A DNA stretch of 64,000 bases from a bacterium. GTDB taxonomy: Bacteria; Patescibacteriota; Minisyncoccia; Phycocordibacterales; UBA9973. The position numbers were made by a program, and so were the translations under genes. Of this stretch, positions 1 through 64,000 are shown one piece after another (position 1 is the first letter of the stretch; every line of letters starts with the position of its first letter). The notes below the pieces were generated by a model, which made no database searches, was not told where the DNA came from, and saw nothing but the letters and a program-made list of their open reading frames with translations. Location of the stretch: NCBI GenBank assembly GCA_037130655.1, contig JBAXSP010000004.1, positions 337-64,336 of the forward strand, given 5' to 3'.

Positions 1-356
1 TTCTTGGTCATAATTGCCACATCTTCGGTAAATTGCCGAATGAATTCGATATATTCTTTTGTTTGAATTTTAAGGAGCGGTTCTGTTTGTTCCTCGTAGC
101 GTTTTTCCAAAATCATCAAATATGGACGAATGTCGAGACGTCGTGACTGAATTACGATTTGTGTAGAAAAATCGAGTGAATTCAAAAAAGATTGGAACTG
201 CATAAGCACCGCTTGTTGTTCATCAAATGATTTCAAAGAAAGGTTGATTGAAGATGCCAAAACAATAGCACGCAAACCGCCGCCTTTTAAGACAACGATA
301 CCGTCTCTTATTTCTTTGATTGGAACAAAATCTTGTGTTGCATTTTGTGTAGCCAT
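1..356 (-). CDS. Putative VirB4/TrbE-like type IV secretion ATPase, N-terminal fragment (the C-terminus lies beyond the window start)
   Basis: The frame is open from ATG (rc of 354-356) to the window edge. The translation MATQNATQDFVPIKEIRDGIVVLKGGGLRAIVLASSINLSLKSFDEQQAVLMQF resembles the N-termini of Gram-positive VirB4-family ATPases, and the gene lies directly downstream of a PrgI-like gene. It is not in the ORF track because no stop falls inside the window. Confidence 0.45.
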   Translation of the reverse strand, partial: MATQNATQDFVPIKEIRDGIVVLKGGGLRAIVLASSINLSLKSFDEQQAVLMQFQSFLNSLDFSTQIVIQSRRLDIRPYLMILEKRYEEQTEPLLKIQTKEYIEFIRQFTEDVAIMTK

Positions 357-376
357 TGCAAATATTATAGCACCAT

Positions 377-488
377 AATGACTAATTACTAATGACCAGT
401 GACTAGTAAAAGATTGATTTCACTTCGTGAAATCAATCTTTATTTATTTTTATATTAGTCATTAGTCATTGGACACTAGTCATTATTT
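377..488. repeat. Heptamer-array/terminator composite element, copy 1
   Basis: Left arm aatgactaattactaatgaccagtgactagtaa. Hairpin gattgatttcacttcgtgaaatcaatc followed by a T-run. Right arm ttagtcattagtcattggacactagtcatt. Sits between the PrgI stop and the VirB4-like start. Confidence 0.7.
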
Positions 489-891
489 ATTGCTGTCCTT
501 TATCCAAAACATCCAAACTCCATGCAATATCTCGAAGCTTTTCCTCGGTCAATTTATGGTTTGTGCCTGAGACAGGTGTTTGATCTTTTTTAATGATCTC
601 TTTTTTCTTTTGACCTGGCTGTTTCCAAATATACAGTTTGTTTGAAACAGAATAAGACAACCAAGATTGCAATATCACAATAAAAGGTTGATCATTTATC
701 TTATAAAATGCGAGCATGAGTGCAAGTCCCGCAAAAAATACCGCTACTGGCAGCCCCAAAAAAGACGGCAACAGCTTAAGCGACAAATACGTCAAACCCG
801 CACCACCTGCCAAATACAATGCTTGTTTCCAGGTAAGTGGACCAAAAATCTTGTCTTCGATATCAATAAATTGTGGTACTTTGAACTGCAT
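487..891 (-). CDS. PrgI-family small membrane protein (T4SS VirB3-like)
   Basis: 134 aa. The N-terminal MQFKVPQFIDIEDKIFGPLTWKQALYLAGG matches the characteristic PrgI-family signature (YxVPQ..E.EDKI.GP.T.RQ) and is followed by two hydrophobic helices. Confidence 0.6.
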   Translation of the reverse strand: MQFKVPQFIDIEDKIFGPLTWKQALYLAGGAGLTYLSLKLLPSFLGLPVAVFFAGLALMLAFYKINDQPFIVILQSWLSYSVSNKLYIWKQPGQKKKEIIKKDQTPVSGTNHKLTEEKLRDIAWSLDVLDKGQQ

Positions 892-917
892 AAGATAATA
901 GATACTTAATAATTAAC

Positions 918-1643
918 TTAAATTTCTTCGCGATAGACATCATTACTTCGAGAAGAGATGTTTTCTACTCTCGGCAGTGACTGGTCTGTCTTTGTACTAG
1001 GAATACCGAAACTACTATTTAGTTTTGTTTGGGCAATTCCTTTGAAAATAACTGGCTCACTTTTTGTTGGGTGCTCGATAGCTTCCATCAAATTTGCTTC
1101 ACTCATATTCTTGTTTGTAGTGTCGATTGCTGGCCCCATACGCTGTGTCAATTCATTTTGACTCGGCAATTCATCAAACGAAATTCCAGCATTTGAAAAT
1201 GTTTTCATTTCTCGCTTGTTGATATTTGCAACAATTTCATTTTCATTCGATTGAGGCTGAACAACCTCTTCTGCTGGCTCCTCTTCGATTTCAATTCCAG
1301 CATTATACATGATGTCTTCAGGCTCTTCTGGTGGTTTATATGAAAGCACGTCATTTTCTTCTGCAATAATAGCATTTAACGCTATTTTAAAAGGACCAAA
1401 AACTGTTGCATCGATATCTTTTATCATTGCAGACAATTGTGTGTCAGGTAGTCCTGTTTTTCTTAACTCTCCAGCAAAACCGTTCACATCAAGCGCTCCT
1501 TCAAGAAATTCTTTTATGATTGTTTGCATCATGTTAGTTTTTTCTTGTAGTCCATACTTGCCACAAACAACACCTATCAAATCATCTATCTTGATTTCAT
1601 GATATGCACCGTATATTTGAGTGATTGTTCCTAAGTTATTCAT
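918..1643 (-). CDS. Hypothetical acidic protein
   Basis: 241 aa ORF that is co-oriented and nearly contiguous with its flanking genes. No recognisable motif. Confidence 0.5.
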   Translation of the reverse strand: MNNLGTITQIYGAYHEIKIDDLIGVVCGKYGLQEKTNMMQTIIKEFLEGALDVNGFAGELRKTGLPDTQLSAMIKDIDATVFGPFKIALNAIIAEENDVLSYKPPEEPEDIMYNAGIEIEEEPAEEVVQPQSNENEIVANINKREMKTFSNAGISFDELPSQNELTQRMGPAIDTTNKNMSEANLMEAIEHPTKSEPVIFKGIAQTKLNSSFGIPSTKTDQSLPRVENISSRSNDVYREEI

Positions 1644-1646
1644 ATA

Positions 1647-4600
1647 TTATTTCTTTTCTTCTTTTGGTTTTCCTCCACTTTCTATTTTTTCTTTATTTTC
1701 TTTGATTTTTGTTTTGTTTGAATCAATTTGAGTAGTCAATGTCTCTTTTTGTCGAGAGAAATTTTTTCTATCAGATGAAACGCTTCCCAAGAATTTCATT
1801 CGAGAACGAATCTTATCGAGTTCTTTCTTATCTACTGTTCCGCTCTGTTCTTTTTGATACAATTCGTCTCGTAATGTTTCATTTTGTTCGAAGACATAAT
1901 CTTCTACTGTTGTAGTAATCATATCTTGCAACTGTTTCTCTTTTCGAATAATATTCTTAGCCATTTCTTCAGCTGATTTCTTTGCCTTCTTCTTCTCGTC
2001 ATCACTCAGTTCCGTGAAATTAGCAGCTTGTTTATCAGCATCAGTCATGTCAACAAACTTACCAGTTGCTGCGTCTCGTTTTTTACCAAGCTTCTTATTG
2101 ATTTCATCCTCTTCAGTAAGAATTGCTTTCTTTTCATCAACAATTTTCTTATATTCTTCATTGTTTGCTTTGAGGTCATCGATTTTATCTTTCAACGGCT
2201 TAAGTTCTGCGTTATTTTCTATCAAACCAGTATTTCTTGCCAATGCGCTTTCTGCTGCAGTAACTCTTCTTTCATTCTCTTTATTGGCGCGTTCAAGATC
2301 CTCATTTTGATTTTGAAGCTTAACTGCATCAGCCTTGGCTTTTTCACTTTGTTTTGCGTATTTCTCTTTGATATCTTTGTTAATACGATTATCAGCAACA
2401 GCACTTCCTAAAAGAGAAGCACCTACTACAGCACCGACACCTGTACCAACCAAAGCACTTCCTGCAACCGAGCCTGAAAAACGACCTGCACCACCAACAA
2501 CACCCGCAGCAACAACCCCTTGTGTAGCCCTGTCATTATCTTTTGACCTACCAATAAAGCTGGTTGCCTTATTGAGCACAGATCCGGTAACAGAGAAGTC
2601 GTCAAATCTTGTATCGAGACGTGCCAATAGTTTTTCAAGGCGATCATCTTCGACTTTTTTACGCATAGCTTTGATATCTTCTGGTTTTGCATCTTTACCA
2701 AGCTCTTCAAATCGCTTGCCATATTTTGCTTCGTGTTTTTTCTTGAATTCTTCTTCAAATTTCTTTTTCTCGTCGTCTGTTTTTGCTGCATAATTTGCTG
2801 CAATTTTTTCTTTTTCAATTTTATCTTTATATATTGTTTCGTACTTTTCAACCTGATTATCATGCATTTCTTTAAACTGAGTATCTGTGACATGTGATAT
2901 TTTTGATTGTCGCTCGATTTCTTTTTCCTTCTTTTCTTGTCGTTCTTTTTGATATGTAGCAAATCCTGTTTTATTTGCATCAAGACCAACGGCCCCCATA
3001 GAAAGACCGGCACCTCCAAGAAATGCATTTGTAGTTTTACCACTCATATCGAAACCTGATACCTTACTAAAACCACCTGACACCGCATTAAATCCTTTTG
3101 TATTTCTTACATCAAAAGAACCGTCTTTTGCTTTGTCAAAAGTTTTGAGACCAAGTTTTGCAAATTTACCACTAATACCACCTTTTGCTTCGGCCGCAGC
3201 CAATCGTTCAGCAAGCTTTGCTCCTGTCCCACTTGTTGCTGCAGCACCAAGTGTATTTCTTCCTATTAAAGCAGCTCCGCCAGTTGCCGCACCGAGAGCA
3301 ACACCACCAACAACACCTGCGGCTTGTGTAATTTTCCCTGCCAACTCCTTTGCAACTGATCCAGCCAAACTTACCGCAGTATCTTTTGCTTTTCCAAGCA
3401 TCACGATAATGAATATAAATGGCATGACAACTCCTAATATCCAAGAAGTGTTTGATTCGCCTGACTCCTTCAAAAGAGGTGCTCCGATTTGCACAAACAA
3501 CAATATCAAATACATAAACACCATAAAAATAGGTGCCATCATTGCTATCTTAAATGTCTCTTTCAACCAAGAATCAAATGAAATACCTCCCATTTTCCAC
3601 CCTTTTGGAAGAATATTAGAAACAAAAGCAAGTGGAGAAGTGATTGTCTGCACCCAAAGACCAATGACTCGTCCAACAAATAATATTCCTATCTTGAAGA
3701 AAATACCTGCACCAATCACATTAAGAATAACTGCGCAGATAGTAATGAGAATAAATGTAGTATTATCCAAATCACCACCACTACTAGCCTCGTTTCTTCC
3801 TGCATTTTTTGAATTTACATCATCATAAAGCTTGTCTTTTCCTTCGAGTACAATACGCTGTGGGTCGAAACCAGAAACAATCACCTCCGACATTCCATGA
3901 GCAACAGTTCGCTCGCCAGTACTTCTATCTATTTTGGTTATAGCGATTGTGTCTGAGTTATAAAACAACCTGGCCGTCACGTTCCCTGTATCAATAATAA
4001 TTCGAGTCAAGAAAAAACTAAAATTAATCGTAACCGCAGCAATAATAATCGGTATAATCATTTTTTTCCAATCAACACCACCTGTCTCAAGTAATGTACC
4101 GATTGCGATGTACATCATCATTACAATAAAAGCTATATTACAAAGATCACGCACAAGTGCCCACGCCTTTTGAACAAACTGCGATGAATTATCATAAGAA
4201 GAACTTTGAATCGAGTAGTCGAAAGTAAAATCAAACAACATACCCGCAACCATAAAGAGCCAAGATGTTGGTACATATAAAACATAATAGAGTAACTGCG
4301 CAAAACAACCTGACATCGAAATACCATCTGAAACACCCAGCCAGCATCTTGGCATACTTTCATCCGGATCAAGTGCACCTGCTTCACCTGACTGCTCAAG
4401 TGTGCCATTTGTCAATCCAATAGTTCCTTCTGCTTTATAATTAGCACCCCCAACCTGATCACTACCACCAGTCTTAAAAGTCATATTCTTAATAACATCA
4501 CCTCCTAGACCTTTATTAATTAATACTAATTGGGCAACATAATCAGTACCACTACCCAATCCCTCTATACGAAAAGATCCTTTTGTTTCAATATTTTGTG

Positions 4601-5135
4601 TATTAATTTGGATAGGAAATAAGAAAGCATTATTTGGAATAGAGCTGACACCCGAAACAGGAGTTGTTCCTTTATATACAACAATAAAAGCAGCATTATC
4701 TATTTTAATGTTTCTAATGGATTCATAATAAACAGCGCGAACCTTGGGAACGTCTTGCCCTGCGACTGTTTCTTTTTGAGAATAACCTATTTCAAGATCA
4801 TTCTTGCTATCAAAATAAACAGCGGATCCATATACCTGTACTTTATATGTACCATTGGCTTCTGCTGTTGGTTTATTGTTCCCAACATAATCATCTGCAT
4901 AATAATCAATTGTTTTCACTAAATTATTTGTTGAAACAAGGTCATATTCTATTTCATGTGTAGAATACCCTGTGTAATTACCTTTTGTACGAATATAACT
5001 TTTACTAAAATCATCGGACAAAGTAGATGCTTTTGCTATATTGGTAGAAAATCCTTGCAAAGAAAAAACAAGCGGAGAAAAAGCCAAGACTCCGAGAATC
5101 AAACTTATTACGCTCTTGGAAAAAAAGCGATACAT
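1647..5135 (-). CDS. Large polytopic membrane protein, possibly VirB6/TrbL-like, with Gly/Ala-rich and KE-rich coiled-coil C-terminal region
   Basis: 1162 aa. N-terminal signal/TM (MYRFFSKSVISLILGVLAFSPLVFS). The central region has multiple hydrophobic helices (e.g. LLYYVLYVPTSWLFMVAGMLFDFTF, IAFIVMMMYIAIGTLL, IIPIIIAAVTINFSFFLTRIIID). It sits in a cluster with PrgI and the VirB4-like gene. Confidence 0.4.
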   Translation of the reverse strand: MYRFFSKSVISLILGVLAFSPLVFSLQGFSTNIAKASTLSDDFSKSYIRTKGNYTGYSTHEIEYDLVSTNNLVKTIDYYADDYVGNNKPTAEANGTYKVQVYGSAVYFDSKNDLEIGYSQKETVAGQDVPKVRAVYYESIRNIKIDNAAFIVVYKGTTPVSGVSSIPNNAFLFPIQINTQNIETKGSFRIEGLGSGTDYVAQLVLINKGLGGDVIKNMTFKTGGSDQVGGANYKAEGTIGLTNGTLEQSGEAGALDPDESMPRCWLGVSDGISMSGCFAQLLYYVLYVPTSWLFMVAGMLFDFTFDYSIQSSSYDNSSQFVQKAWALVRDLCNIAFIVMMMYIAIGTLLETGGVDWKKMIIPIIIAAVTINFSFFLTRIIIDTGNVTARLFYNSDTIAITKIDRSTGERTVAHGMSEVIVSGFDPQRIVLEGKDKLYDDVNSKNAGRNEASSGGDLDNTTFILITICAVILNVIGAGIFFKIGILFVGRVIGLWVQTITSPLAFVSNILPKGWKMGGISFDSWLKETFKIAMMAPIFMVFMYLILLFVQIGAPLLKESGESNTSWILGVVMPFIFIIVMLGKAKDTAVSLAGSVAKELAGKITQAAGVVGGVALGAATGGAALIGRNTLGAAATSGTGAKLAERLAAAEAKGGISGKFAKLGLKTFDKAKDGSFDVRNTKGFNAVSGGFSKVSGFDMSGKTTNAFLGGAGLSMGAVGLDANKTGFATYQKERQEKKEKEIERQSKISHVTDTQFKEMHDNQVEKYETIYKDKIEKEKIAANYAAKTDDEKKKFEEEFKKKHEAKYGKRFEELGKDAKPEDIKAMRKKVEDDRLEKLLARLDTRFDDFSVTGSVLNKATSFIGRSKDNDRATQGVVAAGVVGGAGRFSGSVAGSALVGTGVGAVVGASLLGSAVADNRINKDIKEKYAKQSEKAKADAVKLQNQNEDLERANKENERRVTAAESALARNTGLIENNAELKPLKDKIDDLKANNEEYKKIVDEKKAILTEEDEINKKLGKKRDAATGKFVDMTDADKQAANFTELSDDEKKKAKKSAEEMAKNIIRKEKQLQDMITTTVEDYVFEQNETLRDELYQKEQSGTVDKKELDKIRSRMKFLGSVSSDRKNFSRQKETLTTQIDSNKTKIKENKEKIESGGKPKEEKK

Positions 5136-5157
5136 ATATACACAAAGTATATCACTG

Positions 5158-5258
5158 TCAGTTGATAGTTGTTAGTTGATAGTTGTGAGAAAAACAAAAG
5201 CGTGATGGACGAAGTCCATCACGCTTTTGTTTTTTATTAGTCACTAGTTATTGAACAT
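5158..5258. repeat. Heptamer-array/terminator composite element, copy 2 (variant left arm AGTTGAT/AGTTGTT)
   Basis: Left arm tcagttgatagttgttagttgatagttgtgag. Hairpin aaaagcgtgatggacgaagtccatcacgctttt. Right arm attagtcactagttattgaacatt. Confidence 0.6.
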
Positions 5259-5263
5259 TATAC

Positions 5264-7540
5264 TTATTGTCCAATTCCAAAGATTTTCTCAAATGTACTA
5301 CTGAAACCACATTTGTTTTTTGTATCATACAGTGGCTGTTGGCTTTGTTTAACACTATCATAATATGTCTTTCCTGTGTCATATGCTAAACCTAAATTAT
5401 ATCCATCTGACCAACTAATATCTGATTTACAATTAAATCCAATTCCATCACCTACTACACCTTGACCGTAGTCAAATGCTGCAAACGATCGCTGAACAGC
5501 ATCTTGTATGCCGGCCCACGGAACACCACCCTTTTGTTCTTTGTCTTCTTTTCCAAATGAATAAAATACATTCGTATTTGCATCTGCACGGGGATTGTTA
5601 TAATTAGTATACGAAACACTACCGTCTTTATTATACCGAGGAACATTAATCTTATAACCACCAACATCATCATCATCATCATACAAAGACTCACTTAAAT
5701 GTGTCCACGATAAAATCAATTCCTGTCCTTGTTTATGATTATCCCAACGACAATCTTGTGTATCCCCTGAGGCACTTGCTTGATCTGTGTCAAAAATAAT
5801 CGAACTATCAACATAAAATGGTGCGATTCGACGTTTTGGACTCTTTGATGGATCTGGCACCAAATCTCCATTTGCAATATCTTGTGTTTGCTCCTGACAG
5901 ATTGAGGTTAGTTCTTTGACGTAATTTTTTGAATTTTGTAATTCTTCAATATCATGACCGATACCTGCGATTGCTTCTGGTGTACGAATCTGTGGTAGTA
6001 ATCTGAAAAATTGTCTGAGCAACTTGTCATATTCCGCTTGTTCATCAGTTGTCAAAATAATTGGTGTATTTTGTCCTGAAGTACCATTTGAACAAGTATT
6101 TCCTGTAGTGTCTGGAACATAAGTATCAGTGTCGAAGAAATTATCCTTGTCGAGGTCTGGGCAGTATATTTTTTGCAAATTTAACGGAAGATTATCACAC
6201 AAATCAGTTCCTGTATTTGTTGTTTGTATTTGAATACTAGTATTTGCACGAAGGGTTTTACCTGCTTTAGTAACACAAGAGATAGCATAGCGTGAATCTT
6301 TGTTTTTTGGAGTTACTCCAAAATTTTGTACTGGAGTGGTGTTATCAGGTACAGGTTTTGAGCCGATCCATGACGATGTATCTACACCCCCAGTAGAAAC
6401 AGTTGCTCCTGCTCCGACTCCTTCACAAGAAGCAAATGCTGTGCCTGCAGGTGAAAACCAAAAGAGTGTACTTGTACCGTCTGGTTGCACCACTTCCGGT
6501 GAAGCAATCAAAGATAATTCTTTTGAAGCATCAGCATTTGGATTACATTCTGGCATCAAAACAGAAACATTTGCAGGATATATACTACAATCTTTTGTTG
6601 TATTCCCTGATGTTCCATCGTCAAGAATAAGTGCCACTTGAGCAACAACATATTCTTTTGGTGGAGTAGTGTCTGCTGTTTCTACCTGACTCTCTGCAGT
6701 ACCAAAACCAATAGTACTTGCAGTTTCAGTTTTTGCAGTAGAACTTAGTTGTGCTTGTACTGGTTTTTCACAGGTGAGCACATAGATAATTTCTTTGTCA
6801 CCATATGGCATTTGAGTTTTTTTGGTTTGCGGTTTTGTAGGTACTGGCTGTTTACCATTCCAGTTATATAACTTACTTTGTACATACGCAGTTGCGTTGA
6901 CACCTTTTGATTTCAAATCTTTTTGCTGATAGACCCCACCCGCATATGAACCAACGCAGCTTGCAAAATCCATTTTTGTTGGAGATGACCAAGAGATAGT
7001 GAGTTGATCTTTTGTTTTCGCCGTATCAGTTGAAGCGGTCACTACCAAATCTTTGGTTGCAATCGTATCTCTTTTGATTAACTCTTTGAGTGCATCCTCA
7101 TTGTTTGAGGGAATAGCAGAAGGTCCATTGTCTGAATTTGTATCTAATACATCTTGCAATAATTCAGTAGACGTATCTTTGCTATCAATAACACCATCTT
7201 TGTTGGTATCAATCACTGCATCTTTGTTGTTGATTACACCATCACCATTGGTATCTTTGGTTGGAATAAGTGAACCTTTTAAAGGAATAGTACTTCCGGT
7301 GGTTGATGATGCACTTGTGTTGTTTGTAGCATCTTCTGCTGTACCATTTTTGATGGTATCTTTTTTCTTTGGCAAAAGATTCCCAAGATCGACAAAAAAT
7401 TGCGCGCGTTGATTTGCGTCTTTGGTGATAGGATTTGCAACTTGCTTACTACCAATCAGTATCGCCAAAATTGCAACGACTAACACAACAAAAATAAGTG
7501 CTACTATTTTTATTCTTTTTTTCTTTTCTTCATTCATCAT
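5264..7540 (-). CDS. Secreted or membrane-anchored hypothetical protein with Asp-rich calcium-binding-like repeats (DTNGDGVINNKD / DTNKDGVIDSKD)
   Basis: 758 aa. N-terminal TM (IVALIFVVLVVAILAILIG), Thr/Ser-rich linkers, and tandem D-x-D-G-D-G-like repeats typical of thrombospondin type 3 or dockerin-like Ca-binding loops. Confidence 0.5.
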   Translation of the reverse strand: MMNEEKKKRIKIVALIFVVLVVAILAILIGSKQVANPITKDANQRAQFFVDLGNLLPKKKDTIKNGTAEDATNNTSASSTTGSTIPLKGSLIPTKDTNGDGVINNKDAVIDTNKDGVIDSKDTSTELLQDVLDTNSDNGPSAIPSNNEDALKELIKRDTIATKDLVVTASTDTAKTKDQLTISWSSPTKMDFASCVGSYAGGVYQQKDLKSKGVNATAYVQSKLYNWNGKQPVPTKPQTKKTQMPYGDKEIIYVLTCEKPVQAQLSSTAKTETASTIGFGTAESQVETADTTPPKEYVVAQVALILDDGTSGNTTKDCSIYPANVSVLMPECNPNADASKELSLIASPEVVQPDGTSTLFWFSPAGTAFASCEGVGAGATVSTGGVDTSSWIGSKPVPDNTTPVQNFGVTPKNKDSRYAISCVTKAGKTLRANTSIQIQTTNTGTDLCDNLPLNLQKIYCPDLDKDNFFDTDTYVPDTTGNTCSNGTSGQNTPIILTTDEQAEYDKLLRQFFRLLPQIRTPEAIAGIGHDIEELQNSKNYVKELTSICQEQTQDIANGDLVPDPSKSPKRRIAPFYVDSSIIFDTDQASASGDTQDCRWDNHKQGQELILSWTHLSESLYDDDDDVGGYKINVPRYNKDGSVSYTNYNNPRADANTNVFYSFGKEDKEQKGGVPWAGIQDAVQRSFAAFDYGQGVVGDGIGFNCKSDISWSDGYNLGLAYDTGKTYYDSVKQSQQPLYDTKNKCGFSSTFEKIFGIGQ

Positions 7541-7545
7541 ATATA

Positions 7546-9651
7546 TTAATGTACACCTACATTACCTGTTGTTCCATTGGCCGACCCAGTAGTGGTACCA
7601 TTTGTTGTATTGTTGGTTGTGTTATTACTTGTTGCATTCCCACCAATTCCTGTTGCAGTACCTGCGCCAGTTGTTGTACCTCCAGGACCATATGTTGCAC
7701 CACCGCCGACACTTGTCGTACCGTTGGCATTACCAGTATTTCCAAAAATTCCACCAAATGGTTCTATTGTGCCGAGACAAGCCGGATCAATTGGAAGTGC
7801 ATTAATATTATCTACTTGTACTTTTTGCCCTGGGCCATATTTTAGTTTTGCTTCATCCGCCAAACGTTTGTATACCCTATTCATCAAATTATCCATTTTC
7901 TTTTGAACTGCAAAAACTTGATTGGTTGTTGCCATAACATCGATAGCTTCGTTTTGATTGTCTAAAATTTGCTGTGAATATTGTGGCCACAGTTCAAGTT
8001 CTTTGTTGGCAGTTCTTGCTATCGGCATGACGTTTGGATTTGTCACATATGTGTTGCTGATGAAGTTGTTGTACAGATCAACTGAATCTCGATATGAACC
8101 ACGGAGTACAGAGAGGATGCCGTTAATGATTGTCTGAGCATCAATTGATTTCCAAAAACTCTGCCAGCCACTAACAGTAACACTTTTGATTAGAGCATTA
8201 TGCAACCCATCAAGACGACTATTGATAACAGCATCAGCATTATCTTCCCATCCAGGACGAGGACCAGGAATACAATAGGAAAGATCGTGCAGTGGGTACC
8301 CACACCAATCTGTTGTCATCTCATTCAAATTATCACTATATTTAGCCAAACTAGATTCATAGTTTACATTCCCTGAACCTGCACTTGCTTTGTTTAATTG
8401 CTTGATTCGACGAGCAACTGACGGAGCATCTTTGTTTGCACTATACTGATCGAGTGTTTTTTGGTCTCCAATATAACTGAGCTGTGTAATCAACACGTCA
8501 GGCAGTATTTCATGATCAAACACCCGTGGGTCGATTGGTTTGTTTGGGGCAACTTTCAACCAATCAGATGCATCACCATTCGTAAAACCACCACTAATAC
8601 CTGAGACGGAATTATTAAGCCCAGGACCACCTGATGCATAAGAATCGGTAGTTTTTCCTTTTGAAAGACTTGAAAGACCTCGTTTGATCAATTGATCGGT
8701 CAATGCAGTGAAGATTTTTGAAACAGACGTATTTACATCATTAGCGATTTCAAGTTGGCGACCCGTTGTCCCAAGTGCTTGATTGATTTGATTTTGCACC
8801 ACAGAACCAGGTGTGACCACCTCCCATCGATTACAAGTAACTTTTGGATCTGCTTTGTGTGCTTCGACATACCCTGCTGGGTCTACACATTTTTTGACTG
8901 ACAAAAAGTTTGGTTGTGACAATTCTGCTTGTACTGCGCCAACTTTTTGATTGATAAGCTTATCTGATTCTTCAGCAAGATTGATACTCACCCCTAGTGG
9001 ATTATTTCTTTCACTGAGTGTCACACTTTTCCAAGCAGCCCAACCACCACCTTCACTAAAATCTTTTTTGAACACTTTTGGATCAGGACCAGTATATTTG
9101 AAATTATCGAGCGGACTCAAAGATACTTTTCTGTCAGTAATCAATTGCCGAAGTGCAGATTTTGCATACGGAGAAAATGATGGGTCGTCTTCATATTTTG
9201 CAAGTAATCCATTTTTGAGACCATTGATTGATTCATTTTCAATACTCGCAAAAAAAGATTCACGATTTCGAATATACAGCGGATTTCCATCAAATCCACT
9301 ATTAATCCAGTTAACAATACTTTCAGTAAGTTGTTGTAATACTACACGAGCAAGAGATACAGCAATCGCATCAATACAAGCTTTTGTATTGTTTGCTTTT
9401 GCTTGTTGTTTGTCATCAACCTTAACAGCGGCAGTACCTAGTGTCGATCCAGCTTTTTCTTTTGCTTTTTCTTTAAGACCTGAAATAATTCCTTTCCCAA
9501 GCAAACAACCCGCCAATGAAGATGCTGTAGCCGAACCGAGCGAAGCACCAAGTGAAGCACCGTCGAGCGCTTCAGCTTTTGGAGGAATAGCAACAATCAA
9601 AAAACTAACGAGCAGTATTGAGGTGATTGTTTTTTTGAAAAAAGTAAGCAT
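7546..9651 (-). CDS. Secreted hypothetical protein with C-terminal Gly/Thr/Asn-rich low-complexity tail
   Basis: 701 aa with an N-terminal signal peptide (MLTFFKKTITSILLVSFLIVAIPPKAEA). The C-terminal ~70 aa are GTTTGAGTATG-type low complexity. Confidence 0.5.
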   Translation of the reverse strand: MLTFFKKTITSILLVSFLIVAIPPKAEALDGASLGASLGSATASSLAGCLLGKGIISGLKEKAKEKAGSTLGTAAVKVDDKQQAKANNTKACIDAIAVSLARVVLQQLTESIVNWINSGFDGNPLYIRNRESFFASIENESINGLKNGLLAKYEDDPSFSPYAKSALRQLITDRKVSLSPLDNFKYTGPDPKVFKKDFSEGGGWAAWKSVTLSERNNPLGVSINLAEESDKLINQKVGAVQAELSQPNFLSVKKCVDPAGYVEAHKADPKVTCNRWEVVTPGSVVQNQINQALGTTGRQLEIANDVNTSVSKIFTALTDQLIKRGLSSLSKGKTTDSYASGGPGLNNSVSGISGGFTNGDASDWLKVAPNKPIDPRVFDHEILPDVLITQLSYIGDQKTLDQYSANKDAPSVARRIKQLNKASAGSGNVNYESSLAKYSDNLNEMTTDWCGYPLHDLSYCIPGPRPGWEDNADAVINSRLDGLHNALIKSVTVSGWQSFWKSIDAQTIINGILSVLRGSYRDSVDLYNNFISNTYVTNPNVMPIARTANKELELWPQYSQQILDNQNEAIDVMATTNQVFAVQKKMDNLMNRVYKRLADEAKLKYGPGQKVQVDNINALPIDPACLGTIEPFGGIFGNTGNANGTTSVGGGATYGPGGTTTGAGTATGIGGNATSNNTTNNTTNGTTTGSANGTTGNVGVH

Positions 9652-9653
9652 AC

Positions 9654-10541
9654 TTAGTTGTTTTTTGGATTAAGTGCAAATAACTGACTACCTATTTCAG
9701 TAAATTCATCGTTATACTTTTTGTACTGAATAATACCGGGCATCGCTACAGTTGCATTATCATACAAAAGTGATAATTTTTTAAGTGCAATACCTACTTT
9801 GATAGAACTATTTGCAAAACGACGGTGTAATTCTACTACATCAGCAGGTACTTTCATTTTTGCAAGCGCACCACCGAGCCCTATATACGCATTACTTACA
9901 TCATCCAAATCTTTTATTCCGTTACGATCTTCATTTTGAAGTGTATACGCAAGTATACCAACCTCATTACCAGCGCCTTGTTTTTCATAAGTAGTGACAA
10001 TTGATTCTAATTCTTTCAAATATTTCTTCTTGTTTTCTACTGTCGAAGGAACACTGCTAATTTTTTCTTTTGAAATAGCGTCAGGCAAAGTATCGTCAGA
10101 AGTAATCTTGTCAGCCAATGTTATTGCGAGCACACTAGCTGATTCATCATTGAGCGCACCTGAGTCTTTGAGTACCATCAAAGAAGAAAAGAATTCTTGT
10201 GCGATTTTATCTGTTTCATTGGTGTCACCACCGCCATTTTGTGAGAGTGATTCACGTTTTTTAGATATATAAGTCAAATCATCAACACCATTGAAAGTGG
10301 CAACTTTTTTTGGATCAGTCCCCCAAAGTGATTCTTCCCAGTCAGCAACACCATCACCATCAGTATCGATAAACACCGCTTCTTTGAGTGTAGCGTTTTG
10401 AATTTTACCTTTTCTTCCGATAGAACCAACGAGACTAGACCAATTAACATATTTAACAAGCACCACAAGCAATAAAATCCCAATAATTATAAGGATTTTT
10501 TTTGAAAATTGTTTACTTGGAAGATATTGTTGAAATGACAT
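9654..10541 (-). CDS. Membrane-anchored hypothetical protein with DTDGDGVADWEE calcium-binding-like motif
   Basis: 295 aa. N-terminal TM (ILIIIGILLLVVLV). Its start overlaps the stop of the upstream gene, which implies an operon. Confidence 0.5.
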   Translation of the reverse strand: MSFQQYLPSKQFSKKILIIIGILLLVVLVKYVNWSSLVGSIGRKGKIQNATLKEAVFIDTDGDGVADWEESLWGTDPKKVATFNGVDDLTYISKKRESLSQNGGGDTNETDKIAQEFFSSLMVLKDSGALNDESASVLAITLADKITSDDTLPDAISKEKISSVPSTVENKKKYLKELESIVTTYEKQGAGNEVGILAYTLQNEDRNGIKDLDDVSNAYIGLGGALAKMKVPADVVELHRRFANSSIKVGIALKKLSLLYDNATVAMPGIIQYKKYNDEFTEIGSQLFALNPKNN

Positions 10542-10544
10542 ATA

Positions 10545-10913
10545 TTATCTGCTTACATTAAATCTTTTTGGTGCAATTGACCATGAAGGGACAAATGCGC
10601 CTGTTTCCGTGTTGTAACATGTATTGTAATCAATACTGTATCTACCTAAAATTTGTTGTCCTGCCCGAAGTGTTTTACTTGATTCAGAAACAAAAAATGG
10701 TAAGATTATAAATTTTGAACCGATCGGAGCAATGGTCATTGGTCCGTATTGAGCACCGCACGCAACCTGACTTTCAGCAGTGTTATTGAGTTGTCGAATT
10801 TTCCCACCAAAATTAAACGATGGACCGATAGCAAATGTATTTGTAGCAAAAGAAAATCCGAGCGCAACAAATACACTCAAAAATAATAACGAACGAATTT
10901 TAGAGTGACTCAT
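10545..10913 (-). CDS. Small secreted hypothetical protein
   Basis: 122 aa with a signal peptide (LLFLSVFVALGFSFATNTFA). Its start abuts the ksgA stop. Confidence 0.45.
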   Translation of the reverse strand: MSHSKIRSLLFLSVFVALGFSFATNTFAIGPSFNFGGKIRQLNNTAESQVACGAQYGPMTIAPIGSKFIILPFFVSESSKTLRAGQQILGRYSIDYNTCYNTETGAFVPSWSIAPKRFNVSR

Positions 10914-11830
10914 TACTTCAGTATACTAGAGCGCGACAAAGCCAACCACTCTTTTATGTGCAAATCTTCGGCGCGGATGTTTGAGGGAATTTTCGATTCC
11001 TCAAACATCCGCGCAATCACCTCACTTTGTATTCCACCTTCCTTCAAATTATGCGCCAATGTCTTTCGTTTGTGACCAAAACCAAGATGAATTAATTCAA
11101 AAAAAGCTTTTTCTTCTTTGGTATTCTTAAAATTACTACGAGAAATGTTTGAAATCGACAAAATAGCCGAATCAACCTTTGGTGCTGGCACAAATGAGCC
11201 TGCTTTCACAACATCGACGAGTTTTGGTTCACCAAAAGCTTTGATTGAAATAGAAAGAAGTGAACCTTTCTCGTCACGAGCAACCGCACGCTCAGCAACT
11301 TCTTTTTGCACCAAAACAACGATTTTACTTGGCTGAACCACTTCTTCGAGGAATTTCCGGACGATTGCACCTGTTATATAGTAGGGAATGTTTGCGATTA
11401 ATTTGTATGTGATTACGTCCGAAGTTTTCTCGATGGTCTGTTTTTTCAAAGGTCCTGCGGAGGCGGGTAGCCGAGCACGAGCCGATTTTTCACCAGAAAA
11501 ATACGGCGTACCTTTGAAAAAGCAGGACCATTCTAACATTGCGTTCTTAATTGGAATTTCTAATATATCTCCCTCAATAAGTAATAGTTGTTTATTTTCA
11601 AGCTCTTTCGAAAATTTTTCACGTAACAAAGGTATCAATTCACGGTCTTTTTCAATTGCCACGACTTTTGCACCAGTTTTGAGTAAACTTTCAGTCAAAA
11701 TACCGGTTCCAGGACCGATTTCAAGCACCGTATCAGTTTTTTTGAGCTCTCCGGCTTCGACAATCTGTCTGACCGCCTTTTCTGACTTCAAAAAATTCTG
11801 CCCGAGGGATTTTTTAGCTTTGTATTCCAT
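10913..11830 (-). CDS. rsmA: 16S rRNA (adenine1518-N6/adenine1519-N6)-dimethyltransferase RsmA/KsgA, carrying a ~40-aa in-frame insertion
   Basis: Diagnostic N-terminal KKSLGQNFL motif, SAM-binding LEIGPGTGILT, and NIPYYIT (the E. coli NLPYNIS equivalent). About 37-40 extra residues (AMLEWSCFFKGTPYFSGEKSARARLPASAGPLKKQTIEKTSDVIT) lie between the EGDIL and NIPY motifs. Confidence 0.9.
   Translation of the reverse strand: MEYKAKKSLGQNFLKSEKAVRQIVEAGELKKTDTVLEIGPGTGILTESLLKTGAKVVAIEKDRELIPLLREKFSKELENKQLLLIEGDILEIPIKNAMLEWSCFFKGTPYFSGEKSARARLPASAGPLKKQTIEKTSDVITYKLIANIPYYITGAIVRKFLEEVVQPSKIVVLVQKEVAERAVARDEKGSLLSISIKAFGEPKLVDVVKAGSFVPAPKVDSAILSISNISRSNFKNTKEEKAFFELIHLGFGHKRKTLAHNLKEGGIQSEVIARMFEESKIPSNIRAEDLHIKEWLALSRSSILK
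11434..11530. mobile_element. MITE-like palindromic element (TTTTTCACCAGAAAAA-core family, copy A) inserted in frame inside ksgA
   Basis: Terminal inverted repeats tggtctgttttttcaaaggtcc / ggtacctttgaaaaagcaggacca flank a core gcggaggcgggtagccgagcacgagccgaTTTTTCACCAGAAAAAta. The core is shared with the copies at 43604, 51863 and 62320. Confidence 0.55.
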
Positions 11831-11928
11831 GGAGCAAGTATATCAGTATTTCAGTAGTCAGAATATAGAAATAAAAAAAGGGCTTCGCAAGCGAAGCCCT
11901 TAAGGGTACAAAAGAAAAAAGAAAAGGA

Positions 11929-12667
11929 TTAGAAATTGACTTGTCGAGGACCGCGGACCGCATTGCGATTGTCACGATCGAGCCAGTCCAAGCAGAAACG
12001 ACCATCGCCACCCCTGCCCATGCAGAGCACGCAGTCATCGGAATCCAAGGCATGAAAACGAGTCACTCCTTTGACATCAAGCATATTGTTCGTCTCAAAG
12101 CGGTAACGAAGGGCAAATATAATTCCTTCAATAGGGATCATATATTTATTGCCATCACTGCAAAAATCATCATAGCTTTTGTTCAAATGCTTTTTGTCCG
12201 GCTCAACAGTACCAACGTGCGTAATGCAATAATTACCATCGGGACGAAATTGCTTGGTTTTTGTACAAGCATCGATATCCTTTGAATAGTCATTATTGTA
12301 CACACTTTTGTCGCCAAAAAGTTTTTTGTACACTTGTATCCATTGTTTGCCCGTAATCGAGCGTTGCAAATTCTTCGGAATACTCTGGCAATGTTACTAA
12401 ATTCCAATCAATTTCTTGTGCAGGCAATCCAAGAATTTCATAGACTTTGTTGTAAAAGTTCTGAATTTTCTCTTGTTGTTCTGCCCAAGAAAAAGTGCTT
12501 TTGATACCGAAAATTTCTTTTCGTTTTGACATCGGCATCAGCATAAATGACTGAAGGCATTTGATAAAATCAGGGTTCTGCTTTTTGACTGCTGAACGGA
12601 GATTTTTGTTAACTTCGTGTTGTAGAGCAAACGCAGTGTCTGCATCTACGATGATTTCTTTGTTCAT
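11929..12667 (-). pseudogene. Hypothetical gene split by a +1/-1 frameshift into two overlapping ORFs (12293..12667 and 11929..12369); either a pseudogene or a sequencing error
   Basis: Two minus-strand ORFs in adjacent frames overlap by 77 nt. The shift falls around the homopolymer run gtacaaaaaactttttggcg. The downstream frame is blocked by TAG and TAA just upstream of the overlap. Confidence 0.4.
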
Positions 12668-12852
12668 CTTTTTTACTATTTTTTATTTTGAAAGAATAGA
12701 TCATTTGTTCACTACTCTGTTAGTATTATATCACATATTTTAGATAAAAGTCAATAGACTGTGCGTTTTTCAGTGTTGTAACAAAAAAGCCTGATTTTGC
12801 TTTGCAAAATGACGCTTTTTTGTGTTCCTTATACTTATACTTCTACCTTATA

Positions 12853-14760
12853 CTAGAGATAAATCACCCTCCCCAAATTACTTTGCCATTCTTCTTTTTC
12901 AATCAACTCTTCCGGAATATCAAATAAAAATTCTGATGGTACGGTAATTTGTCGTTGTCCGAAAATAGTTCGAATCGTCGCATACGTCAAAAACAATTTT
13001 TTACGTGCACGAGTGACGGCCACATAAAAGAGTCGGCGCTCTTCTTCTTTTTCTTCGACTTTTGTTTGTCCGTCTCGTTCAAGTGGAAAGAGTCCGTGTT
13101 CAAGCCCAACAACAAACACATATTCAAACTCCAATCCTTTCGATGCGTGTACCGTCATCAAACGTGCTGAGTTGTTTTGTTCATCAATACTATCTTGATC
13201 AGAGACCAATGCAACTTCTTCGACAAACGCCATGAGTGCTTCTTCAGGTGGCAAGTGGTTCCATTTGGTCGCAACAGTCGCGAGTTCTTCCATGTTTGCC
13301 AATCGCTCACGATCTTCGTCGGTACCGGCTTCCAATTCTTTTTTCAATCCAGTTTTTTCAATGATGTATTTGATGAGCAAGTCAGTTGTATGTGTTTCTC
13401 CGTACACACGAATGTCTTCAAGTAATGCAAAAAATCCATCAACCTTTTTACTCATTGCTGGTGGCAAGGCTTCGCGTTGTTCAGCAAATACTTTCAATAT
13501 TGTTGTCTTGCCGATACCACGAGCAGGTACATTGATGATACGTTTCAAATCAGATAGTGAATCTGGATTGAGGGCCGCACGTACATATGAAATGATATCT
13601 TTAACTTCTTTTCGATCGAAGAATTTTGTTCCGACGATTTGATAATGTAATCCGCGATTCATAAACATATCTTCGAATGTTCGAGATTGGAAGTTCGCAC
13701 GATAGAGTATTGCAATTTCATTTCCTTTGACCCCCTGATCAAGTAATTCAGTTATTTTGTCGACAACAAATTCTGCTTCGTATTTTTCATCATAACCTTC
13801 ATAGAGTCCGACAAGTGCACCGTCTTCACCATTGGTAAACAATGTCTTGTCTTTGCGATTTTTATTTTTCTTGATGATTTCATTTGCAACACTCAAGATA
13901 TTTTTGGTTGAACGATAATTTTCTTCAAGTAATACAATTTTTGCATCAGGATAATCTTTTTCAAAATTCAAAATATTATTGACGTTTGCACCACGCCAAC
14001 TATAAATCGTCTGATCACCGTCACCGACAACACACAGGTTACGATATTTTTTGGCTAGCAATTTTGCAAGCGTATATTGCACTTCGTTAGTGTCTTGATA
14101 TTCATCAATATGAATATAGTGATATCGTTCTTGCCATTTTTCTAACACGTCCGGATGTTTCTGAAACAGTGTCACGGTCTTCAACAAGAGATCGTCGAAG
14201 TCAACACTGTTTTCTCTTTTGAGTGCAGCTTCATATGCTTCCCAAATTTTGAGCACTGTTTTTCCAAACATACTTTCAGCTTTTTCTCGATATGCATCAA
14301 CAGTCACAAACTCACCTTTTTCGCGAGAAATAATTCCACGGAATTTTTTGGGTTCGTATTGTTTTGGATCAAGACCAAACGCAATGATTGCATCTTTAAT
14401 GAGTGCATTAGTATCGGCAGTATCGGCAATCGTAAACATTTTTTTCAAGCCGACTTTTTCATATTCTTCTCGAAGTACACGAACGCCAAATGAGTGAAAT
14501 GTCGTCAGTGTTGGCAATGATGAAACAGTTCCAATTTCTTTTTCGATGAGTGAAACCGCGCGTTCGCGCATTTCTCCGCCAGCTTTATTCGTGAAAGTAA
14601 TCGCAAGGATTTGATGTGGTGGAACGCCGTTTTTGATGAGCTCTACAATACGATGGGTGAGAGTCTTTGTCTTACCTGCACCAGCACCTGCCAAAATGAG
14701 CATTGGTCCATCTTTGTGCAAAACTGCTTGTAATTGTGCATCGTTCAATGAGTGTGACAT
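12853..14760 (-). CDS. ATP-dependent DNA helicase, UvrD/PcrA/Rep family
   Basis: 635 aa. N-terminal LNDAQLQAVLHKDGPMLILAGAGAGKTKTLTHRI (Walker A of SF1 helicases), followed by the DEYQDTN and VGDGDQTIYSWRGA motifs. Confidence 0.9.
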   Translation of the reverse strand: MSHSLNDAQLQAVLHKDGPMLILAGAGAGKTKTLTHRIVELIKNGVPPHQILAITFTNKAGGEMRERAVSLIEKEIGTVSSLPTLTTFHSFGVRVLREEYEKVGLKKMFTIADTADTNALIKDAIIAFGLDPKQYEPKKFRGIISREKGEFVTVDAYREKAESMFGKTVLKIWEAYEAALKRENSVDFDDLLLKTVTLFQKHPDVLEKWQERYHYIHIDEYQDTNEVQYTLAKLLAKKYRNLCVVGDGDQTIYSWRGANVNNILNFEKDYPDAKIVLLEENYRSTKNILSVANEIIKKNKNRKDKTLFTNGEDGALVGLYEGYDEKYEAEFVVDKITELLDQGVKGNEIAILYRANFQSRTFEDMFMNRGLHYQIVGTKFFDRKEVKDIISYVRAALNPDSLSDLKRIINVPARGIGKTTILKVFAEQREALPPAMSKKVDGFFALLEDIRVYGETHTTDLLIKYIIEKTGLKKELEAGTDEDRERLANMEELATVATKWNHLPPEEALMAFVEEVALVSDQDSIDEQNNSARLMTVHASKGLEFEYVFVVGLEHGLFPLERDGQTKVEEKEEERRLFYVAVTRARKKLFLTYATIRTIFGQRQITVPSEFLFDIPEELIEKEEWQSNLGRVIYL

Positions 14761-14790
14761 TGTATTACTTTATCACACGTGCGTGAAAAT

Positions 14791-14822
14791 AAAAAAATAA
14801 CACCTTGCAGTGTTATTTTTTT
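14791..14822. terminator. Bidirectional terminator between the UvrD-like and 982-aa genes
   Basis: aaaaaaataacaccttgcagtgttattttttt. Confidence 0.6.
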
Positions 14823-14830
14823 ATTTTCAA

Positions 14831-17779
14831 CTATTTCTTATTTGCCATCGCCAAGTGAATATAATCAACAATTTTGTATCCAGTAGGACTGATGCCTGAA
14901 CTTTTTTGCAAATCAATGATTACTTGTGCCAATTGTTGCAGTTTTTTATCATTTGTTTTTTGAGTCAAAAATGTTGCTGTATCTTTATATGCTACATTCA
15001 TCCACTCTTTACTTTGCACCCCATCTTGTATTTTGAAACCAAAAAGTTTTGAATCAAAGATATGGTTGATGGTTTCTTGAAATTGTGGCTCGATTGCACC
15101 AAGCTGGCTGTAATCAATTGTTTTGATAATTGTTGAATCAGTTGCTTCATCTGGTCGTGGAATTTTTGGACCGGTGTATGTGGTAGCGGTATCTGTGACA
15201 GATGAGTTGTCGGCAAAATCACTTGCCTGTGTATCAATCTCATTTTCATCGATTGCAGGTGGGTAAAACTTTTCAATGGCGCCGGTGTTTTTAGTTGCAC
15301 CTTTTATTGAAGTAATTTTCTTTTCAAATAATTCTTCATATGGCTTGTTGATATTCTCTTCGCCAACCACTTTTTTGCCATCGAAATATTCATGAATCAC
15401 TGCCTTGCCATCAGTATCAAATTCGACTTTGTACGCAGCGTGATCGATTGCATCTTTGGTCAAACGAACTTCTTTCAATCCATTCATATACCCTTCTTGT
15501 TTGATCAGTTCAACACCTTTGTTGAATGCAAATGCATGCAAATCCTCTCCTTCCTTGAAACCGAGCTTCATTGCGAGTTCTTTATTGTTTTCAATTTGTC
15601 GAATGATTACTGAACTGACTCCATCATTTTCATGCACCAACATATCTGAAGAAATAAGTTCTGGTGTTTTAGGTGTTTGTATTTCTTGTGTTACTTGTTT
15701 GAGTGTATCTACATTGTTTCCGATTGGATTTTTTGCAACATAGGTAGAATCAATTGCATTTGAATTTGGAGATACTGGTACTTTTACTTCTTGTATCTGT
15801 TCGGCATTTATCTTTACTGTTCCCTTGACCACTTGCCCATCAGGAGTACCTTGTCCCCACAACCACTCAGAAACTCCAGCACCAATCAATCCGCCGAGCG
15901 CACCAAACTTTGCAGATTCCCAAGCTTTTTCTTTGACATAATTTTTTTCTTCTTGCGCAAGTGCATTGCGGTATGCTTCTCGATTACTTTGAAGTGCCTC
16001 AGCTCTGTTTTTGAAACGATGAACTGAACCAAAGAAATCATTTGTTGCAATCGTACCACCACGCTCTTCTTGTTCATCTATTTTTTGTGCCAATTCTTCT
16101 TTGAGTGATTGTTGTAACCCTGAATCAGAAATAGCGAGCGTTGTTGCACCTTCTCGAAGCAATGTATTGAGTGCCATTTTTTCTTGCAACCCACTTTGCC
16201 CTTTATCAAATACCATTTCACCTTTTTCTATTTTTTCTCGAACATAGTCCAAACGGTTTTCAAGTTGTATTCTCCAAAAAGCAACATCACCTTCATTTGA
16301 AGCAGTGTTTATTTTGTCTTTCATACGAGCTATCGTATGACCAATTTTTTGCAAACTTTCTGCTGGAGCATGCTCACCTTTTTTGTACAGCAATGCATCT
16401 CGTGAAATTGTTAGCTTTTGACCAAGATCGTCTTCGATTTCAAAAGAACGACTTGGTGTATCTGTCCCACTTCTTCGTCGGTTTCCTGCTTCATATACAA
16501 GTGAATCTTTTGTTCGTTTTTGTCCACGCAAATATCCGATTGCACCAGAGATAAGCGGTGCCGCAATGATAGTAGCCGCGCCAAAACCAGCAACCGCACC
16601 TGCACCAATTGCACCTTTTCGAAGTGCGCCACCACCTGCCATATAATAACCATTGTCTTGTACATAGCCCGTCAGGTATTTTTGCCAAACTTTTCCTTTC
16701 TCAATTCCAACAAAGGCTTTGTGAATTCTTGGCTCACTTGCAAACAAACGGTCAGTCATCACGCGACCTTCGAGTTCTGCCAATTTACTTCCTGCTTCTT
16801 GTTCACTCAAACCAACAGACACCAGTTGTTCAAATTGTTTTTCTTTGGCTTGTTCAAATGCATTTTTTGCTTCGTTGTATTTTTTCTGCAACTCTTTTGG
16901 TGCCTCAGGTGTTGCCCATGCTTCCGGAATATTTTTCAATTCATAGGCACTTTTATCTAACGAATATTTTGCATCATCAAAAGATTCTTTTTTTGCAACT
17001 GGAATTGTGGGAGTGATTCCAACTTCAGAAAAATAATCAAACAATGCATCACCTTTTTTGTTCACCAATATTTTTCTTTCTTTGACGGTATTTTTAAAAA
17101 AATCAAAATCAACTTCGTCTTGTTTGATATGAGCGAGTGCTTGTTTTTCGTAAGCAAGTAATTTTGCATTTTTACTAAATTGCAAACCAATATTTTTCCC
17201 AATACTTTTTACTTTTCCCAAAAAACCCACACCTGCTTGTGCATTCTTTTTATCAAGCTCAAACATATCACGTGCACGAAGTTTTGATTCTTGCACGGCA
17301 TATGATTGCATCCGTTCGAGTAAAACGGTTTTTTGTTGCCAACTCAGCCCTTCGAGCTTTGACATATTTGGTAACTCACGATTAATAGCAATAGATTTTT
17401 TACCTACAGGTGTATTATGTTCACTCACGTCGCGAACCATTTCCTTTGGAAAAAATTCAGGAAATGATTTCAAAAACTTTTCATTTATTTCAGCGTTTTT
17501 CTTTTCTGTTTCTTTTTGTTGTTTTTGCTCAAATAAAGCATCTTTTTCTTCTTCTGACTTCCCTTCAAAAACCTTCCCAATTTTTTCTTTGAGTTTTGAA
17601 ATCTTGCCTTTCTTTTTTTCTTCAGGCTCTGGAGTAGGAACGGTTTCTTCGTTAGATTCATTAGACTCAGTGACCTCAACAGCCTCTTGTTCGACAATAT
17701 TCTCAGCATCTAGCAACTCTTTGGCTTTTCTGTTTTTTTCTCGCTCGGGCCCATAGCTCATCATATCTAGCTCGTTCAT
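14831..17779 (-). CDS. Large hypothetical protein with acidic/Lys-rich N-terminus and two Gly-zipper hydrophobic segments
   Basis: 982 aa uninterrupted ORF. Internal GGGALRKGAIGAGAVAGFGAATIIAAPLISGAIGYL and GALGGLIGAGVSEW segments. No recognisable catalytic motif. Confidence 0.5.
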   Translation of the reverse strand: MNELDMMSYGPEREKNRKAKELLDAENIVEQEAVEVTESNESNEETVPTPEPEEKKKGKISKLKEKIGKVFEGKSEEEKDALFEQKQQKETEKKNAEINEKFLKSFPEFFPKEMVRDVSEHNTPVGKKSIAINRELPNMSKLEGLSWQQKTVLLERMQSYAVQESKLRARDMFELDKKNAQAGVGFLGKVKSIGKNIGLQFSKNAKLLAYEKQALAHIKQDEVDFDFFKNTVKERKILVNKKGDALFDYFSEVGITPTIPVAKKESFDDAKYSLDKSAYELKNIPEAWATPEAPKELQKKYNEAKNAFEQAKEKQFEQLVSVGLSEQEAGSKLAELEGRVMTDRLFASEPRIHKAFVGIEKGKVWQKYLTGYVQDNGYYMAGGGALRKGAIGAGAVAGFGAATIIAAPLISGAIGYLRGQKRTKDSLVYEAGNRRRSGTDTPSRSFEIEDDLGQKLTISRDALLYKKGEHAPAESLQKIGHTIARMKDKINTASNEGDVAFWRIQLENRLDYVREKIEKGEMVFDKGQSGLQEKMALNTLLREGATTLAISDSGLQQSLKEELAQKIDEQEERGGTIATNDFFGSVHRFKNRAEALQSNREAYRNALAQEEKNYVKEKAWESAKFGALGGLIGAGVSEWLWGQGTPDGQVVKGTVKINAEQIQEVKVPVSPNSNAIDSTYVAKNPIGNNVDTLKQVTQEIQTPKTPELISSDMLVHENDGVSSVIIRQIENNKELAMKLGFKEGEDLHAFAFNKGVELIKQEGYMNGLKEVRLTKDAIDHAAYKVEFDTDGKAVIHEYFDGKKVVGEENINKPYEELFEKKITSIKGATKNTGAIEKFYPPAIDENEIDTQASDFADNSSVTDTATTYTGPKIPRPDEATDSTIIKTIDYSQLGAIEPQFQETINHIFDSKLFGFKIQDGVQSKEWMNVAYKDTATFLTQKTNDKKLQQLAQVIIDLQKSSGISPTGYKIVDYIHLAMANKK

Positions 17780-17970
17780 AATATATAGGATTATTTGCTT
17801 TTAAGTACATCTATTGTATTACACAAACACCCCATTGACCACAAAGAGGTGGTGCGTTAGCATTATATTTACGGGGTTCTCTGCCCTTTTATACTGATAC
17901 TACAGACACGATTTTATCCTTGTTTTTCAAGGAATTCTGCAAAACTGACCGATTGTAACACTCTATATAT

Positions 17971-19221
17971 ATGTGTAGAGCATCAAGAAAGCTTATTTAT
18001 ACAAAAAAACCAAAAAATGTTTCTTCCTCTCCTCGTACTACATTGAAGAAACAGTTATATCGAAACAAAAACCTGACACTTGGGACAGTGGCGTTATTTG
18101 CTATTTTTGCATACACAACAACAGACGCTACGGTGTTTGATAAAATCGCAGCCTTTTTCCAAAGCAAGCCAGTAGTCAAAAGCAATTCTCAGACAGTTGC
18201 ATTACTTGATCCACTCAACAGCACTGAGAATGCTGGTATTCCAGTCCTCTTAGAAGGAGATGATTCTCTTTCTGCCGAAACAGGACCAATGGGCACACAA
18301 GCTGATATTGAAGACTATTACCCAGCAAGTGATGAGATTCAAACATACACAACAAAAGATGGTGACACATTGAAAGGTATTGCAAAAATGTTTGACGTTA
18401 GTCCAAGTACTATTATCTGGGCAAACAACCTTGATACAAATACAAAACTAACAACCGGGCAAACATTGGTTATTCTCCCTGTTTCTGGATTACAGTATAC
18501 ACCTAAAAAAGGAGATACTGTTGGTGGGATTGCAAAACGTTTTGGTGTAGACCCTGAAGATATTACTTCTTTCAACGGCATTTCTACACTAACAACCGGC
18601 GAAGCAATCATTGTTCCAAATGGTGAAATGGAAAAACCAACACCTGTTGAGAAAAAACCAGTAAAACAAATAGCAAAAACAACTAAAGAACCGGTGATCA
18701 TCAAAAAAGGAGAAACAGTATTCGATAGAACAATTGGAAGTGTCTTTAGTCTTGCTGGTCCACAAAAAGGTGAAACTGTTGCACGCTCAAGACGTGGTGA
18801 AAAAATTTGGGGATTCAATGCACCGGCATTCAAAGATTACTATATCTTCCCGGTAGAAGGTGGAATCAAAACTCAAGATCTTCATGGATTCAATGGTATC
18901 GATATTGGATATCCTGGTAGAGCTGGTGGTGCCCCAATCAAAGCCGCAGCAGCAGGAACAGTCATTGTTGCAAAAGATACTGGGTCAAACGGAGGATACG
19001 GAAAATATGTCGTTATCGCTCACAACAATGGAACACAGACACTCTACGCCCACAACTCAAAAAATGCAGTCTCAGTTGGTGACACGGTCAAACAAGGAGA
19101 AGTAATTGCATATATGGGAAGAACAGGGAAAGCAACTGGATACCACGTACACTTTGAAATTCGCGGAGCCAAAAACCCATTTGCTACAAGTTTCAATAGT
19201 GACAATACAAGTAACGACTAA
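17971..19221 (+). CDS. LysM-domain M23-family peptidoglycan endopeptidase
   Basis: Two LysM repeats (YTTKDGDTLKGIAKMFDVSPSTIIWANNL and YTPKKGDTVGGIAKRFGVDPEDITSFNGI) and a C-terminal M23 signature (GIDIGYP...YVVIAHNNGTQTLYAHNS...GRTGKATGYHVHFEIR). The true start may be an internal Met. Confidence 0.85.
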   Translation: MCRASRKLIYTKKPKNVSSSPRTTLKKQLYRNKNLTLGTVALFAIFAYTTTDATVFDKIAAFFQSKPVVKSNSQTVALLDPLNSTENAGIPVLLEGDDSLSAETGPMGTQADIEDYYPASDEIQTYTTKDGDTLKGIAKMFDVSPSTIIWANNLDTNTKLTTGQTLVILPVSGLQYTPKKGDTVGGIAKRFGVDPEDITSFNGISTLTTGEAIIVPNGEMEKPTPVEKKPVKQIAKTTKEPVIIKKGETVFDRTIGSVFSLAGPQKGETVARSRRGEKIWGFNAPAFKDYYIFPVEGGIKTQDLHGFNGIDIGYPGRAGGAPIKAAAAGTVIVAKDTGSNGGYGKYVVIAHNNGTQTLYAHNSKNAVSVGDTVKQGEVIAYMGRTGKATGYHVHFEIRGAKNPFATSFNSDNTSND

Positions 19222-19322
19222 ATAATGACCAATTGCCAATGACTAGTGACTAAAAATCGTATGAAGACTTCGTCTTCATACGATTTTTTAATTGGTCATT
19301 AGTCATTAGACACTAGTCATTG
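19221..19322. repeat. Heptamer-array/terminator composite element, copy 3 (between convergent genes)
   Basis: taatgaccaattgccaatgactagtgacta / aaaatcgtatgaagacttcgtcttcatacgatttt / aattggtcattagtcattagacactagtcatt. Confidence 0.75.
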
Positions 19323-20857
19323 TTTCCGATTTTCGGTCGATATTGTAACGCCTCAAGAATATGAGCAACTTCAACAGTATCTTTGTTTTCTACATCAGCA
19401 ATAGTTCGAGCCAATTTAATCACTCGATGATATGCTCGTGGAGACAGTCCCAATTTTTCTGCACTTGTTTTTAATATGTTTTTTACTTCATCAGAAAGTT
19501 GCACAAACTGATTGAGCTCTTTTGTTGTCATTGCGCTATTCGTCATATCACTTCGCTTCAGTTGCTTAAAACGCTCGTGTTGCTTTTTGCGTGCTTGCAA
19601 TACTTTTTCACGCAACACCTCACTAGTCTCACCGCTTTTATTTGTGCTCATCAAATCATCATACGAAACATGAGGCACTGCAATCATAATATCAATACGG
19701 TCAAGTAGTGGTCCTGATAATTTTCTTTCATATCGCAAAATGTCATGTGCACCACAAATACACTCTTTGACACCGCTTCCTTTGTATCCGCACGGACACG
19801 GATTCATAGCTGCAATCAAAGAAAATCGTGAAGGAAACTGCATCGTTCCTCGTGCACGAGACACCGTCACGACACCATCTTCAAGTGGTTGCCGGAGTGC
19901 TTCGATTACTCGTTTCTCAAATTCAGGAAACTCATCCAAAAACAACACTCCTTTGTGTGCAAGTGTCACTTCACCAGGACGCGGATTAGCACCTCCACCA
20001 ATAAGTGCTACGTACGAAGAAGTATGGTGTGGAGAACGAAATGGTGGAACAAAAGAAATTCCTTCAGCCACTTGTCTACTTCCAACAATTGAATGGATAC
20101 CAATCACCTCAAGCGCTGATTCTTTTGAAAGCGGTGGCAACAATGTCGCAAACGCTTTTGCAAGCAATGTTTTTCCGGTACCAGGCGGTCCATACAAAAT
20201 AACATTATGATTTCCCGCCGCAGCAATGAGCAAGGCCCGCTTCACACTTTCTTGCCCTTGAATATCTTCAAAAGCAATATCATACATTTGAGTGTTTGAA
20301 ATAGGCACCTCTTTAATTGCAGGAAGCGTGAATTCTTTTTTATCATCAAGATGCGCAACCAAATCAGACAATGAATCGAAACCGATAATCTCAATCGCGT
20401 CTACAAGCGAAGCTTCGGTTGCATTTTCACTTGGAACATACAGTGTTTTGATTCCGGCTTTGGCACAAGAAAGTGCAATCGGAAGAACACCTTTGAGCGG
20501 ACGGACACTTCCGTCGAGTGACAGTTCGCCAATAAAAACACTATCATCAGATAGTGGTTGTAAAAACTCTTCACCGACAAGCAACGATAGTGCAATAGCC
20601 ACATCATGATAGGCGCCCTCTTTTTTCAATTCAGCCGGAGCAAGTGCGATCGTAATTTTCTTTGTACCGAATTTTTCTGGCAAGAGATTACTGTTTCGCA
20701 AAGCACTTGTCACACGATTTTTAGATTCCTCAACAGCTTTATCAGGTAATCCCACAACAGCAAAAGAATGTATTCCCCGTTCAACATCTGATTCAACGGT
20801 GACAATAGTTCCCTTGATTCCGAATGGTTGTGCTGATAGCACTCGAGCGAAACTCAT
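19313..20857 (-). CDS. YifB/ComM-family Mg-chelatase-like AAA+ ATPase
   Basis: N-terminal Lon-like domain, Walker A GPPGTGKTLLAKA, and a C-terminal Mg-chelatase domain. The start was moved to MSFARVLSA at 20857. The 24 upstream codons in the track ORF are a read-through of the repeat element. Confidence 0.85.
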   Translation of the reverse strand: MSFARVLSAQPFGIKGTIVTVESDVERGIHSFAVVGLPDKAVEESKNRVTSALRNSNLLPEKFGTKKITIALAPAELKKEGAYHDVAIALSLLVGEEFLQPLSDDSVFIGELSLDGSVRPLKGVLPIALSCAKAGIKTLYVPSENATEASLVDAIEIIGFDSLSDLVAHLDDKKEFTLPAIKEVPISNTQMYDIAFEDIQGQESVKRALLIAAAGNHNVILYGPPGTGKTLLAKAFATLLPPLSKESALEVIGIHSIVGSRQVAEGISFVPPFRSPHHTSSYVALIGGGANPRPGEVTLAHKGVLFLDEFPEFEKRVIEALRQPLEDGVVTVSRARGTMQFPSRFSLIAAMNPCPCGYKGSGVKECICGAHDILRYERKLSGPLLDRIDIMIAVPHVSYDDLMSTNKSGETSEVLREKVLQARKKQHERFKQLKRSDMTNSAMTTKELNQFVQLSDEVKNILKTSAEKLGLSPRAYHRVIKLARTIADVENKDTVEVAHILEALQYRPKIGNND

Positions 20858-20876
20858 AAATAAAGCATAGCAAAAG

Positions 20877-20977
20877 TAATGACCAATTACTAATGACCAA
20901 TGACCAATGACCAATAATTCGAAAAACACGAAGCCAAAGGCTTCGTGTTTTTATTAGTCATTAGTCACTAGTCATTA
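20877..20977. repeat. Heptamer-array/terminator composite element, copy 4
   Basis: taatgaccaattactaatgaccaatgaccaatgaccaata / gaaaaacacgaagccaaaggcttcgtgttttt / attagtcattagtcactagtcatt. Confidence 0.75.
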
Positions 20978-20981
20978 TCTT

Positions 20982-21344
20982 CTATTCGTTAATGTGTTCC
21001 TTACAAGTAGGAGCAGCAGGATTTGCCTCAATTCTGTCTGCTTCAATCTCTTTGCCACACACACGACAGATACCGAATGTGTTTGATTCAAGATTTTCAA
21101 GTGCAGTTTCTACTGACTTTAATCGTGCAGAGAGTGCACTAACGGTAGACCCTCGTTCCTCAAAATCTTCAATACGATCCGCCAAATCATTAAAATCTGC
21201 CTCTGGTCCAGCGTCCTGGTTTTCAGGAACAACTTCCCACATACCAGTTGTCGCATTAAATGATGCGATATCCGAAAGTTCACTTTGTAACTGCTCTTTT
21301 TCTTTAAGCAACAATTCGTGTTGCTCAAGGTGTTGTTCTTTCAT
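20982..21344 (-). CDS. DksA/TraR-family C4-type zinc-finger protein
   Basis: 120 aa. Coiled-coil N-terminus and C-terminal CRVCGKEIEADRIEANPAAPTC four-Cys finger. Confidence 0.75.
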   Translation of the reverse strand: MKEQHLEQHELLLKEKEQLQSELSDIASFNATTGMWEVVPENQDAGPEADFNDLADRIEDFEERGSTVSALSARLKSVETALENLESNTFGICRVCGKEIEADRIEANPAAPTCKEHINE

Positions 21345-21424
21345 TTATAAAAATGATTTTACAATCAAAAAATATGATAAGGCGAATCGATAGCTTCGCA
21401 CCATTATGATACCATAACCAAGAC

Positions 21425-22321
21425 CTACTGCAACAAAGGATTTGTTGAGCTATGGATTCGTTCCAACAACACACGAAAAGCTTCTTTGTTTGTAGTGATA
21501 ATCACTGTTTTAGTGTTTACAATAGACCACAACAAAACATCTTGCCCGAACTCATCACGAAGCACTCGGACGTTTTGGTTTTCAATGATACTGTCATCGA
21601 AAACTTTATAAAACAACGGATCGGCAGGAAGTGTTTCGTAATCAAACAATGGCAAAATGTTTTGTGCCATTGTACGTTCCCACTCATTCATTCCTTGAAA
21701 AGACCCGTCTGTTCCAGAGAGCGTCAAAATAATAAACGGCACTGACACATCTGTTCCATTAACCATTCCCCATTCAAACATTCCATTTGCTCCAATTACT
21801 AATTTTCGAGGAATATTTTTGTCAACAATCGACAATAGCTGTTCTGTTGTTACTGGCAATACAACACCATCGGCTCGTTCGTTACCGAAAGCGATTCTAG
21901 TAAGACCTGCGTTTGAAGTATTTTTGATATAACTTTTTTCGAGTGTATTTTTGAGTGTTTCTACATCAGACGGAAGCGGTCCAACTTTATCTTGTTTATT
22001 GAAAAAAATAAGTGGCTGTATTGGAGGCAACACTTCTGTTGTTGTTTTTTGTACATAATTTTTGAGACTGATTCCAAGAATGACAACCGTGGCAATAGAA
22101 ATAATAATTCCGAACACAAAAAATAGTTTATTGGGAAGACTTGCGAGTGTTGTTGATTTTCTAACATTTTCTTCGGCGCGTTCTTTTTCAATCGTCATCT
22201 TCACCAAAGAACCTTGTTCGCCAGTCAACGCCTGTGCAACATCTTTTTTGAAAGTTCGGACTGCACCCTGCGCAATCAAAATATCGTCATGGTTATTTGG
22301 ATTTATGTTTTCTGAATTCAC
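21425..22321 (-). CDS. Membrane-anchored hypothetical protein
   Basis: 298 aa with a single TM (LFFVFGIIISIATVVILGISL). Confidence 0.5.
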   Translation of the reverse strand: MNSENINPNNHDDILIAQGAVRTFKKDVAQALTGEQGSLVKMTIEKERAEENVRKSTTLASLPNKLFFVFGIIISIATVVILGISLKNYVQKTTTEVLPPIQPLIFFNKQDKVGPLPSDVETLKNTLEKSYIKNTSNAGLTRIAFGNERADGVVLPVTTEQLLSIVDKNIPRKLVIGANGMFEWGMVNGTDVSVPFIILTLSGTDGSFQGMNEWERTMAQNILPLFDYETLPADPLFYKVFDDSIIENQNVRVLRDEFGQDVLLWSIVNTKTVIITTNKEAFRVLLERIHSSTNPLLQ

Positions 22322-22361
22322 AAATATATTATAACAAATAATAATAATTTAATTGTATTAA

Positions 22362-22468
22362 AATGACTAATTACTAGTGACCAATGACCAGTATTTTGAA
22401 AACAAAAGAGGCGAAACAGAATGTTTTGCCTCTTTATTAGTCATTAGTCACTAGTCATTGGACATTGC
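22362..22468. repeat. Heptamer-array/terminator composite element, copy 5
   Basis: aatgactaattactagtgaccaatgaccagt / aaaagaggcgaaacagaatgttttgcctcttt / attagtcattagtcactagtcattggacatt. Confidence 0.75.
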
Positions 22469-22980
22469 TATCTGTATCCCATCAAATATTTTTTTGGATT
22501 ATCAGACAAATCAGTGAAGTCATCTACGACTTCGCGTAATTTTCCAGAAGTTGCTTTACCAAATGAAATAACTTCTACTTGTGTTCCGTAGGTATTTTGC
22601 AAATACTCTACCATCGGTATGAAGTCTCCATCTCCTGCCACAAGCACCACCGCATCAAGACGTGGTGCCATTTTCATTGCATCAACAGCAAGTCCGACAT
22701 CCCAATCACCCTTTTTGGCTCCGCCGGCAAATACTTGCAGGTCTTTTGTTTTTGTTTCAATACCAAGTTTTGTCAGTGCTTCAAAAAAGTTTTTCTCATC
22801 ACCTGCTTCACTGGTAATCACATATGCGATTGCACGCACCAGCTTTCGCCCCGCAATTGCGTCTTTGACCACTGCACCAAAATTAACTTTTCGTTTGTAC
22901 AAATTTTTTGCACTATGATACAAATTTTGTGCATCGATAAATACACCGACACGCTGTTCTTTATGTTTAATAATTGCCAT
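22468..22980 (-). CDS. NYN-domain (LabA/DUF88-like) protein
   Basis: VGVFIDAQNLYHSAKN...VVLVAGDGDFIPMVEYLQ matches the NYN/LabA nuclease fold. The start was moved to MAIIKHK at 22980. Confidence 0.65.
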   Translation of the reverse strand: MAIIKHKEQRVGVFIDAQNLYHSAKNLYKRKVNFGAVVKDAIAGRKLVRAIAYVITSEAGDEKNFFEALTKLGIETKTKDLQVFAGGAKKGDWDVGLAVDAMKMAPRLDAVVLVAGDGDFIPMVEYLQNTYGTQVEVISFGKATSGKLREVVDDFTDLSDNPKKYLMGYR

Positions 22981-23109
22981 ATATAAAAATAGTTTAACTA
23001 ACCGTATTAAAAATTGTTGGTGCAATATAAGCACAACAACACAATGTAAGTATAAAGGAAAACAACTCGAACCACTAATAAATAAAACACCGTATCGGTG
23101 TTTTATTTA

Positions 23110-23370
23110 TTACGCCTTTAGTTTTTTTGAAACTTCCTCGAAACGTTTCTTGTCTGTTTTTTCAAGATATTTGAGGTGAGTACGACGATCAGCTACCATT
23201 TTGAGAAGTCCGCGTCGTGAGTGAGCATCTTTCTTGTTTTTCTTTAGGTGAGTAGCCAATTCATCGATACGAGCTGAAATCAATGCGATTTGCACCTCTG
23301 GAGAACCAGTGTCAGTTTCGTGAACTTGGCTCTTTTTGATAAGATTTTGCTTTTTCTTTGTTGTTAACAT
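23110..23370 (-). CDS. rpsO: 30S ribosomal protein S15
   Basis: 86 aa. [47 protein letters not shown] is the conserved S15 core. Confidence 0.95.
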
Positions 23371-23406
23371 TGTAGACCAATAGTAGCATATAAGCCAAAA
23401 ATAAGC

Positions 23407-23429
23407 AAGCCCCGTATACTCGGGGCTTT
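23407..23429. terminator. GC hairpin aagccccgtatactcggggctt (near-identical copy of the 27187 hairpin) between the divergent rpsO and xer genes
   Basis: 9-bp GC-rich stem. Followed by ggtcattggtgg, which resembles a degenerate heptamer arm. Confidence 0.5.
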
Positions 23430-23674
23430 AGAAGGTCATTGGTGGTGAAAAATCGCCATATATAGCATTGAGCCATATAATAAAAAGAGTATAGTTGCCA
23501 CTAGAATGAAAAAATATTTCAGACCATTTTTAACAATCACCCCTTCGGTGTTAGCTTCTTCTAAATTTGTCATAATACTAATTGATTTGCTCCATTTCAA
23601 TTATGCGCTTATGCAAAACTTTTGCAAGACGACAATCACATCTCCATTGTGCGACACTACGCTATAATAGAAAC

Positions 23675-24589
23675 ATGTACGATCTCGCTCAACTCAAACG
23701 CCAGTTTCTCGAACACGTTGAAATAGAAAAAGGGCAGAGTCTCAAAACGGTCGAAAATTATGACCGCTACCTTACTCGATTCCTCGCTTTTGCCAAGGTC
23801 ACCGACCCCAAAGATATTACCGATGATATTGTTCGTGAATTTCGTCTTTTTCTCAACAGACAAACTGGAATGAAGGTTCGCGGTCAATCTGCCGCCACCA
23901 TGAAGCGCAACACACAAAACTACTATCTTATTGCGCTTCGTGCATTTCTTCGTTATCTCATGAAAAGAAATGTCACTTCCCTGCCACCCGATCGTATTGA
24001 GCTCGCAAAGATCAAAGAGCGTCACTTAGACTTGATGACGACAGCAGAACTACACCGCCTCCTTGAAGCACCAGACAAAACAACATCTGTTGGACTTCGT
24101 GACAAAGCAATCCTTGAATTATTTTTCTCCACCGGACTTCGTCTTTCCGAACTCTGTTCACTCAATAGTGATTTAGATTTATCACGAGATGATTTTTCTA
24201 TTCGCGGAAAAGGTGAGAAAGTTCGTGTTGTCTTTTTGTCTGAAGAAGCAAAGCTTGCTATTCGTGAATATTTGAAATCTCGCAAAGATATGAATGAGGC
24301 ATTGTTTGTGCAAATTTCAAAAAACAATATCGGTACTGGCCGTCTGACCCAACGTTCAATCGAGCGCATTGTTCGTCATTACGCAACCAAAGCCGGTATT
24401 TCAAAAAAAGTTACTCCACACGTTATTCGTCACTCATTCGCCACCGACCTCCTTTCCAACGGTGCAGATATTCGTAGTGTGCAGATGATGTTGGGTCACG
24501 CAAACATTGCAACAACACAGATTTATACCCACGTGACCGATGCACAACTGAGAGATGTTCATAAGAAATTTCACAGCAAAAGAAAATAA
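23675..24589 (+). CDS. Tyrosine site-specific recombinase, XerC/XerD family
   Basis: N-terminal SAM-like domain. C-terminal catalytic residues ...LGLRLSEL..., HVIRHSFATDLLSNGADIRSVQMMLGHANIATTQIYTHV (R-H-R-Y). The start was set at MYDLAQLKRQF. Confidence 0.85.
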   Translation: MYDLAQLKRQFLEHVEIEKGQSLKTVENYDRYLTRFLAFAKVTDPKDITDDIVREFRLFLNRQTGMKVRGQSAATMKRNTQNYYLIALRAFLRYLMKRNVTSLPPDRIELAKIKERHLDLMTTAELHRLLEAPDKTTSVGLRDKAILELFFSTGLRLSELCSLNSDLDLSRDDFSIRGKGEKVRVVFLSEEAKLAIREYLKSRKDMNEALFVQISKNNIGTGRLTQRSIERIVRHYATKAGISKKVTPHVIRHSFATDLLSNGADIRSVQMMLGHANIATTQIYTHVTDAQLRDVHKKFHSKRK

Positions 24590-24600
24590 AAAAAATCCTG

Positions 24601-25092
24601 CTATTGAGCAGGATTTTCTGTAGAGATTGTCTCTCTCCGGTTTCTTTTACCTCGATGAGTGTATTCTTCTACTCTGAAGTTACTGTTTGACCAAACATTA
24701 TCTGTTTTACGTGCAAAGAGATAATACATTGAAGTGAGTGCATTGTAATACAACCCAGAAAGCAGTACGAGTATTGTCGTTGTTTCCCAATCGATACGGA
24801 GTTCATTTCTACCATAAGCAAAAAACAAACAAAAAGAAAAAACGATCAACGTAATTACAACAGCTCTACCTCTCGGACTAAAATCAGCAACTGTACCACC
24901 AACAGTTCCGTCACCAGGATCTGGATAGACAAGAAAAACAAATGAAAGCACAGCACAAGAGCCGAGCAAGAAATACAAATACATTTCTGTAAAAGGAGTA
25001 TTTTTTGCTAGATACTCAACATACGGCAATTTGATGTTTGCCGTGATAGCAATGAACAAAAAAGAGAGTAAAACTTTTGATATATTTTTCAT
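24601..25092 (-). CDS. Hypothetical integral membrane protein
   Basis: 163 aa with four predicted hydrophobic helices. Confidence 0.45.
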   Translation of the reverse strand: MKNISKVLLSFLFIAITANIKLPYVEYLAKNTPFTEMYLYFLLGSCAVLSFVFLVYPDPGDGTVGGTVADFSPRGRAVVITLIVFSFCLFFAYGRNELRIDWETTTILVLLSGLYYNALTSMYYLFARKTDNVWSNSNFRVEEYTHRGKRNRRETISTENPAQ

Positions 25093-25165
25093 ATGAGCAA
25101 CAATTTATCCTTCTTTAGCATACTCCCGTTTTATCCAAAAAACAATAGTTTGGTATACTATTAAA

Positions 25166-25939
25166 ATGAAAATCATTTCTTGGAACACCAACGGTGTCAG
25201 AGCTACCGACAAACAAGGACATCTCTTGCCACTTTTTGATACAAAACCAGACATTGTTTCCCTACAAGAAACCAAAGCCGAGCTCGACCAATTACCCGAA
25301 AGTGTCACTCATATTCCAGGCTATCAGTTTTTTATTTCTCCCTGCAAAACTCGCAAAGGATATAGTGGTGTTTCAATGCACATCAAAGACAGTATAAAAA
25401 TTGAAAAAGTCGAATACGGTTTTGGAAACAAAGAGTTCGATGATGAAGGACGGACGATTATTTTATACACCAAAGATTTCATCCTCCTCAATTCATACTT
25501 CCCCAACGGTGGAGGTGGACCTGTTCGTCTTGATTACAAACTTCGTTTCTATGATGCATATCTCAAATTTTTAGATAAAAACAAAAAATTCGGCAAGAAA
25601 ATTATTTTCTGTGGTGATGTAAACACCGCTCACACCGAAATTGATTTGGCTCGACCAAAAGAAAATATCGAAAACACCGGTTTCTTACCAATCGAACGTG
25701 CATGGCTCGACAAAGTTGTTACTCATGGATACATAGATACATTCCGTAACTTACATCCAGAAACCAAAGACATGTATAGTTATTGGGATCAAAAAACCCG
25801 TGCCCGCGATAGAAATGTCGGCTGGCGTATTGATTACTTTTTTGTTTCAGAAAATCTCCTCAAGCAAGTCAAAAAATCAGAAATGTTAACTGATTATCTC
25901 GGTTCTGACCACTGCCCTATCATCCTCGAGCTAAAATAA
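25166..25939 (+). CDS. xth: Exodeoxyribonuclease III (AP endonuclease, Xth family)
   Basis: MKIISWNTNGVRA...SLQETK...GDVNTAHTEIDL...SDHCPIILEL are the hallmark ExoIII/APE1 motifs. Confidence 0.9.
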   Translation: MKIISWNTNGVRATDKQGHLLPLFDTKPDIVSLQETKAELDQLPESVTHIPGYQFFISPCKTRKGYSGVSMHIKDSIKIEKVEYGFGNKEFDDEGRTIILYTKDFILLNSYFPNGGGGPVRLDYKLRFYDAYLKFLDKNKKFGKKIIFCGDVNTAHTEIDLARPKENIENTGFLPIERAWLDKVVTHGYIDTFRNLHPETKDMYSYWDQKTRARDRNVGWRIDYFFVSENLLKQVKKSEMLTDYLGSDHCPIILELK

Positions 25940-25984
25940 GTGTTTGTTTTTTATCCATTTTTCGTGTATGGTAAAAGAAAAAAT

Positions 25985-26116
25985 ATGGATAAAATTATAA
26001 AACTTTTGTGGGAACATCGCATAGCTACAGGCATAGGATGTTGGACATTTGTTTTATTATTCATCCTCTGGCTTCTATTTTGCACAAAAACAGAAAAAAC
26101 CAACAATCGTCAGTAA
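25985..26116 (+). CDS. Possible small membrane protein (43 aa)
   Basis: ATG-initiated MDKIIKLLWEHRIATGIGCWTFVLLFILWLLFCTKTEKTNNRQ with one TM helix. It is below the ORF-track length cutoff. Confidence 0.25.
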   Translation: MDKIIKLLWEHRIATGIGCWTFVLLFILWLLFCTKTEKTNNRQ

Positions 26117-26182
26117 TGGCGATTTCTTTTTGCATATTTCTACAAAATAAGGTACAACAAAAGAGGAAAAAGTAATACTACA

Positions 26183-26641
26183 ATGAATATATATGGAAAA
26201 CTTGAGGAAATAATTCATACAGCAAACACATTATTTCCCGAATTTTTGAAAGAAAACAAGCAAGTGCTTGGTGACAGAAAAGGAGTTTATCTTCTCGCTG
26301 TCAGCAGAAATGAATGGAAAACAGTAGGAGCTGTATTGGGAGATTTTGAAGATCCCTTGAAAATTCTTGAAAAGACTGCTTTTGCAACAGAAAAAGCTTG
26401 TCGACTCGAAAAGAATTATAAACACTTTACTTCCTTTCACACGCAAAATTACACAAAGAAACAATTTGGTGGAGCAATCAGTCTTCCAGAAATAATCCTT
26501 TCTTGCTCTGGTTTTCCAGCAATACAAGATCATTATTTCTGTTTGTCAGTACTCAAAAAAGTTGGACTATGCTCAGAAAAAGAAGAGCAGCGAATCCAAA
26601 AAGAATTTGAATGTTACAAAAACTTTGGCACCTCTTATTAA
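26183..26641 (+). CDS. Hypothetical protein
   Basis: 152 aa ORF with no recognisable motif. Confidence 0.4.
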   Translation: MNIYGKLEEIIHTANTLFPEFLKENKQVLGDRKGVYLLAVSRNEWKTVGAVLGDFEDPLKILEKTAFATEKACRLEKNYKHFTSFHTQNYTKKQFGGAISLPEIILSCSGFPAIQDHYFCLSVLKKVGLCSEKEEQRIQKEFECYKNFGTSY

Positions 26642-26703
26642 AACCGGAAATTTCCGGTTTTTATTTTTGTGCTATATTGGGAATGGAATATTTTTTACAA
26701 AAA

Positions 26704-27182
26704 TGAATACTATAATTGAAAACACTAGAGCTCTTTTACAAATGCTCGATGGAACTGGTGGAAGACTTTCTTTTCCCGAATCAATCCAAGAATGGCGAAA
26801 ACTGGAAACATTTTTTGAACAAACAAATAACAAACCATACCACAGTTTCACCTTGCGACTAGATGATGAAAACTCAAATGAAACTCGTTCCGAATACATC
26901 AGCATGCACGATGTAATTGAAACATCGAACGGAATATTCATCCACGGAAAGAAAGGTGGGCGACTCGACGGCACGCTCGGTGGAAACATGTGGAGCGAAT
27001 TGATTCTTTATTTTGAGAACAAAACAAAAGCCGATGAAGTGCTGGCAGGCAGTGTTACTCGAGAAAAAATCGACAGAATGTTCAACAACGTCCTGATCAT
27101 CACTAGAAAGATTAATCACTATGATCTCGAAGCCGGCCCTGCAAAAAAATTATTTTTGCAAACAGTACAACCTACTTCTTAA
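26704..27182 (+). CDS. Hypothetical protein
   Basis: The track ORF 26562..27182 overlaps the previous gene. The internal Met start MNTIIENTRALLQ is preferred. No recognisable motif. Confidence 0.4.
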
Positions 27183-27186
27183 AACA

Positions 27187-27213
27187 CCAAAGCCCCGTAT
27201 CCTCGGGGCTTTT
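27187..27213. terminator. Bidirectional intrinsic terminator between convergent genes (aaagccccgtatcctcggggcttttttt)
   Basis: GC stem plus a T-run on the plus strand and an A-run upstream. Lies between the stops of the 26704..27182 gene and cca. Confidence 0.7.
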
Positions 27214-28764
27214 TTATTTCACTCCATGCTTCTTTCGCAACTTCCCTACTTCCTCCCCTTCCAACTCCTCTTTTTTTTCTTTCGCCTTCTCCCCTAGTTC
27301 TTTCAATGTTACGTCATCCATTTGTTCGTATTCCTTTACTCGCTCTGTCAGTGTTTCAATGGTGTTTTTACTTGGATCATCCAGCACTTCTTCGAGTAAT
27401 GCATTCAACATCCAGCCCATGCGTGGTCCGGCTTTGATTTGCAGATCATTCATCAAGTAATTCCCGTCTATTGCCAGCTGTTTCACCGAAATCGGATCAC
27501 GCAGACACTCTTCGATCATTGCATGATATTTACGCAAACGGTACGGGGCTTCAGTCTTACTCATTCCTACTCGGTCACATTCGCGCACCTGCATCAACTC
27601 CCAGATATGATCAACACCAACATTTGCCACCACTCTACGTACAGCAGAGAGTGTAATTTGTTCTGTATCAGAGAAAAACATATGCCGACGCACCATATTT
27701 GTTACATACACAACTGTTTCCCGTGAAAACTTCATTCTATCCAATATTTTTTGAGTCATTTTTGCCCCGACGACTTCGTGTCCATAAAAGGTTGGTTTTA
27801 CCTTAGCGCTTGGCGTTCTTTTTGTTCGTGGTTTTCCAATATCGTGAAAAAGCGCTGAAAGACGGATATCAGTCGAATATCCTTTGTCAGCAGCGTGTTG
27901 TACAGCACCCAGAAGATGCTCGAATACATCATAGATGTGAGCCCCACCTTGGTGACAACCGATTCCCTCTTCAAGTTCAGGGATAATGTATGTAAGTAAT
28001 CCCAATTTCTGCAGCAAAGCAATTCCTTGTGCAGGACGTGGACTTTCGATTATTTTGACAAACTCATCTCGAATTCGTTCTTGTGAGATGTTTTCTATCA
28101 ACTGTGCATGTTCAGCAATTGCCGCCAATGTCTCCCCTTCAATAGCAAAATCCAAGACTGTGGAAAACCTCACGGCACGTAACATACGCAAAGCATCTTC
28201 AGAAAATCGTTCTATCGGACTTCCGACCGTTTTGATTATTTTGTCTTTTATATCGGACTGTCCGTTATAAAGGTCAAGTATTGTGTCCTTTTCTATACTA
28301 TAGGCCATAGCATTGACCGTAAAATCACGACGTCCGAGATCTTCTGAAACGTTTCTTGTGTAACAAACTTCATCTGGATGACGATTATCACTATATTTAC
28401 CTTCCTTACGGAAAGGTGTGACTTCTACCATATAGTATTCCGTTTCATCTGAAACGATAGTATTTGTGTCACGTGAAACGTTTTTATCTAGATTTATAGG
28501 CGTTTCTTGTGTAACAATAGGAATACAGACACCAACAGTACCGAAAGTGTTCTCATAAACCGTCTTCTCAAAGAGTCCTTGAATCTCCTCAGGAGTAGCG
28601 CTTGTTGTTAGATCCCAGTCTTTGACATCTCTACCTAAAAACATATCTCGGACACAGCCACCAACAACAAAAGCCTCAAAACCAGCATTTTCGAGTTTTT
28701 GTGTTACATATGTAACATAAGAGGGAATTAGTTCTTTGTTTATTTTTTTAGGCGTTTGTTGCAT
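27214..28764 (-). CDS. cca: CCA tRNA nucleotidyltransferase (polyA-polymerase head domain + HD domain)
   Basis: VVGGCVRDMFLGRDVKDWDLTTSATPEE nucleotidyltransferase motif, RDFTVNAMAY, and an HD domain (LSALFHDIGKP). Confidence 0.85.
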   Translation of the reverse strand: MQQTPKKINKELIPSYVTYVTQKLENAGFEAFVVGGCVRDMFLGRDVKDWDLTTSATPEEIQGLFEKTVYENTFGTVGVCIPIVTQETPINLDKNVSRDTNTIVSDETEYYMVEVTPFRKEGKYSDNRHPDEVCYTRNVSEDLGRRDFTVNAMAYSIEKDTILDLYNGQSDIKDKIIKTVGSPIERFSEDALRMLRAVRFSTVLDFAIEGETLAAIAEHAQLIENISQERIRDEFVKIIESPRPAQGIALLQKLGLLTYIIPELEEGIGCHQGGAHIYDVFEHLLGAVQHAADKGYSTDIRLSALFHDIGKPRTKRTPSAKVKPTFYGHEVVGAKMTQKILDRMKFSRETVVYVTNMVRRHMFFSDTEQITLSAVRRVVANVGVDHIWELMQVRECDRVGMSKTEAPYRLRKYHAMIEECLRDPISVKQLAIDGNYLMNDLQIKAGPRMGWMLNALLEEVLDDPSKNTIETLTERVKEYEQMDDVTLKELGEKAKEKKEELEGEEVGKLRKKHGVK

Positions 28765-28947
28765 ACAAACAATTTTGTGCGGGGTAGGAGAATCGTTCCT
28801 TACAGGAACAGTACCCTAATTGGCTGTTTTGTTTCGCATTGCTCCACAAAACAGCTCAATCAGGCTTCGATTCTTTGCTCGTGTTTCATAAGAAACACTT
28901 GCGCTTACCCCACACAATAACTAAGGAAATATACAGTATTTTTATTG

Positions 28948-29018
28948 TGCGGGGTAGGAGAATCGAACTCCTGTCTCATCCTTGGCAAGGACGCATTCTA
29001 CCACTAAACCAACCTCGC
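28948..29018 (-). tRNA. tRNA-Gly (anticodon GCC)
   Basis: The reverse complement folds as a cloverleaf. Anticodon loop CCTTGCCAAGG, T-arm AGGAGTTCGATTCTCCT, and acceptor GCGAGGT/ACCCCGC with one A:C mismatch. Confidence 0.7.
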
Positions 29019-29089
29019 TATTATTTTTTAATACGACTATTATAACGACTCTTTCATAAAAAAGCAATTTGTGTAATAATGCAACTATT

Positions 29090-29161
29090 GCACTTGTGGT
29101 GAAATGGATATCACAGCGGTCTTCGGAACCGTTATTCTGGGTTCGAGTCCTGGCAGGTGCA
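29090..29161 (+). tRNA. tRNA-Arg (anticodon TCG)
   Basis: Acceptor GCACTTG/CAGGTGC, D-arm GTGAAATGGATATCAC, anticodon loop CTTCGGA, T-loop GGGTTCGAGTCC. Confidence 0.7.
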
Positions 29162-29348
29162 CAAAAAAAACGTAGTTTTTCCTGTCTCCGCAAGTGTTTT
29201 CCTTAGAAAACACGAGGACGGACTCGAAAAGCTTTTGTAGTAGATTTCGGGCACCATAAAGAAATCTACTCAAAAGCTGTACTGTTCCTGTAAGGAACGA
29301 GTCCTGGCAGGTGCACCAAATAGTAAGTTTACTTATAAGTCCTTAATA

Positions 29349-29376
29349 TAAAAGCCGGTCTTTAAGACCGGCTTTT
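29349..29376 (+). terminator. Intrinsic terminator downstream of tRNA-Arg and its partial copy
   Basis: aaaagccggtctttaagaccggcttttat. Confidence 0.65.
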
Positions 29377-29606
29377 ATATTAGAGACTTCCTTTTTATCC
29401 CCTTATTTTTACTGATAATTTTATTGAAACTGTGGATAACTCTGTGTATATTGTGTATAAGACAGTCTCTTTGGTATGAAGGTCAAATGTATTTTATAAT
29501 AAAAAACCTTTATTTTATAAGCTTTTTTATAAAAAGACGACCAATATGTAGGTTTTTAGACTTTTACACACAGGACTTTTATTCACAAACGTATAATTAA
29601 GAATAT

Positions 29607-30002
29607 ATGCCAAAAGTTTTTACTTCGAAAACACAAAAACTTGGTGAAATAGGGGAGAATCTAGCTTGTGCGTTTCTTATGAAACACGGTTTTTCTATTG
29701 TTGAGCGTAATTTCACCATTTCTTCTGGTGAAATTGATATTATTGCAAAGAAAAAGGGGATTATTCACTTTGTAGAAGTAAAATCAGCTTCTGCAAACTT
29801 CAATCACAGCGTTACACGTGCAACAACCGTTGATCCTATGGAAAACATGCATCCTATGAAAATGAAGAAATTCCTCCGAGTGGTACAGACATATTTATTA
29901 AACAAAGATATATCTGAAGATTTTTCTATAGATTTAGCCATTGTGTATATAGATGAAGTTAAAAAACAGGGGAAAGTAGAGCTGTTTGAAAATATTGCAT
30001 AA
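29607..30002 (+). CDS. YraN-family (UPF0102) endonuclease-like protein
   Basis: GEIGENLACAFLMKHGFSIVERNF...GEIDIIA...HFVEVKS matches the YraN/UPF0102 signature. Confidence 0.7.
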   Translation: MPKVFTSKTQKLGEIGENLACAFLMKHGFSIVERNFTISSGEIDIIAKKKGIIHFVEVKSASANFNHSVTRATTVDPMENMHPMKMKKFLRVVQTYLLNKDISEDFSIDLAIVYIDEVKKQGKVELFENIA

Positions 30003-30007
30003 TCTAA

Positions 30008-30045
30008 ATAAAAAAAACCCTGCTTTCACAGGGTTTAAGGTTTTG
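30008..30045 (+). terminator. Intrinsic terminator after the yraN-like gene
   Basis: aaaaaaaaccctgctttcacagggttt. Confidence 0.6.
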
Positions 30046-30056
30046 TTGTTGAGATA

Positions 30057-30581
30057 TTATCTATCTAACAACATAATTTGATTTGATCCATCTACTTTCA
30101 CAAGTAGATAACCAAGCTGACCATCTACATACTGGTGACTAATAGTGTAATCACCAGATAACCAAGCTGTTGGAACTTTTCTTGTTTGAGTTACCCAAAC
30201 ATCTTGATTAGGGAGAGGAAAGTTCATCCTAATTACAGGAACAGGACCATTCCCCAGATCAACATATGTCTCAATCATTTGAGCGGATATATACTGATCA
30301 CCAGGAAGTTTGTTACCGTCTTCATCCAAAACAGATGTGTCGGGTAGGTAATACAAACCAGCCAAACTGTCTTTGAAGGAAATCTTCCATTTTGACTGGC
30401 CGTATTGTGTATAACCCAAACCAAACCTGTTAACATTTACACCCTCAGCAAACCAAAGAGGGAACTCTTTGCCTGAAAGTTGTTTATCTTTTTCAGGTAA
30501 AGTAATCACTGTCGGTTTTTTTCTGCAACCAGTAACAGCTATTGTCACCAATAGAATCGTTAAATATATTGTATTTTTCAT
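30057..30581 (-). CDS. Hypothetical lipoprotein
   Basis: 174 aa with signal peptide and lipobox (LTILLVTIAVTGC). Confidence 0.5.
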   Translation of the reverse strand: MKNTIYLTILLVTIAVTGCRKKPTVITLPEKDKQLSGKEFPLWFAEGVNVNRFGLGYTQYGQSKWKISFKDSLAGLYYLPDTSVLDEDGNKLPGDQYISAQMIETYVDLGNGPVPVIRMNFPLPNQDVWVTQTRKVPTAWLSGDYTISHQYVDGQLGYLLVKVDGSNQIMLLDR

Positions 30582-30654
30582 GTGCCTTTATTTAATTGTA
30601 CTTATATTATATCAAATAAATAATAAAAAGTCAATGGCATATTGTATAGATTTA

Positions 30655-30711
30655 GACTTCCCGCACATAAGAAAAACCCTCAATATTGAGGGTTTTTCTT
30701 ATGTGCGGGAT
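30655..30711 (-). terminator. Long perfect hairpin (24-bp stem) formed by the tRNA-Gly(TCC) 3' trailer folding back onto the tRNA acceptor/T-stem 3' strand
   Basis: cccgcacataagaaaaaccctcaa-tatt-gagggtttttcttatgtgcggg. The right arm is the tRNA 3' end itself. Confidence 0.6.
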
Positions 30712-30774
30712 AAGAGAATCGAACTCTTGTCCCCTGCTTGGAAGGCAGGTATTCTACCACTAAACCAATCCCGC
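30704..30774 (-). tRNA. tRNA-Gly (anticodon TCC)
   Basis: Acceptor GCGGGAT/ATCCCGC perfect, anticodon loop CTTCCAA, T-arm AGAGTTCGATTCTCT. Confidence 0.75.
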
Positions 30775-30816
30775 ATAAGTTGAACTAAAACTTACTATTT
30801 AACTATCATTTCTTAG

Positions 30817-30887
30817 TCGGGGTGCCGAGAATCGAACTCGGCTCTCACGGTCCCAAACCGCGTATACTACCGATGTACTACACCCCG
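30817..30887 (-). tRNA. tRNA-Pro (anticodon TGG)
   Basis: Acceptor CGGGGTG/CACCCCG, anticodon loop TTTGGGA, T-arm CCGAGTTCGATTCTCGG. Confidence 0.75.
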
Positions 30888-30993
30888 ATTAAGCATTAGC
30901 CCAACTGATGATCATCATACCATATTCATGTTTTTTTTCAACTTTTCTCATAAAAAACAGCCCGAAGGGCTGTTTTAAAGAATAGATTATTTG

Positions 30994-32001
30994 TTATTGC
31001 TTACGAAACGTTCTAAATACCGGTTTTTCATTTTCATCAGAGGATGAAAAGAAATATGTTCCAGGGCTTAGACCGTTTAAATCAATATTCGTCTGACTAG
31101 TAGTACCGACAAATACCTTTCTCCCGCTAACATCAATAATGGTTACTGTTTTCCCGGATGGAAAACCTGATAATATCAAGTTATTAGCGACAGGATTAGG
31201 GAAAATACTTATCACCGGAACGGTTTGTTGACCGACGGTAATTGTAGTAAATTTTTCTGTTCTGCCGTTTAAATCAACTTCGATCAAACGATAATAACAA
31301 AATTCATCCACCATATCTGTGAAAGAATATGTTTGAAGTGTATTACTTGTACCAACGGCCTTTATTTGAGCTATTGGAACAAAATTAATACCATCAAAAC
31401 TTCTTTCTACAGAAAAATAGTCTGCATTCTGCTCAGCCGCAGTCTGCCAAATAAGTAGATTCTTACCATTTTGAGCTGTCCCTTTGAAGGAAACAATGTT
31501 CACTGGCAATGGCTCATTGCTTTTGTCAGTAAATGTTCCGGCAGAGATACCTGCCTGTAGGGAATTGGTATTCCACGTTAGATCGGTGTTGTCCGAAGAC
31601 GTACCGCTATTTGCAAATACAACAGTGCACAAGTCAGTAAAACTCGTAGGAATAGCGATTCTCGAAACAGGGGCCGTTATGGTGAGACTACAGATACCTG
31701 TAGTGTTATCATAATTGGCATTTAATGAATAACCGGTCCACGCAGGATCCATTGACGAAGTTGTAATTGAAGTAACTTTACTGAAATTTGATATCGTAAA
31801 AACAAAAATATTTACATCAAGACTATCCAAAGAAGACAGCCTGATTTGAGGAGTGACCGTGAGGCTAGTAGCCGACACAGAAGAGGATACAAACTTTCCG
31901 TCCATGGTTGTTTGGGCAGATACTGACATGCAGATGCAAAGCATTGCGAGGGCGATTGAATATATTTTTTTCATTGTAATAACTGGATTTATTTCCTTCA
32001 T
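30994..32001 (-). CDS. Secreted protein with C-terminal T9SS-type (Por secretion tail) sorting domain
   Basis: 335 aa with a signal peptide. The C-terminal ~75 aa (ISIFPNPVANNLILSGFPSGKTVTIIDVSGRKVFVGTTSQTNIDLNGLSPGTYFFSS...) fit the Por_Secre_tail/TIGR04183 pattern (FPNPa...l.i......v.i.d..Gr.v.......id.s.L..G.Yf). Confidence 0.55.
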   Translation of the reverse strand: MKEINPVITMKKIYSIALAMLCICMSVSAQTTMDGKFVSSSVSATSLTVTPQIRLSSLDSLDVNIFVFTISNFSKVTSITTSSMDPAWTGYSLNANYDNTTGICSLTITAPVSRIAIPTSFTDLCTVVFANSGTSSDNTDLTWNTNSLQAGISAGTFTDKSNEPLPVNIVSFKGTAQNGKNLLIWQTAAEQNADYFSVERSFDGINFVPIAQIKAVGTSNTLQTYSFTDMVDEFCYYRLIEVDLNGRTEKFTTITVGQQTVPVISIFPNPVANNLILSGFPSGKTVTIIDVSGRKVFVGTTSQTNIDLNGLSPGTYFFSSSDENEKPVFRTFRKQ

Positions 32002-32040
32002 TACTATATATCAGATAAATGGTTTTGTAAAGAAAAACCC

Positions 32041-33138
32041 TCAGACAAGCTGAGGGTTGGGTTTTTTACCTAATTTTTTCAAAACTACATAATGTGAATA
32101 AAGAGCGTCCCAGAATGTAGGGAATTCGTTGTAAGGAAGATTACCTTCTTTACAAACCTGTTTTACAAATACACTGATTTCTGGATAACGATCGTGACTA
32201 ATTTTGTGTTCGAGATGGTGTTCAATTTGACGATTCAAGCCACCTGCATACCATCTCCAAAACTTACTATTTGGTGCAAAATTTGCAGTGGTCAGAATTT
32301 GATGCACCGCGTTTTCATGTGGGATAACATTGTGTTCCATTCCCAAACTTGCAGGAGTGTCAACCATATCGGTCAGATCAACGACATGTGCCAATTGAAA
32401 GACAGTGCTGATGATAAGTCCGACCGAAAAAGCAATAATTCCATATGCAACAAAAACTTCTGTCCATGAGTAACCGAAGAAGTAGTGAGGCATGAGAATA
32501 AAAATTGCAACATGTAATACTTTGCTCAACCAAAAAATGAAATGGTCTTTTATTTTGAAATTTAGTTTCGCAGGACCAACACGTCCGTTAAAATAATTTG
32601 CAAAATCTGAATACCAAATCCATGTAAGATATCCGAAGACACCGTAAACCAACCACATGTACACATGCTGGAATTTCATCCAAGGCTTCCATTTTTGTGA
32701 TGGATGAAGTCGTGCAATAAACGGAATACTAATATCAGTATCGTATCCGTGTACATTTGTGTAAGTATGGTGGACCACATTGTGTTTTATTTTCCAAATT
32801 CTGATGTTGCCACCAAGAATATTGAGCCAAAAACCCATTGCGTCATTTATCCAACCCTTTTCAGAAAAAGATTCGTGACCACCATCATGCATTAAATTGA
32901 ACCCTATTCCTGCTATAACTGCTCCGAAAAACATCAAGAGTAGTATAGAAAAAAATAGCGGCAGATTAGTTGTTGCGAGCACAAAATATGAAATAGCCCA
33001 AAGGGACATAAAAATCCATGCTTTTGTATGCAACACATGCGTTCCCGTTGATCCATATTTTTTAAGATACGGATCAACAAGTTCCTTAAGTCTTTTTTTG
33101 AACCAAGGAGAGGTTGCTTTAAATATTAATTTTTCCAT
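32041..33138 (-). CDS. Membrane fatty-acid desaturase (His-box family)
   Basis: Three histidine boxes (HDGGHESF, HNVVHHTYTN, QIEHHLEH) and multiple TM helices. Confidence 0.8.
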   Translation of the reverse strand: MEKLIFKATSPWFKKRLKELVDPYLKKYGSTGTHVLHTKAWIFMSLWAISYFVLATTNLPLFFSILLLMFFGAVIAGIGFNLMHDGGHESFSEKGWINDAMGFWLNILGGNIRIWKIKHNVVHHTYTNVHGYDTDISIPFIARLHPSQKWKPWMKFQHVYMWLVYGVFGYLTWIWYSDFANYFNGRVGPAKLNFKIKDHFIFWLSKVLHVAIFILMPHYFFGYSWTEVFVAYGIIAFSVGLIISTVFQLAHVVDLTDMVDTPASLGMEHNVIPHENAVHQILTTANFAPNSKFWRWYAGGLNRQIEHHLEHKISHDRYPEISVFVKQVCKEGNLPYNEFPTFWDALYSHYVVLKKLGKKPNPQLV

Positions 33139-33292
33139 ATCTATTTAAAAGAATTTTTCCTCTCAAATTATATCACTGTCTATAGAAAACAAAAATCACC
33201 CGAATGGGTGATTTTTGTTTTATGCCGACAATCTTACAAGCTATAGATCTTGTTTGATTTCCAATAAAAACAATTAATTAAATTTGTTTTTA

Positions 33293-33568
33293 TTATTTTG
33301 CAACAGCATCTTTGAGAGCTTTTGCTGCGCGGAATTTTGGAACTCGTGTTGCTGGAACACTTACAGACGCACCTGTTTTTGGGTTGCGAGCTGTACGTGC
33401 TGCACGCATTTTTACAGAGAAGATACCAAGTCCAGCGATACTTACTTCTTCGCCTTTCTTCAAAGTACCAACTACTGCGTCCAAGATACTATCGACAACC
33501 ATTTCAGCTTGTACTTTTGTACCGCCGATTTTCTCTTGTACGAGTTCTACAATTGCTGCTTTGTTCAT
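33293..33568 (-). CDS. hup: HU-family DNA-binding protein
   Basis: MNKAAIVELVQEKIGGTKVQAEMVVDSILDAVVGTLKKGEEVSIAGLGIFSVKMRAARTARNPKTGASVSVPATRVPKFRAAKALKDAVAK. The start was trimmed to the internal ATG at 33568. Confidence 0.9.
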   Translation of the reverse strand: MNKAAIVELVQEKIGGTKVQAEMVVDSILDAVVGTLKKGEEVSIAGLGIFSVKMRAARTARNPKTGASVSVPATRVPKFRAAKALKDAVAK

Positions 33569-33809
33569 AATAAATAAAATACTATGACTACTAATGAGCG
33601 ACCATTTCGACAGACAGCTTATGCGTTCGCCTAAGCTGTTTACATTATATCCAAGTTTTACAAGGGGATGCAAGGGCTTTACTGTTGACAAGTTTTTGAA
33701 ACAATATAGAAGTATTTTGATAATTAGAACAAAAAAAGAGCACTAATTTCGTTCGTGCTCTTTTTTCTATCTATATTCTGAAATACTATATTCTGATTTA
33801 CTTTTTGTT

Positions 33810-35339
33810 CTACCGTGCGAATTCGATAATTCGATTCTCACGAATGACGGTAATCTTGATTTCACCAGGGAATTTGAGTTCTTGCTCGATTTTTTTAACA
33901 ATATCACGTGCCAAATGTTTAGCTTCGATATCAGAAACACTGTCAGGGGAGACAAAGATACGAACTTCACGTCCCGCAGAGATAGCATATGACCTCTCAA
34001 CACCCTTGAAACCATTAATGATTCCTTCGAGGTCTGCCAGTCGTTTCAAGTAATTCTCAACAGTATCACGACGTGCTCCTGGGCGCCCACCAGAGATATA
34101 GTCTGCGGTCTGCACAATCACTGCCTCAATACTTTCATGAGGACAATCGTCATGGTGAGATTTCATTGCGGTGATAATACGTGGATCTGCACCAAATTTT
34201 TCAAGAATACGAATACCGATATCGATATGTGTTCCCTGAACTTCGTGATCAAGTGCTTTTCCGATGTCGTGCACCAATGCACCCGCCTTGGCGATTGCAA
34301 CATCAGCACCAAGCTCTTCTGCAAGCATTCCTGCAATATGCACCATTTCAATCGAGTGCTGAAGTACATTTTGTCCATAACTGGTACGGAAATGCAATCT
34401 TCCAACAATAGCTACGATACGAGGGTCAAGATTGAAGATTCCACATTCATAGACGGCTCGTTCTCCTTCTTCTTTCATAATCTTGTTAATTTCCTCTCGA
34501 GCCTTATCGAGTGTTTCCTCGATTTTTGCTGGCTGGATACGTCCATCAGAAATAAGATTTTCCAATGCTACACGAGCAACTTGCCGACGAACAGGGTCAA
34601 ATGAAGAAATAACAATCGTACCCGGAGTATCATCAATAATGAGCTCGACGCCGGCTGCACGTTCGAAAGACCGAATATTACGTCCTTCTTTTCCAATAAT
34701 CTTACCTTTGATGTCCTCTGAAGGAATATTCACGACGGTAGTCAGATGTTCTTGGGCGGTAGAAGATGAAAGCCGATGAATGGTGGTGGTCAAAATTTCT
34801 TTGGCACGACGATTCAACTTTTCTTCATTTTCACATTCAAGCTTACGGGTGCGAATCATCAGATCTTCTGCATAATCGCGCTCAATATCTTTTTCAAGGA
34901 TTACTTTCGCTTCTTCTTTTGAAAGACCAGCGATTTTTTGGATTTCTTTGATTTTTCCAGCTTCAAGCTCTGAAACATTTGTCTTGATAACTTTGATTTC
35001 TTCAATTTGATCTTTCAAATGATCGGCTTCCTTGTCGAGCTCGATTTGACGAGCGTCGAGATATTCTTCTTTTTTAACCAAACGAACTTCAGTTTTCTTC
35101 CATTCATCTGTTTTTGTTTTTTCGAGCTCTTTGAGCTCTTCTTCTTTTTCTTCTGCTTTCGTGCGGGCTTCTTCGGTAATACGAGCAACTTCTTCTTTTG
35201 CACTCAAAATCATTTGCTTGATTTCAAGGTCAATAGAACCTCGTTTTGCCATCGTTAGCAGGAGACGGATAAAATATCCAGCTCCTCCTCCGAGAATAAA
35301 AGCTAGCAGCACAAAGGCTGTTTCGACGGTAAATACCAT
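33810..35339 (-). CDS. rny: Ribonuclease Y
   Basis: N-terminal TM, coiled coil, KH domain (IIGKEGRNIRSFERAAGVELIIDD) and HD domain (HSIEMVHIAGMLAEELGADVAIAKAGALVHDIGK). Confidence 0.9.
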   Translation of the reverse strand: MVFTVETAFVLLAFILGGGAGYFIRLLLTMAKRGSIDLEIKQMILSAKEEVARITEEARTKAEEKEEELKELEKTKTDEWKKTEVRLVKKEEYLDARQIELDKEADHLKDQIEEIKVIKTNVSELEAGKIKEIQKIAGLSKEEAKVILEKDIERDYAEDLMIRTRKLECENEEKLNRRAKEILTTTIHRLSSSTAQEHLTTVVNIPSEDIKGKIIGKEGRNIRSFERAAGVELIIDDTPGTIVISSFDPVRRQVARVALENLISDGRIQPAKIEETLDKAREEINKIMKEEGERAVYECGIFNLDPRIVAIVGRLHFRTSYGQNVLQHSIEMVHIAGMLAEELGADVAIAKAGALVHDIGKALDHEVQGTHIDIGIRILEKFGADPRIITAMKSHHDDCPHESIEAVIVQTADYISGGRPGARRDTVENYLKRLADLEGIINGFKGVERSYAISAGREVRIFVSPDSVSDIEAKHLARDIVKKIEQELKFPGEIKITVIRENRIIEFAR

Positions 35340-35535
35340 ATTTTTATATGCTAAGAAAACACCGATTCTATATACCGGCGGACATCAGAAATAATATGTC
35401 TTAAGAAATATACTGCTTTGAGATACATAATTTGAGATTGGAATAAACGGCATATCGGTCAATAAGGAATTTCGGAAATTTCAGAAAGGATGTCTTTTTA
35501 GACTTAATTAAGAGTAACAAAATAAATATAACAGA

Positions 35536-35660
35536 ATAATGACCAATGTTCAATGACCAGTGACAAATAATTCGAATCAAAAGAGCGAAGCCGTAGGCTT
35601 CGCTCTTTATTATTTGGTGATTTTAATTAGTCATTGGTCACTAGTCATTAGACATTACTT
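35536..35660. repeat. Heptamer-array/terminator composite element, copy 6 (abuts the clpP stop codon)
   Basis: ataatgaccaatgttcaatgaccagtgacaaat / aaagagcgaagccgtaggcttcgctcttt / ttaattagtcattggtcactagtcattagacatt. Confidence 0.75.
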
Positions 35661-36239
35661 CTTCTTGTTTCCCATTACATCATCAATCAATCCGTATTTT
35701 TTTGATTCATCAGCACTCATCCAGTAATCACGATCACTGTCTTTTTCAATTTGTGCGTATGTCTTGCCGGTATTTTTTGCCAAGATTTTGTACAGATTTT
35801 CTTTGAGCTTGAGAATATGCTTTGCAGTAATTTCTACATCAGACGCTTGTCCTTCGATGCCAGTTAGTGGTTGGTGGATCATCACTTCAGAATTCGGTAA
35901 TGCAAAACGCTTACCTTTTGCACCAGCAGAGAGAATTATAGCCCCCATACTTGCCGCCATACCAATACAGATAGTAGAAACATCACATTTGATATGATTC
36001 ATTGTATCTAAAATCGCAAGACCTGATTGGATACTTCCTCCTGGAGAGTTGATGTAGAGAGAAATATCTTTCTTTGAATCAGAATGTTCCAAGAAAAGCA
36101 GTTGAGCGATAATAATATTTGCTACCTGGTCATCAATCGGACCACCGAGGAAAATAATACGTTCGTTCAAAAGGCGAGAGTAGATGTCATACGCTCGTTC
36201 GCCATTCATTGTTTTTTCGATAACTGTTGGGATTAACAT
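35655..36239 (-). CDS. clpP: ATP-dependent Clp protease proteolytic subunit
   Basis: [24 protein letters not shown]...[18 protein letters not shown]...[11 protein letters not shown]...MIHQP is the catalytic Ser-His core. Confidence 0.95.
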
Positions 36240-36362
36240 AGGTAAGTTATAAAGTTAAAAATTCATAAAGTCTATAAAGTAGTGAGAACACTATAGCATT
36301 ATTTGGGGATTTTTCAACAAATAAAAACAACGACCACTGGTCGTTGTTTTTATTTGTTTTTA

Positions 36363-37430
36363 CTATTTCAATGCTTCCAAGAAATTCAACGCTTTATCAT
36401 TTGTCATTGTTTCATCAATGTATGACACTGCACGAGCTTTGTCGGCACCAGGATATTGTTTCAAGATTTCTTCTACTTGTTTTTCAACTTCTTCTTGTGA
36501 AGGTTTCAAATTTTCAGCCTTAGCGATTGCTTCGAGTGCCAATTTTCCAACAACACTTTTCTTTGCTTCACCCTTGATCTCTTCTCGCAAATCAGCTTCT
36601 TTTTTGTTGATACGAGTCATGTAGTCATCAAACAATAACCCCATTGATTCGATATCGTGCTTCATGCGTTGCAACATAATATCACTTTCACTTTGGATGA
36701 GCACTGCAGGGATTTCAACTTCTGTTGCGTCGATCAATGCATCCATAATCAATGTACGTACGCGAGATTTTTCACGTTGTTCTTTTTCAAGGGTAATATT
36801 TGCTTCAACTTTTGCGCGAAGTGCCGCAACATCATCAAAACCAAAACTCTTAGCGAATTCATCATTCAATTCTGGCAACATATCGTCTGTAATTTCGCCG
36901 TGTGAGTGATCATCATGATCATGTCCACCTTCTTCATGTAGTTTGTTGTGAGCACGCATTTCTTGCAATTGGCGCAATGTTTTTTCTACATCTTGATCAA
37001 GCGGTTGTTCGTTTTCATTGTTTTCAGTATCGTCTTTCTTCGAAATTGCTTCTTTTGCAATCTTTTTGTAGTCAGGAAGTGTAAATGAAGGCATCACGTC
37101 AGTAACAATCTTGAATTCCAATGGGTTTCCCTTGGCAATTTTAGTAATGATAACTTCTGGATAACCAATAGCATCAACTTTTTCGATAGTCAACATTTCC
37201 AAATAAACCGCTTCGATAGCCAATTCTGCCATTTTTTCAAACAGCACCATCTCTGATACTTCTTTTTCAACCATCGCTACTGGTACCTGTCCTTTGCGGA
37301 AACCTTTGACTTCCACCACTTGAGCGAATATCTCAAGCGCTTTTTGTTTGTAACTTTCTACTTTTTCCCATTCTAGTTGAGAAGCCAGTTCGATCTTTGA
37401 ATCTGGTAGTGTGTTTTTTGTGATTTTCAT
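36363..37430 (-). CDS. tig: Trigger factor (short form, apparently lacking a full PPIase domain; has a His/Asp-rich insert)
   Basis: The N-terminal ribosome-binding domain has the GFRKGQVP signature. 355 aa against ~430 aa in typical trigger factors. The insert is EEGGHDHDDHSHGE. Confidence 0.7.
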   Translation of the reverse strand: MKITKNTLPDSKIELASQLEWEKVESYKQKALEIFAQVVEVKGFRKGQVPVAMVEKEVSEMVLFEKMAELAIEAVYLEMLTIEKVDAIGYPEVIITKIAKGNPLEFKIVTDVMPSFTLPDYKKIAKEAISKKDDTENNENEQPLDQDVEKTLRQLQEMRAHNKLHEEGGHDHDDHSHGEITDDMLPELNDEFAKSFGFDDVAALRAKVEANITLEKEQREKSRVRTLIMDALIDATEVEIPAVLIQSESDIMLQRMKHDIESMGLLFDDYMTRINKKEADLREEIKGEAKKSVVGKLALEAIAKAENLKPSQEEVEKQVEEILKQYPGADKARAVSYIDETMTNDKALNFLEALK

Positions 37431-37470
37431 AGGCAGAGCATATCGTTTTCTTGCTTAAAAAGCAAGAAAA

Positions 37471-37594
37471 TAATGACTAATTACCAATGACCGATGACTA
37501 ATAATTTCGAACTAAAAAAAGCAAAACATTTCATGTTTCGCTTTTTTGGTTAATGTTGTTTTACTGGTCATTAGTCATTGGACACTAGTCATTG
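37471..37594. repeat. Heptamer-array/terminator composite element, copy 7
   Basis: taatgactaattaccaatgaccgatgactaataa / aaaaaagcaaaacatttcatgtttcgctttttt / ctggtcattagtcattggacactagtcattg. Confidence 0.75.
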
Positions 37595-37801
37595 TTCTAA
37601 TGTCTCACTATCTGTCGAAGAGGCAACAGAATCAAGTGTTGCAGTGTTTTCTTTGACCTCAAGATTGATTTGATCTGATACAGGATCTGAGGCGAGTGGT
37701 TTTTTATTTACCTTATTACTTATATACGAAAGAGAAACACCCCCTATAATTATAAGGAGTATTAAAATAACTAGTTTTTTTCCATTATTTGTCATTTGCA
37801 A
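37589..37801 (-). CDS. Small membrane-anchored hypothetical protein
   Basis: 70 aa with TM KLVILILLIIIGGVSLSYI. Confidence 0.35.
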   Translation of the reverse strand: MQMTNNGKKLVILILLIIIGGVSLSYISNKVNKKPLASDPVSDQINLEVKENTATLDSVASSTDSETLEQ

Positions 37802-38261
37802 TACTTATGACGATTGAACGGAGCAATTTATTACTGTCATTAGTATTGTCACGCAAAGAATTTATGGTGTTTTGTTTACTTGCAAAAAATTTTGCCGTTG
37901 GATCAATGATTTTGATAGAACTTAGTTCGTCGACATATGATTTTGCAAGTTCAATGTTTTTATTCACAATATCCCAATTTGTTTGTGTCTCTGTAGATAA
38001 AACTTTTCCGTTTGATGTATACTCAGCAATCATTTTTTCTACTTTTTGATAGCGTGCTTGTGTACGAAGCAGGGGAGACGCAAAAATACCATCGATCTTA
38101 TACGTACGAGCTTTTGGTTCGATAATTTCTACTGTAGAAGTTGCTTGAACTGTTGTTGATGTAGCTTTTGGAGTAATAGTGGTTGTTTTCTTAACAGTCA
38201 CAGCGTTTCCAATAAGAGGAAGAAAGAAGAGTGGCAACAAAAGAATAGAGATGTATTTCAT
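37785..38261 (-). CDS. Secreted hypothetical protein
   Basis: The start was trimmed to MKYISILLLPLFFLPLIGNA (signal peptide). Thr-rich region. Confidence 0.45.
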   Translation of the reverse strand: MKYISILLLPLFFLPLIGNAVTVKKTTTITPKATSTTVQATSTVEIIEPKARTYKIDGIFASPLLRTQARYQKVEKMIAEYTSNGKVLSTETQTNWDIVNKNIELAKSYVDELSSIKIIDPTAKFFASKQNTINSLRDNTNDSNKLLRSIVISIANDK

Positions 38262-38353
38262 AGAGTAAGTATACAACAAAGAAAAGTATAAGGAATTAGT
38301 ATAAGTATGAGGAAACAAAAGAGCGAAACCTTTCAGGTTTCGCTCTTTTGTTT

Positions 38354-38941
38354 TTATTCCTCGAATTTCGGAAGATAGTCTTTCACATATCGTTCCTCAC
38401 ACTCTTTGATCACTTTAATTGCTTCGTCTTTTTCGAAGAAACCAAGTGGTTTACAAGTGCCAGGTTTTTTCAAGTGTTTGTAATACTCAAAATAATGTTC
38501 AACTTCTTTCATCCAGTGTTCACCCAAGTCTGTATATGACTTAATGTGATCCATTCGTTTGTCGTCTGCGAGTACAGTAATGATTTTGTCATCACGTTCT
38601 CCGCCGTCTTCGAATTTCATCACACCAATAACTCGAAGCTCAGCCAAAGATCCAGGTAATAATGTTTCTGTTACATTTGCAACAACAACATCAAGTAAAT
38701 CTCCGTCTTCATCCCATGTTTTTGGAATAAGTCCGTAGGTGATAGGGTAGGCAAGAGAAGAGTATCCGACACGATCAAGCTTTAATACACCAGCTTCAGT
38801 AATATATTCGTATTTGTTGATTGTGTTTGGTGTAATTTCTATCAATCCGTTTACAACACCTTTTTCTTCATCAACAAAAGCTGGAAGAATATGTTGTAAA
38901 TTCAACATGTACTTTGATGGTTTGTGGTCGATGTTTGCCAT
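38354..38941 (-). CDS. ppa: Inorganic pyrophosphatase (family I)
   Basis: ...NGLIEITPNTINKYEY...LDRVGYSSLAYPITYGLIPKTWDEDGDLLDVVV... matches soluble PPase. The start at 38941 removes the overlap with nusA. Confidence 0.85.
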   Translation of the reverse strand: MANIDHKPSKYMLNLQHILPAFVDEEKGVVNGLIEITPNTINKYEYITEAGVLKLDRVGYSSLAYPITYGLIPKTWDEDGDLLDVVVANVTETLLPGSLAELRVIGVMKFEDGGERDDKIITVLADDKRMDHIKSYTDLGEHWMKEVEHYFEYYKHLKKPGTCKPLGFFEKDEAIKVIKECEERYVKDYLPKFEE

Positions 38942-38942
38942 A

Positions 38943-40229
38943 TTATGCAGTTTCTTCAACGATTTCTGCTACAGTTTCGACATCTTCTTGTGACAAACCT
39001 TCTTCTGTTGCTTCTTCAAGTGCTTCAGTAACAGCTTCACCAAGATCTGCACCACTGTTTTTCTTTTCTTCACGCTCATCTGAAGCCATAATTGTGTCGT
39101 CTACAACAATATCACCAACAGTACCTTTGATATCAATTCTCCAACCAGTAAGCTTCGCAGCGAGACGAACATTTTGTCCTCCTTTACCGATTGCAAGAGA
39201 TAGTTGATCTTCAGCAACTTCAACAGACGCTTTGTGTTCTGTTTCGTCGATTTCGATGTTCAATACTTTTGCAGGAGACAGAGAGTTTGAAATAAATTCA
39301 GCTGGACTTTCTGACCATGGAATAATATCAATCTTTTCTCCGTTTAGTTCATTTGAAACAGTTGTAACACGAACTCCGCGTCCTCCGACACACGCACCGA
39401 TAGGGTCTACTTGGTCATCATTTGAGTGTACAGCGATTTTTGAACGAGAACCTGGTTCACGAGCGATTGATTTGATTTCAACTGTTCCTGACGCAATTTC
39501 TGGTGCTTCAATTTCAAACAATGCATGCAAGAATTTAGGATGTGTACGAGAAAGTCTCAAATTTACTCCGCGAACTGATTCTTCAACAGAGAAGAGGTAT
39601 GCACGAATACGATCTCCGCGATTCCAACGTTCTCCAGGGATTTGTTCTTCAGGAGAAAGTACTCCAGTTGCACGATTGAAATCAACAAAAAGCATTCCTT
39701 TTTCTACTTTTTGGACATACCCATTCACAATTTCACCTTCTTTGTCTCCGTATTCATCAATGATTGTTGAACGTTCTGCTTCACGAATCTTTTGAATAAT
39801 CACCTGTTTAGCTGTTTGAGCAGCAACACGCCCAAAATCTGCTTTGTTTTCAAGTGGAAAAATGATTTCATCTTCCAATTCAGCATCTTTTTTGATTTTC
39901 TTCGCGTCTTCCAAGAAAATATGATGTTCTTCATTGTAACGAACACGCATATCTCCTTCTTCAAGCACTTCTTCAGCAGGTTCTTCACCTTCTGTTTCTT
40001 CAACAATACGAACAAGTGTGTCATCTACAACGATTTTTACTTGAGAAAAATCTGTTTCTCCTGTTTCCATATCAAAAGAACAACGAACGATTTGTCCTTT
40101 TTTTCCGTAATCTTTTTTGTATGCAGCAGCCAAAGATTGCTCAATAGCTTCAATTATTTTATCTTTTGGTATTTTTCGCTCTTCTTCTAGTTGAATAAGG
40201 GCGAGTTTCATTGTTTTTAAGTCAAACAT
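38943..40229 (-). CDS. nusA: Transcription termination/antitermination factor NusA
   Basis: N-terminal NusA domain, S1 and tandem KH domains, and an acidic C-terminal tail. Confidence 0.9.
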   Translation of the reverse strand: MFDLKTMKLALIQLEEERKIPKDKIIEAIEQSLAAAYKKDYGKKGQIVRCSFDMETGETDFSQVKIVVDDTLVRIVEETEGEEPAEEVLEEGDMRVRYNEEHHIFLEDAKKIKKDAELEDEIIFPLENKADFGRVAAQTAKQVIIQKIREAERSTIIDEYGDKEGEIVNGYVQKVEKGMLFVDFNRATGVLSPEEQIPGERWNRGDRIRAYLFSVEESVRGVNLRLSRTHPKFLHALFEIEAPEIASGTVEIKSIAREPGSRSKIAVHSNDDQVDPIGACVGGRGVRVTTVSNELNGEKIDIIPWSESPAEFISNSLSPAKVLNIEIDETEHKASVEVAEDQLSLAIGKGGQNVRLAAKLTGWRIDIKGTVGDIVVDDTIMASDEREEKKNSGADLGEAVTEALEEATEEGLSQEDVETVAEIVEETA

Positions 40230-40436
40230 ATTTTATTTTTATTTAATTTTGCTAATTTTTCTAAAAATAATGCCCGCTTTTGGCGGACATTACTATTAAT
40301 ATCTTTATATTACATAACAAAACAGGAAAACACAAGTCATTCACTTTTTATTTTTTATTGTTGTAATGATTTTTTATTTTTTCAAAAAAATGTAAAACAG
40401 GCTTTGTTTTGTAAGACTATTAACAACTTGTTCAGG

Positions 40437-40487
40437 TTATCCACAGGTTTTCAACATATTTTTTAGATTTTGGGGAGTTTATCCACA
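40437..40487 (+). promoter_or_regulatory. Two perfect DnaA boxes (TTATCCACA) upstream of dnaA
   Basis: ttatccaca at 40437-40445 and 40479-40487, within the AT-rich region preceding the dnaA start. Confidence 0.75.
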
Positions 40488-40503
40488 GAACATAAAAGCT
40501 ATA

Positions 40504-41856
40504 ATGTTTTTTATGCAAGACTACAAACAACTTTGGGATAGCTGTTTAATCGAAATAGAGTCAGGTCTTTCAAAAGCCAATTTTAATACTTGGTTTAAAA
40601 ATACATCAATAATCAAACAAGACGCCGGTACGGTATATATCGGAGTACCAAATGAATTCGTCAAAGAGTGGTTAGTAACAAGATTCAATAAATTGATACT
40701 AAAAACACTTATGAATTACACGGAAAATATCCGTGGAGTAGAATATACCATTGTAAAACAAGATCAAAACAAGAAAAATATCGAAAATAGTCCATCATAT
40801 CAGAACGCAACACTTCCGCTCGACGATTTATATGTGAACAAAGAGGATAATTTGAATCCTCGATATATTCTAGATACTTTTATTGTTGGATCATTCAACG
40901 AGTTGGCTTATGCTGCCTCTCAAGCAATTATCAAGGCACCAGGAAAGAGTTATAACCCGTTTTTTGTCTATGGAAATAGTGGTCTCGGAAAAACACACCT
41001 CATTGAGGCAATAGGGAACACTATTAAGAAGAATGATTCGAGTAAAAAGATTTACTATACAACACTTGAGCGTTTCTATATTGAGTGTGTAAATGCTATT
41101 CAAGCCAATAAAATCAATATTTTCAAGGAAAAATACCGAAAATTCGACGTGTTGATTATTGATGACGTCCAATTTATTACCGGAAAAACTCGTACACAAG
41201 ATGAATTGTTCCATGTTTTCAATACTTTGTATGACACAAACAAACAAATCGTGTTTTCATCTGATAAACACCCCAATTTCATTGCCGGCCTCGAAGATCG
41301 TTTGAAGTCACGCTTTTCTCAAGGGATGATCGTTGAAGTACTTGAACCAGAATATGAGTCTCGTATTGCCATTTTGAACGAAAAAGCAAAACAAATGAAT
41401 AAAAACATTAATCCTGAGGTAATTGAATATATTGCATCGGTGGTTGAAGGGAATATTCGTGAACTAGAGGGGACTTTGAACTCTATTATCTGCCAAAGTG
41501 ATCTTCGAAACCGCCCAGTAGACATCAACGAAGTCAAACAATTCCTCAAAAACGTTGTTCGTCCCAAAAAACAGGTAGCTGTCGAAGAAGTCGTCAAAAC
41601 AATTGCTGATTTCTACGGTATAGACGAGCAATCTATCTATGAAAAGACTCGTCGTAAGGAAATTGTCCACGCAAGACAGATGGTAATGTTTATTCTCCGT
41701 GAAGAATTCAGTGTCTCTTTCCCATTAATCGGTCAAAAACTAGGAGGGAAGGATCACACAACAGTGATTCACTCGTGTACAAAAATAAAATCAGAATTAT
41801 TACACAATCCAGTACTTGGTCAAGAGCTTGAAAAACTAAAAATCTTGTTCAGATAA
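40504..41856 (+). CDS. dnaA: Chromosomal replication initiator protein DnaA
   Basis: AAA+ core (GNSGLGKTHL), the sensor/box VII region, and a C-terminal DNA-binding domain (...HARQMVMFILREEF...LGGKDHTTV...). Confidence 0.95.
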   Translation: MFFMQDYKQLWDSCLIEIESGLSKANFNTWFKNTSIIKQDAGTVYIGVPNEFVKEWLVTRFNKLILKTLMNYTENIRGVEYTIVKQDQNKKNIENSPSYQNATLPLDDLYVNKEDNLNPRYILDTFIVGSFNELAYAASQAIIKAPGKSYNPFFVYGNSGLGKTHLIEAIGNTIKKNDSSKKIYYTTLERFYIECVNAIQANKINIFKEKYRKFDVLIIDDVQFITGKTRTQDELFHVFNTLYDTNKQIVFSSDKHPNFIAGLEDRLKSRFSQGMIVEVLEPEYESRIAILNEKAKQMNKNINPEVIEYIASVVEGNIRELEGTLNSIICQSDLRNRPVDINEVKQFLKNVVRPKKQVAVEEVVKTIADFYGIDEQSIYEKTRRKEIVHARQMVMFILREEFSVSFPLIGQKLGGKDHTTVIHSCTKIKSELLHNPVLGQELEKLKILFR

Positions 41857-42236
41857 TAAATAAAATTGTGGATAAACCCTGTGGATACTGTGTGTAAAAG
41901 GATAGACAAGACTGTGAATAATAAAAAGTAAAAAGTGGATAAAAACAGGTGTGTAAAAGTTATATTTTTACCCCAAAGTTACCAACAGGATATTTTGTGT
42001 ATAAGTTTTACCAAAAGAAGCTTGTGGTATATAGAAAAAGAAGGTAATTAACACTATCAACAGACCTATCATAATCATCATATAATTATATATAATATAT
42101 AATATAACTATCTTAAAAACAGAAAACACAAAGATAGTTATATTTCGTCTTCGACTCGGACGACGTAAAAGTAACAATCTTTTACTCGCTCCTCGCTTGA
42201 CGAAATAACAACGTAAAAAATAATTAAACTAACGAC
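41857..42236 (+). promoter_or_regulatory. oriC: DnaA-box cluster plus AT-rich unwinding element between dnaA and dnaN
   Basis: tgtggataa, tgtggatac, tgtgaataa, agtggataa and tgtgtataa boxes. The 42070-42115 stretch is almost pure A/T (ataattatatataatatataatataact). Confidence 0.75.
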
Positions 42237-43334
42237 ATGAAATTCGAAGCCTCAATAGAAAAAATAAAAGAAGCGATTGTAAACACTGATCGAATTGCGG
42301 GCAAGAATTTATCATTACCAGTTCTTGGAAGTATCTTAATTATCGCATCAGATAAAAAGCTCAAATTGCGTTCTACAAACCTTAGTATCGGCATAGAGGT
42401 AGATGTACCCGCAAAAGTTGAAAAAGATGGCGTAGTGGCAGTACGTGCCGAAATACTGGCAGGTTTCTTCTCTAATCTAGTCGGTGGAGGAATGGTTTCT
42501 TTTGAACAAGTTGAAAACACTATTGTTCTTAGTACAAAACAAGTCACTTCTCGTATCAAAACAATTCCACACGAAGATTTTCCAACGATTCCAGTGATTG
42601 ATGGTGAAGGAAATAAGATTAATGCTCAAAAATTCAACGAAGGATTACGTGCAGTGTATTATTCAGCAGCTGTCTCTGATATCAAGCCTGAAATCGCAAG
42701 TATTTATGTGTATAAAGATGGTGAAAAGTTGGTATTCGTTGCAACAGACTCATTCCGTCTTTCTGAAAAGAAGATTCAGCAAAGTGTTGAAAATTTTGAA
42801 TCAATGTTGATTCCATGGAAAAATGTTGTTGAAATAATGCGGTTATTGGACAGTGTACAAGGAGATTTTGTTTTGACACACACAAAGACGCAGATTGCTA
42901 TCACTGACAAAGAACAAGGATTATACCTGACTTCTCGGGTGATCGACGGAAATTTCCCAGATTATCGACTTATTTTTCCAAAAGAAGTATTGATCGAAGT
43001 GAATATTTTGAAACAAGAATTTGTGCAGTCATTGAAATTGGCAACAATTTTTTCTGATAAATTCAATCAGATCACATTGAATATCAATGCGGATACAAAC
43101 ACTTGTTCTGTTGCTTCAAAAAACAACGAAACTGGTGAGCAAGATATTGTGGTTCCATGTAAAGTAACTGGCGGAAGTATCACCGCGAGTTTCAACTACA
43201 AACACTTTATGGATTGCTTTTCTTCAGTTGGTGGTGACACGGTCAAACTATCGTTTACTCAACCACAAAAACCAGTGCTGGTGAGCGGGACAGATAATAG
43301 TTTTACTTATTTGATAATGCCACTCAACCGCTAA
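42237..43334 (+). CDS. dnaN: DNA polymerase III beta sliding clamp
   Basis: 365 aa immediately downstream of dnaA/oriC, with the three-domain architecture. Typical N-terminal MKFEASIEKIKEAI... Confidence 0.9.
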   Translation: MKFEASIEKIKEAIVNTDRIAGKNLSLPVLGSILIIASDKKLKLRSTNLSIGIEVDVPAKVEKDGVVAVRAEILAGFFSNLVGGGMVSFEQVENTIVLSTKQVTSRIKTIPHEDFPTIPVIDGEGNKINAQKFNEGLRAVYYSAAVSDIKPEIASIYVYKDGEKLVFVATDSFRLSEKKIQQSVENFESMLIPWKNVVEIMRLLDSVQGDFVLTHTKTQIAITDKEQGLYLTSRVIDGNFPDYRLIFPKEVLIEVNILKQEFVQSLKLATIFSDKFNQITLNINADTNTCSVASKNNETGEQDIVVPCKVTGGSITASFNYKHFMDCFSSVGGDTVKLSFTQPQKPVLVSGTDNSFTYLIMPLNR

Positions 43335-43335
43335 T

Positions 43336-43593
43336 ATGGCCGAGCGAATGACGTCGTATATCGAGCAATTACTCGGTAAACTACAACAAAAAGAAAACGT
43401 TAAGAAAAAAATCGCCGAAATAATATTGTCTGTCACTAAGGTTCCAGTTGAACCGAAAAATATCAGCGCAAAAAATGGTGTCTTGTTCGTCAAAGAAAGC
43501 GGTATGAGAAAACAAGAGATTGTGATGAATAAGCAGAAGATTATTGAAGGAATACAAAAGGAAGTTGGTTCGCTTTTTCTTGATATAAAATAA
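43336..43593 (+). CDS. Small hypothetical protein downstream of dnaN (possibly DUF721-like)
   Basis: 85 aa. NGVLFVKESGMRKQEIVMNKQKIIEGIQKEVG is reminiscent of the conserved DUF721 segment. The assignment is weak. Confidence 0.3.
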   Translation: MAERMTSYIEQLLGKLQQKENVKKKIAEIILSVTKVPVEPKNISAKNGVLFVKESGMRKQEIVMNKQKIIEGIQKEVGSLFLDIK

Positions 43594-43603
43594 AACTCTT
43601 CTC

Positions 43604-43697
43604 AGTTGTAATTTTTTAAGAACACAGATATTTTTCTGGTGAAAAATTCCTTTGCTCGCCTACCCGGCTGCGCAAGTTTCTTAAAAAATTACAACTC
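43604..43697. mobile_element. MITE-like element, TTTTTCACCAGAAAAA-core family (copy B)
   Basis: 19-bp TIR agttgtaattttttaagaa / ttcttaaaaaattacaact. The core (rc) is gcgcagccgggtaggcgagcaaaggaaTTTTTCACCAGAAAAAta. Confidence 0.55.
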
Positions 43698-44131
43698 TAA
43701 AATATTTTGAAAAAATAAAAACTTCCGAATATCGGAAGTTTTTATTATAGAAAAAAGCTCGAATCTCCAAACAATCCTTGTGTTAATAAAAAAACAAGTA
43801 GTCAGATTGCAAAGGATAGCCCCAGCAGACGGTAAACCGTAACCAAGACGTCCTCTTTAAAATAACTTGAGCGTAAGCCGATTGCTTAGAGATTTGAGCC
43901 TTCTTTTGATATACTAGAAAAAATAGTATATACCATATTTTTAACCTGAAAACAGTTTAACATATTATACTTTTTTTGTCAACTACCTTGTTATAAAATC
44001 GTTATATATCAAATAAATGTAAGGATTTTCAGATGTAGATGAAATTCGATGAAAAAATGAGTATTCGAGCGAGATGTATAAATTATACATTGAGTGAGAA
44101 ACGGAATTTTTGAAGAAGAAGTTCGCTACAT

Positions 44132-45127
44132 ATGGAAATTCTAGATAGCATGCAAAAAGAACAGCACACAGACGGAAGACTCGACCAAACACTTCGCCCA
44201 AATACGTGGGATGAATATATTGGACAAGAACACATCAAAGAAAATGTGCGAATTTTGCTTGAAGCTGCAAAAGAACGTGAACACCATGCAGAGCATTTAC
44301 TTTTTTATGGGCCACCAGGACTCGGAAAAACAACACTCGCTCATTTGATTGCGAAACATACCGGTAGAAATATTCGTTCAACATCAGGGCCAGCGATTGA
44401 AAAAGTTGGTGACCTTGCATCGATTCTTACAAACCTAACAGCAGGAGATATTTTGTTTATTGATGAGATTCATCGGTTGAATAAAATGATTGAAGAAGTT
44501 TTGTATCCGGCAATGGAGTCTGGGGTGCTTGATATTATTATCGGAAAAGGGCCATCTGCTCGAACAATCCAACTTGAATTACCACCATTTACCTTGATTG
44601 CTGCAACGACTCGTGTGGCATCACTTTCTTCTCCGCTCCGTTCACGTTTTTCCGGTGGAACATTTCGATTGGAATTTTATACGAATGAAGAATTGAAAAA
44701 AATTATTGCTCGTTCGGCGAAGTTGCTTGGTATTGAGTTGTCTGATACTGCGCTAAATGAAATTGCGATTCGTAGTCGCAGTACTCCGAGAACTGCCAAT
44801 CATTTTCTCAAGCGTGCACGAGATTTTGCTCAAGTACACAAAAAAGAATTGGATGACAAAACTGTCCGTGAAGCATTGGCATTGCTCGGTATTGATGAAC
44901 TAGGTTTGACTCAAACAGATCGAAAAATATTGGAAGTAATGATTGAAAAATTCAATGGTGGGCCAGTTGGTTTGAACACAATCTCTGCTGCAACAGGAGA
45001 GGAAGAAGCAACAGTCGAAGAAGTCATCGAGCCGTACCTATTACAACTTGGTTTGATTGAACGGACACCAAGAGGAAGAACTGTGACTAAAAAAGCATAT
45101 ACCCATCTTGGTTTTGATTTGAAATAA
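44132..45127 (+). CDS. ruvB: Holliday junction branch-migration helicase RuvB
   Basis: LRPNTWDEYIGQEH...LLFYGPPGLGKTTLA...FIDEIHR plus the C-terminal winged-helix. Confidence 0.95.
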   Translation: MEILDSMQKEQHTDGRLDQTLRPNTWDEYIGQEHIKENVRILLEAAKEREHHAEHLLFYGPPGLGKTTLAHLIAKHTGRNIRSTSGPAIEKVGDLASILTNLTAGDILFIDEIHRLNKMIEEVLYPAMESGVLDIIIGKGPSARTIQLELPPFTLIAATTRVASLSSPLRSRFSGGTFRLEFYTNEELKKIIARSAKLLGIELSDTALNEIAIRSRSTPRTANHFLKRARDFAQVHKKELDDKTVREALALLGIDELGLTQTDRKILEVMIEKFNGGPVGLNTISAATGEEEATVEEVIEPYLLQLGLIERTPRGRTVTKKAYTHLGFDLK

Positions 45128-45219
45128 TTAAAATATGAAAAAATAAAAAGCGGAATATTCCGCTTTTTATTTTATTAAGGTCTATATTCTAATTACCGAC
45201 ATACTGATATACTTTCCAT

Positions 45220-45699
45220 ATGATTATTCTCGCTATTGATCCTGGTTTTGAACGATTGGGAATTGCAGTGATTGAAAAAACCACCGGACAAAAAGAAACA
45301 TTGGTTTATTCTGAGTGTTTTAAAACATCGGCAAAAATTCCACACCATGAAAGACTTGCACTAATTCAAACAAAATTTTTGGACATTATTCATATATACA
45401 AACCTGAGTGCTTGGCTATTGAAACATTACTTTTTTCAAACAACACAACAACTGCAATGCCGGTAGCTGAGGTTCGTGGTGTGTTGCTCTCGAATGCATC
45501 ATTGGAAGGACTCAAAATATTTGAATACAATCCAAATACAATCAAAGTAGCAGTAACGGGTTACGGGAAGTCTGACAAAGGGCAAGTTGCTCATATGGTA
45601 ACGAGACTTATTGATACGAAAAATAAAAAAATGATAGACGACGAACTTGATGCAATAGCTATTGGACTGACCTTTTTTGCTATCGAGAAAACAAACTAG
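45220..45699 (+). CDS. ruvC: Holliday junction resolvase RuvC
   Basis: MIILAIDPGFERLGIAV with the conserved catalytic Asp/Glu pattern. 159 aa. Confidence 0.85.
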   Translation: MIILAIDPGFERLGIAVIEKTTGQKETLVYSECFKTSAKIPHHERLALIQTKFLDIIHIYKPECLAIETLLFSNNTTTAMPVAEVRGVLLSNASLEGLKIFEYNPNTIKVAVTGYGKSDKGQVAHMVTRLIDTKNKKMIDDELDAIAIGLTFFAIEKTN

Positions 45700-45785
45700 T
45701 TTCTAATTAACAAAAACCCTTGCATCATTCTGTGGTTTTGGTATAAACGATAAATAATACTTTTAATAGATAATTTTTACGTGTA

Positions 45786-46025
45786 ATGACATACAACGAC
45801 GATACAGATAATCTTTATTGGGAAGATGACTTTGATGGTTCAACAAAGGGGCTTCATGATGAAAACGATGACGATCCATACACGGGTCATTTTGGTTTTA
45901 GTGTAAAAGATGGTGATGATGATGCTGATGTAGAAACAGCTCTTCCGTTGGAAGATGACGAACCGCTTATTGATGAAGACCTTGCTGGTCTTGCAGGAGA
46001 AAAAGAAGAAGAGGAAGCAGAGTAA
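45786..46025 (+). CDS. Small highly acidic hypothetical protein
   Basis: 79 aa with about 40% Asp/Glu. Confidence 0.35.
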   Translation: MTYNDDTDNLYWEDDFDGSTKGLHDENDDDPYTGHFGFSVKDGDDDADVETALPLEDDEPLIDEDLAGLAGEKEEEEAE

Positions 46026-46124
46026 TGTCTAATGACTAGTTACTAATGATCAATAATAAAACAACGAAGCCTATGGCTTCGTTGTTTTATGTTCGAAATA
46101 CTAGTCACTACTCATTAGTCATTA
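46023..46124. repeat. Heptamer-array/terminator composite element, copy 8
   Basis: taatgtctaatgactagttactaatgatcaataa / aaaacaacgaagcctatggcttcgttgtttt / atactagtcactactcattagtcatt. Confidence 0.7.
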
Positions 46125-46126
46125 TT

Positions 46127-48643
46127 TTAGTTTACATTAAACTGAATACTTGCTTCACCGCGGTTGTATACCGAGTCAACACCAACAACACGCAAGGTGT
46201 TTTCACTACCAACAGAAGATATTGCTGATGGGGTAAATGTGTAACTTGTGCCATTTGAAGAACCGATTAATATATTGTTGATATATACATCTATTTTTTT
46301 CAATGGATATACACCAGTAGATGAAACAGAAATGGTTACTGAATCACTTGCACCAACACTTACTCCATCGGTCGGAGTGTTAATTGTTATTTTGGGTTTT
46401 GTTGCCTCAGTGTGTACGTCATCATAACTTGTTGGTTTTGAACTTGCCGATACAGCAGGGTAACTATTTCTATTTTTGTTCCACCAATCTTGCACACTTG
46501 TTTCCCAGTGTGAGAATAGTCCATCACTACCTGGATCAAATGGTGCTGGGCCTGTTGGGTCATTTCTGTTTACCCAGTACAAAATGTCATGCACATTAGT
46601 AATCACTCGTTCCTGTTTTGTTTCTTCAGGGGTGAGATCTGTTGCAAGTTTGCCAGATATTTTGTCGATATAGAAACTTTCTCCACCAAGCCATGCACCA
46701 TGCAACACTGGTTTTTCAGGATAGGGAATTTGAGCTGTTGGGAAATTTTCTGGTTGTGTTTTTGAAAGCGCATAACGCATAAATTCATTCCATGTTGGAC
46801 CTGCAACTGCGGCACCACCTTTTTTCATTGGTTTATTGTCGTTGTTTCCCGCCCAGACACCAACGGCGATACTTGGAGTGTAGCCAACAAGCCATGCGTC
46901 TTTGTTGTTGTTGGTGGTACCTGTTTTTGCGGCAACTTGGCGTCCTTCTATGTAGAGTGCTGAATGTGCTCCAAATGTTGGAATACGTGCTTCGTTATCA
47001 GAGAGTACATTTGAAATCATGGCAGTCACATTCGGATCCATTGCTGGTGTTTCTTCTTGTTGGAATGATTCCAATTCTTTTCCTTCTTTGTCTTTGACTG
47101 AAAGAATAGGAGTAATTTTTTCTTTGACACCGTTGTTTGCAAATACACTGTACGCACTAGTCATATCAAGGAGTGACACTTCACCACCTCCGAGCACCAA
47201 AGAGAGTCCGTATTGGTTTTTGTCTCCCGTTAGGTTGACCCCGAGAGCTCGTGCGGTACGCATTGCTTCATCAACGCCAACCAAGTACAGTGTTTTCACT
47301 GCAGGGACGTTACGTGACTCTTGAAGGGCATCTCTCATACTGATAGGGCCTTTGAATTTGTTGTCGAAGTTGTCTGGGTTGTAACAATCTGCTTTTGTGC
47401 TTCCTGGGTTCGGTACGCTATATGCATTACAACGAGTAGAGAATTCTGTTCGAACATCAAACAGTGTTGTGTCTGGTGTATATCCTTTTGCAAATGCGGC
47501 CGCATAAACAAATGGTTTGAATGATGAACCTGGTTGTCTGCGAGCTGTTGCGATATTGAAGGCACCATCGATTTGTTTATCAAAATAATCTCTCGAACCA
47601 ACCATTGCAAGGATTTGTCCGTTTTTGGGATCAATAGCAACTAGTGCTTGGTTTGTTGCACCCCAATCTTTTTCTAGTTGTGGTGCGGTCTTTTTTGCTA
47701 TTTCTTCAGCTTTTTGTTGGAGATCGTAATCAAGTGTGGTGATGACATTTAATCCACCGGCTTCAAGCACACCGTCACCATATTTTTCTTGCAGGTAATT
47801 TTGAATATAAAAAACAAAGTGTGGTGCTTTGATGCCAGTTGATTCTTGTGGTTTGAATGTCACTACTTCGGCCTTTGCTTTGTCGAACTCTTCTTGAGTA
47901 ATTACCTTGGTTGCAAGCATTTTGTTCAAGACGGCGTTTTTACGGTCTTCAAGTAATGCGCGGTTTTTTCCATAGGGAGAATAAAGTGTCGGGCCTTTTG
48001 GAATAGCGGCAAGGTATGCAGATTCAGCAACAGTTAGATCAATTGGATTTTTGCCGAAGAACATCCGAGATGCTTCTTTGATTCCATACACTGTTCCGCC
48101 GTACGGAGATTCATTTAAATATAACGCCAAGATTTCATCTTTGGTCATTGTCTTTTCGATTTTCAAAGCCAAAACTACTTCTTTGATTTTTCGGGCAATA
48201 CTTTTGTCTTGAGTAAGCAGGGTGTTTTTGACTACTTGTTGGGTAATCGTTGAACCTCCTTGTTTTTTTGCACCACCATGAAGCAGGTTCACCAATACTG
48301 CGCGTGCAATAGAAGTCAAACGAATTCCATTGTGAGAATAGAATTGATCGTCTTCGATTGCGACTGTTGCTTTTTTGATGTTTTCTCCCATTTCAGAAAA
48401 TGGAATCTCAGTACGCTTGGTGTTTTTGTGAAAATCATACAAAACAATTTCACCTGTTCTATCATAGATCTTTGTTGAATTGATGACTTGTCGAGCGTCC
48501 ACATTTGAGAAATCTGGAACACCGACAAAGCCGACCCAGGCCACGATTGCTCCAACGAAGAACAATGCTGTCCCCATACCAAGGAGTACAAAATTGCGAA
48601 TAATATGCCACGTATTTTTATTAAATTTCTTTTTTATTTCCAT
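46127..48643 (-). CDS. Class A penicillin-binding protein (transglycosylase + transpeptidase, PBP1A-type)
   Basis: N-terminal TM, GT51 motifs (EDDQFYSHNGI, GGSTITQQ), transpeptidase motifs (SSFKP, KTGTT), and a C-terminal extension. Confidence 0.9.
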   Translation of the reverse strand: MEIKKKFNKNTWHIIRNFVLLGMGTALFFVGAIVAWVGFVGVPDFSNVDARQVINSTKIYDRTGEIVLYDFHKNTKRTEIPFSEMGENIKKATVAIEDDQFYSHNGIRLTSIARAVLVNLLHGGAKKQGGSTITQQVVKNTLLTQDKSIARKIKEVVLALKIEKTMTKDEILALYLNESPYGGTVYGIKEASRMFFGKNPIDLTVAESAYLAAIPKGPTLYSPYGKNRALLEDRKNAVLNKMLATKVITQEEFDKAKAEVVTFKPQESTGIKAPHFVFYIQNYLQEKYGDGVLEAGGLNVITTLDYDLQQKAEEIAKKTAPQLEKDWGATNQALVAIDPKNGQILAMVGSRDYFDKQIDGAFNIATARRQPGSSFKPFVYAAAFAKGYTPDTTLFDVRTEFSTRCNAYSVPNPGSTKADCYNPDNFDNKFKGPISMRDALQESRNVPAVKTLYLVGVDEAMRTARALGVNLTGDKNQYGLSLVLGGGEVSLLDMTSAYSVFANNGVKEKITPILSVKDKEGKELESFQQEETPAMDPNVTAMISNVLSDNEARIPTFGAHSALYIEGRQVAAKTGTTNNNKDAWLVGYTPSIAVGVWAGNNDNKPMKKGGAAVAGPTWNEFMRYALSKTQPENFPTAQIPYPEKPVLHGAWLGGESFYIDKISGKLATDLTPEETKQERVITNVHDILYWVNRNDPTGPAPFDPGSDGLFSHWETSVQDWWNKNRNSYPAVSASSKPTSYDDVHTEATKPKITINTPTDGVSVGASDSVTISVSSTGVYPLKKIDVYINNILIGSSNGTSYTFTPSAISSVGSENTLRVVGVDSVYNRGEASIQFNVN

Positions 48644-48684
48644 ATATAAATAGTATCACGATAGCAGGAAAAATTTTAGAAAAT

Positions 48685-49890
48685 ATGATACAGTATGCCT
48701 ATATGGTAGATACTGATATACAAAAAATTAACACCCTTTTGGGGCGGGGAACAGAAGATGTTTTTGTGAAAGATGATTTGTTGAAAAAACTTTCATCAGG
48801 CAAACAACTTCGAATCAAGTTCGGTATTGATCCAACTGGACCAAAGATTCATATTGGGCGAGCGGCAGTGCTTCGTAAATTAAAAGCGTTTCAAGATTTG
48901 GGGCATCAAATTGTTTTGATTATCGGAGATTTTACCGCTCAAATTGGCGATGCTTCTGATAAGAGTGAAAAACGACCAATGCTTTCCAAGGAACAAGTGA
49001 ATGAAAATTTCAAGGCATACAAAGAACAAATTGGAAAAATTTTGGATATTTCAAAAGTAGAATTTCGATACAATAGTGATTGGCTTGCAACACTTAGCTT
49101 TGCTCAAATTTGTGAACTTGCTGAAGTTTTCACGGTGCAACAAATGATTTCTCGAAGAAATTTCAAGGAACGTATTGAAAATGGGAATGAAATTTCATTA
49201 CGAGAATTTATGTACCCACTGATGCAAGGATATGATTCTGTTATGGTTGAGGCTGATGTTGAGATTGGTGGATTCGATCAATTGTTCAACTTGAAAGCAG
49301 GAAGAATAATGCAAAAACATTTTGGAAAAGAAGAACAAAATGTGTTGACGGTGCAAATGCTTGAGGGAACAGATGGACGAAAAATGTCGACCAGTTGGGG
49401 AAATGTGATTACGATTACCGATGAACCGAACGATATGTTTGGTCACATTATGTCTGTCAAAGATGAACTAATTCCAAAATACTTTTTACTTGCGACTGAT
49501 GTTGTAACTTCAGAAATTGAAATAATTACCAAAGCAATTACTGATGGAGCAAATCCAATGATATACAAAAAGCAGTTGGCAAAAGAAATTGTTGCTCTTT
49601 ATCACGGTGCGGACGCTGCGCAGAATGCGTACGAACATTTTGAAAACACCTTCTCAAAAGGAGAAATTCCAGAACTTGCAGATATGGAAGTAGCAGGAGA
49701 AACACAACTGGTAGAAATTTGTTTGCATCACGGGCTCGTGAGTTCAAAAGGAGAATTTGCTCGACTGATTGAAAGTAAATCTATTGAACATATGGATAGT
49801 GAAAAGATTGTTGATGACAAAAATGCAATCGCACAAAGCGGCACGTATCGAATAGGGAAGAAGCGATTTATCAAAATAAAAGTCATATAA
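48685..49890 (+). CDS. tyrS: Tyrosine--tRNA ligase
   Basis: HIGH-type motif (GIDPTGPKIHIGRAAV), KMSTS (a KMSKS variant), and a C-terminal S4-like domain. Confidence 0.85.
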   Translation: MIQYAYMVDTDIQKINTLLGRGTEDVFVKDDLLKKLSSGKQLRIKFGIDPTGPKIHIGRAAVLRKLKAFQDLGHQIVLIIGDFTAQIGDASDKSEKRPMLSKEQVNENFKAYKEQIGKILDISKVEFRYNSDWLATLSFAQICELAEVFTVQQMISRRNFKERIENGNEISLREFMYPLMQGYDSVMVEADVEIGGFDQLFNLKAGRIMQKHFGKEEQNVLTVQMLEGTDGRKMSTSWGNVITITDEPNDMFGHIMSVKDELIPKYFLLATDVVTSEIEIITKAITDGANPMIYKKQLAKEIVALYHGADAAQNAYEHFENTFSKGEIPELADMEVAGETQLVEICLHHGLVSSKGEFARLIESKSIEHMDSEKIVDDKNAIAQSGTYRIGKKRFIKIKVI

Positions 49891-50000
49891 TAGTGACCAG
49901 TTACTAATGACCGATGACCAATAACAAAAAAGTGACAACCAAGAGTTGTCACTTTTTTTATTCGAAACTATTGGTCACTAGTCATTGGTAATTAGTCATT
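49891..50000. repeat. Heptamer-array/terminator composite element, copy 9 (between the convergent tyrS and PilB-like genes)
   Basis: tagtgaccagttactaatgaccgatgaccaata / aaaaaagtgacaaccaagagttgtcacttttttt / ctattggtcactagtcattggtaattagtcatt. Confidence 0.75.
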
Positions 50001-50006
50001 ATCTCT

Positions 50007-51710
50007 CTAATCTTCATCGAAATCTACAACCTCCACTGCTTCCTCATATGTTGTCACACCATTCAAGATTTTCACCACTGCGTCTTCTTTCATATCAAGA
50101 ATGTGTTGTGTTTCAGATGCTTTTTTGATTTCTCGTTCACTTGGGTTTTTGTTTACGATATCTTCAATTGATTGGTCTGTGAGTATTGCTTCGAACACAC
50201 CGATTCGTCCTTTGTATCCAGTTCCGCTACATTTTTCACAACCAACCGCTTGTTTGACTTTCATATCCATATCAGCTGATACATTATATGAAGCCATATC
50301 TTTTCCTTCTGCAATCGCCTGTGTGATAATCGCGCTGAATATGTTCTTTTCATTTTCGTTTGCGTCACGATCTGTCGCACAGTATTTACAAACTTTTCTG
50401 ATCAACCGTTGTGCTACTGAAATAGTGAGAGCAGAAGTGAGGATTTTTGGATTGATACCAAGGTCAATCAAGCGGGGAATAACACCTGCGGCATTGTTGG
50501 TGTGGAGTGTTGAGAACACCAAGTGACCAGTAAGTGCTGCGTTGATTGCAATTGTTGCTGTGTCTTTGTCTCGGATTTCTCCCACCATGATTACGTCAGG
50601 GTCTTGTCTTAGTGCTGCACGAAGTCCTTCAGGGAAACCGTAGCCTTTGTCGATTTCAGTTTGAGTTTGAGTGATACCTGCGAGGTGATATTCAATCGGG
50701 TCTTCAATAGTAAGAATTTTTAACTCAGGATCATAGATGCGACGAAGGAATGAATAGAGGGTGGTTGTTTTTCCAGATCCTGTTGGTCCGGTGATCAACA
50801 TCAATCCATTTGGTTTTTTGATTTCGTGATCCAGAATCTTAAAGAGTTTTGGTTCGATTCCCAGGTCTTCGAATTTTACTTTCGTTGCTTTTGGGTTGAG
50901 TAGACGCATAACAATTCCTTCGCCGTATGCAGATGGAATGATTGATGTACGAATACCAATTTCATCTCCGCTAATAAAAATACTAAAACGTCCATCCTGT
51001 GCTTGGTCTGTTTGAGTAAGTTTCAATCCTGAGATCAATTTGATACGAGAGTCGATCATTCTGAACTTTGCTTCATCAAAGAATGCTACATCTTGCAACA
51101 CTCCGTCGAGACGATACCGTAAACGAATTCGTTCATGCTCTGGTTCGATGTGAATATCAGACGCATCAATCGAAATTGCTCCAGCGAGAATAATTTCAAG
51201 CATGCGAGAAGTTTTCTTTTGAGAGCCGTCAGAAATAATTTGTTCAATGATTTTTCTAATATCATCAATTGTTTTAATCTGTGTCCCGAGTGCAAGGAGA
51301 GTGTCTCCGGTGATGTCGATACCACCTTCTCGAGAAACAGTGGTGTTTGAAAGTTCGCGATAGCGTTCCCAAACTTTTGTGAGACTGGCGATTGATGCCA
51401 TATAGATATGAGGAACATATCCTTTTTTGATGAGGTTTGCTGTCAGTAATGCAACATCGGTGTGAGCAGGAGAGTGTAGTGCGATGTGCAGATTGTTCCC
51501 GGCTAGTTTGAACGGAGCAACTTCCATATCATGTGCGTCTTTTTCGTCGAAGGCTCGCAATGCTTCGTTTTCAATAACCACTCCAGCAAGGTTGATATAT
51601 GGAATATTGTATTTTTCGGTCGCCAACATTTCTACCAAACCCTCTTCTTCTTGTTTTCGTAGTTCGTCAACGCGTTTGTTTTGTGATTTGTCATCAAAAG
51701 AAATACTCAT
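50007..51710 (-). CDS. Type IV pilus assembly / type II secretion ATPase (PilB/GspE family)
   Basis: Walker A LITGPTGSGKTTTL, Asp and His boxes, and a C-terminal tetra-Cys motif (CKYCATD...CEKCSGTGYKGR). Confidence 0.9.
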   Translation of the reverse strand: MSISFDDKSQNKRVDELRKQEEEGLVEMLATEKYNIPYINLAGVVIENEALRAFDEKDAHDMEVAPFKLAGNNLHIALHSPAHTDVALLTANLIKKGYVPHIYMASIASLTKVWERYRELSNTTVSREGGIDITGDTLLALGTQIKTIDDIRKIIEQIISDGSQKKTSRMLEIILAGAISIDASDIHIEPEHERIRLRYRLDGVLQDVAFFDEAKFRMIDSRIKLISGLKLTQTDQAQDGRFSIFISGDEIGIRTSIIPSAYGEGIVMRLLNPKATKVKFEDLGIEPKLFKILDHEIKKPNGLMLITGPTGSGKTTTLYSFLRRIYDPELKILTIEDPIEYHLAGITQTQTEIDKGYGFPEGLRAALRQDPDVIMVGEIRDKDTATIAINAALTGHLVFSTLHTNNAAGVIPRLIDLGINPKILTSALTISVAQRLIRKVCKYCATDRDANENEKNIFSAIITQAIAEGKDMASYNVSADMDMKVKQAVGCEKCSGTGYKGRIGVFEAILTDQSIEDIVNKNPSEREIKKASETQHILDMKEDAVVKILNGVTTYEEAVEVVDFDED

Positions 51711-51734
51711 GGTCTTTTTAGTTTAACACAAAAA

Positions 51735-51772
51735 AAGCAATGACCAATGACTAGTGACTAATGACTAATAAA
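51735..51772. repeat. Solo heptamer array (half element) upstream of the PilB-like gene
   Basis: gcaatgaccaatgactagtgactaatgactaataaaa with no partner arm or GC hairpin. It is followed by an AT-rich stretch and MITE copy C. Confidence 0.55.
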
Positions 51773-51862
51773 ATTTAAATTATAAAAAATAAATAATTAT
51801 TTTTTATAAAAATATATAAACTATTATTTAAAATAATTGCAATTTTTTTTCATGGAATGAAG

Positions 51863-51955
51863 GTGTGTTTTTCAGTAGACTCTGCGCAGACTGACGAGTC
51901 GAGCAAAGTAATTTTTCACCAGAAAAATATACGTGTCTACTGAAAAACAGCACCT
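51863..51955. mobile_element. MITE-like element, TTTTTCACCAGAAAAA-core family (copy C), flanked by an 8-bp direct duplication
   Basis: TIR gtgtgtttttcagtagac / gtctactgaaaaacagcac. Core gcgcagactgacgagtcgagcaaagtaaTTTTTCACCAGAAAAAta. Flanking direct repeats gaatgaag at 51855-51862 and 51956-51963. Confidence 0.6.
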
Positions 51956-52022
51956 GAATGAAGACTTGACAAACATATTGTATTGTGATACAATCTTGTT
52001 AGAAATCAAATAATATACAAAA

Positions 52023-53342
52023 TTGAAACAGTACATTTTAAACATCAAAAAAGTCCTTTTTACGGCAATCATTGTTTTGGTTGTGTCAGCAAAAGGCTAC
52101 ACAAAAAATTCTAACGATACTACTTGGCATCATTTGCCATATAGTAAAAATCCAACCACTCAAAAAACCGGAGCAGAAATTGCGGAGGGGATTGAGAATG
52201 GAACACTTGAACTGAACATGAGTATTGATGAGTTTGTAATTCAAAAAACAAACATTATCAACATTTATTGCAAACGCGACAAATGGAAAGATGCTCAAGG
52301 AAATCTGGTGGCCCCATACAAAGCCTCGAGGCAATTCATTGCTTCAATGTATCGGAACGCAAAACTGCAAACCGCAAGTTGGCAGTCCGACCAAGCATTG
52401 GTTTTTAGATTAACAACCGGAAGTATTGGTTCTGGGAAAAAAGAGAAAGTAGTCATAAAATATTTTGACTACTGGAACAGAAATCCTTACCAAAACGAAG
52501 GAATGTTTACAATTAGCCCAAGTGCTTTGTCCGATGTTGTTGGTAATTATCCAGATATTAATTTGGGTAGCAACCAGTGTTTGAATGATATTTTTATCAA
52601 ACAAATACAACAGCAACCAATCGCTCAGACTCCTGCTCCTTGCACAACATGTAATCAGCAGGTACAGCAACAGGTGTACCAGCAACCACAACAACAGCCA
52701 TGCAACAATTGCCAACAAGTGCAATGTCAGGGTGGATGTAACACGTGGAGCGGTATTCCTGTTAGAGTTCCGGCGATCTACACAGATCAGTACACAAGTC
52801 CGTGGTGGAACTTCAATGGCTATCCTCCAAACGTTAACTGTAACTACGGTTACGGAAACATGGGGTATGCACAACAAGGTTGTGGGTATTGCGGTGTTGT
52901 TGGTTGTAATGGTGGTTGTTATGGAAGAGGGAGAAATCCTTATCCGTATATGATTGCAGGACAATTAATCAGTGCTGGAACAATGCTCGGTTTGGCTTAT
53001 TTTAGCCAACCGCAACAAACCATTTTGGTTCAAAACTACAATACAACGACTTCAAATGGTGGAACGTCTCAGACGTGGACACCGACCAATAACGGGAGCG
53101 GTATTGTTGTTACCCCTGGGGGGAGCACATCAGCACTTAATTGGGGCACTGGAAACAGTAACAGTGGTGGAACAAACCAAACAAACACAGGTCTTAACTG
53201 GGGAACCGGAAACAGTTTCGGTGGTGGAACAAACCAAACAAACACGAACTTTAACACAGGAACTGGAAACAGTTTTAATGGAGGGGGTTCGTCAAATTGG
53301 GGAGGAACATCTTATGTTATTCCTGCTCAATGGTTGCGTTAA
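52023..53342 (+). CDS. Secreted Cys- and Gln/Asn/Gly-rich hypothetical protein with internal tandem repeats
   Basis: 439 aa with a signal peptide. A QQ/C-rich middle region, and the C-terminus has ~19-aa tandem repeats (NWGTGNS.GGTNQTNT). Confidence 0.5.
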   Translation: MKQYILNIKKVLFTAIIVLVVSAKGYTKNSNDTTWHHLPYSKNPTTQKTGAEIAEGIENGTLELNMSIDEFVIQKTNIINIYCKRDKWKDAQGNLVAPYKASRQFIASMYRNAKLQTASWQSDQALVFRLTTGSIGSGKKEKVVIKYFDYWNRNPYQNEGMFTISPSALSDVVGNYPDINLGSNQCLNDIFIKQIQQQPIAQTPAPCTTCNQQVQQQVYQQPQQQPCNNCQQVQCQGGCNTWSGIPVRVPAIYTDQYTSPWWNFNGYPPNVNCNYGYGNMGYAQQGCGYCGVVGCNGGCYGRGRNPYPYMIAGQLISAGTMLGLAYFSQPQQTILVQNYNTTTSNGGTSQTWTPTNNGSGIVVTPGGSTSALNWGTGNSNSGGTNQTNTGLNWGTGNSFGGGTNQTNTNFNTGTGNSFNGGGSSNWGGTSYVIPAQWLR

Positions 53343-53468
53343 GTTTTTTTTTTGTAATATTGGGCATCGTTTCGATGATGCCCTCTATTTTTAAGTATTT
53401 GTGATACATTTGTAGTCGCACGAATACTCAAAAATGGAGGAATCCATTGTTAAGTAATAAATAATTAT

Positions 53469-55298
53469 ATGAATAAAACAATACAAAAAATAATCAAACT
53501 GGTATCGTTTTCTGCGCTCGCACTTTTTGCTAGTGCAACTTTTGCGTCTGCTACACAGTTTCCAACTGTGTCAGTGATGAATGCAACAAACAATCCAGGG
53601 TGTAATTTTGCACAATGTGGATCATCTTCAGTTTCTGCAAACCCTGGAGATATTATCTCTGTGCAAATCTTTTACAATAACACAACAGCAAGTGCACAAA
53701 ATGTGACACTTAGTCTTTCTCCTCGTACACAAACAGGAACAACTTTTTCTTTCACTGGATCTGCAAGTAATGCAGGAAGTGGAACAGTAAGTGTGACTGT
53801 TTCAGGAGGACAATCACAAACAGCAACATTGATGTCTGGTACTGCTCGTTGGTACAAAGATATTCCAACAAATAACCAACTCGTAAACGGTGTGTCTGTT
53901 GACTCACTCTTTGCTGGAAGTTTTTCAGTTGGAACACTAGCTCCGGTACAAGGTAATGCTTCTCCGAACCAAGGTGTGCTTGTTGTCGATTTCCAAATTT
54001 CAAACAATCAATATCAACCACAAACATACGCATGTAATGATGGGATTGATAATGATGGGGATGGATACCGAGACTATCCAAGCGATAGTGGTTGTACAAG
54101 TGCAACTGATAACGATGAATACAATACTCCAATCAATACTATTATTTGGGGATGTATGGATTATCGTGCAACGAATTACAATGCAAGTGCAACTCGTGAT
54201 AACGGAAACTGTACTTATGTAAACAACAACACAACAACATATGTGTGGGGTTGTACAAACTCAAGTGCATACAACTATGATTATCGTGCAAACCGTGATG
54301 ATGGTTCTTGCCGATATAACAACAATAATAACTCCACAAACAACCAAAGCCCAACTGTTGCTACAACAATGGCTACAAACATTTCAACGAGTGCTGCCCG
54401 ACTAAATGGTATTGCGTATGCAAACAACAATAATACAAACGTATGGTTCGAATGGGGTCAAACAACTTCATACGGAAATCGTACAAACACTGTTTCAATT
54501 GGAACAGCAAATGGACAAGCAATGTCTGATTCTATTTATGGATTGCAAGCTGGTACTATTTATTACTACCGAGCAGTTGCTCAAAATAATTTCGGTACTG
54601 TGTACGGTGAACGCGTATGGTTCCGAACAACTGGTGATGGTGTGGTAGATTCTACAAACACAACGACTACAAAAATCGTATACATTCACGATAGTTCAAA
54701 AACAGTCAATTTGATTCCTGCACAAACAGTGCCATCATTGATTGCACTTCGTATTGAAAACAAATTTGATTCTGTGTGTACTGGAGATAATCTTGAATAC
54801 ACCGTAACGTATCAAAACGTTTCGGGAAAAACAATTTCAAACGTAGTACTACAAGTAGTACTACCAGGCGGAGTTAGTTTTGTAAGATCATCAAATGGTT
54901 CATTTGATAAAGATTCAAACACACTCACTATCCCACTTGGAACACTTACTCCAAACCAAACTGGAACTGCGTATGTATCTGCTCACATTGATACAATTGC
55001 AAGTGATACTGATATCGTAGTTACAACTGCGCGTATGGTATACACTCACCCAGTAAGTGGTGCACAAGAAGATGTGATTGCATATGATATCAATCATAAA
55101 GGTGCATGTAGTTCAATTGGACTCGGTGCTGCAGCATTGTTTGGAAATGGATTTTTCCCAACAACATTCTTCGGATGGTTGCTATTGATTCTTGTAATCT
55201 TGATTCTTGTATTGATTGCTCGCAATCTCTATGATCGCAAAAGACTAACTAATACAAAAACAAGTAGTAGTACAAACACAACAACTTTGTCGCAGTAA
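53469..55298 (+). CDS. Cell-surface hypothetical protein with Ig/Fn3-like and DUF11-like segments, an IDNDGDG Ca-binding-like motif, and a C-terminal TM anchor
   Basis: 609 aa with a signal peptide. CNDGIDNDGDGYRDYPSDSGC; a tandem Cys-containing ~30-aa repeat; an Fn3-like WFEWGQTTSYGNRT...YYYRAVAQNNFGTVYGERVWFRT; C-terminal LLLILVILILVLIA. Confidence 0.5.
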   Translation: MNKTIQKIIKLVSFSALALFASATFASATQFPTVSVMNATNNPGCNFAQCGSSSVSANPGDIISVQIFYNNTTASAQNVTLSLSPRTQTGTTFSFTGSASNAGSGTVSVTVSGGQSQTATLMSGTARWYKDIPTNNQLVNGVSVDSLFAGSFSVGTLAPVQGNASPNQGVLVVDFQISNNQYQPQTYACNDGIDNDGDGYRDYPSDSGCTSATDNDEYNTPINTIIWGCMDYRATNYNASATRDNGNCTYVNNNTTTYVWGCTNSSAYNYDYRANRDDGSCRYNNNNNSTNNQSPTVATTMATNISTSAARLNGIAYANNNNTNVWFEWGQTTSYGNRTNTVSIGTANGQAMSDSIYGLQAGTIYYYRAVAQNNFGTVYGERVWFRTTGDGVVDSTNTTTTKIVYIHDSSKTVNLIPAQTVPSLIALRIENKFDSVCTGDNLEYTVTYQNVSGKTISNVVLQVVLPGGVSFVRSSNGSFDKDSNTLTIPLGTLTPNQTGTAYVSAHIDTIASDTDIVVTTARMVYTHPVSGAQEDVIAYDINHKGACSSIGLGAAALFGNGFFPTTFFGWLLLILVILILVLIARNLYDRKRLTNTKTSSSTNTTTLSQ

Positions 55299-55299
55299 G

Positions 55300-55368
55300 C
55301 GACTAGCTCCTAGCATCTAGCTACTAGCTAAAAAAAGAACAGCGACCTTTGGTCGCTGTTCTTTTTTT
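55300..55368. repeat. Variant heptamer-array/terminator element (CTAGC-type arm)
   Basis: gactagctcctagcatctagctactagcta, then the hairpin aaaaaaagaacagcgacctttggtcgctgttcttttttt. The right arm is absent. Confidence 0.55.
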
Positions 55369-55406
55369 GGTGGAACTTGATTGTCTTTTTGTGTTACAGT
55401 GTCCAT

Positions 55407-55871
55407 ATGGAAAAAGACAAAAAGTTCGAATTGGTGACACTCACTGACACTGCACAACTTGCAGTAGAGATTGTTTCATTGATCTCGGAAAACATGAAGC
55501 ACAGTGATGTTGGTGCACAAGTAGTACTCCTTTCTGGTACACTCGGCACCGGCAAGACAACCCTTTCACAAGCAATCGCAAAAGAACTTGGTGTTACCGA
55601 AACTGTTATCTCACCAACTTTTATTCTTATGAAACGATACGAAAGTCAAAATGATTTGATAAAAAATTTGGTGCACATTGATGCATATCGTCTCGAGAAC
55701 AAAGAAGAAATGAGCAGGTTGGAATGGGAAGCATTGATCAATCAAAACAATACACTCATCTTGCTTGAATGGCCAGAAAAAGTTTCAGGCATTCTGTTAC
55801 CAGAGAAAACGATCACTGTTTCACTGGTCCATGAAAGCGAAGGACGAAGACGTGCAACAATTTCATTTTAA
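55407..55871 (+). CDS. tsaE: tRNA threonylcarbamoyladenosine biosynthesis protein TsaE
   Basis: LSGTLGTGKTTLSQAIAKELGV, SPTFILMKRYE, HIDAYRLE. Confidence 0.8.
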   Translation: MEKDKKFELVTLTDTAQLAVEIVSLISENMKHSDVGAQVVLLSGTLGTGKTTLSQAIAKELGVTETVISPTFILMKRYESQNDLIKNLVHIDAYRLENKEEMSRLEWEALINQNNTLILLEWPEKVSGILLPEKTITVSLVHESEGRRRATISF

Positions 55872-55889
55872 AAAAATTTTTCAAAGCGT

Positions 55890-58259
55890 ATGGCAAAAAA
55901 ACTAACGGACAAAAATAAAAAGACACTCGTATTACTTGATGCTCATGCAATCATTCACCGTGCATATCACGCACTACCAGAATTTGCGACACGTGCCGGA
56001 GTTCCGACAGGCGCACTCTATGGTATCATTGCAATGGTGCTCAAAATCACCGAAGAGTTACAACCAGATTATATTGTTGCGTGTTACGATCTTCCGCAAA
56101 AAACATTTCGCCATGAAGCGTATGACGCCTACAAAGGTACTCGTGCAAAAACTGATGATGCACTCGTTTCGCAAATAATACAATCACGAGAAATTTTCGA
56201 CGCATTAAATATTCCAATGTATGATGCACCAGGTTTTGAGGCCGATGATGTGCTCGGTGCAATTGCAGAGCAAACAAAAAATGATGACACGTTGAATGTG
56301 ATCATTGCGTCAGGTGATATGGACACACTTCAATTGGTTGAAGGAAACCGTGTGCAAGTGTACACCTTGAAAAAAGGTTTGAACGATACCATTATTTATA
56401 ATGAAAAAGCGGTGGTGGAAAGATTCGGATTTTTGCCAATTCAAATTCCAGATTACAAAGGATTGCGCGGTGATACATCTGACAACATTATTGGAGTCAA
56501 AGGTATCGGAGAAAAAACTGCAACAAGTTTGATTCTTGCATATAAGACAATCGAACAACTATTTGTCGCAATTAAAAAGGACAGAGACAGTGTCAAGAAA
56601 AAAGCAAGTGTCACTGATCGCATCATTGACCTATTGATTGAAAATGAAGAAGAAGCATTGTTCTCAAAAACACTCGCAACAATTCGTCGCGATGTGCCAA
56701 TTACTTTTGTACTTCCAGAAGAATTCAAAAAAAATGCAGAACGAGAAAAATTGATTGCACTCTGTCAGAAATTTGAATTCCGAAGCTTGATTACACGTAT
56801 CGAAAAAGTTTTTGGTTTTGATCCAATCAAAGATGAAATCGAAATCAAAGGCGATGATATTTTTTTGGTGAAGAAATTGAGCATCGCAACGTCGCTACTC
56901 AATTCAGAAGACAAAGAACCAGACATCGGCGCGATTTTATTTCACACAAAAACAACAACGATTGCAGATGCAGAAAAAGTATTGATGCAAGATATCAAGA
57001 AAAATAATTTGGAATTTGTTTTTGATGTAATTGAAACTCCACTCATTCCGATTATTTCTGAGCTCGAAGAAAATGGTATTTTGATTGATGTAGAATATTT
57101 GAAAAAGTTGAGCAAAGAATATCACACAGCGCTCGATATTTTGGAAAAGAAAATTTACGAACTAACTGGTGAGACATTCAATATCAATTCACCAAAACAA
57201 CTAGCAGAAATTTTGTACGACAAGTTGGAACTTTCGGATGGAATCAAAATGAAAAAAACTGCCGGTGGTGCACGTTCAACAAAAGAATCCGAACTGCTTA
57301 AAATGAAAGACGCACATCCAGTCATTTCATTTATTCTTGAATACCGCGAATTACAAAAATTACTTTCGACCTACATCGACACCTTGCCGAGTTTGGTGAA
57401 AGAAGACGGAAGAATTCATGCACACTTTTTGCAGACAGGAACCACGACCGGACGCTTTGGTTGTGAAAATCCAAACCTGCAAAATATTCCAATCAAGACA
57501 GAATTAGGAAAACGAATTCGAAATGGTTTTGTTGCAAGCAAGGGTTGTACATTGGTTTCGTTCGACTATTCACAAATCGAACTTCGGGTAGCGGCAATGC
57601 TTGCAGGCGATACGTATATGACCGAAGCGTTTATTCGAGGTGATGACATTCACACAGCAGTGGCAATGAAAGTCTTTGGGGTAAGTGAAGCAGATATGAC
57701 TTATGATATGCGACGTCGAGCAAAAGTCATCAACTTCGGTATTCTCTATGGTATGGGGGTGACCGCACTCAAAGATGCACTAGGAACCGACCGTAAAGAA
57801 GCCCAAGCTTTCTACGACAACTATTTCTTGGCCTTTCCTTCGATTGCGGGATATTTGGAAGGAATTAAGGAATTTGCTAAAAAGCACGGATTTACGACAA
57901 CATTGTATGGACGACGACGTTATTTCCCAAATATTAAATCAAGTATCCAGTTTATCCGAGCAATGGCTGAGCGAACTGCGATCAATGCACCAATCCAAGG
58001 AACAGGGGCGGATATTATGAAATTGGGAATGATTAAGGCTCAAACAGAGCTTGCGAAGGCTGGTTTGAATGAAAAAGCCAAAATGGTGCTTCAGGTGCAC
58101 GATGAAATCATTTATGAAGTAGAACATAGTGCAGTAGAACAAGTAACGAAAATTGTTAGTAATGCGCTGGTGACAGCAATGCCGGATGAACCAAAGCCAA
58201 CAATCACAGTCCCTCTTGCTGTAGGAGTAAAACAAGGAGAAAATTGGGGTGTATTATAG
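55890..58259 (+). CDS. polA: DNA polymerase I (5'-3' exonuclease + polymerase domains; reduced 3'-5' exonuclease region)
   Basis: N-terminal 5'-nuclease (LVLLDAHAIIHRAYHAL), polymerase motifs A (DYSQIELR), B (RRRAKVINFGILYG) and C (QVHDEIIYE). 789 aa. Confidence 0.9.
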   Translation: MAKKLTDKNKKTLVLLDAHAIIHRAYHALPEFATRAGVPTGALYGIIAMVLKITEELQPDYIVACYDLPQKTFRHEAYDAYKGTRAKTDDALVSQIIQSREIFDALNIPMYDAPGFEADDVLGAIAEQTKNDDTLNVIIASGDMDTLQLVEGNRVQVYTLKKGLNDTIIYNEKAVVERFGFLPIQIPDYKGLRGDTSDNIIGVKGIGEKTATSLILAYKTIEQLFVAIKKDRDSVKKKASVTDRIIDLLIENEEEALFSKTLATIRRDVPITFVLPEEFKKNAEREKLIALCQKFEFRSLITRIEKVFGFDPIKDEIEIKGDDIFLVKKLSIATSLLNSEDKEPDIGAILFHTKTTTIADAEKVLMQDIKKNNLEFVFDVIETPLIPIISELEENGILIDVEYLKKLSKEYHTALDILEKKIYELTGETFNINSPKQLAEILYDKLELSDGIKMKKTAGGARSTKESELLKMKDAHPVISFILEYRELQKLLSTYIDTLPSLVKEDGRIHAHFLQTGTTTGRFGCENPNLQNIPIKTELGKRIRNGFVASKGCTLVSFDYSQIELRVAAMLAGDTYMTEAFIRGDDIHTAVAMKVFGVSEADMTYDMRRRAKVINFGILYGMGVTALKDALGTDRKEAQAFYDNYFLAFPSIAGYLEGIKEFAKKHGFTTTLYGRRRYFPNIKSSIQFIRAMAERTAINAPIQGTGADIMKLGMIKAQTELAKAGLNEKAKMVLQVHDEIIYEVEHSAVEQVTKIVSNALVTAMPDEPKPTITVPLAVGVKQGENWGVL

Positions 58260-58372
58260 GTTCTAGTGATTAGTTTCTAGTTGCTAGTAAAAACATAGAA
58301 AAAAGAGCGAAAACCTACGGTTTTCGCTCTTTTTTTGTTAAAACTAGAACCTAGTCACTAGCCACTAGAACC
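58258..58372. repeat. Variant heptamer-array/terminator element (CTAGT / ACTAGAA-type arms)
   Basis: ggttctagtgattagtttctagttgctagta / aaaaaagagcgaaaacctacggttttcgctcttttttt / aaaactagaacctagtcactagccactagaacc. Confidence 0.65.
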
Positions 58373-58394
58373 TATCACTTGCTATACTCTCTCT

Positions 58395-58877
58395 ATGGAA
58401 CCAACTCAGAAGAAACCAAAAAGCGTACATATCATTTTATCAGAATCATATTTGACCTTTATTGTCCTCTTTATTCCAGCAATGTTGTTGGATACTTATT
58501 TTAATACCAATAAAACCGTGCATCCAAATCTTGTTATTTTGGGTTGGGTACTACTATTTATCTCACCGGTTCTTATTTATTGGGCACAAAAAACCTCAGC
58601 TGCTTTCAAAAAAGCTTATGAAAATGGTACTCCGATTACTCCGAGCTTCTTTATGCACGGGCCATACAGGGTTACTCGTCGTCCAACTCATCTTGGTATT
58701 ACACTGATGTTTGTTGGATTTTCTCTTGTTATATCAAGTCCGTTTGCGCTAGTTTCTGCATTGATTGCACACTTGGTGACACAAATGAATTTCATTAAAC
58801 GCGAAGAATGTATTTTGCTTGAAAAATACGGCGAACCATATCAGGTTTACTGTAATAAAGTTGGCAAATGGCTATGA
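58395..58877 (+). CDS. Isoprenylcysteine carboxyl methyltransferase (ICMT/PEMT) family membrane protein
   Basis: GPYRVTRRPTHLGITLMFVGF ... EECILLEKYGEPYQVY matches the ICMT-family C-terminal signature. Four TM helices. Confidence 0.6.
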   Translation: MEPTQKKPKSVHIILSESYLTFIVLFIPAMLLDTYFNTNKTVHPNLVILGWVLLFISPVLIYWAQKTSAAFKKAYENGTPITPSFFMHGPYRVTRRPTHLGITLMFVGFSLVISSPFALVSALIAHLVTQMNFIKREECILLEKYGEPYQVYCNKVGKWL

Positions 58878-59563
58878 TGACACTGGTTGTTGGTGGTGAC
58901 TACAAAAAAAGAAGTTTATATCGAGGAAAGTTTCTCGGTGAAGATTTTGTTGTGTCATCAGCTGAAAGCATCAAAGAGGTGCTTACAGAAATAACTGCAA
59001 CATCACTTTTTGAGGAAATGAAAGGAGTGGTATTTGTAAATATATTTTCTCAGAATAAACATGAAGCAGATTGGAAGTTGATTTTAGAACAAGCTTCAGC
59101 AGGAACTCGAAAATGCATCTTCGAAGAAGAAAAAACCATTGCAGGACTTGCTCCGTTGTGCAAAAAATACAAAGTAGAAGTACTTGACCTGAAAGAAAAA
59201 GAGCAAAGTAAATATAACCCTTTTTTGATTACTGATGCATATGGTGCAGGTGATAAGAAGGAATTGTTCAGTCTTTTTATGGAATCTCTCGAACGAGGTG
59301 AGGTAGCAGAAGAAATACATGGACGAATTGCTTGGATGGCAAAAACCTTGGCAACTGTTGAATTATCATTGAAAAATAAGGACGAAAGCATTGTTTCAGA
59401 AATCAATCCCTTTGTTGTATCAAAAACCAAGCGAATATTGTCTGCACAAAAAAACCGATCTTTTATGAAAGAATATTGCGAATTGGTAAGTATGTATCAC
59501 TTGGGGCATAGAGGAGAAGGAGAAATGATGTATTTGCTTGAACGGTTTTTGTTGTCTATATAA
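58868..59563 (+). CDS. Hypothetical protein (weak resemblance to DNA polymerase III delta subunit)
   Basis: 231 aa that overlaps the upstream gene by 10 nt. No firm motif. Confidence 0.35.
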   Translation: MAMMTLVVGGDYKKRSLYRGKFLGEDFVVSSAESIKEVLTEITATSLFEEMKGVVFVNIFSQNKHEADWKLILEQASAGTRKCIFEEEKTIAGLAPLCKKYKVEVLDLKEKEQSKYNPFLITDAYGAGDKKELFSLFMESLERGEVAEEIHGRIAWMAKTLATVELSLKNKDESIVSEINPFVVSKTKRILSAQKNRSFMKEYCELVSMYHLGHRGEGEMMYLLERFLLSI

Positions 59564-59582
59564 TAAATAGAAAAATTCATAT

Positions 59583-59614
59583 AAAAAAAGCCTTCTGTGG
59601 GAGAAGGCTTTTTG
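59583..59614 (+). terminator. Intrinsic terminator after the 58868..59563 gene
   Basis: aaaaaaagccttctgtgggagaaggctttttg. Confidence 0.65.
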
Positions 59615-59820
59615 TATGGTTATATTTTATTGTAGGCTTGAAAAGCAGAAAGAACAAATGAGGTGAAAGTTGCGTAATAATTAACTTAATTATATGAAAA
59701 GGGAGCAAGTCCATTTTTTATTGGCAAGAGCCAAAAGTTTGACTGTCGCTTTCTATATGTGCCTCATCTGATATAAGTATACAAGTTTTTTATTTTGTGT
59801 GTTGTGGAAAACTTTTTAAT

Positions 59821-60017
59821 AAAACCTTTTGAAAGGCACACGATTTTTGCACTACAAAAATCGGGTCGAAAGAAAGAATATGACGAAGTCGTATACTTTT
59901 TTCGACATTTTTTCAAGGCAGAAAAAATGCCTCTTTGCTCGGAAACAACCAAAAGAAAAACACCTGTCGGTGTTTTTCTTTTGGTTGTTTCCTGTGCAGA
60001 GCCTTTCAAAAGGTTTT
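59821..60017. mobile_element. 197-bp element with perfect 17-bp terminal inverted repeats (AAAACCTTTTGAAAGGC) enclosing a 24-bp perfect hairpin
   Basis: 59821-59837 aaaaccttttgaaaggc and 60001-60017 gcctttcaaaaggtttt. The internal hairpin ggaaacaaccaaaagaaaaacacc-tgtc-ggtgtttttcttttggttgtttcc is at 59950-60001. The right TIR overlaps the dsbB-like stop codon. Confidence 0.5.
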
Positions 60018-60543
60018 ATTGAGTGATATTCTTCGAAGTTTTACAAACCAAAAGTCCGATGATTGCGATAAATATACATAGAGACATCAGTGGAATCGTG
60101 ACAAAACCGAATTCATTCACGAAGTTTTGTGTGCAAGATACCGCTGAAGAGCAGGGAATCAGTGGAGAGAGTCCAAAGTTGAGGGAATTGTGATACAAAG
60201 AGATGATTGTGCCAAAAATAGCAAGAATACTGATTGTCCATACAGAAACAATCGATTCTTTCTTCCAAAAACCAATAAATGCAAGTGGAATCATTGGAAA
60301 CAGGGCGATTCGTTGCCACCAACAAAGCGTGCAAGGAGAATAATTGTACCCCATAGAATACACGAGGCTTCCCAAACAAGCACCGCTGACAATAATACCA
60401 ATCAAAAGCAAGGCTTTTTCTTTGATAAATAAAGTGATTTTATGATTTGGTGCAAAAAAACTAAGAAAAAATACCTTTAGTCCGAAGATTCCAATAAGAA
60501 GTGCTCCAATTGCTGAAAATGTGTTGAAAGTATCTACAGACAT
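60016..60543 (-). CDS. Disulfide bond formation protein B (DsbB/BdbC family)
   Basis: Four TM helices. CTLCWWQRIALFPM matches the BdbC/DsbB CxxC-W-QR motif. A second Cys pair CSSAVSC lies in the periplasmic loop. Confidence 0.7.
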   Translation of the reverse strand: MSVDTFNTFSAIGALLIGIFGLKVFFLSFFAPNHKITLFIKEKALLLIGIIVSGACLGSLVYSMGYNYSPCTLCWWQRIALFPMIPLAFIGFWKKESIVSVWTISILAIFGTIISLYHNSLNFGLSPLIPCSSAVSCTQNFVNEFGFVTIPLMSLCIFIAIIGLLVCKTSKNITQ

Positions 60544-60546
60544 AGG

Positions 60547-61164
60547 TTATTTAGCGGTTGAAGTCGCGTTAGTTGGTGTACCTAGATCAAAACCTGTCCA
60601 TTTTGCGAGTGTTTCAGGTGGAATTTCTCCGGTAATACGTGAAAATGGTGGGATTGTATAGCTTCCATCAGCATTTTTTGCAGGTTCAACATCCATTCCG
60701 ATCGTTTCTTTTTCAAAAACCCACACTTTTGAATATGGAGAAGCTGTTTTTTCACAAATAGGGTCATTGCTTGGTGTGTTTTCTTTGTATATGTCACAGA
60801 CAGCACGAAGGTTTTCGTTGATTGTGATAGGGTTGGTGAATTTCCATGTAGGGTAACTGGCGATTTTTTCATCTTTACAGATTTGTAGTTGCCCAGAACC
60901 ATCAGCAGTTGAACATTCTACATATGGAAGGAGTTTTACACTACTACCAAAAGCTTTTTTCTGGGCTTGGCAGTGTGGACACCAAAAGGCGCCATAGAAT
61001 TTTGCTCCGACAGTTTTCAAATGCATTGCTAAAGCATCGTATTGCCCTGGTTTTGATGAGTTTGTTCCTTTGTTTGCAATAATTCCTCCTGCGATACCAA
61101 GTATAAGCACCAATCCAATAATTCCAAAAAATAATTTTGTGTTCATATAAAGACATAATACCAC
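60547..61164 (-). CDS. Membrane-anchored thioredoxin-fold thiol:disulfide oxidoreductase (DsbA-like)
   Basis: N-terminal TM. YGAFWCPHCQAQKKAFG thioredoxin CxxC motif. Adjacent to the DsbB-like gene. Confidence 0.7.
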   Translation of the reverse strand: MVLCLYMNTKLFFGIIGLVLILGIAGGIIANKGTNSSKPGQYDALAMHLKTVGAKFYGAFWCPHCQAQKKAFGSSVKLLPYVECSTADGSGQLQICKDEKIASYPTWKFTNPITINENLRAVCDIYKENTPSNDPICEKTASPYSKVWVFEKETIGMDVEPAKNADGSYTIPPFSRITGEIPPETLAKWTGFDLGTPTNATSTAK

Positions 61165-61218
61165 GAGCCTTTTTCATCAACTAGTAGCGGATATTGTTGT
61201 GTGTTATACAATGTATAT

Positions 61219-61947
61219 ATGTCAGTATTTCTATTCGGACTATTTGCTGGGATTATGACCTTTTTGGGTGGTTTTTCGGCATTATACTTTTCTCGCAAAT
61301 CAAAAGACACACTTCATTTGATGGTTTCAGTAACTGCTGGAGCAATCTTGGTTTTGGCAGTAATTGGGTTGCCTGGTGAGGCGATAGAATTATTGGGAAA
61401 TGTACAAGGTGCACTTATGCTGATACTAGCAGGATTTTTGCTCTATCTTGTTTTGGATAGATCTCTCGTGCTACATAGTCATTCTCATGAAGCAGGTCAT
61501 GAGCACCGAGTTGTTCATCGTTCATCGTTTCGCGCTAGTGCAATGATCGCCCATAGTTTGCTCGATGGTATTGCTATTGGCCTTGCTGCGAAAGCTGACA
61601 TAGGGCTTTTAATCCCCGTTGGAATTGCGGTGATTGCCCACGATTTTTCTGATGGATTAAATACCGTCAGTGCAGTCCTCAAAGATGGTTCACGAAGAAA
61701 AGCATTGTGGTTCTTGATTCTCGATTCGATTGTTCCAATTCTTGGAATAGTGCTTGCCTATTATGTACTCACGGTTCCAGATAAGGTGCTCGGAGGAATA
61801 CTTGCGGTTATTGCTGGATTTTTCCTGTATATCTCTGCAAGCGATATTATTCCGGAAACTTTTCATAATCACCCGAAAACATTTACGACCGTTGCGACGG
61901 TTATTGGGGTGGTGTTGATGGGGGTATTGGTGCAGTTTGTGAAATAA
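61219..61947 (+). CDS. ZIP-family divalent metal transporter
   Basis: His-rich loop HSHSHEAGHEH, HSLLDGIAIG and IAHDFSDGL motifs, with multiple TM helices. Confidence 0.8.
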   Translation: MSVFLFGLFAGIMTFLGGFSALYFSRKSKDTLHLMVSVTAGAILVLAVIGLPGEAIELLGNVQGALMLILAGFLLYLVLDRSLVLHSHSHEAGHEHRVVHRSSFRASAMIAHSLLDGIAIGLAAKADIGLLIPVGIAVIAHDFSDGLNTVSAVLKDGSRRKALWFLILDSIVPILGIVLAYYVLTVPDKVLGGILAVIAGFFLYISASDIIPETFHNHPKTFTTVATVIGVVLMGVLVQFVK

Positions 61948-61979
61948 ATAAACAAAACCAGCTATATAGCTGGTTTTGT

Positions 61980-62192
61980 TTATTTTTCTAGTGTTGTATT
62001 TCCACTAATCAGATCAAAAATTTTATTTTCTATATTGAAAAGTTCTGTCTGCATATTTTTTAATATAGTATATTTTTCTCCACTAAAATCCTCGATGTTT
62101 TTAGTTTTTAAAAATTCTTCAATATATCCATCATATTCTTCATTCAATTTTTTCCAACTTGTTTTGATTTGATCAAATTCTTCCTTTTTCAT
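61980..62192 (-). CDS. Small hypothetical protein
   Basis: 70 aa ORF preceding the repeat-rich region. Confidence 0.3.
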   Translation of the reverse strand: MKKEEFDQIKTSWKKLNEEYDGYIEEFLKTKNIEDFSGEKYTILKNMQTELFNIENKIFDLISGNTTLEK

Positions 62193-62460
62193 ACAGATAA
62201 ATTATACAGGAATCGATCACAGATTACTAAAGCTATTTGTTTCGGTGGGAATCCCTCCTTACAGGGGCAGTAAACTTACAGTTTCTGTACACCTTTTGGA
62301 TATTTTTTCATAGGAATCGATCACAAGTATTTTTCACCAGAAAAATCTCGCGACCCCGCCTCGCCTATTTTTCGGGTGAAAAATTAGGGCTCCGGCTTTC
62401 GATTCCTACACGCAAAGCAAAATTGTTTGCTTCGCTCGAGGGGACACAAAAATAAAAACT
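62193..62460. repeat. Repeat-rich region next to tRNA-Lys: a 14-bp direct repeat pair around an 86-bp insert, a double TTTTTCACCAGAAAAA / TTTTTCGGGTGAAAAA palindrome (MITE-family copy D), and an inverted, interrupted copy of the tRNA-Lys 3' end
   Basis: aggaatcgatcaca at 62204-62217 and 62304-62317. 62323-62385 tttttcaccagaaaaatctcgcgaccccgcctcgcctatttttcgggtgaaaaa. 62397-62445 ggctttcgattcctac[acgcaaagcaaaattgtttgcttcgct]cgaggggac matches the tRNA-Lys T-loop-to-acceptor sequence on the opposite strand. Confidence 0.5.
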
Positions 62461-62487
62461 GCACAAATTGTGCAGTTTTTATTTTTG

Positions 62488-62560
62488 TCCCCTCGGTAGG
62501 AATCGAACCTACGACCATCTCCTTAAAAGGGAGCTGCTCTACCGACTGAGCTACGAGGGG
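62488..62560 (-). tRNA. tRNA-Lys (anticodon TTT)
   Basis: Perfect acceptor CCCCTCG/CGAGGGG, D-arm GCTCAGTCGGTAGAGC, anticodon loop CTTTTAA, T-arm TAGGTTCGATTCCTA. An unusual C at position 1. Confidence 0.7.
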
Positions 62561-62611
62561 TTGGTTATTTTTCGGCAAGTTGCTGAAAATATGTTATAAA
62601 AATAGCATTAT

Positions 62612-63115
62612 ATGAACAAAAGGTCAATAACCCAAAATGAAAAGAAGTTAATTTTAGTACTCGACAATATTCGCAGTGAACACAATACCGGTTCGCTTTT
62701 TCGTACTGCCGACGGAGCAGGGGTGAGCAAGGTTTTTCTTGTAGGCACAACACCAAAACCAATCGATCGTTTTGGGCGGCCAGTTGGCACAATTGCAAAA
62801 ACTGCTCTCGGTGCAGAGAAAACTATTCCATATGAATATTATGCAACCACCGAAGAAACAATTACTGTATTAAAAAAAGAGGGAGTACATATATATAGTC
62901 TTGAGCAAACAGCAAGTAGTGTTTCTTTGTTTGATGTTGAACCACAATTTCCGTGTGCACTTATCGTTGGTAATGAAGTTGATGGGGTAAGCAAAGAGTT
63001 TGTTGATGCAAGTGATACAGTGCTTGAAATTCCAATGAACGGTGAAAAAGAAAGTTTGAATGTGAGTGTAGCAGGCGGAATAGGATTATTTTTTCTTTTG
63101 CAAAAGAAAAAATAA
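62612..63115 (+). CDS. SpoU/TrmH-family RNA 2'-O-methyltransferase
   Basis: LVLDNIRSEHNTGSLFRTADGAGV, LIVGNEVDGVS, EIPMNGEKESLNVSVAGGIGLF are the SPOUT motifs. Confidence 0.8.
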   Translation: MNKRSITQNEKKLILVLDNIRSEHNTGSLFRTADGAGVSKVFLVGTTPKPIDRFGRPVGTIAKTALGAEKTIPYEYYATTEETITVLKKEGVHIYSLEQTASSVSLFDVEPQFPCALIVGNEVDGVSKEFVDASDTVLEIPMNGEKESLNVSVAGGIGLFFLLQKKK

Positions 63116-63127
63116 TCCTATTCCGCA

Positions 63128-63238
63128 AATGACCAGTGTCCCAGTGACTAATGACCAATAAAACTGAACAAAAAAAGAAATCTTTTTGGGATTTCTTTTT
63201 TTAAATATTAGTCACTAGTCATTGGTAATTAGTCATTA
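63128..63238. repeat. Heptamer-array/terminator composite element, copy 13
   Basis: aatgaccagtgtcccagtgactaatgaccaata / aaaaaagaaatctttttgggatttcttttttt / attagtcactagtcattggtaattagtcatt. Confidence 0.75.
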
Positions 63239-63385
63239 CTTCCCATACGCTCTACTTTGTTCGTATGGTGTTGCTGGGGTGAGATATGGCTTATCTTTTT
63301 CTGCGCGAGCTGGTCCACCTGTGGCATACCAAAGAATCCAAAGAGCAACAAGCGATAATAAAATTATTTTTATTTCTGACATAGA

Positions 63386-64000
63386 TTAATTGTATCGCAC
63401 TTGGTGTGTATCGCAAAAGTGAGCACTGCGACCATTGATCACTTCACGAAGAATTGTTCCATTGCAATTTTTCATACCACACTTTGTTCCGTTCATTTTG
63501 TACGCCAAATGGTTTTCGTGAAATTGTCCCGGTTTGCCATGAATGTTTCGATAATCACTCGTCGAATCACCACCAAAATCAATACCTTTCTTGAGAACTA
63601 CGAGCATTGCTTTGTAAATATTTTTCCTTACTTCTTTCGGAATGTTGTTCCAGTTGCTCTTCGGGTGTACTCCTGCGCGAAAGAGTAATTCATCAGAATA
63701 AATATTTCCGATGCCGGCAATGGTGCGCGTGTCCATCAAGAATGTTTTGATTGGTCGAGTGTTTCCTTTTGCTTTGTCCAAAGTATTTTCAAAATCAGCG
63801 AAAGAAATATCTTGTGTAATGTCCGGGTGAGTTTGTGAATTGATTGGTTCCGGCCCACTGTCTTTCAAGTGTTTTGATGTTTCAATGTCAGTTGTTTTTT
63901 CAATAGTAATTTTGCCGAACTTACGAGCATCACAAAAAACTAAGTGTTTTGTTTTTCCTTTCTGTTCAAGAGTGAATACGCAGTGAATAAACCTATTATA
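63386..64000 (-). CDS. mutM: Formamidopyrimidine-DNA glycosylase (Fpg/MutM); the N-terminus extends beyond the window end
   Basis: H2TH (LMDTRTIAGIGNIYSDELLFRAGVHP) and a C-terminal zinc finger (CGMKNCNGT...HFC). The frame stays open upstream to the window edge (...HLVFCDARKFGKI...). The track ORF starts at an internal TTG. Confidence 0.8.
   Translation of the reverse strand, partial: YNRFIHCVFTLEQKGKTKHLVFCDARKFGKITIEKTTDIETSKHLKDSGPEPINSQTHPDITQDISFADFENTLDKAKGNTRPIKTFLMDTRTIAGIGNIYSDELLFRAGVHPKSNWNNIPKEVRKNIYKAMLVVLKKGIDFGGDSTSDYRNIHGKPGQFHENHLAYKMNGTKCGMKNCNGTILREVINGRSAHFCDTHQVRYN

Follow-up and report, generated by a model that had tools for sequence, protein, structure and literature searches.

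A miniature, protein-less insertion family behind tRNA genes of Patescibacteria and its possible entry into the T-loop as a folded single strand

Some tRNA genes are followed by a short insert and then by a second copy of their own 3′ end, which raises the question of what the insert is and how it found its target. The question arises here from a 64-kb stretch of patescibacterial DNA (the window, by which we mean the whole stretch that was analysed). An earlier note on this DNA had described divergent genes for tRNA-Gly(GCC) and tRNA-Arg(UCG), each trailed by a homologous insert that ends in one and the same 18-mer and in a copy of that tRNA starting at about T-loop position 56. This description is accurate, and both copies begin at C56. 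The 18-mer, CTGTTCCTGTAAGGAACG, occurs exactly twice in the 64 kb, at 28794-28811 (−) and 29282-29299 (+), where chance would give zero matches even with three mismatches, and each occurrence overlaps or abuts the C56-onward copy of its own tRNA. The two inserts also share a hairpin (GCAAGTGTTT..AAACACGAG) and a 22-nt stretch (GTACTGTTCCTGTAAGGAACGA). Both insert junctions are reproduced by two Logan contigs from the same sample, that is, by an independent assembly.

The tRNA-Gly(GCC) gene occupies 28947-29018 (−) (ARAGORN; Rfam tRNA, 60.5 bits), and its 3′ part from T54 (28948-28967, −) is the functional first copy, called X. Along the tRNA strand there follow a 5′ arm, TTATTGTGTGGGGTA (28906-28920, −), complementary, with one G·U pair, to TACCCCGCACAATAA in the acceptor 3′ strand and the trailer, a pairing read from the sequence and present in the MFE fold; a P1 hairpin module (GCGCAAGTGTTTCTTATGAAACACGAGC; 28877-28904, −); an inner arm or "guide", AAAGAATCGAA (28866-28876, −), antisense to the T-loop and T-stem 3′ strand TTCGATTCT by sequence and MFE fold; P2, GCCTGATTGAG..CCAATTAGGG (28815-28865, −), which has a variable tip and is supported by covariation and a conserved G·U; a GTA junction with the P3 hairpin, which is the 18-mer (28794-28814, −); and the second copy, X′, CGATTCTCCTACCCCGCACAA (28775-28795, −). 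The ATG of cca lies 11 nt beyond this X′, at 28762-28764. The same order is found behind tRNA-Arg(UCG) (29090-29162, +; ARAGORN and Rfam), with X from T54 at 29142-29161 (+). Here the 5′ arm CCTGTC (29181-29186, +; sequence and fold) pairs, with one G·U, with GGCAGG in the T-stem/acceptor 3′ strand, and P1 (29190-29216, +) is followed by the inner arm GGACTCGAA (29220-29228, +), antisense to TTCGAGTCC. P2 (AGCTTTTG..CAAAAGCT; 29230-29278, +) keeps the helix of the Gly P2 despite a different sequence, and the GTA junction with the P3 18-mer (29279-29299, +) leads to X′, CGAGTCCTGGCAGGTGCAC (29298-29316, +). A covariance model, R1, matches this element at 29214-29313 with 81.8 bits. Downstream of the Arg X′ come the native trailer and then, as had been pointed out before, the native terminator (29350-29376).

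The antisense segments had gone unmentioned in the earlier note, and so had a third, compound element behind tRNA-Lys(UUU) (62487-62560), at ~62241-62486 (−), which gives a weak match to the covariance model. It consists of a terminator, an anti-acceptor segment TGTGTCCCCTCGA, P1, a guide TGTAGGAATCGAA, a "type B" core (AGCCGGAG..GGCGGGGTCGCGAG..) and an X′, CGATTCCTA, and ends in a nested type-A remnant with P3-like hairpins. The inserts of the window are protein-less and measure ~130-250 bp.

Are these units insertions, or an old feature of the tRNA operons, such as a lineage-specific 3′-processing or terminator structure that never moves? Such a structure would be in keeping with the fact that tRNA-linked copies always lie downstream of, and co-oriented with, their tRNAs, and that their arms track the functional tRNA. 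The earlier note had held that it would be favoured if close relatives offered no insert-free allele and no other tRNA carried the 18-mer; both turned out otherwise, with the motif found beside other tRNAs and insert-free alleles found in two relatives, L044 and L045, whose cca genes are 89% and 70% identical to that of the window. In L044, tRNA-Arg is followed by cca after 13 nt, without the insert; L045 has both tRNAs, neither with an insert; and a search of both contigs with model R1 gave zero matches. In L043, where cca is 95% identical, an element is located between tRNA-Arg and cca. Which tRNA is occupied varies between genomes across a syntenic cluster of Arg, Gly-GCC, Pro and Gly-UCC tRNA genes. 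The ~140-bp units are therefore real insertions, given the insert-free orthologous alleles and the patchy occupancy of the cluster. A fixed operon structure is refuted by those alleles, and it also sits badly with copies on a contig that bears no tRNA (L046), in terminator loops and in tandem arrays; we give it next to no chance.

The proposal of a miniature tRNA-targeting family has been borne out and extended, as ~158 copies are now known, in Patescibacteria loci only. The 18-mer matches 29 Patescibacteria loci in a genome collection, and a pattern independent of P3 matches at least 120 metagenome loci; a search for the 18-mer in viral contigs found none. Ninety-nine copies have a tRNA no more than 400 nt upstream, each of the 99 pointing the same way as its tRNA, and the tRNA-linked copies span 32 anticodon classes. 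The X′ duplication varies from 8 to 48 nt across the family (19-21 nt in the window), with its 5′ edge fixed in the T-loop. Some copies form tandem arrays (L081, L143, L111), and L046 has multiple element sites. A non-tRNA subtype sits inside terminator loops; its ends resemble terminal inverted repeats (TAGTCTTATCAARGGGG / CCCYTTGRGAAGAGCTA), centred in palindromic terminators, possibly with a TA duplication.

Another idea is that no mobile element is involved and that template switching between T-arm and terminator hairpins repeatedly produced a sense-antisense-sense triplication during replication. The zig-zag order of X, anti-X and X′ does turn at hairpins, and at the tRNA-Gly(UCC) gene of the window the acceptor end, trailer and terminator make up a palindrome of 23 bp that lacks the core. 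However, homologous P1, P2 and P3 with conserved junction nucleotides are present in all copies, at 32 tRNAs and at non-tRNA sites, and a shared core of this kind is beyond independent slippage, so that this explanation is largely refuted and very improbable.

The anatomy of the family can be read along the tRNA strand. There, X leaves the 3′ part of the tRNA intact and is followed by a short trailer and a hairpin tip, which in about half of the examined copies is an intrinsic terminator. After the tip come the exact antisense of the trailer and acceptor 3′ strand, the P1 hairpin, and the exact antisense of the T-stem 3′ strand and T-loop, ending in ..TCGAA; in other words, the element carries an antisense copy of its own tRNA 3′ end, split by P1. 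Exact antisense from T54 through the trailer is found in every element. A conserved three-way-junction core, GAA(G)-P2-GGGGUA-P3, completes the unit, P3 having the consensus CUG-N4-(U)GUA(A)-N4′-CG, and X′ runs from about position 52-56 to the end of the tRNA and beyond, decaying with age. A conserved GTACTCATGGTCC after P3 was once considered to be rRNA; no rRNA was found, and it is a mini-hairpin inserted in X′.

It is the helices, and not their sequences, that are kept, with covariation in P2, in P3 and in the arms. The 18-mer had been taken for an identical palindromic end. It is indeed the same in the two window copies, because these are close relatives; it is not a perfect palindrome but a G3-C17 hairpin with a GUA loop, and its stem varies freely in the family, with more than 40 different, compensatory P3 stems, the window version occurring in just 3 of 124 members. 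P3 pairing stands at 97%, with 6-30 double compensatory changes per pair, and P2 pairing at 89%, with one conserved G·U; these values were reached in none of 500 shuffles. The P2 tips carry a conserved GA-NN-GAA-N′N′-GA motif, possibly a protein-binding, K-loop-like feature. In the arms, 1060 Watson-Crick pairs are accompanied by 15 G·U and a single A·C, an imbalance which indicates that one strand folds, and in 24 of 27 copies the sense strand gives a better fold than the antisense strand. Of 27 informative cases, 25 have arms that match the functional X and not X′. Nucleotides 57-65 are the partners of the arm on the 5′ side of P2, and 52-56 those of the arm on its 3′ side, which is the P3 5′ strand; the arms reach perfectly into non-conserved trailers, by up to 32 bp. 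Between tRNA and arms, about half of the examined copies have no terminator.

What enzyme could move such units? All-against-all clustering of the ORFs flanking ~158 copies gave no recurrent protein family, the clusters consisting of syntenic housekeeping genes and of spurious ORFs across the element only. L113 and L046 are relatives that have this module at their borders and 2-3 kb of accessory genes inside (Fic/RhuM, zeta toxin, MOSC, DUF817 and a secreted protein), with no recombinase among them; some of these cassettes are then followed by a promoter-like stretch of their own. A 532-aa cargo protein of L113 was considered as a hidden recombinase, but it bears a signal peptide, matches no Pfam family and is without relatives in the other loci. 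The Xer-like recombinase of the window (23582-24589) was likewise dropped as a partner, since homologues stand near only 3 of ~120 metagenome loci; these cases probably reflect conserved gene order, because at least one of them, L123, shares the tRNA-Gly(GCC) site of the window. With no recurrent neighbour protein and no recombinase in the cargo, any enzyme would presumably act in trans. The cargo-less copies, the three in the window included, are the minimal form of the element.

The earlier note had read the duplication as a footprint of tyrosine-integrase att-site recombination. In one such reading the units would be relics, collapsed islands of the CIME type at the T-loop, and their hairpins arm-type or accessory-protein sites without a single-strand role. 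Tyrosine-integrase islands in tRNA genes reportedly include a T-loop sublocation class. Much is indeed shared with tRNA islands and CIMEs, namely T-loop insertion, a replacement 3′ end, a direct repeat that runs from the T-loop past the tRNA end (8-48 nt here, the classic attL/attR footprint) and the existence of cis-mobilisable, gene-less derivatives; cargo-carrying and tandem versions occur, and the decay of X′ is what one would expect of a displaced attR half. However, the present elements are 10-100 times smaller and have no linked integrase, one being absent in and beside ~158 copies and from the cargo versions. Their helices covary while the sequence is not conserved, unlike protein-binding sites, and near-identical cores serve 32 tRNA targets, so that one family covers nearly all tRNA species. 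A plain attL/attR footprint thus leaves unexplained the exact antisense copy that each element holds of its own target, the strand-specific G·U bias and the covarying, RNA-like three-way-junction core. We regard the relic explanation as improbable.

The reading that we put forward, tentatively but as quite possibly correct, is that of a miniature, protein-less, site-specific insertion family of Patescibacteria that enters the T-loop of tRNA genes by way of a folded single strand mimicking the target. The element appears to be non-autonomous and to recognize its target through base pairing. It would move as a single strand of tRNA-sense polarity, in which X pairs with the antisense copy to give a duplex resembling the target tRNA gene, while P2 and P3 beside this duplex would serve as a structure-specific handle. 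A trans-acting recombinase, provided by the host or by a helper, would exchange strands in the conserved, dyad-symmetric T-arm (GGTTCGAATCC), and replication would then fix the insertion, the element-borne X completing the tRNA and the original 3′ end being displaced as X′. That a single enzyme serves all T-arms is a postulate. Because an element with the 3′ end of one tRNA would create a chimeric tRNA on entering another, retargeting needs an extra step, for which conversion from X′ and subsequent correction of the antisense arm is a candidate.

The proposed integration logic resembles that of CTXφ attP(+) and integron attC sites. Like CTXφ-type IMEX, the elements have two inverted target-like copies ~65-100 nt apart, a one-strand fold that mimics the chromosomal target, strand-specific structure, tandem arrays of trapped copies and no recombinase of their own. 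CTXφ uses dif and the host XerCD, whereas the present elements target the T-arm of tRNA genes, shrink to ~130 nt without genes, tailor the mimic to 32 targets and have a complementary strand interrupted by P1 and the three-way junction. With attC sites, integron cassettes and CALINs they share helices that covary with free sequence, folding of only one strand, sites that bound cassettes of promoter-less or small accessory genes, and arrays with no integrase nearby (L046, L113). R″/L″/L′/R′ boxes, extrahelical bases and an IntI were not identified, and the present sites differ from attC in containing a tRNA 3′ end in both a sense and an antisense copy and in entering tRNA genes. Several points speak against the folded-strand reading. 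Neither an excised nor a circular form was seen, and the P2/P3 junction breaks the complementary strand of the mimic precisely at the T-loop, where a continuous duplex would suit a classical tyrosine recombinase better. The two window elements lie 300 bp apart in opposite orientations, so retention follows no replication-strand rule. An inversion by crossover between these two elements was also considered, but the swap of X′ that would be expected is not observed.

The same features can be read at the RNA level. The element would be transcribed with, or by read-through from, the tRNA, its three antisense arms would clamp the pre-tRNA or tRNA gene around C56/G57, and the P2/P3 junction would be a catalytic or protein-binding core; the outcome might be RNA-guided or ribozyme mobility (a reverse-splicing-like insertion followed by copying) or regulation of tRNA 3′ maturation or of the downstream gene. 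At least some copies must be transcribed, because the Gly element is placed within the tRNA-Gly-cca transcript, 11 nt upstream of the ATG, where there is scant room for a cca promoter; the excess of G·U over A·C in the arms and the conserved G·U in P2 thus fit RNA-level action equally well. An arm-core-arm topology such as trans-acting ribozymes and guide RNAs have, the better folding of the sense strand, the copies with no terminator before the arms and the possibly protein-binding P2-tip motif point the same way. On the other hand, a strong intrinsic terminator parts tRNA and arms in about half of the examined copies, a conserved upstream promoter is impossible because the upstream sequence is target-derived, the flanking ORFs include no linked reverse transcriptase or RNA-guided protein, and perfect arms of up to 32 bp in non-conserved trailers would be hard to reach by guide evolution. 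Rfam ribozyme and guide families go unmatched, and the junctions agree with none of the consensus sequences of hammerhead, hairpin, twister, pistol and hatchet ribozymes; hammerhead and hairpin topologies were rejected after the junction sequences had been compared by hand. Guide RNAs of the H/ACA or C/D kind have a similar topology, but the boxes are missing and X′ in cis would block the arms, and a primer-binding site of a tRNA-primed retroelement was rejected because the arms are complementary to the genomic trailer, not to CCA. Taken as a whole, RNA-level action is a minor possibility, though one to be reckoned with.

A related thought is that target choice is written in the arms, which are antisense to the 3′ third of the target tRNA and would be re-copied from each new target, with the core acting as a small ribozyme or as the handle of a structure-specific, sequence-independent recombinase. 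We find this doubtful; if true, it would be a natural, programmable insertion system of ~100 nt guided by base pairing. IS110 bridge RNAs, the EBS/IBS pairings of group II introns and the tRNA homing guides of CASTs likewise have internal segments complementary to both sides of the target. The present loci differ in lacking genes for an IS110 recombinase, a reverse transcriptase or Cas proteins, in arms that all pair with the same target strand and reach non-conserved trailers, and in a long target duplication. An IS110/IS1111 element with a bridge or seek RNA was rejected on account of the missing linked ORF and the duplications of 8-48 nt.

Other small inserts offer partial parallels. Patescibacteria tRNA genes are hot spots of small, RNA-structured, protein-less inserts, group I introns among them; located in the anticodon loop at position 35/36, these introns interrupt the tRNA, fit the Rfam group I models and are self-splicing (Nakagawa et al. 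2026, PMC13011429). The present elements, in contrast, stand after an intact tRNA, have a core of ~65-100 nt and match no intron model. Rfam gave no matches over the three window elements at E ≤ 10 or over 12 other loci at E ≤ 1, and permissive thresholds brought up tRNA matches and hairpin noise only. MITEs (Correia/CREE, RUP, IS630-derived) and the PATEs/REPs of IS200/IS605 are also ~100-250 bp, non-autonomous, multicopy and rich in strong hairpins; in the present tRNA-linked copies, however, the ends are target-specific and not constant, and the duplications have one fixed edge. MITE-like ends occur only in the non-tRNA subtype, and a matching transposase or a full-length, autonomous IS was sought in the loci and not found. 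A search of the literature by sequence and by topic returned no match to the motif, just the group I intron paper and general papers on CPR bacteria, and the insert family is apparently undescribed so far.

The genomes of Patescibacteria are tiny, their tRNA genes are mostly single-copy, and few of their mobile elements have a known mechanism. In this setting, one family of ~100-nt cores has settled at the 3′ end of almost all tRNA species and left the tRNAs undamaged. If the unit is a folded single-strand att site, the principle of CTXφ and integrons gains tRNA genes as targets and a further phylum; if it is the arms that direct insertion, the unit is a minimal, retargetable integration module. 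Under either reading, horizontal gene flow in uncultured CPR bacteria becomes open to concrete tests. There is also a practical bearing on tRNA annotation, assembly and studies of 3′-end processing in Patescibacteria. The family brackets accessory-gene cassettes and breaks up assemblies: the contigs L042, L043, L028 and L035 all terminate inside elements.

In the window, tRNA-Gly(GCC) (28947-29018, minus strand) and tRNA-Arg(UCG) (29090-29162, plus strand) are divergent, and the 18-mer CTGTTCCTGTAAGGAACG occurs exactly twice, once 3' of each tRNA and on the same strand as that tRNA; the chance expectation is zero, even at three mismatches. Both 18-mers lead into a copy of their own tRNA, from C56 to beyond the discriminator (21 nt for Gly, 19 nt for Arg). 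The two inserts can be aligned across the hairpin P1, the junctions and 22 nt surrounding the 18-mer, and both insert junctions are present in two Logan contigs of independent assembly. The sequence, the exact count and these contigs confirm the paired inserts described in the earlier note.

Folding of each precursor revealed segments, overlooked in that note, that are antisense to the insert's own tRNA. The inner arm, or guide, of the Arg element, GGACTCGAA (29220-28, plus), pairs with the T-loop/T-stem sequence TTCGAGTCC, and its 5' arm CCTGTC (29181-86, plus) pairs with GGCAGG. For Gly, the guide AAAGAATCGAA (28866-76, minus) pairs with TTCGATTCT, and the 5' arm TTATTGTGTGGGGTA (28906-20, minus) with the acceptor 3' strand and trailer. 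Differences between the Gly and Arg antisense segments mirror exactly those between the two tRNAs, while the 18-mer, which forms hairpin P3, is identical and P1 near-identical. The second Arg copy (29310-29320, GCACCAAA) has an encoded CCA, and the working copy (29155-29165) reads GCACAAAA; related loci L043-L045 are free of encoded CCA, which makes chance the probable source of this 1-nt difference.

The neighbour of the Gly element is the gene for the CCA-adding enzyme (cca), which starts 11 nt beyond the duplicated, CCA-less tRNA-Gly 3' end (28762-28795). The Gly element therefore makes up the 5' leader of cca, and the two are probably transcribed together; one reading considered is that a tRNA-minihelix mimic might autoregulate cca. 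Relatives of this gene were used for locus comparison. In L044 (cca 89% identical), the ATG lies 13 nt after tRNA-Arg with no insert, and in L045 (70% identical) both tRNA-Gly(GCC) and tRNA-Arg(UCG) are present, neither with an insert; a search of these two loci with the family's covariance model, R1, found no copy. In L043 (95% identical) an element separates tRNA-Arg from cca, and its P3 stem shows a compensatory change (GAATC/GATTC). The inserts are thus an insertion polymorphism, and the insert-free alleles bear out the earlier proposal that the ~140-bp units are insertions.

Within the syntenic Arg/Gly-GCC/Pro/Gly-UCC cluster, the occupied tRNA differs among genomes: Arg and Gly-GCC in the window, Arg and Gly-UCC in L004, only Gly-UCC in L030, only Pro in L033, and none in L045. 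In the closest relatives tRNA-Arg leads to cca, and in L045 tRNA-Gly(GCC) leads through a terminator to yraN. Compared with L043, L044 and L045, window positions 27214-29380 have the tRNA pair and both elements inverted, with Gly leading to cca and Arg through a terminator to yraN. A crossover within the two inverted elements was rejected as the cause, since it would have swapped the second tRNA 3'-end copies (X') and no swap was seen. P2 of the cca-side element in the window is similar to P2 of the L043 Arg element.

The family is real and widespread. The exact 18-mer was found at 41 genome loci, of which 29 belong to Patescibacteria (Paceibacteria, Saccharibacteria, Zambryskibacteria and others) and have the same architecture, as expected of the tRNA-targeting miniature element family suggested earlier; the others are chance matches without a covariance-model match, except for a marginal one (21.6 bits, L020) directly over the 18-mer. 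A pattern built solely from the guide end and the P2 base gave at least 120 metagenome loci. Among the matches listed, 99 of ~158 copies lie no more than 400 nt downstream of a tRNA, without exception in its orientation, and these tRNAs cover 32 anticodon classes and 18 amino acids. Most other copies lie at contig ends, in tandem arrays (L081, L143, L111) or in tRNA-less arrays (L046). The earlier view of the 18-mer as an identical end does not stand: P3 has more than 40 variants, the window's version accounts for 3 of 124 copies, and conservation is confined to C1, G3, the GUA loop and C17-G18 (C56 G57 of the tRNA).

Family-wide, the order is a zig-zag. The sense tRNA runs through X (its 3' part from T54), the trailer and a tip hairpin, which is an intrinsic terminator in about half of 24 copies examined; the exact antisense of trailer and X then returns to T54, interrupted at positions 62-66 by the P1 module. 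There follow GAA(G)CC-P2-GGGGUA, CUG with the antisense of positions 56-52, the loop (U)GUA(A), and sense X' starting at position 52-56. Element-specific sequence amounts to ~95 nt only, and arms can be perfect over up to 32 bp, non-conserved trailer included (L058, L076). In a 62-sequence alignment, pairing amounts to 97% in P3, where each pair shows 6-30 double changes, and to 89% in P2, where G·U and G-C alternate; in the inner guide:X' helix it is 74-97% for individual pairs and ~86% overall, and UA, AU and CG alternate. These values were reached in 0 of 500 shuffles, and slid controls collapse. X' of one subfamily is enlarged after position 59, by a bulge of +1/+2 nt or by a mini-hairpin of 14 nt. 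The mini-hairpin, (A/G)TGTACTCA(T/C)GG, lies just 3' of P3 (L006, L007, L009, L015, L088, L094); its insertion point, T-loop position ~59, is the site of the +1/+2-nt bulge in another subfamily, and it is not rRNA. One motif, GA-NN-GAA-N'N'-GA, recurs at P2 and X/anti-X tips (e.g., L048, L056, L079, L110; window 28835-28850). With its tandem G·A pairs, 2-bp stem and GAA loop it is reminiscent of K-loop or GA motifs; it may be a protein-binding site.

A third, compound element, also overlooked earlier, lies at 62241-62486 (minus) behind tRNA-Lys(UUU) (62487-62560). It shares the scaffold (terminator, anti-acceptor, P1, guide TGTAGGAATCGAA), but its core is of a second type, B, as opposed to type A: AGCCGGAG..hairpin..CGAGGCGGGGTCGCGAG..hairpin..GTGAT|CGATTCC, followed by X' and a nested type-A remnant. 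Type B cores on the same scaffold recur at many tRNAs in other loci. At tRNA-Gly(UCC) (30703-30774), a perfect 23-bp palindrome, TCCCGCACATAAGAAAAACCCTC/GAGGGTTTTTCTTATGTGCGGGA (30659-30710, minus), comprises only acceptor 3' end, trailer and terminator, without the P1, P2, P3 core; this may represent a remnant, a precursor state or a quasi-palindrome of independent origin.

Of 27 copies, 24 fold better on the tRNA-sense strand than on the complementary one, and the X:anti-X arms of 66 distinct elements hold 1060 Watson-Crick pairs, 15 G·U and one A·C. Since no such G·U bias is expected from a double-stranded palindrome, it is a single strand of sense polarity, RNA or ssDNA, that is under selection. 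Of the 27 cases that distinguish X from X', 25 have arms matching X, the working tRNA, a figure partly inflated by X' indels because the comparison was ungapped; the substitution cases L021, L031, L036 and L123 agree. X' is therefore a decaying, displaced copy.

Among the matches listed, no recurrent protein family lies beside the elements. The window's Xer-like recombinase was rejected as a partner: its homologues are near only 3 of ~120 metagenome loci listed, where conserved gene order probably explains them. Cargo-carrying relatives occur in L113 and L046. In L113 the order is tRNA-Asn, module E1 (3290-3560), X' with a 95-nt direct repeat, 2.8 kb encoding a 532-aa secreted protein and DUF817, module E2 (6320-6570) and the same repeat. 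In L046, sites at 2540-2930, 4380-4640 and 6430-6650 lie between Fic/RhuM, MOSC and zeta-toxin genes, each followed by a conserved promoter-like stretch. Both accessory-gene arrays are integron-like, but no recombinase was found in their cargo and no integrase on either contig.

The analysis establishes the T-loop register, orientation specificity, preserved tRNA, covarying core, strand-specific pairing of target copy with anticopy, and, among the matches listed, lack of a linked enzyme. Our tentative preference is for mobilisation of the element by a trans-acting recombinase, as a single strand folded to mimic its target. X and anti-X would rebuild a duplex mimic of the target tRNA gene, P2 and P3 would form a structural handle adjoining it, and the recombinase would exchange strands in the conserved dyad-symmetric T-arm, the same principle as in CTXφ attP(+) and integron attC. 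This would account for the order X, (cargo), anti-X, core, X', for tandem arrays and X' decay, and for the tiny size and absence of an encoded enzyme. Its weak points are that neither the putative recombinase nor the intermediate was found, that the junction breaks the mimic exactly at the crossover, and that an element could be retargeted to 32 tRNAs, its arms perfect each time, only through a step of copying or conversion; the window argues that this step would be fast, because the Gly and Arg elements share P1 and P3 so closely and yet differ in their arms.

An RNA guide or ribozyme, supported by the arm-core-arm topology around C56/G57 and by the probable transcription of the Gly copy, seems rather unlikely. 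Plain relics of an integrase are less credible still, and template-switch artefacts very improbable. A non-mobile operon structure, refuted by the empty alleles, deserves next to no credence.

No Rfam family matched the elements, and the 18-mer had no match in viral contigs. The only relevant literature match, group I introns at position 35/36 of Patescibacteria tRNA genes (PMC13011429), concerns another kind of insert. To judge from Rfam 15 and the searchable literature, the family is undescribed, and we file it as a miniature site-specific integrative element at tRNA genes. To our knowledge, no described tRNA-integrating element has a target anticopy, a covarying three-way-junction core and a near-universal tRNA range.

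An occasional copy beside a tRNA has the opposite orientation (L032 6303-6520; L004 2741-2837); in L032, a 37-nt stretch of tRNA-Phe, from the anticodon stem to the T-arm, is directly duplicated and flanks the element. A non-tRNA subtype (L039 1507-1700, L026 3055-3260, L011 6954-7110, L024 1750-1900) sits in the loop at the centre of palindromic terminators, with TIR-like ends and possibly a duplicated TA. MAGs labelled Paceibacterota and MAGs labelled Saccharibacteria share an identical 92-nt core of this subtype, suggesting that it spread horizontally in recent times. Several public contigs terminate inside elements: L042 stops 244 nt short of cca, L043 begins in the T-loop, and L028 and L035 begin inside P3. 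The family is thus a probable cause of breaks at tRNA loci in Patescibacteria assemblies.

Follow-up and report, generated by a model that had tools for sequence, protein, structure and literature searches.

Type A CTD cargo proteins of the Bacteroidota T9SS, such as P. gingivalis RgpB, PorU and PorZ, combine an N-terminal Sec signal peptide with a C-terminal beta-sandwich of about 70 residues that carries FPNP and G-x-Y motifs and follows an FN3/Ig-like domain. Front-end acyl-lipid desaturases (cyanobacterial DesD/delta-6 type; 'linoleoyl-CoA desaturase' in the JGI annotation) are proteins of about 360 residues with three His boxes. Genomic plasticity zones between conserved core genes often lie near tRNA genes, and tRNA-integrated islands and prophage att sites have copies of tRNA 3'-ends downstream of tRNA genes. 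Features of each of these systems meet in a short segment of the window, by which we mean the whole 64-kb stretch of DNA analysed here. The host lineage is Paceibacteria (Patescibacteria/CPR), and the RNase Y of the window is 96% identical to that of L001 and about 70% identical to those of dozens of Paceibacterota/Nomurabacteria MAGs. The original prediction had read the segment as a horizontally acquired island. This is supported only in part: the gene of the T9SS-tail protein is lineage-specific (0 of 85 relative loci) and was probably acquired laterally, whereas the reading finds no support for the desaturase and lipoprotein genes. By the sign that had itself been named as refuting an island, these two of the three count as native.

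The HU-YraN slot and the sister lineage

The three ORFs lie at 30057-30581, 30994-32001 and 32041-33138, all on the reverse strand, and confirmed with them were the three His boxes, the lipobox, the Por_Secre_tail domain and the tRNA-Pro/Gly(TCC) pair inside the segment. The genes do sit between the tRNA-Gly/Arg pair and HU, but a YraN/UPF0102 gene that had gone unmentioned lies there too (29607..30002, forward strand; Pfam and NCBIfam) and forms the conserved left flank. The conserved right flank is the HU gene (33293..33568, reverse strand; Pfam Bac_DNA_binding). The backbone has the order NusA-PPase-trigger factor-ClpP-RNase Y-HU-[slot with tRNA-Pro/Gly(TCC)]-YraN-tRNA-Gly(GCC)/Arg-CCA enzyme. 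Among relatives, the HU-YraN gap is between 341 and 8154 bp long and its cargo differs between loci, with desaturase, ZIP-like and MscL-like genes, regulators and small secreted proteins among the genes seen.

ARAGORN placed tRNA-Gly(TCC) (30703-30774) and tRNA-Pro(TGG) (30816-30887), both on the reverse strand, inside the segment; tRNA-Gly(GCC) (28947-29018, reverse strand) and tRNA-Arg(TCG) (29090-29162, forward strand) lie to its left. Rfam tRNA matches score 56-71 bits. The tRNAs had been taken for island borders; the same four are part of the locus in about 25 of the 32 relatives scanned. The inner pair belongs to a block (30693..30941, reverse strand; ARAGORN, Rfam and blastn) that includes a tRNA promoter, with a promoter-like TTGAAA-16-TATGAT found by promoter scan. 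This block is inverted relative to the sister lineage (inverted blastn match, 83.7%) and is native to the locus. With its conserved core flanks, variable cargo, internal tRNA genes and recombination breakpoints in the flanking core genes, the slot resembles genomic plasticity zones, from which it differs in being tiny (0.3-8 kb), in having neither integrase nor att repeats, and in that its tRNA blocks themselves change orientation between genomes. We consider it likely that the three genes are cargo of a variable, fast-changing HU-YraN slot within a conserved housekeeping and tRNA backbone of Paceibacteria, shaped by replacement of a cassette and gain of the tail gene.

Protein identity to the sister lineage was 98% for NusA, 96.5% for PPase, 97.7% for trigger factor, 96.5% for RNase Y, 100% for HU, 87% for YraN, 92-95% for the CCA enzyme, 82% for ClpP and 76% for orf177. 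The desaturase (60%) and the lipoprotein (65%) are both found in the sister lineage, their order unchanged. Values of dS were 0.13-0.79 for the flanks, with 0.13 for HU, and reached 2.41 for the desaturase and 1.37 for the lipoprotein, figures possibly inflated by saturation and the small number of sites. Identity at fourfold sites was 0.36-0.39 in the segment versus 0.60-0.93 in the flanks (Fisher p = 2e-9). In a sliding window, DNA identity to the sister stays at 94-99% until the HU stop codon, falls to about 60% and is back at 83-91% from about 30060-30100 onward, on the YraN side, so that the breakpoints, at about 33300 and about 30060-30100, are sharp. Taken at the level of sequence, these comparisons support a history of the segment deeper than that of its flanks. 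Because identity and dS of the segment diverge strongly from those of the flanks, with sharp breakpoints, they point to replacement of the slot content as a cassette by recombination within the clade. Probably, homologous recombination with a more distant Paceibacterium exchanged everything from the desaturase to the lipoprotein, in the window or in the sister lineage, the crossovers lying where HU ends and where the lipoprotein gene ends. Whether in this event or in another, a gene of 1080 bp would have entered between the desaturase and the tRNA block, and the block itself would have been inverted. The product of the gained gene would be Sec-exported and would combine a unique N-terminal region with an FN3-like domain and an intact T9SS tail of type A.

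The three genes of the segment

The tail gene is an ORF of 335 aa (30994..32001, reverse strand; PF18962, TIGR04183) whose likely start, the ATG at 31974, gives a secreted protein of 326 aa. The protein has the signal peptide MKKIYSIALAMLCICMSVSAQ, and inspection of the translation places the Sec cleavage between MKKIYSIALAMLCICMSVSA and Q. A unique N-terminal region of about 140 aa is followed by an FN3-like beta-sandwich (about residues 165-255) and, at the extreme C-terminus, by a type A T9SS sorting tail (residues 266-326) with a basic/hydrophobic end, ...GTYFF...FRTFRKQ. The tail scores 37.7 bits against Por_Secre_tail PF18962 (cut-off 27; residues 266-326) and 36 bits against TIGR04183 (cut-off 23), and N260, P261, G284 and G305 are invariant in an alignment with 15 homologues. 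In an AF2 model the pLDDT is 85-96 for the C-terminal 170 aa and 74-96 over residues 155-326, and Foldseek matches to the model were tandem FN3 folds, PorU (6za2) and PorZ (5m11). We are confident in predicting from the model that the sorting tail is an Ig-like beta-sandwich with a fold matching those of PorU and PorZ. The protein thus resembles type A CTD cargo in its Sec signal peptide, in its C-terminal sandwich of about 70 aa with FPNP and G-x-Y motifs and a preceding FN3/Ig-like domain, and in its predicted fold and scores above curated cut-offs. It differs in its host, a Patescibacterium thought to be without an outer membrane, in the lack of any T9SS gene within the 64-kb window, and in a passenger domain without detectable relatives, its closest homologues being 35-37% identical over the C-terminal half. 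That the tail is of Bacteroidota type, as had been proposed, was borne out: elsewhere the FN3-like plus tail module matches Bacteroidota-type proteins, although the best such match reaches only 35-37% identity and covers only the C-terminal half.

The tail gene occupies a stretch of 1080 bp (30942..32021, reverse strand) that has no counterpart in the sister lineage, where about 28 bp are found instead (blastn against L081-L084; junction sequences). It has a promoter-like site of its own, TTTACA-17-TATAGT (32031-32003, reverse strand; promoter scan), and its own terminator-like hairpin (about 30953-30976, reverse strand). No homologue was found in 80 Paceibacteria loci and five sister-lineage contigs. 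The tail gene is probably a recent addition to the lineage. Since its C-terminal module is of a kind common in Bacteroidota, the gene was probably acquired laterally, and probably not recently from any sampled donor. Its loss from the sister and other relatives is possible but less parsimonious. The codon usage of the gene (z = 5.3, within the native range) gives no compositional proof of foreign origin.

Scans of about 50 window proteins turned up no T9SS component, so that the tail looks orphaned, as the original prediction had suspected. CPR/Patescibacteria are considered to be without outer membrane and LPS. Given such an envelope and the lack of any evident T9SS in the 64 kb, the tail is most likely not a T9SS export signal here. 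More probably, it has been kept as a folded Ig-like domain that forms part of a secreted or surface protein.

The desaturase (32041..33138, reverse strand) is a front-end-like membrane fatty-acid desaturase of 365 aa that matches FA_desaturase PF00487 with 107 bits over profile positions 6-252 of 253. The His boxes read in the translation are HDGGH, HNVVHH and QIEHH, the third being of the Q-x-x-H-H type. A terminator-like hairpin covers the stop codon (32036..32058, reverse strand; terminator scan and sequence comparison) and is kept in the sister lineage. Length, His boxes, the Pfam match over the full domain and 42-46% identity to Chitinophagaceae homologues align the protein with front-end acyl-lipid desaturases; the difference lies in a host lineage thought to be without fatty-acid synthesis and often assumed to be anaerobic. 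We found no NCBIfam equivalog and no solved relative. Most likely, the protein would act as an O2-dependent di-iron membrane enzyme and introduce double bonds into acyl chains of the membrane lipids, its activity, substrate and electron donor being read from family membership alone. CPR bacteria are thought to scavenge lipids, and the enzyme may therefore carry out a lipid-remodelling step. Its recurrence as an accessory gene in a lineage thought to rely on scavenged lipids bears on membrane tuning in CPR cells.

The named best matches of the desaturase are from Bacteroidota (Chitinophagaceae, Niastella, Puia; 42-46% identity), as are those of the tail protein. In the tree, however, the desaturase groups with Paceibacteria: in the NJ bootstrap, the window sequence, L001 and P0038 form a group in 100% of replicates, and in 84% with L009 and L014 added. 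The window desaturase grouped exclusively with Bacteroidota-type sequences in 0 of 500 replicates of this tree, which has no outgroup and in which the Bacteroidota-type cluster forms one split in only 45% of replicates. The higher identity to Bacteroidota is probably a branch-length effect. Desaturase homologues lie in the HU-YraN interval of 18 of 80 relatives, mostly directly after HU; of the 32 loci whose slot is complete, 10 have one. Against the sister, dN/dS is 0.13 at a dS of 2.4, as expected if purifying selection has kept the gene at its slot position. In view of its same-slot homologues, the tree grouping, a native codon usage (z = -0.5) and this dN/dS, the desaturase is an old resident of the locus in Paceibacteria, a long-standing accessory gene. 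An ancient transfer from Bacteroidota to Paceibacteria, or in the reverse direction, may have occurred. Best-hit taxonomy can thus mislead in fast-evolving CPR genomes, a Bacteroidota-matching desaturase having proved to be a syntenic, long-resident Paceibacteria gene.

The third gene (30057..30581, reverse strand) encodes a small lipoprotein of 174 aa that starts MKNTIYLTILLVTIAVTGC. Its lipobox, VTG followed by C, lies by inspection in the context MKNTIYLTILLVTIAVTG before the cysteine; the sister orthologue has ...LTASC. There was no Pfam or NCBIfam match, and the family is lineage-restricted, with 9 matches among 1.84 billion representatives. The protein is 65% identical to its sister orthologue (dS 1.37, dN/dS 0.17). 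A promoter-like TTGACT-17-TATAAT precedes the gene (30634-30606, reverse strand; promoter scan). This small surface protein is thus confined to the lineages of the window and its sister.

Rival readings of the locus

That the three genes form one recent genomic island from Bacteroidota, integrated beside tRNA genes, would account for the named best matches of the desaturase and the tail protein, for the tRNA genes and 3'-end duplicates nearby, and for the lack of the tail gene in relatives. The desaturase, however, is patchy yet keeps its synteny in 18 of 80 Paceibacteria, with which it also groups, the lipoprotein is common to the sister lineage, the four tRNAs are conserved at the locus, and the match of the tail protein to Bacteroidota is distant and partial. 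A profile scan found no integrase or mobility gene between 27.2 and 35.3 kb; the nearest recombinase, a XerC/D-like gene (23582-24589), is about 5.5 kb from the segment. There is no tRNA-derived repeat around the three genes and no repeat beside the inserted 1080-bp gene. The proposed composition check also spoke against foreign origin: the GC of the segment is 0.37-0.385, GC and GC3 are native, and tetranucleotide z values run from -0.7 to +0.85. Codon usage is native for the desaturase and, with z = 8.1, the lipoprotein is the only outlier and the most atypical gene in the window. The island reading is largely refuted for the desaturase and the lipoprotein, and we regard it as very unlikely for the three genes together. 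A purely vertical neighbourhood, in which fast-evolving envelope proteins explain the low identity and relatives have lost the tail gene, agrees with the native composition, with the shared gene order in the sister lineage, and with the lower conservation of other envelope or accessory genes (ClpP, orf177). It is nonetheless unlikely. Not only amino-acid but also synonymous divergence is raised, the latter 2-4 times over every flanking gene; identity at fourfold sites comes close to random, and gene ends form sharp boundaries, whereas ClpP, with its raised dN, keeps a normal dS of 0.76; absence of the tail gene from 85 relative loci would need many independent losses.

Bacteroidota-type domains in a CPR context could also arise from a Bacteroidota fragment spliced into a Patescibacteria contig during assembly or binning. 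This is barely credible: the junction of the insertion was reproduced in an independent assembly, in a 4977-bp Logan contig (L086) that is 100% identical across RNase Y-HU-desaturase-tail gene-tRNAs, syntenic Paceibacteria genes lie on both sides of the insertion, and composition is uniform. Moreover, the same tail occurs on different proteins in six further Paceibacteria genomes, on contigs of up to 281 kb and inside conserved synteny. Intact tails above the Pfam cut-off were found in 7 of 81 Paceibacteria genomes, with only about 20 kb covered in each. The passenger domains that they follow are unrelated (possibly beta-propeller, FG-GAP and the unique domain of the window protein), and all these proteins have Sec signal peptides. 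T9SS-type tails thus recur in a phylum for which no T9SS is known. This either marks gene flow out of Bacteroidota that are neighbours or hosts, or hints at another use of the domain. These intact tails, and the conservation of all tail motifs in the window protein, may argue for a function of the tail here. It could serve as an address label for an unrecognised export or anchoring route of the cell itself, or engage a Bacteroidota host through its T9SS or attachment machinery; the tails would then be a lead to the hosts of the clade. We hold such a labelling function to be quite improbable, however, as no T9SS component was found within the window, no host is known, no supporting literature was found, and each tail protein has very few relatives, as expected of transient accessory genes. 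Our preferred reading remains that of variable-slot cargo, changed by cassette replacement and gain of the tail gene.

Structured modules trailing the tRNA genes

The 'integration-like' 3'-end duplicates of the original prediction are real (28777-28796 and 29297-29316), but each copy is only about 140-155 nt away from the tRNA it derives from, and neither brackets the three genes; the module of tRNA-Arg(TCG) is not an att site for the segment. No 3'-end copies were found for tRNA-Pro or tRNA-Gly(TCC). The copies resemble those of tRNA-integrated islands in lying downstream of tRNA genes, and differ from them in that they enclose no genes, belong to a structured RNA-like element and have no associated integrase. 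One such element trails tRNA-Arg(TCG) (29163..29320, forward strand; z = -6.3) and another trails tRNA-Gly(GCC) (28773..28946, reverse strand; z = -8.1), each ending in the tRNA 3'-end copy, the latter 11 nt before the ATG of the gene for the CCA-adding enzyme. On the 3' side of tRNA-Gly(TCC), a palindromic terminator hairpin is followed by TGTGCGGGAAG (30655..30702, reverse strand), which, by comparison with module starts, looks like the first strand of a truncated module.

In the clade, the duplicates are part of a conserved structured module of about 145 nt that trails 22% of tRNAs and has no Rfam match. Its 3'-end copies lie 48-214 nt from the tRNA, with no genes enclosed, and make up the helix that closes a conserved RNA-like structure with covariation. 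This element, first taken for att scars, is perhaps worth a separate study.

Gene content and conserved setting of the segment

The segment carries three genes, all on the minus strand: a lipoprotein ORF (30057-30581; lipobox …AVTG↓C, no family match), an ORF for a protein with a T9SS-type sorting tail (30994-32001; PF18962 and TIGR04183) and a fatty-acid desaturase ORF (32041-33138; FA_desaturase, 107 bits; histidine boxes HDGGH, HNVVHH and QIEHH). tRNA-Gly(TCC) (30703-30774) and tRNA-Pro(TGG) (30816-30887) lie between the lipoprotein and T9SS-tail ORFs. The original prediction had named all three genes and the internal tRNA pair, and each was found where it had been placed; the sorting tail, intact at residues 266-326, scored 37.7 bits against PF18962 (cut-off 27) and 36 against TIGR04183 (cut-off 23). 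To the left are tRNA-Gly(GCC) (28947-29018, minus strand) and tRNA-Arg(TCG) (29090-29162, plus strand), separated from the segment by a YraN/UPF0102 gene (29607-30002, plus strand) of which no mention had been made.

RNase Y, encoded beside the segment, is 96% identical to that of the MAG contig L001 and 55-74% identical to those of about 80 Paceibacterota, 'Nomurabacteria' and Patescibacteria MAGs. Other genes of the window code for DnaA/DnaN, NusA, trigger factor (TF), ClpP, PolA, PBP1, a PilB-type ATPase and a PrgI-type protein. When the window proteins were compared by tblastn with 80 relative loci, the gene order NusA-PPase-TF-ClpP-RNase Y-HU-…-YraN(-)-CCA(+) was found in most relatives. 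Of 32 loci scanned, about 25 have the same four tRNAs at corresponding places, with order and orientation flipping among genomes; they are thus native to the locus and not island borders. Across relatives, the HU-YraN interval ranged from 341 to 8154 bp and held varying cargo, including desaturases, ZIP-like or MscL-like membrane proteins, TrmB-like regulators and small secreted proteins. We conclude that a recombining slot for accessory genes, within a conserved Paceibacteria tRNA/housekeeping locus, holds the segment as its cargo. The original observation is confirmed, and its interpretation as a tRNA-bounded, horizontally acquired island is partly supported: the T9SS-tail gene is a true gain specific to the lineage, but the tRNAs do not act as borders, the desaturase and the lipoprotein belong to the lineage, and neither att repeats nor an integrase were identified.

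Relative to the sister-lineage contig L081 (4933-5422 and 3359-3589), both tRNA pairs of the window (28773-29320 and 30693-30941) are inverted, and in two relatives (L024 and L051) Gly(GCC) stands where Gly(TCC) would be and vice versa, which indicates recurrent small inversions among Paceibacteria with endpoints at tRNA genes or at the modules that trail them. In an Rfam alignment, tRNA-Gly(GCC) (28948-29018, minus strand) has an acceptor-stem mismatch, A4:C69, whereas the sister's copy is fully paired. Since DnaA/DnaN diverge from NusA and the cumulative GC skew has its minimum near 40 kb, the replication origin probably lies at about 40230-40500.

Divergence of the desaturase and lipoprotein genes

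The sister lineage is represented by five contigs (L081-L085, from JGI, ENA, NCBI and Logan), which carry RNase Y-HU-desaturase-tRNAs-175-aa ORF-YraN. Flanking proteins are closely similar between window and sister (NusA 98%, PPase 96.5%, TF 97.7%, RNase Y 96.5%, HU 100%, YraN 87% and CCA 92-95% identity), whereas the desaturase and the lipoprotein are just 60% and 65% identical. dS is 0.13-0.79 for eight flanking genes, as against 2.41 for the desaturase and 1.37 for the lipoprotein, and identity at fourfold sites is 0.36-0.39 in the segment and 0.60-0.93 in the flanks (Fisher p = 2e-9). In sliding windows, DNA identity to the sister falls from 94-99% to about 60% directly past the HU stop codon (about 33300) and returns to 83-91% at about 30060-30100, where the lipoprotein gene has its 3' end; these breakpoints nearly match the originally predicted limits, 30057-33138. 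For the segment NEVERTHELESS, the best reading of these comparisons is that the slot content was swapped, through homologous recombination, with that of a more distantly related member of the clade. The raised dS argues for such an exchange, as rapid protein evolution alone leaves dS unraised, and ClpP, with its high dN, has normal dS. A history separate from that of the flanks is upheld for the segment, most likely as an exchange within the clade and not as a recent foreign island. ClpP itself (35655-36239, minus strand) is 82% identical to its sister counterpart (dN/dS 0.17), and an unannotated 177-aa ORF (37785-38318, minus strand) is 76% identical, among neighbours at 96-98%.

The best named database matches of the desaturase are from Chitinophagaceae and other Bacteroidota (42-46% identity), and only an identical protein and one 60% match rank above them. 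Taxonomy of best hits, as had been proposed, would therefore favor Bacteroidota, yet synteny and phylogeny place this copy with Paceibacteria. A homologue occurs in the HU-YraN slot of 18 of the 80 relatives, mostly straight after HU, and in 10 of the 32 loci with the whole slot on the contig. In a neighbor-joining tree, the window desaturase grouped with L001 and P0038 (bootstrap 100%), and this clade with two further HU-adjacent Paceibacteria desaturases (84%); exclusive grouping with Bacteroidota-type sequences was seen in 0 of 500 replicates. Bacteroidota formed a compact cluster with short branches, whereas those of Paceibacteria were long, which probably explains why identity favors the former. 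A recent island origin is excluded, and we conclude that the desaturase belongs to the lineage. As the tree had no outgroup and the Bacteroidota split appeared in only 45% of replicates, an ancient transfer between Bacteroidota and Paceibacteria would still be conceivable. Codon usage of the gene is typical of the window (z = -0.5), and its dN/dS of 0.13 indicates purifying selection. A literature search returned no paper linking fatty-acid desaturases to CPR/Patescibacteria, the one candidate dealing with carotenoid desaturases. Elsewhere in the window are genes for a PEMT/ICMT-type membrane methyltransferase (58395-58877, plus strand) and a DsbB homologue (60016-60543, minus strand); with the desaturase, they hint at a capacity for envelope and lipid remodelling in this reduced genome.

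The sister lineage also has the lipoprotein (65% identity, dN/dS 0.17), which likewise belongs to the lineage and has the most atypical codon usage of the window (z = 8.1). Only nine matches were found among 1.84 billion representatives, a few to small proteins and the others partial, to Ig-like repeats in giant surface proteins. Homology was uninformative as to function, there being no Pfam or NCBIfam match and the distant matches being generic Ig-like or prealbumin-like repeat proteins. It is best described as a putative small, lineage-restricted surface lipoprotein.

A lineage-specific gene with an apparently orphaned sorting tail

The T9SS-tail gene lies in 1080 bp (32021-30942) without counterpart in the sister, which has about 28 bp and a second hairpin after the desaturase terminator. 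An adjoining 249-bp block (tRNA promoter, tRNA-Pro and tRNA-Gly(TCC)) has opposite orientations in the two lineages. A promoter-like TTTACA-17-TATAGT precedes the gene, and a hairpin with a T-run follows it. The insertion junction is no artefact, as an independent Logan assembly of the locus (L086) is 100% identical over 4977 bp, from RNase Y to the tRNAs. No homologue of the gene was found in the 80 relatives, and no att-type repeats bracket the insertion or the segment, the longest common word being 7-8 nt. A recombinase at 23582-24589, considered as an island integrase, is XerC/D-like, and a viral origin of the protein was discarded, no relatives being found in IMG/VR. The compositional deviation sought as a mark of foreign DNA was absent: GC, GC3 and tetranucleotides of the gene are ordinary, and for codon usage it falls toward the top of the native range (z = 5.3; RNase Y, 6.9). 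We conclude that this lineage gained the gene, with its C-terminal module of Bacteroidota type, on its own, and that the gene was not recently acquired from any sampled donor.

The most deviant tetranucleotides of the window (z = 3.3-3.7) are at 52000-55300, which holds an unannotated 439-aa ORF (52023-53342) and a gene for a 609-aa DUF11-domain protein (53469-55298); judged by composition, this region makes a stronger candidate than the segment for foreign or surface-antigen DNA. At 487-9651 (minus strand), three very long ORFs (1162, 758 and 701 aa) without Pfam or NCBIfam match come after a PrgI-family gene, presumably the type IV-like cluster noted originally.

Among 5.8 billion proteins searched, only an identical one is close to the T9SS-tail protein, and the others match its C-terminal half at no more than 37% identity. 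A signal peptide (MKKIYSIALAMLCICMSVSA↓Q) is followed by a stretch of about 140 residues, an FN3-like domain (signature W-T-E-N…VERS-DG…YYRL-VD-DG) and the intact tail. In the predicted model, the two C-terminal domains (pLDDT 74-96) match FN3 folds in tandem, among them those of PorU and PorZ, both T9SS proteins. No function could be assigned to the N-terminal 140 or so residues, which have neither homologues nor a PDB sequence match and are modelled with low confidence. P0002, among the closest homologues, is on a contig with an ordinary, free-living, Bacteroidota-like gene set; the contig neighbours of P0005, the closest small FN3-plus-tail homologue, have no Pfam match. No T9SS components were found among about 50 proteins scanned from the window, and the tail appears to be orphaned, as originally suspected; this search for the T9SS core covers the 64-kb window.

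A profile built from the tail and searched against 1.4 Mb of fetched loci identified six further T9SS type A tail proteins, of about 430-445 aa, on other Paceibacteria contigs: in L004 (17710-19029, minus strand), L005 (142-1527, plus), L018 (2946-4295, plus), L022 (845-2179, plus), L044 (628-1998, plus) and L057 (19215-20561, minus). All six clear the Pfam cut-off (33-45 bits). Each has a Sec signal peptide that ends in AQ, together with passenger domains of repeat or FG-GAP type, which may be beta-propellers. Five of the genes are in another variable slot, directly upstream of NusA, and the sixth is between the genes for the CCA enzyme and an exo/endo-phosphatase. One of the six proteins was searched and had three close relatives only. 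Because intact tails recur on these contigs, we retain a functional role for the tail in Paceibacteria as a reading, albeit an improbable one. We found no paper linking T9SS tails to CPR/Patescibacteria, and their recurrence in a phylum without a known T9SS holds more interest than the island hypothesis. Genes for secreted proteins, tail-bearing ones among them, are inserted immediately upstream of NusA in several relatives.

Structured modules trailing the tRNAs

The tRNA 3'-end duplicates, originally regarded as integration-like, are real, but they are not the borders of the three genes. A module, roughly 145 nt long, lies behind both tRNA-Gly(GCC) (28773-28946, minus strand) and tRNA-Arg (29163-29320, plus strand), each ending in a copy of the tRNA 3' end preceded by the identical 20-mer GTACTGTTCCTGTAAGGAAC. 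In folding, both surpass shuffled controls by a wide margin (z = -8.1 for Gly and -6.3 for Arg). Such a copy lies 48-214 nt downstream of 39 of the 179 tRNAs (Gly-TCC, Pro-TGG, Gly-GCC and Arg-TCG) in the fetched Paceibacteria loci, the two of the window being joined by 37 more in loci L002-L084. Independent folds converge on one architecture: a closing stem that resembles an acceptor stem, a first hairpin, GGAGAATCG-AAAG, a long and variable second hairpin, another hairpin whose yTGTAAr loop is like an anticodon loop, and then CGATTCTCC with the acceptor 3' strand. Compensatory changes were found in 13 of 17 tested pairs across 11 copies, and the covariation score was 0.545, as against 0.17 for shuffles (0 of 500 reached it) and 0.04-0.18 for slid controls.

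No known RNA family accounts for the modules, as Rfam at E ≤ 1 returned only the four tRNAs and sub-threshold noise. A pattern scan of viral contigs gave 36 matches, about the chance number estimated by hand, none adjoining a tRNA. In the window, 11 nt separate the end of the Gly module from the start codon (ATG) of the gene for the CCA-adding enzyme; in the sister, the Arg module takes this position because the tRNA pair is inverted. Module structure differs between two contigs of the same species (L083 and L081), which suggests that the modules may recombine. Candidates for their identity are a tRNA-like RNA that would serve in processing or bind an enzyme, or else a miniature tRNA-targeting element, and these structured elements, too, hold more interest than the island hypothesis. 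Behind the terminator hairpin of tRNA-Gly(TCC), at 30655-30665 (minus strand), is TGTGCGGGAAG, like the first strand of a trailing module; it may be the stump of a deleted module adjoining the lipoprotein promoter.

Follow-up and report, generated by a model that had tools for sequence, protein, structure and literature searches.

A family of folded, non-coding repeats inserted in genes and spacers of Patescibacteria, with a sister class linked to tRNA genes

We analyzed a 64,000-nucleotide stretch of a Patescibacteria (CPR) genome, here called the window, and found that three of its repeats (copies A, B, and C) belong to an apparently undescribed, large family of inserted, non-coding hairpin elements. 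On one particular strand these elements form a covarying branched fold. Copies occupy sites that are empty in relatives, some are read in frame within genes, and a sister class that shares their core, represented by copy D, is linked to tRNA genes. Our best explanation, which as a whole we hold with moderate confidence, is that A to C are a non-autonomous inserted repeat that spreads and is retained via its single-stranded fold, that selection on one strand preserves this Y-shaped fold rather than the terminal sequences, and that D belongs to a sister class. The element is a non-autonomous inserted repeat, while its standing as a MITE defined by terminal inverted repeats (TIRs) and target-site duplications is not supported by arms or flanks.

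Copies in the window and their fold

The initial annotation proposed three copies of ~95 bases as one repeat family, and this is borne out by a common 16-mer, by folding, and by an external model. The 16-mer, TTTTTCACCAGAAAAA, occurs exactly in A, B, C, and D and once more with one mismatch (Table 1), against a chance expectation of ~0.5 matches at up to 2 mismatches. B and C have in common a 30-nt core with 0 mismatches to a degenerate pattern. Each copy folds well beyond shuffles (z = -5.6 to -7.7), and a covariance model from six copies of other genomes recovered A, B, and C at 59.7 to 66.7 bits; its next-best score in the window was 17.3 bits, for the fourth copy, D, and the opposite strands of A, B, and C scored at most 10 bits. 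The models that found A to C and D contained no window sequence and found only those four.

Table 1. Repeat copies, flanking sequences, and neighboring features in the window
Feature	Position	Strand	Remarks
KsgA/RsmA ORF	10913-11830	-	PF00398
Copy A, class 1	11429-11530	+	102 nt, in-frame KsgA/RsmA insertion, antisense to gene; 59.7 bits; model core 11442-11521
DciA-like ORF	43336-43593
Copy B, class 1	43604-43697	-	Intergenic; 66.7 bits; model core 43612-43688
ruvB	44132-45127
pilB-like gene	50007-51710	-
Left direct repeat GAATGAAG	51855-51862	+	Flanks C; possible target duplication or family 5' purine-rich tag
Copy C, class 1	51863-51955	+	Divergent spacer; 60.7 bits; model core 51869-51946
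Right direct repeat GAATGAAG	51956-51963	+	At position of family 3' tag GAGAAAG
Promoter-like site (strong)	51966-51994
ORF downstream of C	52023-53342
16-mer, exact	11486	+
16-mer, exact	43631	-
16-mer, exact	51912	+
16-mer, exact	62330	+
16-mer, one mismatch	62368	-
Copy D, class 2	62311-62411	-	Class-2 model 48.5 bits, E 6e-11
End of D long stem	62330-62345		UUUUUC-UGGU-GAAAAA
Second hairpin of D	62368-62383		U5C-ACCC-GA5
Inverted tRNA-end copy	62437-62444
Terminator-like perfect hairpin	62454-62480	-	Between tRNA-Lys and D
tRNA-Lys(UUU)	62487-62560	-	T-loop, T-stem, and acceptor 3' strand (UUCGAUUCCUAC, CGAGGGGA) copied in D

A, B, and C all fold as a three-way junction (Y shape) composed of a closing stem of ~20 bp, a small hairpin whose internal loop is G(N)A/GA (of the tandem G-A type), and an A/U hairpin, UUUUUC-ACCA-GAAAAA, with a bulged A (family form UUUUUC-NNNN-GAAAAA). 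All 29 base pairs change on both sides (covariation score, 0.593 vs 0.158), and each of the 11 closing-stem pairs scored across 97 sequences has compensatory changes. Paired cells amounted to 92.8%, compared with 65.3% in shuffles and 43 to 57% in slid controls, a percentage inflated by an alignment that had been fitted to the model. The stem of the 16-mer also covaries (UA to AU, CG to UA), its loop varies (ACCA, AGCA, AACA, UGCA, and UGGU), and the small hairpin shows length-variable expansions among family copies.

The structured form is one particular strand, marked by G-U pairs and purine-purine mismatches. G-U outnumbers A-C 110 to 45 overall and 18 to 0 in the A/U hairpin stem, and closing-stem mismatches are purine-purine in 83 cases and pyrimidine-pyrimidine in 14. 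Compensatory changes of this kind are those expected of a structured RNA, and single-stranded DNA would yield the identical signal.

Insertion sites, distribution, and a tRNA-linked sister class

Copy A lies inside ksgA, as first annotated, and is read through in frame. It gives KsgA 34 extra residues, WSCFF...KKQTIE, that separate its GD motif from NIPYY, and the window protein is 39 residues longer than a 90%-identical homologue without the insertion (P0002). Among the homologues listed, copy A is absent from all others of ordinary length, a length shared by almost all 118 of the more distant ones. Copy B lies antisense to both of its neighbors, the DciA-like ORF and ruvB. Copy C lies between the pilB-like gene and the ORF that follows, and the -35 box of the strong promoter-like site is 11 nt downstream of its end.

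Comparison of orthologous loci, suggested in the initial annotation as a search for empty sites, found such sites in relatives for A, C, and an element upstream of recA. The spacer that holds C is 255 nt long here vs ~65 nt and element-free in the relative L121, whose PilB is 70% identical, and the recA-upstream spacer carries an element in L063 and is empty in L061 and L109. Related genomes differ in element presence at equivalent spacers. Further in-frame intragenic copies lie in a PepN-like M1 peptidase gene and a Dus gene, both sense; of the four intragenic copies, two run antisense to the gene that hosts them. Intragenic copies are ~5% of the total, and elements average 2.2 stop-free frames vs 1.05 in shuffles; copies inside genes may survive where they chance to preserve the reading frame and contain no stop codon, as in KsgA.

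Counting copies in CPR DNA placed the core in >100 Patescibacteria loci, often at 2 to 4 copies per 8 kb, and not just at these few sites. The earlier description of small, non-coding, multi-copy insertions without an enzyme of their own is supported. An exact 19-mer scan matched >116 stretches, nearly all from Patescibacteria MAGs, and model R1 gave 99 matches across 100 sources, as many as 4 of them in a single 8-kb locus. The 19-mer is identical across several CPR lineages, an identity for which the scan itself selected. Class-1 elements are ~95 to 105 nt long, and in other genomes outer arms extend them to as much as ~190 nt; two loci (L017 and L018) have near-identical cores with wholly different outer arms. 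Some copies are kept at orthologous sites in different MAGs. Together with the strong conservation of the core, such copies would equally fit a function beneficial to the host.

Copies within one locus are mixed in orientation. Relative to host genes, orientation is random (13 sense and 19 antisense in tandem gene pairs), and relative to GC skew it is weakly biased (47 vs 28, from loci that are not independent); single-strand transposons of the IS200/IS605 type show strong orientation bias. No promoter-like site lies ahead of A, B, C, or D, which, with the random orientation, argues against a cis-acting mRNA element. Some copies are found between convergent genes. Rfam gave no match at A to D at E up to 5, and representative loci matched only long-hairpin microRNA precursor models, far under threshold.

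Positions 62320-62390 had been taken for a rearranged relative but instead fall within a full class-2 member, copy D, which aligns end to end with copies from other CPR genomes. Its closing stem is GUAGGAAUCGA / UCGAUUCCUA(C), its long stem terminates in a hairpin of the family form, and its G(N)A/GA module bears a second such hairpin (Table 1). The 3' end of tRNA-Lys is present as a direct copy in the 3' arm of D and inverted in the 5' arm and between D and the terminator-like hairpin. This hairpin is the center of a large palindrome in which the inverted copy mirrors the tRNA 3' end.

Class-2 elements lie ~50 to 80 nt downstream of a tRNA gene, beyond that gene's terminator hairpin, and their closing stem consists of an inverted and a direct copy of the neighboring tRNA 3' end. 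On the far side of the element this end recurs as a direct repeat of 12 to 19 nt, compared with a control mean of 5 to 6 and maximum of 10. Class-2 elements lie on the same strand as the neighboring tRNA or 5S gene in 13/13 cases by eye and 10/10 found by the models. In two mirror-image cases (L101 and L116), a 19-nt tRNA 5' fragment is followed by the element and then the intact tRNA, and L116 carries a tandem array.

Explanations for spread and retention

In the explanation we favor, the repeat has been inserted into genes and spacers of the window's Patescibacteria genome, and it would spread and be retained via a single-stranded folded form of the element. This form could be RNA transcribed from it or a DNA strand exposed when the DNA replicates or transposes, and it would be recognized by a factor whose gene lies at another place in the genome. 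Spread probably depends on the fold, and we infer mobility through a single-stranded intermediate together with such a trans-acting factor.

Alternatively, the family may be a novel type of functional structured RNA carried by CPR bacteria, a reading we consider unlikely. The three-way-junction core would bind a conserved protein or ligand, class-2 members would be expressed beside tRNA or rRNA genes and matured by tRNA-processing enzymes via their tRNA-like stem, and dispersed class-1 copies would be paralogues or decayed copies. Every helix covaries, G-U and tandem G-A are tolerated on one strand only, core conservation across lineages is extreme, and length expansions like those of the small hairpin are seen in many real RNAs. 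The agreement between class-2 strand and adjacent gene also suits an RNA, as do stems that mimic the tRNA acceptor/T-arm helix and the one class-2 copy that ends in ACCA. However, class-1 orientation is random with respect to flanking genes, half of the intragenic copies are antisense, no promoter-like site or Rfam family was found at the window copies, and a terminator-like hairpin separates the class-2 element from the tRNA in all cases inspected. Perfect stems of 20 to 35 bp and insertion in housekeeping ORFs are likewise unusual for RNA genes.

We think it improbable that the copies are miniature integrative elements, moved by a site-specific recombinase of the tyrosine or HUH type that works on a folded site, with class 2 at tRNAs and class 1 at secondary sites. 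The tRNA-end copy that class 2 carries, with its direct repeat, is like that of genomic islands, the mirror-image cases and the tandem array are consistent with integration, and conservation of fold over sequence recalls integron attC sites. Simple site-specific integration, however, leaves unexplained the extra inverted tRNA-end copy, mirrored about the terminator hairpin. No integrase was found nearby, copies in one locus are mixed in orientation, and inspection by eye did not show the attC core sites, RYYYAAC and GTTRRRY, in the required order.

Still less credible to us is a classical MITE, that is, an insertion sequence reduced by deletion and mobilized in trans by a DDE transposase, with conserved TIRs and 8-bp duplications. 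The elements are small, lack ORFs, and have multiple copies and empty sites, and the outer ends of A and C have GGTnTGTTTTT(T)CA in common. IS6-family elements end in GGTTCTGTTGCAAAGTT and make 8-bp duplications, and the arms of A and C may loosely resemble these ends. Conserved ~19-bp TIRs had indeed been claimed. However, the arms are only 54 to 64% identical between copies, compared with 76 to 83% for the core, and therefore are not conserved TIRs; they remain complementary through compensatory changes, and all stem pairs covary. The proposed TIR consensus, GGTnTGTTTTTTCAAAGnnC, fits A and C loosely (64% identity) and fails for B (54 to 61%), whose ends differ. Strand-specific mismatches would also be unexpected for ends bound as duplex DNA.

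The perfect 8-bp repeat around C could be a true target duplication. It is present at both flanks, as annotated, but as a signature of transposition it is not supported: A and B have no flanking duplication, and among 60 family members, with element ends taken from folding rather than empty sites, the direct-repeat distribution equals the control (shared run of at least 5 nt in 5 vs 4.3 expected). The pair also coincides with a recurrent purine-rich tag pair, 5' YGAAG and 3' GAGAAAG, at the equivalent position elsewhere. In other genomes, CGAUGAAGG and CGUCGAAGG are 5' tags comparable to the left repeat, and B, when read in its own orientation, lies between the purine-rich tags UAGAG and UGAGAAGAG.

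The window was said to encode no transposase, and we found none there or across 0.8 Mb of related loci. Among the ORFs up to 2.5 kb away from ~120 loci, none encoded a transposase or reverse transcriptase, and no other protein recurred. A tblastn search of the 0.8 Mb with an IS608 TnpA query gave no Y1/RAYT match, a weak test in which a distant single-copy gene would be missed.

A conserved regulatory or protein-binding motif in duplex DNA, as once suggested for the small palindrome, is very improbable: the 16-mer is palindromic and highly conserved and C adjoins a promoter, but the palindrome is a hairpin with a variable loop and a stem covarying on one strand, unlike a duplex site, the mismatch types are strand-asymmetric, one copy lies in frame within a coding region, and others lie between convergent genes.

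Comparison with known repeats

Integron attC sites conserve structure over sequence, have one active strand, and are 57 to 141 nt long with a variable, sometimes branched top. The CPR element likewise conserves structure rather than sequence and has one structured strand. It differs in having no R''/R' core sites (by eye, A to C), cassette arrays, or adjacent integrase, and its copies are mixed in orientation with housekeeping genes between them. Inverted ends are conserved in Correia, ERIC, and RUP repeats, which make defined duplications (TA for Correia) and are restricted to a genus or family, whereas the ends of the CPR element covary, its duplications are not systematic, and its core spans several CPR lineages. 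They are alike in length and copy number, in lacking ORFs, in favoring intergenic sites, and in long terminal pairing, which would yield an RNase III substrate upon transcription (PMC10969869).

Mitochondrial mobile hairpins or coding palindromes (e.g., in Nematomorpha) are long near-perfect inverted repeats translated within protein genes (PMC6649704). They are similar in that long inverted repeats are tolerated in protein-coding genes, and they differ in being organellar and eukaryotic and in having no known conserved branched core.

Rickettsia palindromic elements are non-coding palindromes of ~100 to 150 bp in a reduced genome, located in intergenic regions and, unusually often, inserted in frame in translated ORFs, and with no transposase of their own known (PMC10969869). 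The CPR element is similarly inserted in frame in ORFs (KsgA, M1 peptidase, and Dus), a likeness that is not evidence of homology. Unlike its Rickettsia counterparts, it lives in another phylum, has only ~5% of its copies in genes, and combines a branched three-way-junction core found across whole bacterial classes with a tRNA-tied sister class.

REP, REPIN, and BIME repeats are hairpins with an unpaired tag (GTAG or CGTC) at one stem end (PMC3733652). The CPR family resembles them in its preserved fold, its lack of target duplication, and, as in BIMEs, its mosaic assembly from modules. Many CPR copies also have CGTC-, CGTT-, or GTAG-like unpaired tags immediately 5' of the stem (CGUCGAAG, CGUUGAAG, or CGUAGG), of which the window copies show only weak versions (CUCGAUG, GAAUGAAG, and UAGAG). 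Unlike REPs, which are simple hairpins of 20 to 40 bp, CPR elements are branched and 95 to 190 nt long, and whereas the two tags of a REPIN doublet are complementary, the 5' and 3' tags here are not. REP-type repeats are mobilized by RAYT (Y1) transposases; where the enzyme is known, one gene at another place in the genome encodes it. Since the fold rather than the end sequences is conserved, the CPR family is closer to Rickettsia- and REP-type repeats than to a classical transposase-driven MITE, and we infer that the element may work like REP/REPIN or Rickettsia palindromic elements rather than like a MITE moved by a DDE transposase.

The repeat in the window and its fold

The repeat proposed in the initial annotation was borne out. 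The window contains four exact occurrences of the 16-mer TTTTTCACCAGAAAAA and a fifth with one mismatch, against about 0.5 expected at up to two mismatches, and a 30-nt core pattern common to B and C was reproduced by no shuffle. Against dinucleotide shuffles, every unit folds far better (z −5.6 to −7.7). The three class-1 copies, A, B, and C, take one shape: a closing stem of ~20 bp, a small hairpin, and a UUUUUC-ACCA-GAAAAA hairpin. Copy A does lie within ksgA, in an ORF encoding a KsgA/RsmA dimethyltransferase (PF00398) that stays open across the element. A possible extra copy near 23.1-23.5 kb was dropped, as the 13- to 14-mers in common there fall by coincidence in coding sequence.

The ends of the copies had been described as terminal inverted repeats of ~19 bp. 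A, B, and C are 76-83% identical in the core, the central three-way-junction part, but just 54-64% identical in the arms, and the arm pairs stay complementary inside each copy despite their divergence between copies. The small hairpin also differs in sequence with its pairing kept (GGC/GCC in A, GCC/GGC in B, GACU/AGUC in C). The conserved feature is the fold, not the end sequences, and the description as conserved terminal repeats does not hold.

The window also carries a separate repeat family, the abundant heptamer TAGTCAY (complement RTGACTA). It forms blocks of 3 to 5 units that flank terminator-like hairpins in inverted orientation; at least a dozen intergenic regions have them.

Coordinates of features in the window and of tRNA-Ala units in two other genomes
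Feature	Position	Strand	Remarks
Copy A	11434-11530	+	~95-nt unit, by reading sequence
Copy B	43604-43697	-	~95-nt unit, by reading sequence
Copy C	51863-51955	+	~95-nt unit, by reading sequence
Copy D, fourth unit (near 62.3 kb)	62311-62411	-	Looks unlike A to C
ksgA ORF	10913-11830	-
Putative insertion in ksgA	11429-11530		102 nt
dnaA	40504-41856
dnaN	42237-43334
Promoter directly 3' of C	51966-51994		Near-consensus extended -10: TTGACA, 17 nt, TG-n-TACAAT; 11/12 matches
13-nt direct repeat GTGATCGATTCCT	62208-62220, 62312-62324
AUCCAAAAGGUGUACAG-NNN-CUGUAAG	62262-62305	-	Beside D
D 3' arm	62311-62320
D 5' arm	62399-62409
Inverted acceptor strand	62437-62444
Terminator-like hairpin beside tRNA-Lys	62454-62480
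tRNA-Lys	62487-62560
SpoU-type methylase gene	62612-63115
Perfect 24-bp palindrome	63075-63126		GCGGAATAGGATTATTTTTTCTTT-TGCA-AAAGAAAAAATAATCCTATTCCGC
TAGTCAY blocks	361-408, 439-488, 5221-5270, 19208-19325, 20862-20987, 22346-22470, 35522-35667, 37456-37597, 46021-46127, 49876-50004, 51728-51795, 63130-63241
tRNA-Ala units, L116	7640-8000		tRNA-Ala 5' 20 nt + class-2 element + ~50-nt spacer, before intact tRNA-Ala
tRNA-Ala units, L101	140-420		As in L116

A family across Patescibacteria

To test for the repeat beyond three copies, we searched for the 19-mer ATTTTTCACCAGAAAAATA in one genome per species. At least 116 stretches matched, and the taxa among the matches listed with titles were nearly all Patescibacteria (Saccharibacteria, Paceibacterota, Nomura-, Taylor-, Vogel-, and Woesebacteria). 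About a dozen matches in other phyla and three on viral contigs were set aside as chance, since the rest of the core is absent from them, and these viral matches give no link to phage. We then used R1, a covariance model of class 1 trained on 6 copies from other genomes with a hand-given structure. With filters off, A, B, and C scored 59.7-66.7 bits in the window, their opposite strands at most 10 bits, and the 62.3-kb unit 17.3 bits on the minus strand, with no higher score elsewhere in the 64 kb. R1 gave 99 matches over 100 sources, many without the exact 19-mer, at a density of up to four per 8 kb at some loci. CPR genomes are ~1 Mb and strongly reduced, yet in some the element occurs every 2-4 kb, essential genes included.

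Rfam gave no match on the window and representative loci at gathering or permissive thresholds. Neither Rfam 15 nor full-text literature searches turned up a description of the family, which is absence of evidence only. The defining motifs of the hammerhead, K-turn, group II domain 5/6, retron, T-box, SRP, RNase P, and tmRNA are missing, as judged by eye. Nor do the group I introns in tRNAs of Patescibacteria (PMC13011429) correspond, being of ribozyme length and placed in the anticodon loop.

The pairing is supported by covariation. In the R1-derived alignment, 92.8% of cells are standard pairs, against 65.3% after shuffling and 43-57% with partners slid; this percentage is somewhat inflated, the alignment being fitted to the model, but the margin remains wide, and every position shows a variety of pair types. 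Two-sided changes occur in 29 of 29 pairs, with a covariation score of 0.593 versus 0.158 for shuffles and at most 0.135 for slid partners. (RNAalifold on a plain MAFFT alignment gave just the A/U hairpin; the structure was supplied by hand.) G-U mismatches exceed A-C overall (110 versus 45), in the A/U hairpin stem (18 versus 0), and in the stem under the G(N)A/GA loop (29 versus 7), and in the closing stem purine-purine mismatches exceed pyrimidine-pyrimidine (83 versus 14). These strand-specific types indicate that the structured strand is the one with ACCA in the loop, and they do not fit a palindrome bound by protein as duplex DNA; the core palindrome had been suggested as a possible protein-binding site. 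RNA and single-stranded DNA are both compatible with these types.

Copies also appear to recombine frequently, with mosaic copies in some genomes. Across a ~92-nt span that takes in the inner arms, two copies in one genome (L063, 1818-1909 and 4660-4755) differ only in the A/U hairpin (UUUUUC-ACCA-GAAAAA versus UUUCUU-AGCA-AAGAAA), which looks like a module swap between copies. In another pair of loci (L017 and L018), the cores are identical and the outer arms unrelated.

Insertion sites and tRNA-linked copies

KsgA has 305 residues in the window, against 266 in its closest relative (P0002, JGI contig L120, 90% identity in the alignment) and 256-300 in most other listed homologues, the few taxon-named ones being from Minisyncoccia and Paceibacterota. 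The extra block sits between the GD and NIPYY motifs. Its simplest reading is an in-frame, antisense insertion comprising the whole palindrome and a 5' tag, CUCGAUG. Both arms belong to the insertion, and the resemblance of one arm to the empty site was discounted as lysine-codon and A-run noise. The spacer at C is 255 nt, against ~65 nt and no R1 match in a relative with a 70%-identical PilB (L121). Among related genomes with the FtsK/small-ORF/RecA gene order, the pre-recA spacer contains an element in L063 (178 nt) and is 32 nt long in L061 and 20 nt in L109; at the FtsK-proximal spacer, presence and absence are reversed. The class-1 element is inserted DNA. Its arms are not copies of nearby DNA, as no third copy lies within 4 kb.

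Of 62 class-1 matches, 4 fall inside long ORFs. Two of these are confirmed in-frame insertions, both sense, in the linker of an M1 peptidase and inside the Dus domain. Elements have 2.2 of 6 frames free of stops, against 1.05 in composition-matched shuffles. The element accounts for odd insertions in CPR proteins (KsgA, Dus, PepN).

Copy D had been taken for a rearranged relative of A to C, but it is nearly identical to copies in three other genomes (L001, L021, L027). It has a second U5C-N4-GA5 hairpin in place of the small hairpin, and its main-hairpin loop is inverted (UGGU). R2, a covariance model of this class 2 built from 12 cores of other genomes, found D best in the window (48.5 bits, E 6e-11). 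It also matched the cores of C (44.6 bits), A (36.1), and B (31.7), and a homologous core is therefore common to both classes. The palindrome that encodes the final 14 residues and stop of the SpoU-type methylase recalls, at its centre, the family's U-rich/A-rich hairpin with a UGCA loop; it scores weakly (R2 19.9 bits, R1 12 bits).

Class-2 copies share the strand of an adjoining tRNA or 5S rRNA gene (13 of 13 by eye). All 10 model hits with a tRNA within 400 nt are on its strand, usually 50-80 nt downstream. The closing stem matches the tRNA T-loop, T-stem, and acceptor 3' strand over 10-19 nt (control mean 5-6, maximum 10). Class-2 arms are indeed copied from nearby DNA, their source being tRNA ends. 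The order is tRNA, terminator-like perfect hairpin, inverted copy of the tRNA 3' end, core, and direct copy of the tRNA 3' end. The inverted copy is exact and in L038 takes in trailer bases too. Mirror-image cases have a duplicated tRNA 5' fragment upstream of the intact tRNA, as in the tandem array of L116, where two such units lie 157 nt apart. In L103 (1-170), a tRNA-Ser(UGA) not called by ARAGORN has its anticodon arm, variable arm, T-arm, and acceptor 3' end intact, and one or two class-2 cores take up its D-loop region. This may be a gene that was disrupted or a tRNA carrying an unusual insertion. Candidate explanations for the class-2 architecture are site-specific integration restoring the tRNA, template switching at the terminator hairpin, and an RNA mimicking a tRNA mini-helix. 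This tRNA-end copying is a concrete, testable puzzle.

The motif AUCCAAAAGGUGUACAG-NNN-CUGUAAG lies beside D, beside class-2 elements of L044, L045, and L069, and inside a class-1 element of L099. The direct repeat GTGATCGATTCCT brackets ~91 nt containing it at D. This region is possibly a further module of the mosaic family.

Readings of the family

The window copies are members of a large, modular, fold-defined palindromic repeat family of CPR bacteria, and the elements behave as non-autonomous insertions. Because the conserved property is a single-strand fold, we favor a model, to which we give an even chance, in which a folded single-stranded form, recognized in trans, would carry spread or retention.

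Next in rank is a functional RNA class, which we consider unlikely. Against an ordinary RNA gene or cis-regulatory RNA for class 1 stands its random orientation to flanking genes, with 13 sense and 19 antisense copies in tandem gene pairs; 13 copies lie in divergent and 5 in convergent spacers. A and B run antisense to the genes around them, and no promoter-like site precedes A, B, C, or D. C lies upstream of, and outside, the transcript from the strong promoter directly 3' of it, which is conserved in L121 (TTGACA-17-TATCAT), where the element is absent.

Orientation relative to local GC skew is only mildly biased (47 versus 28, among loci that are not independent), and replication-strand bias was set aside as weak. 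In the window, the skew turns at ~40 kb from between −0.07 and −0.14 to between +0.04 and +0.08, just upstream of dnaA, where gene orientation flips too. The replication origin is likely at about position 40000.

A miniature integrative element and a classical TIR/TSD MITE come last, both very improbable. An 8-bp target-site duplication had been reported at C, and a GAATGAAG pair does flank that copy, but none is found beside A or B. Across 60 elements, the longest direct repeat between 12-nt flanks is distributed as in permuted controls (repeats of at least 5 nt in 5, 4.3 expected). Unpaired purine-rich sequences occur as a pair in many members of the family, 5' CGUCGAAG, CGUUGAAG, or CGAUGAAG and 3' GAGAAAG, often with complementary outer arms beyond it. 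The GAATGAAG pair occupies the exact place of this pair, so the 8-mer may belong to the element. A genuine target duplication is also possible at C, the region upstream of the -35 box being purine-rich at the empty site in L121 too. The arms of a MITE would be conserved in sequence, whereas these are not, and no transposase recurs near the loci. When all ORFs within 2.5 kb of the loci were clustered, housekeeping families were the only ones to recur, and the ORFs included no transposase, reverse transcriptase, or integrase; A to D are surrounded by genes for KsgA, a DciA-like ORF, RuvB, RuvC, PilB, a ZIP transporter, and the SpoU methylase. A tblastn search of 0.8 Mb with a Y1 transposase, a weak test, gave no match.

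A wider picture, possible but doubtful, is an unnamed CPR-wide class of fold-defined elements with a near-universal three-way-junction core and two states. One would be tRNA/5S-linked, its stem made of two copies, one inverted and one direct, of the tRNA T-arm and acceptor 3' end and mirrored about the terminator as a tRNA mini-helix mimic; the other would be dispersed in spacers and in frame in housekeeping genes. If true, this would be a new mobile element that uses tRNA ends and hairpins, by template switching or snap-back copying, and propagates as RNA or in a single-stranded form; alternatively, it would be a new abundant CPR small-RNA class with its own protein partner.

That the fold is kept over such evolutionary distance while the ends are not points to recognition machinery or a function not yet known, in a very large and poorly understood bacterial diversity. 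R1 and R2 provide a means to annotate the elements and could reveal tRNA genes overlooked by standard tools, and copy presence or absence is a possible strain marker in metagenomes.

In their non-autonomous insertion, the elements resemble RPEs, REP/REPIN/BIME sequences, and bacterial MITEs (PMC10969869, PMC3733652).
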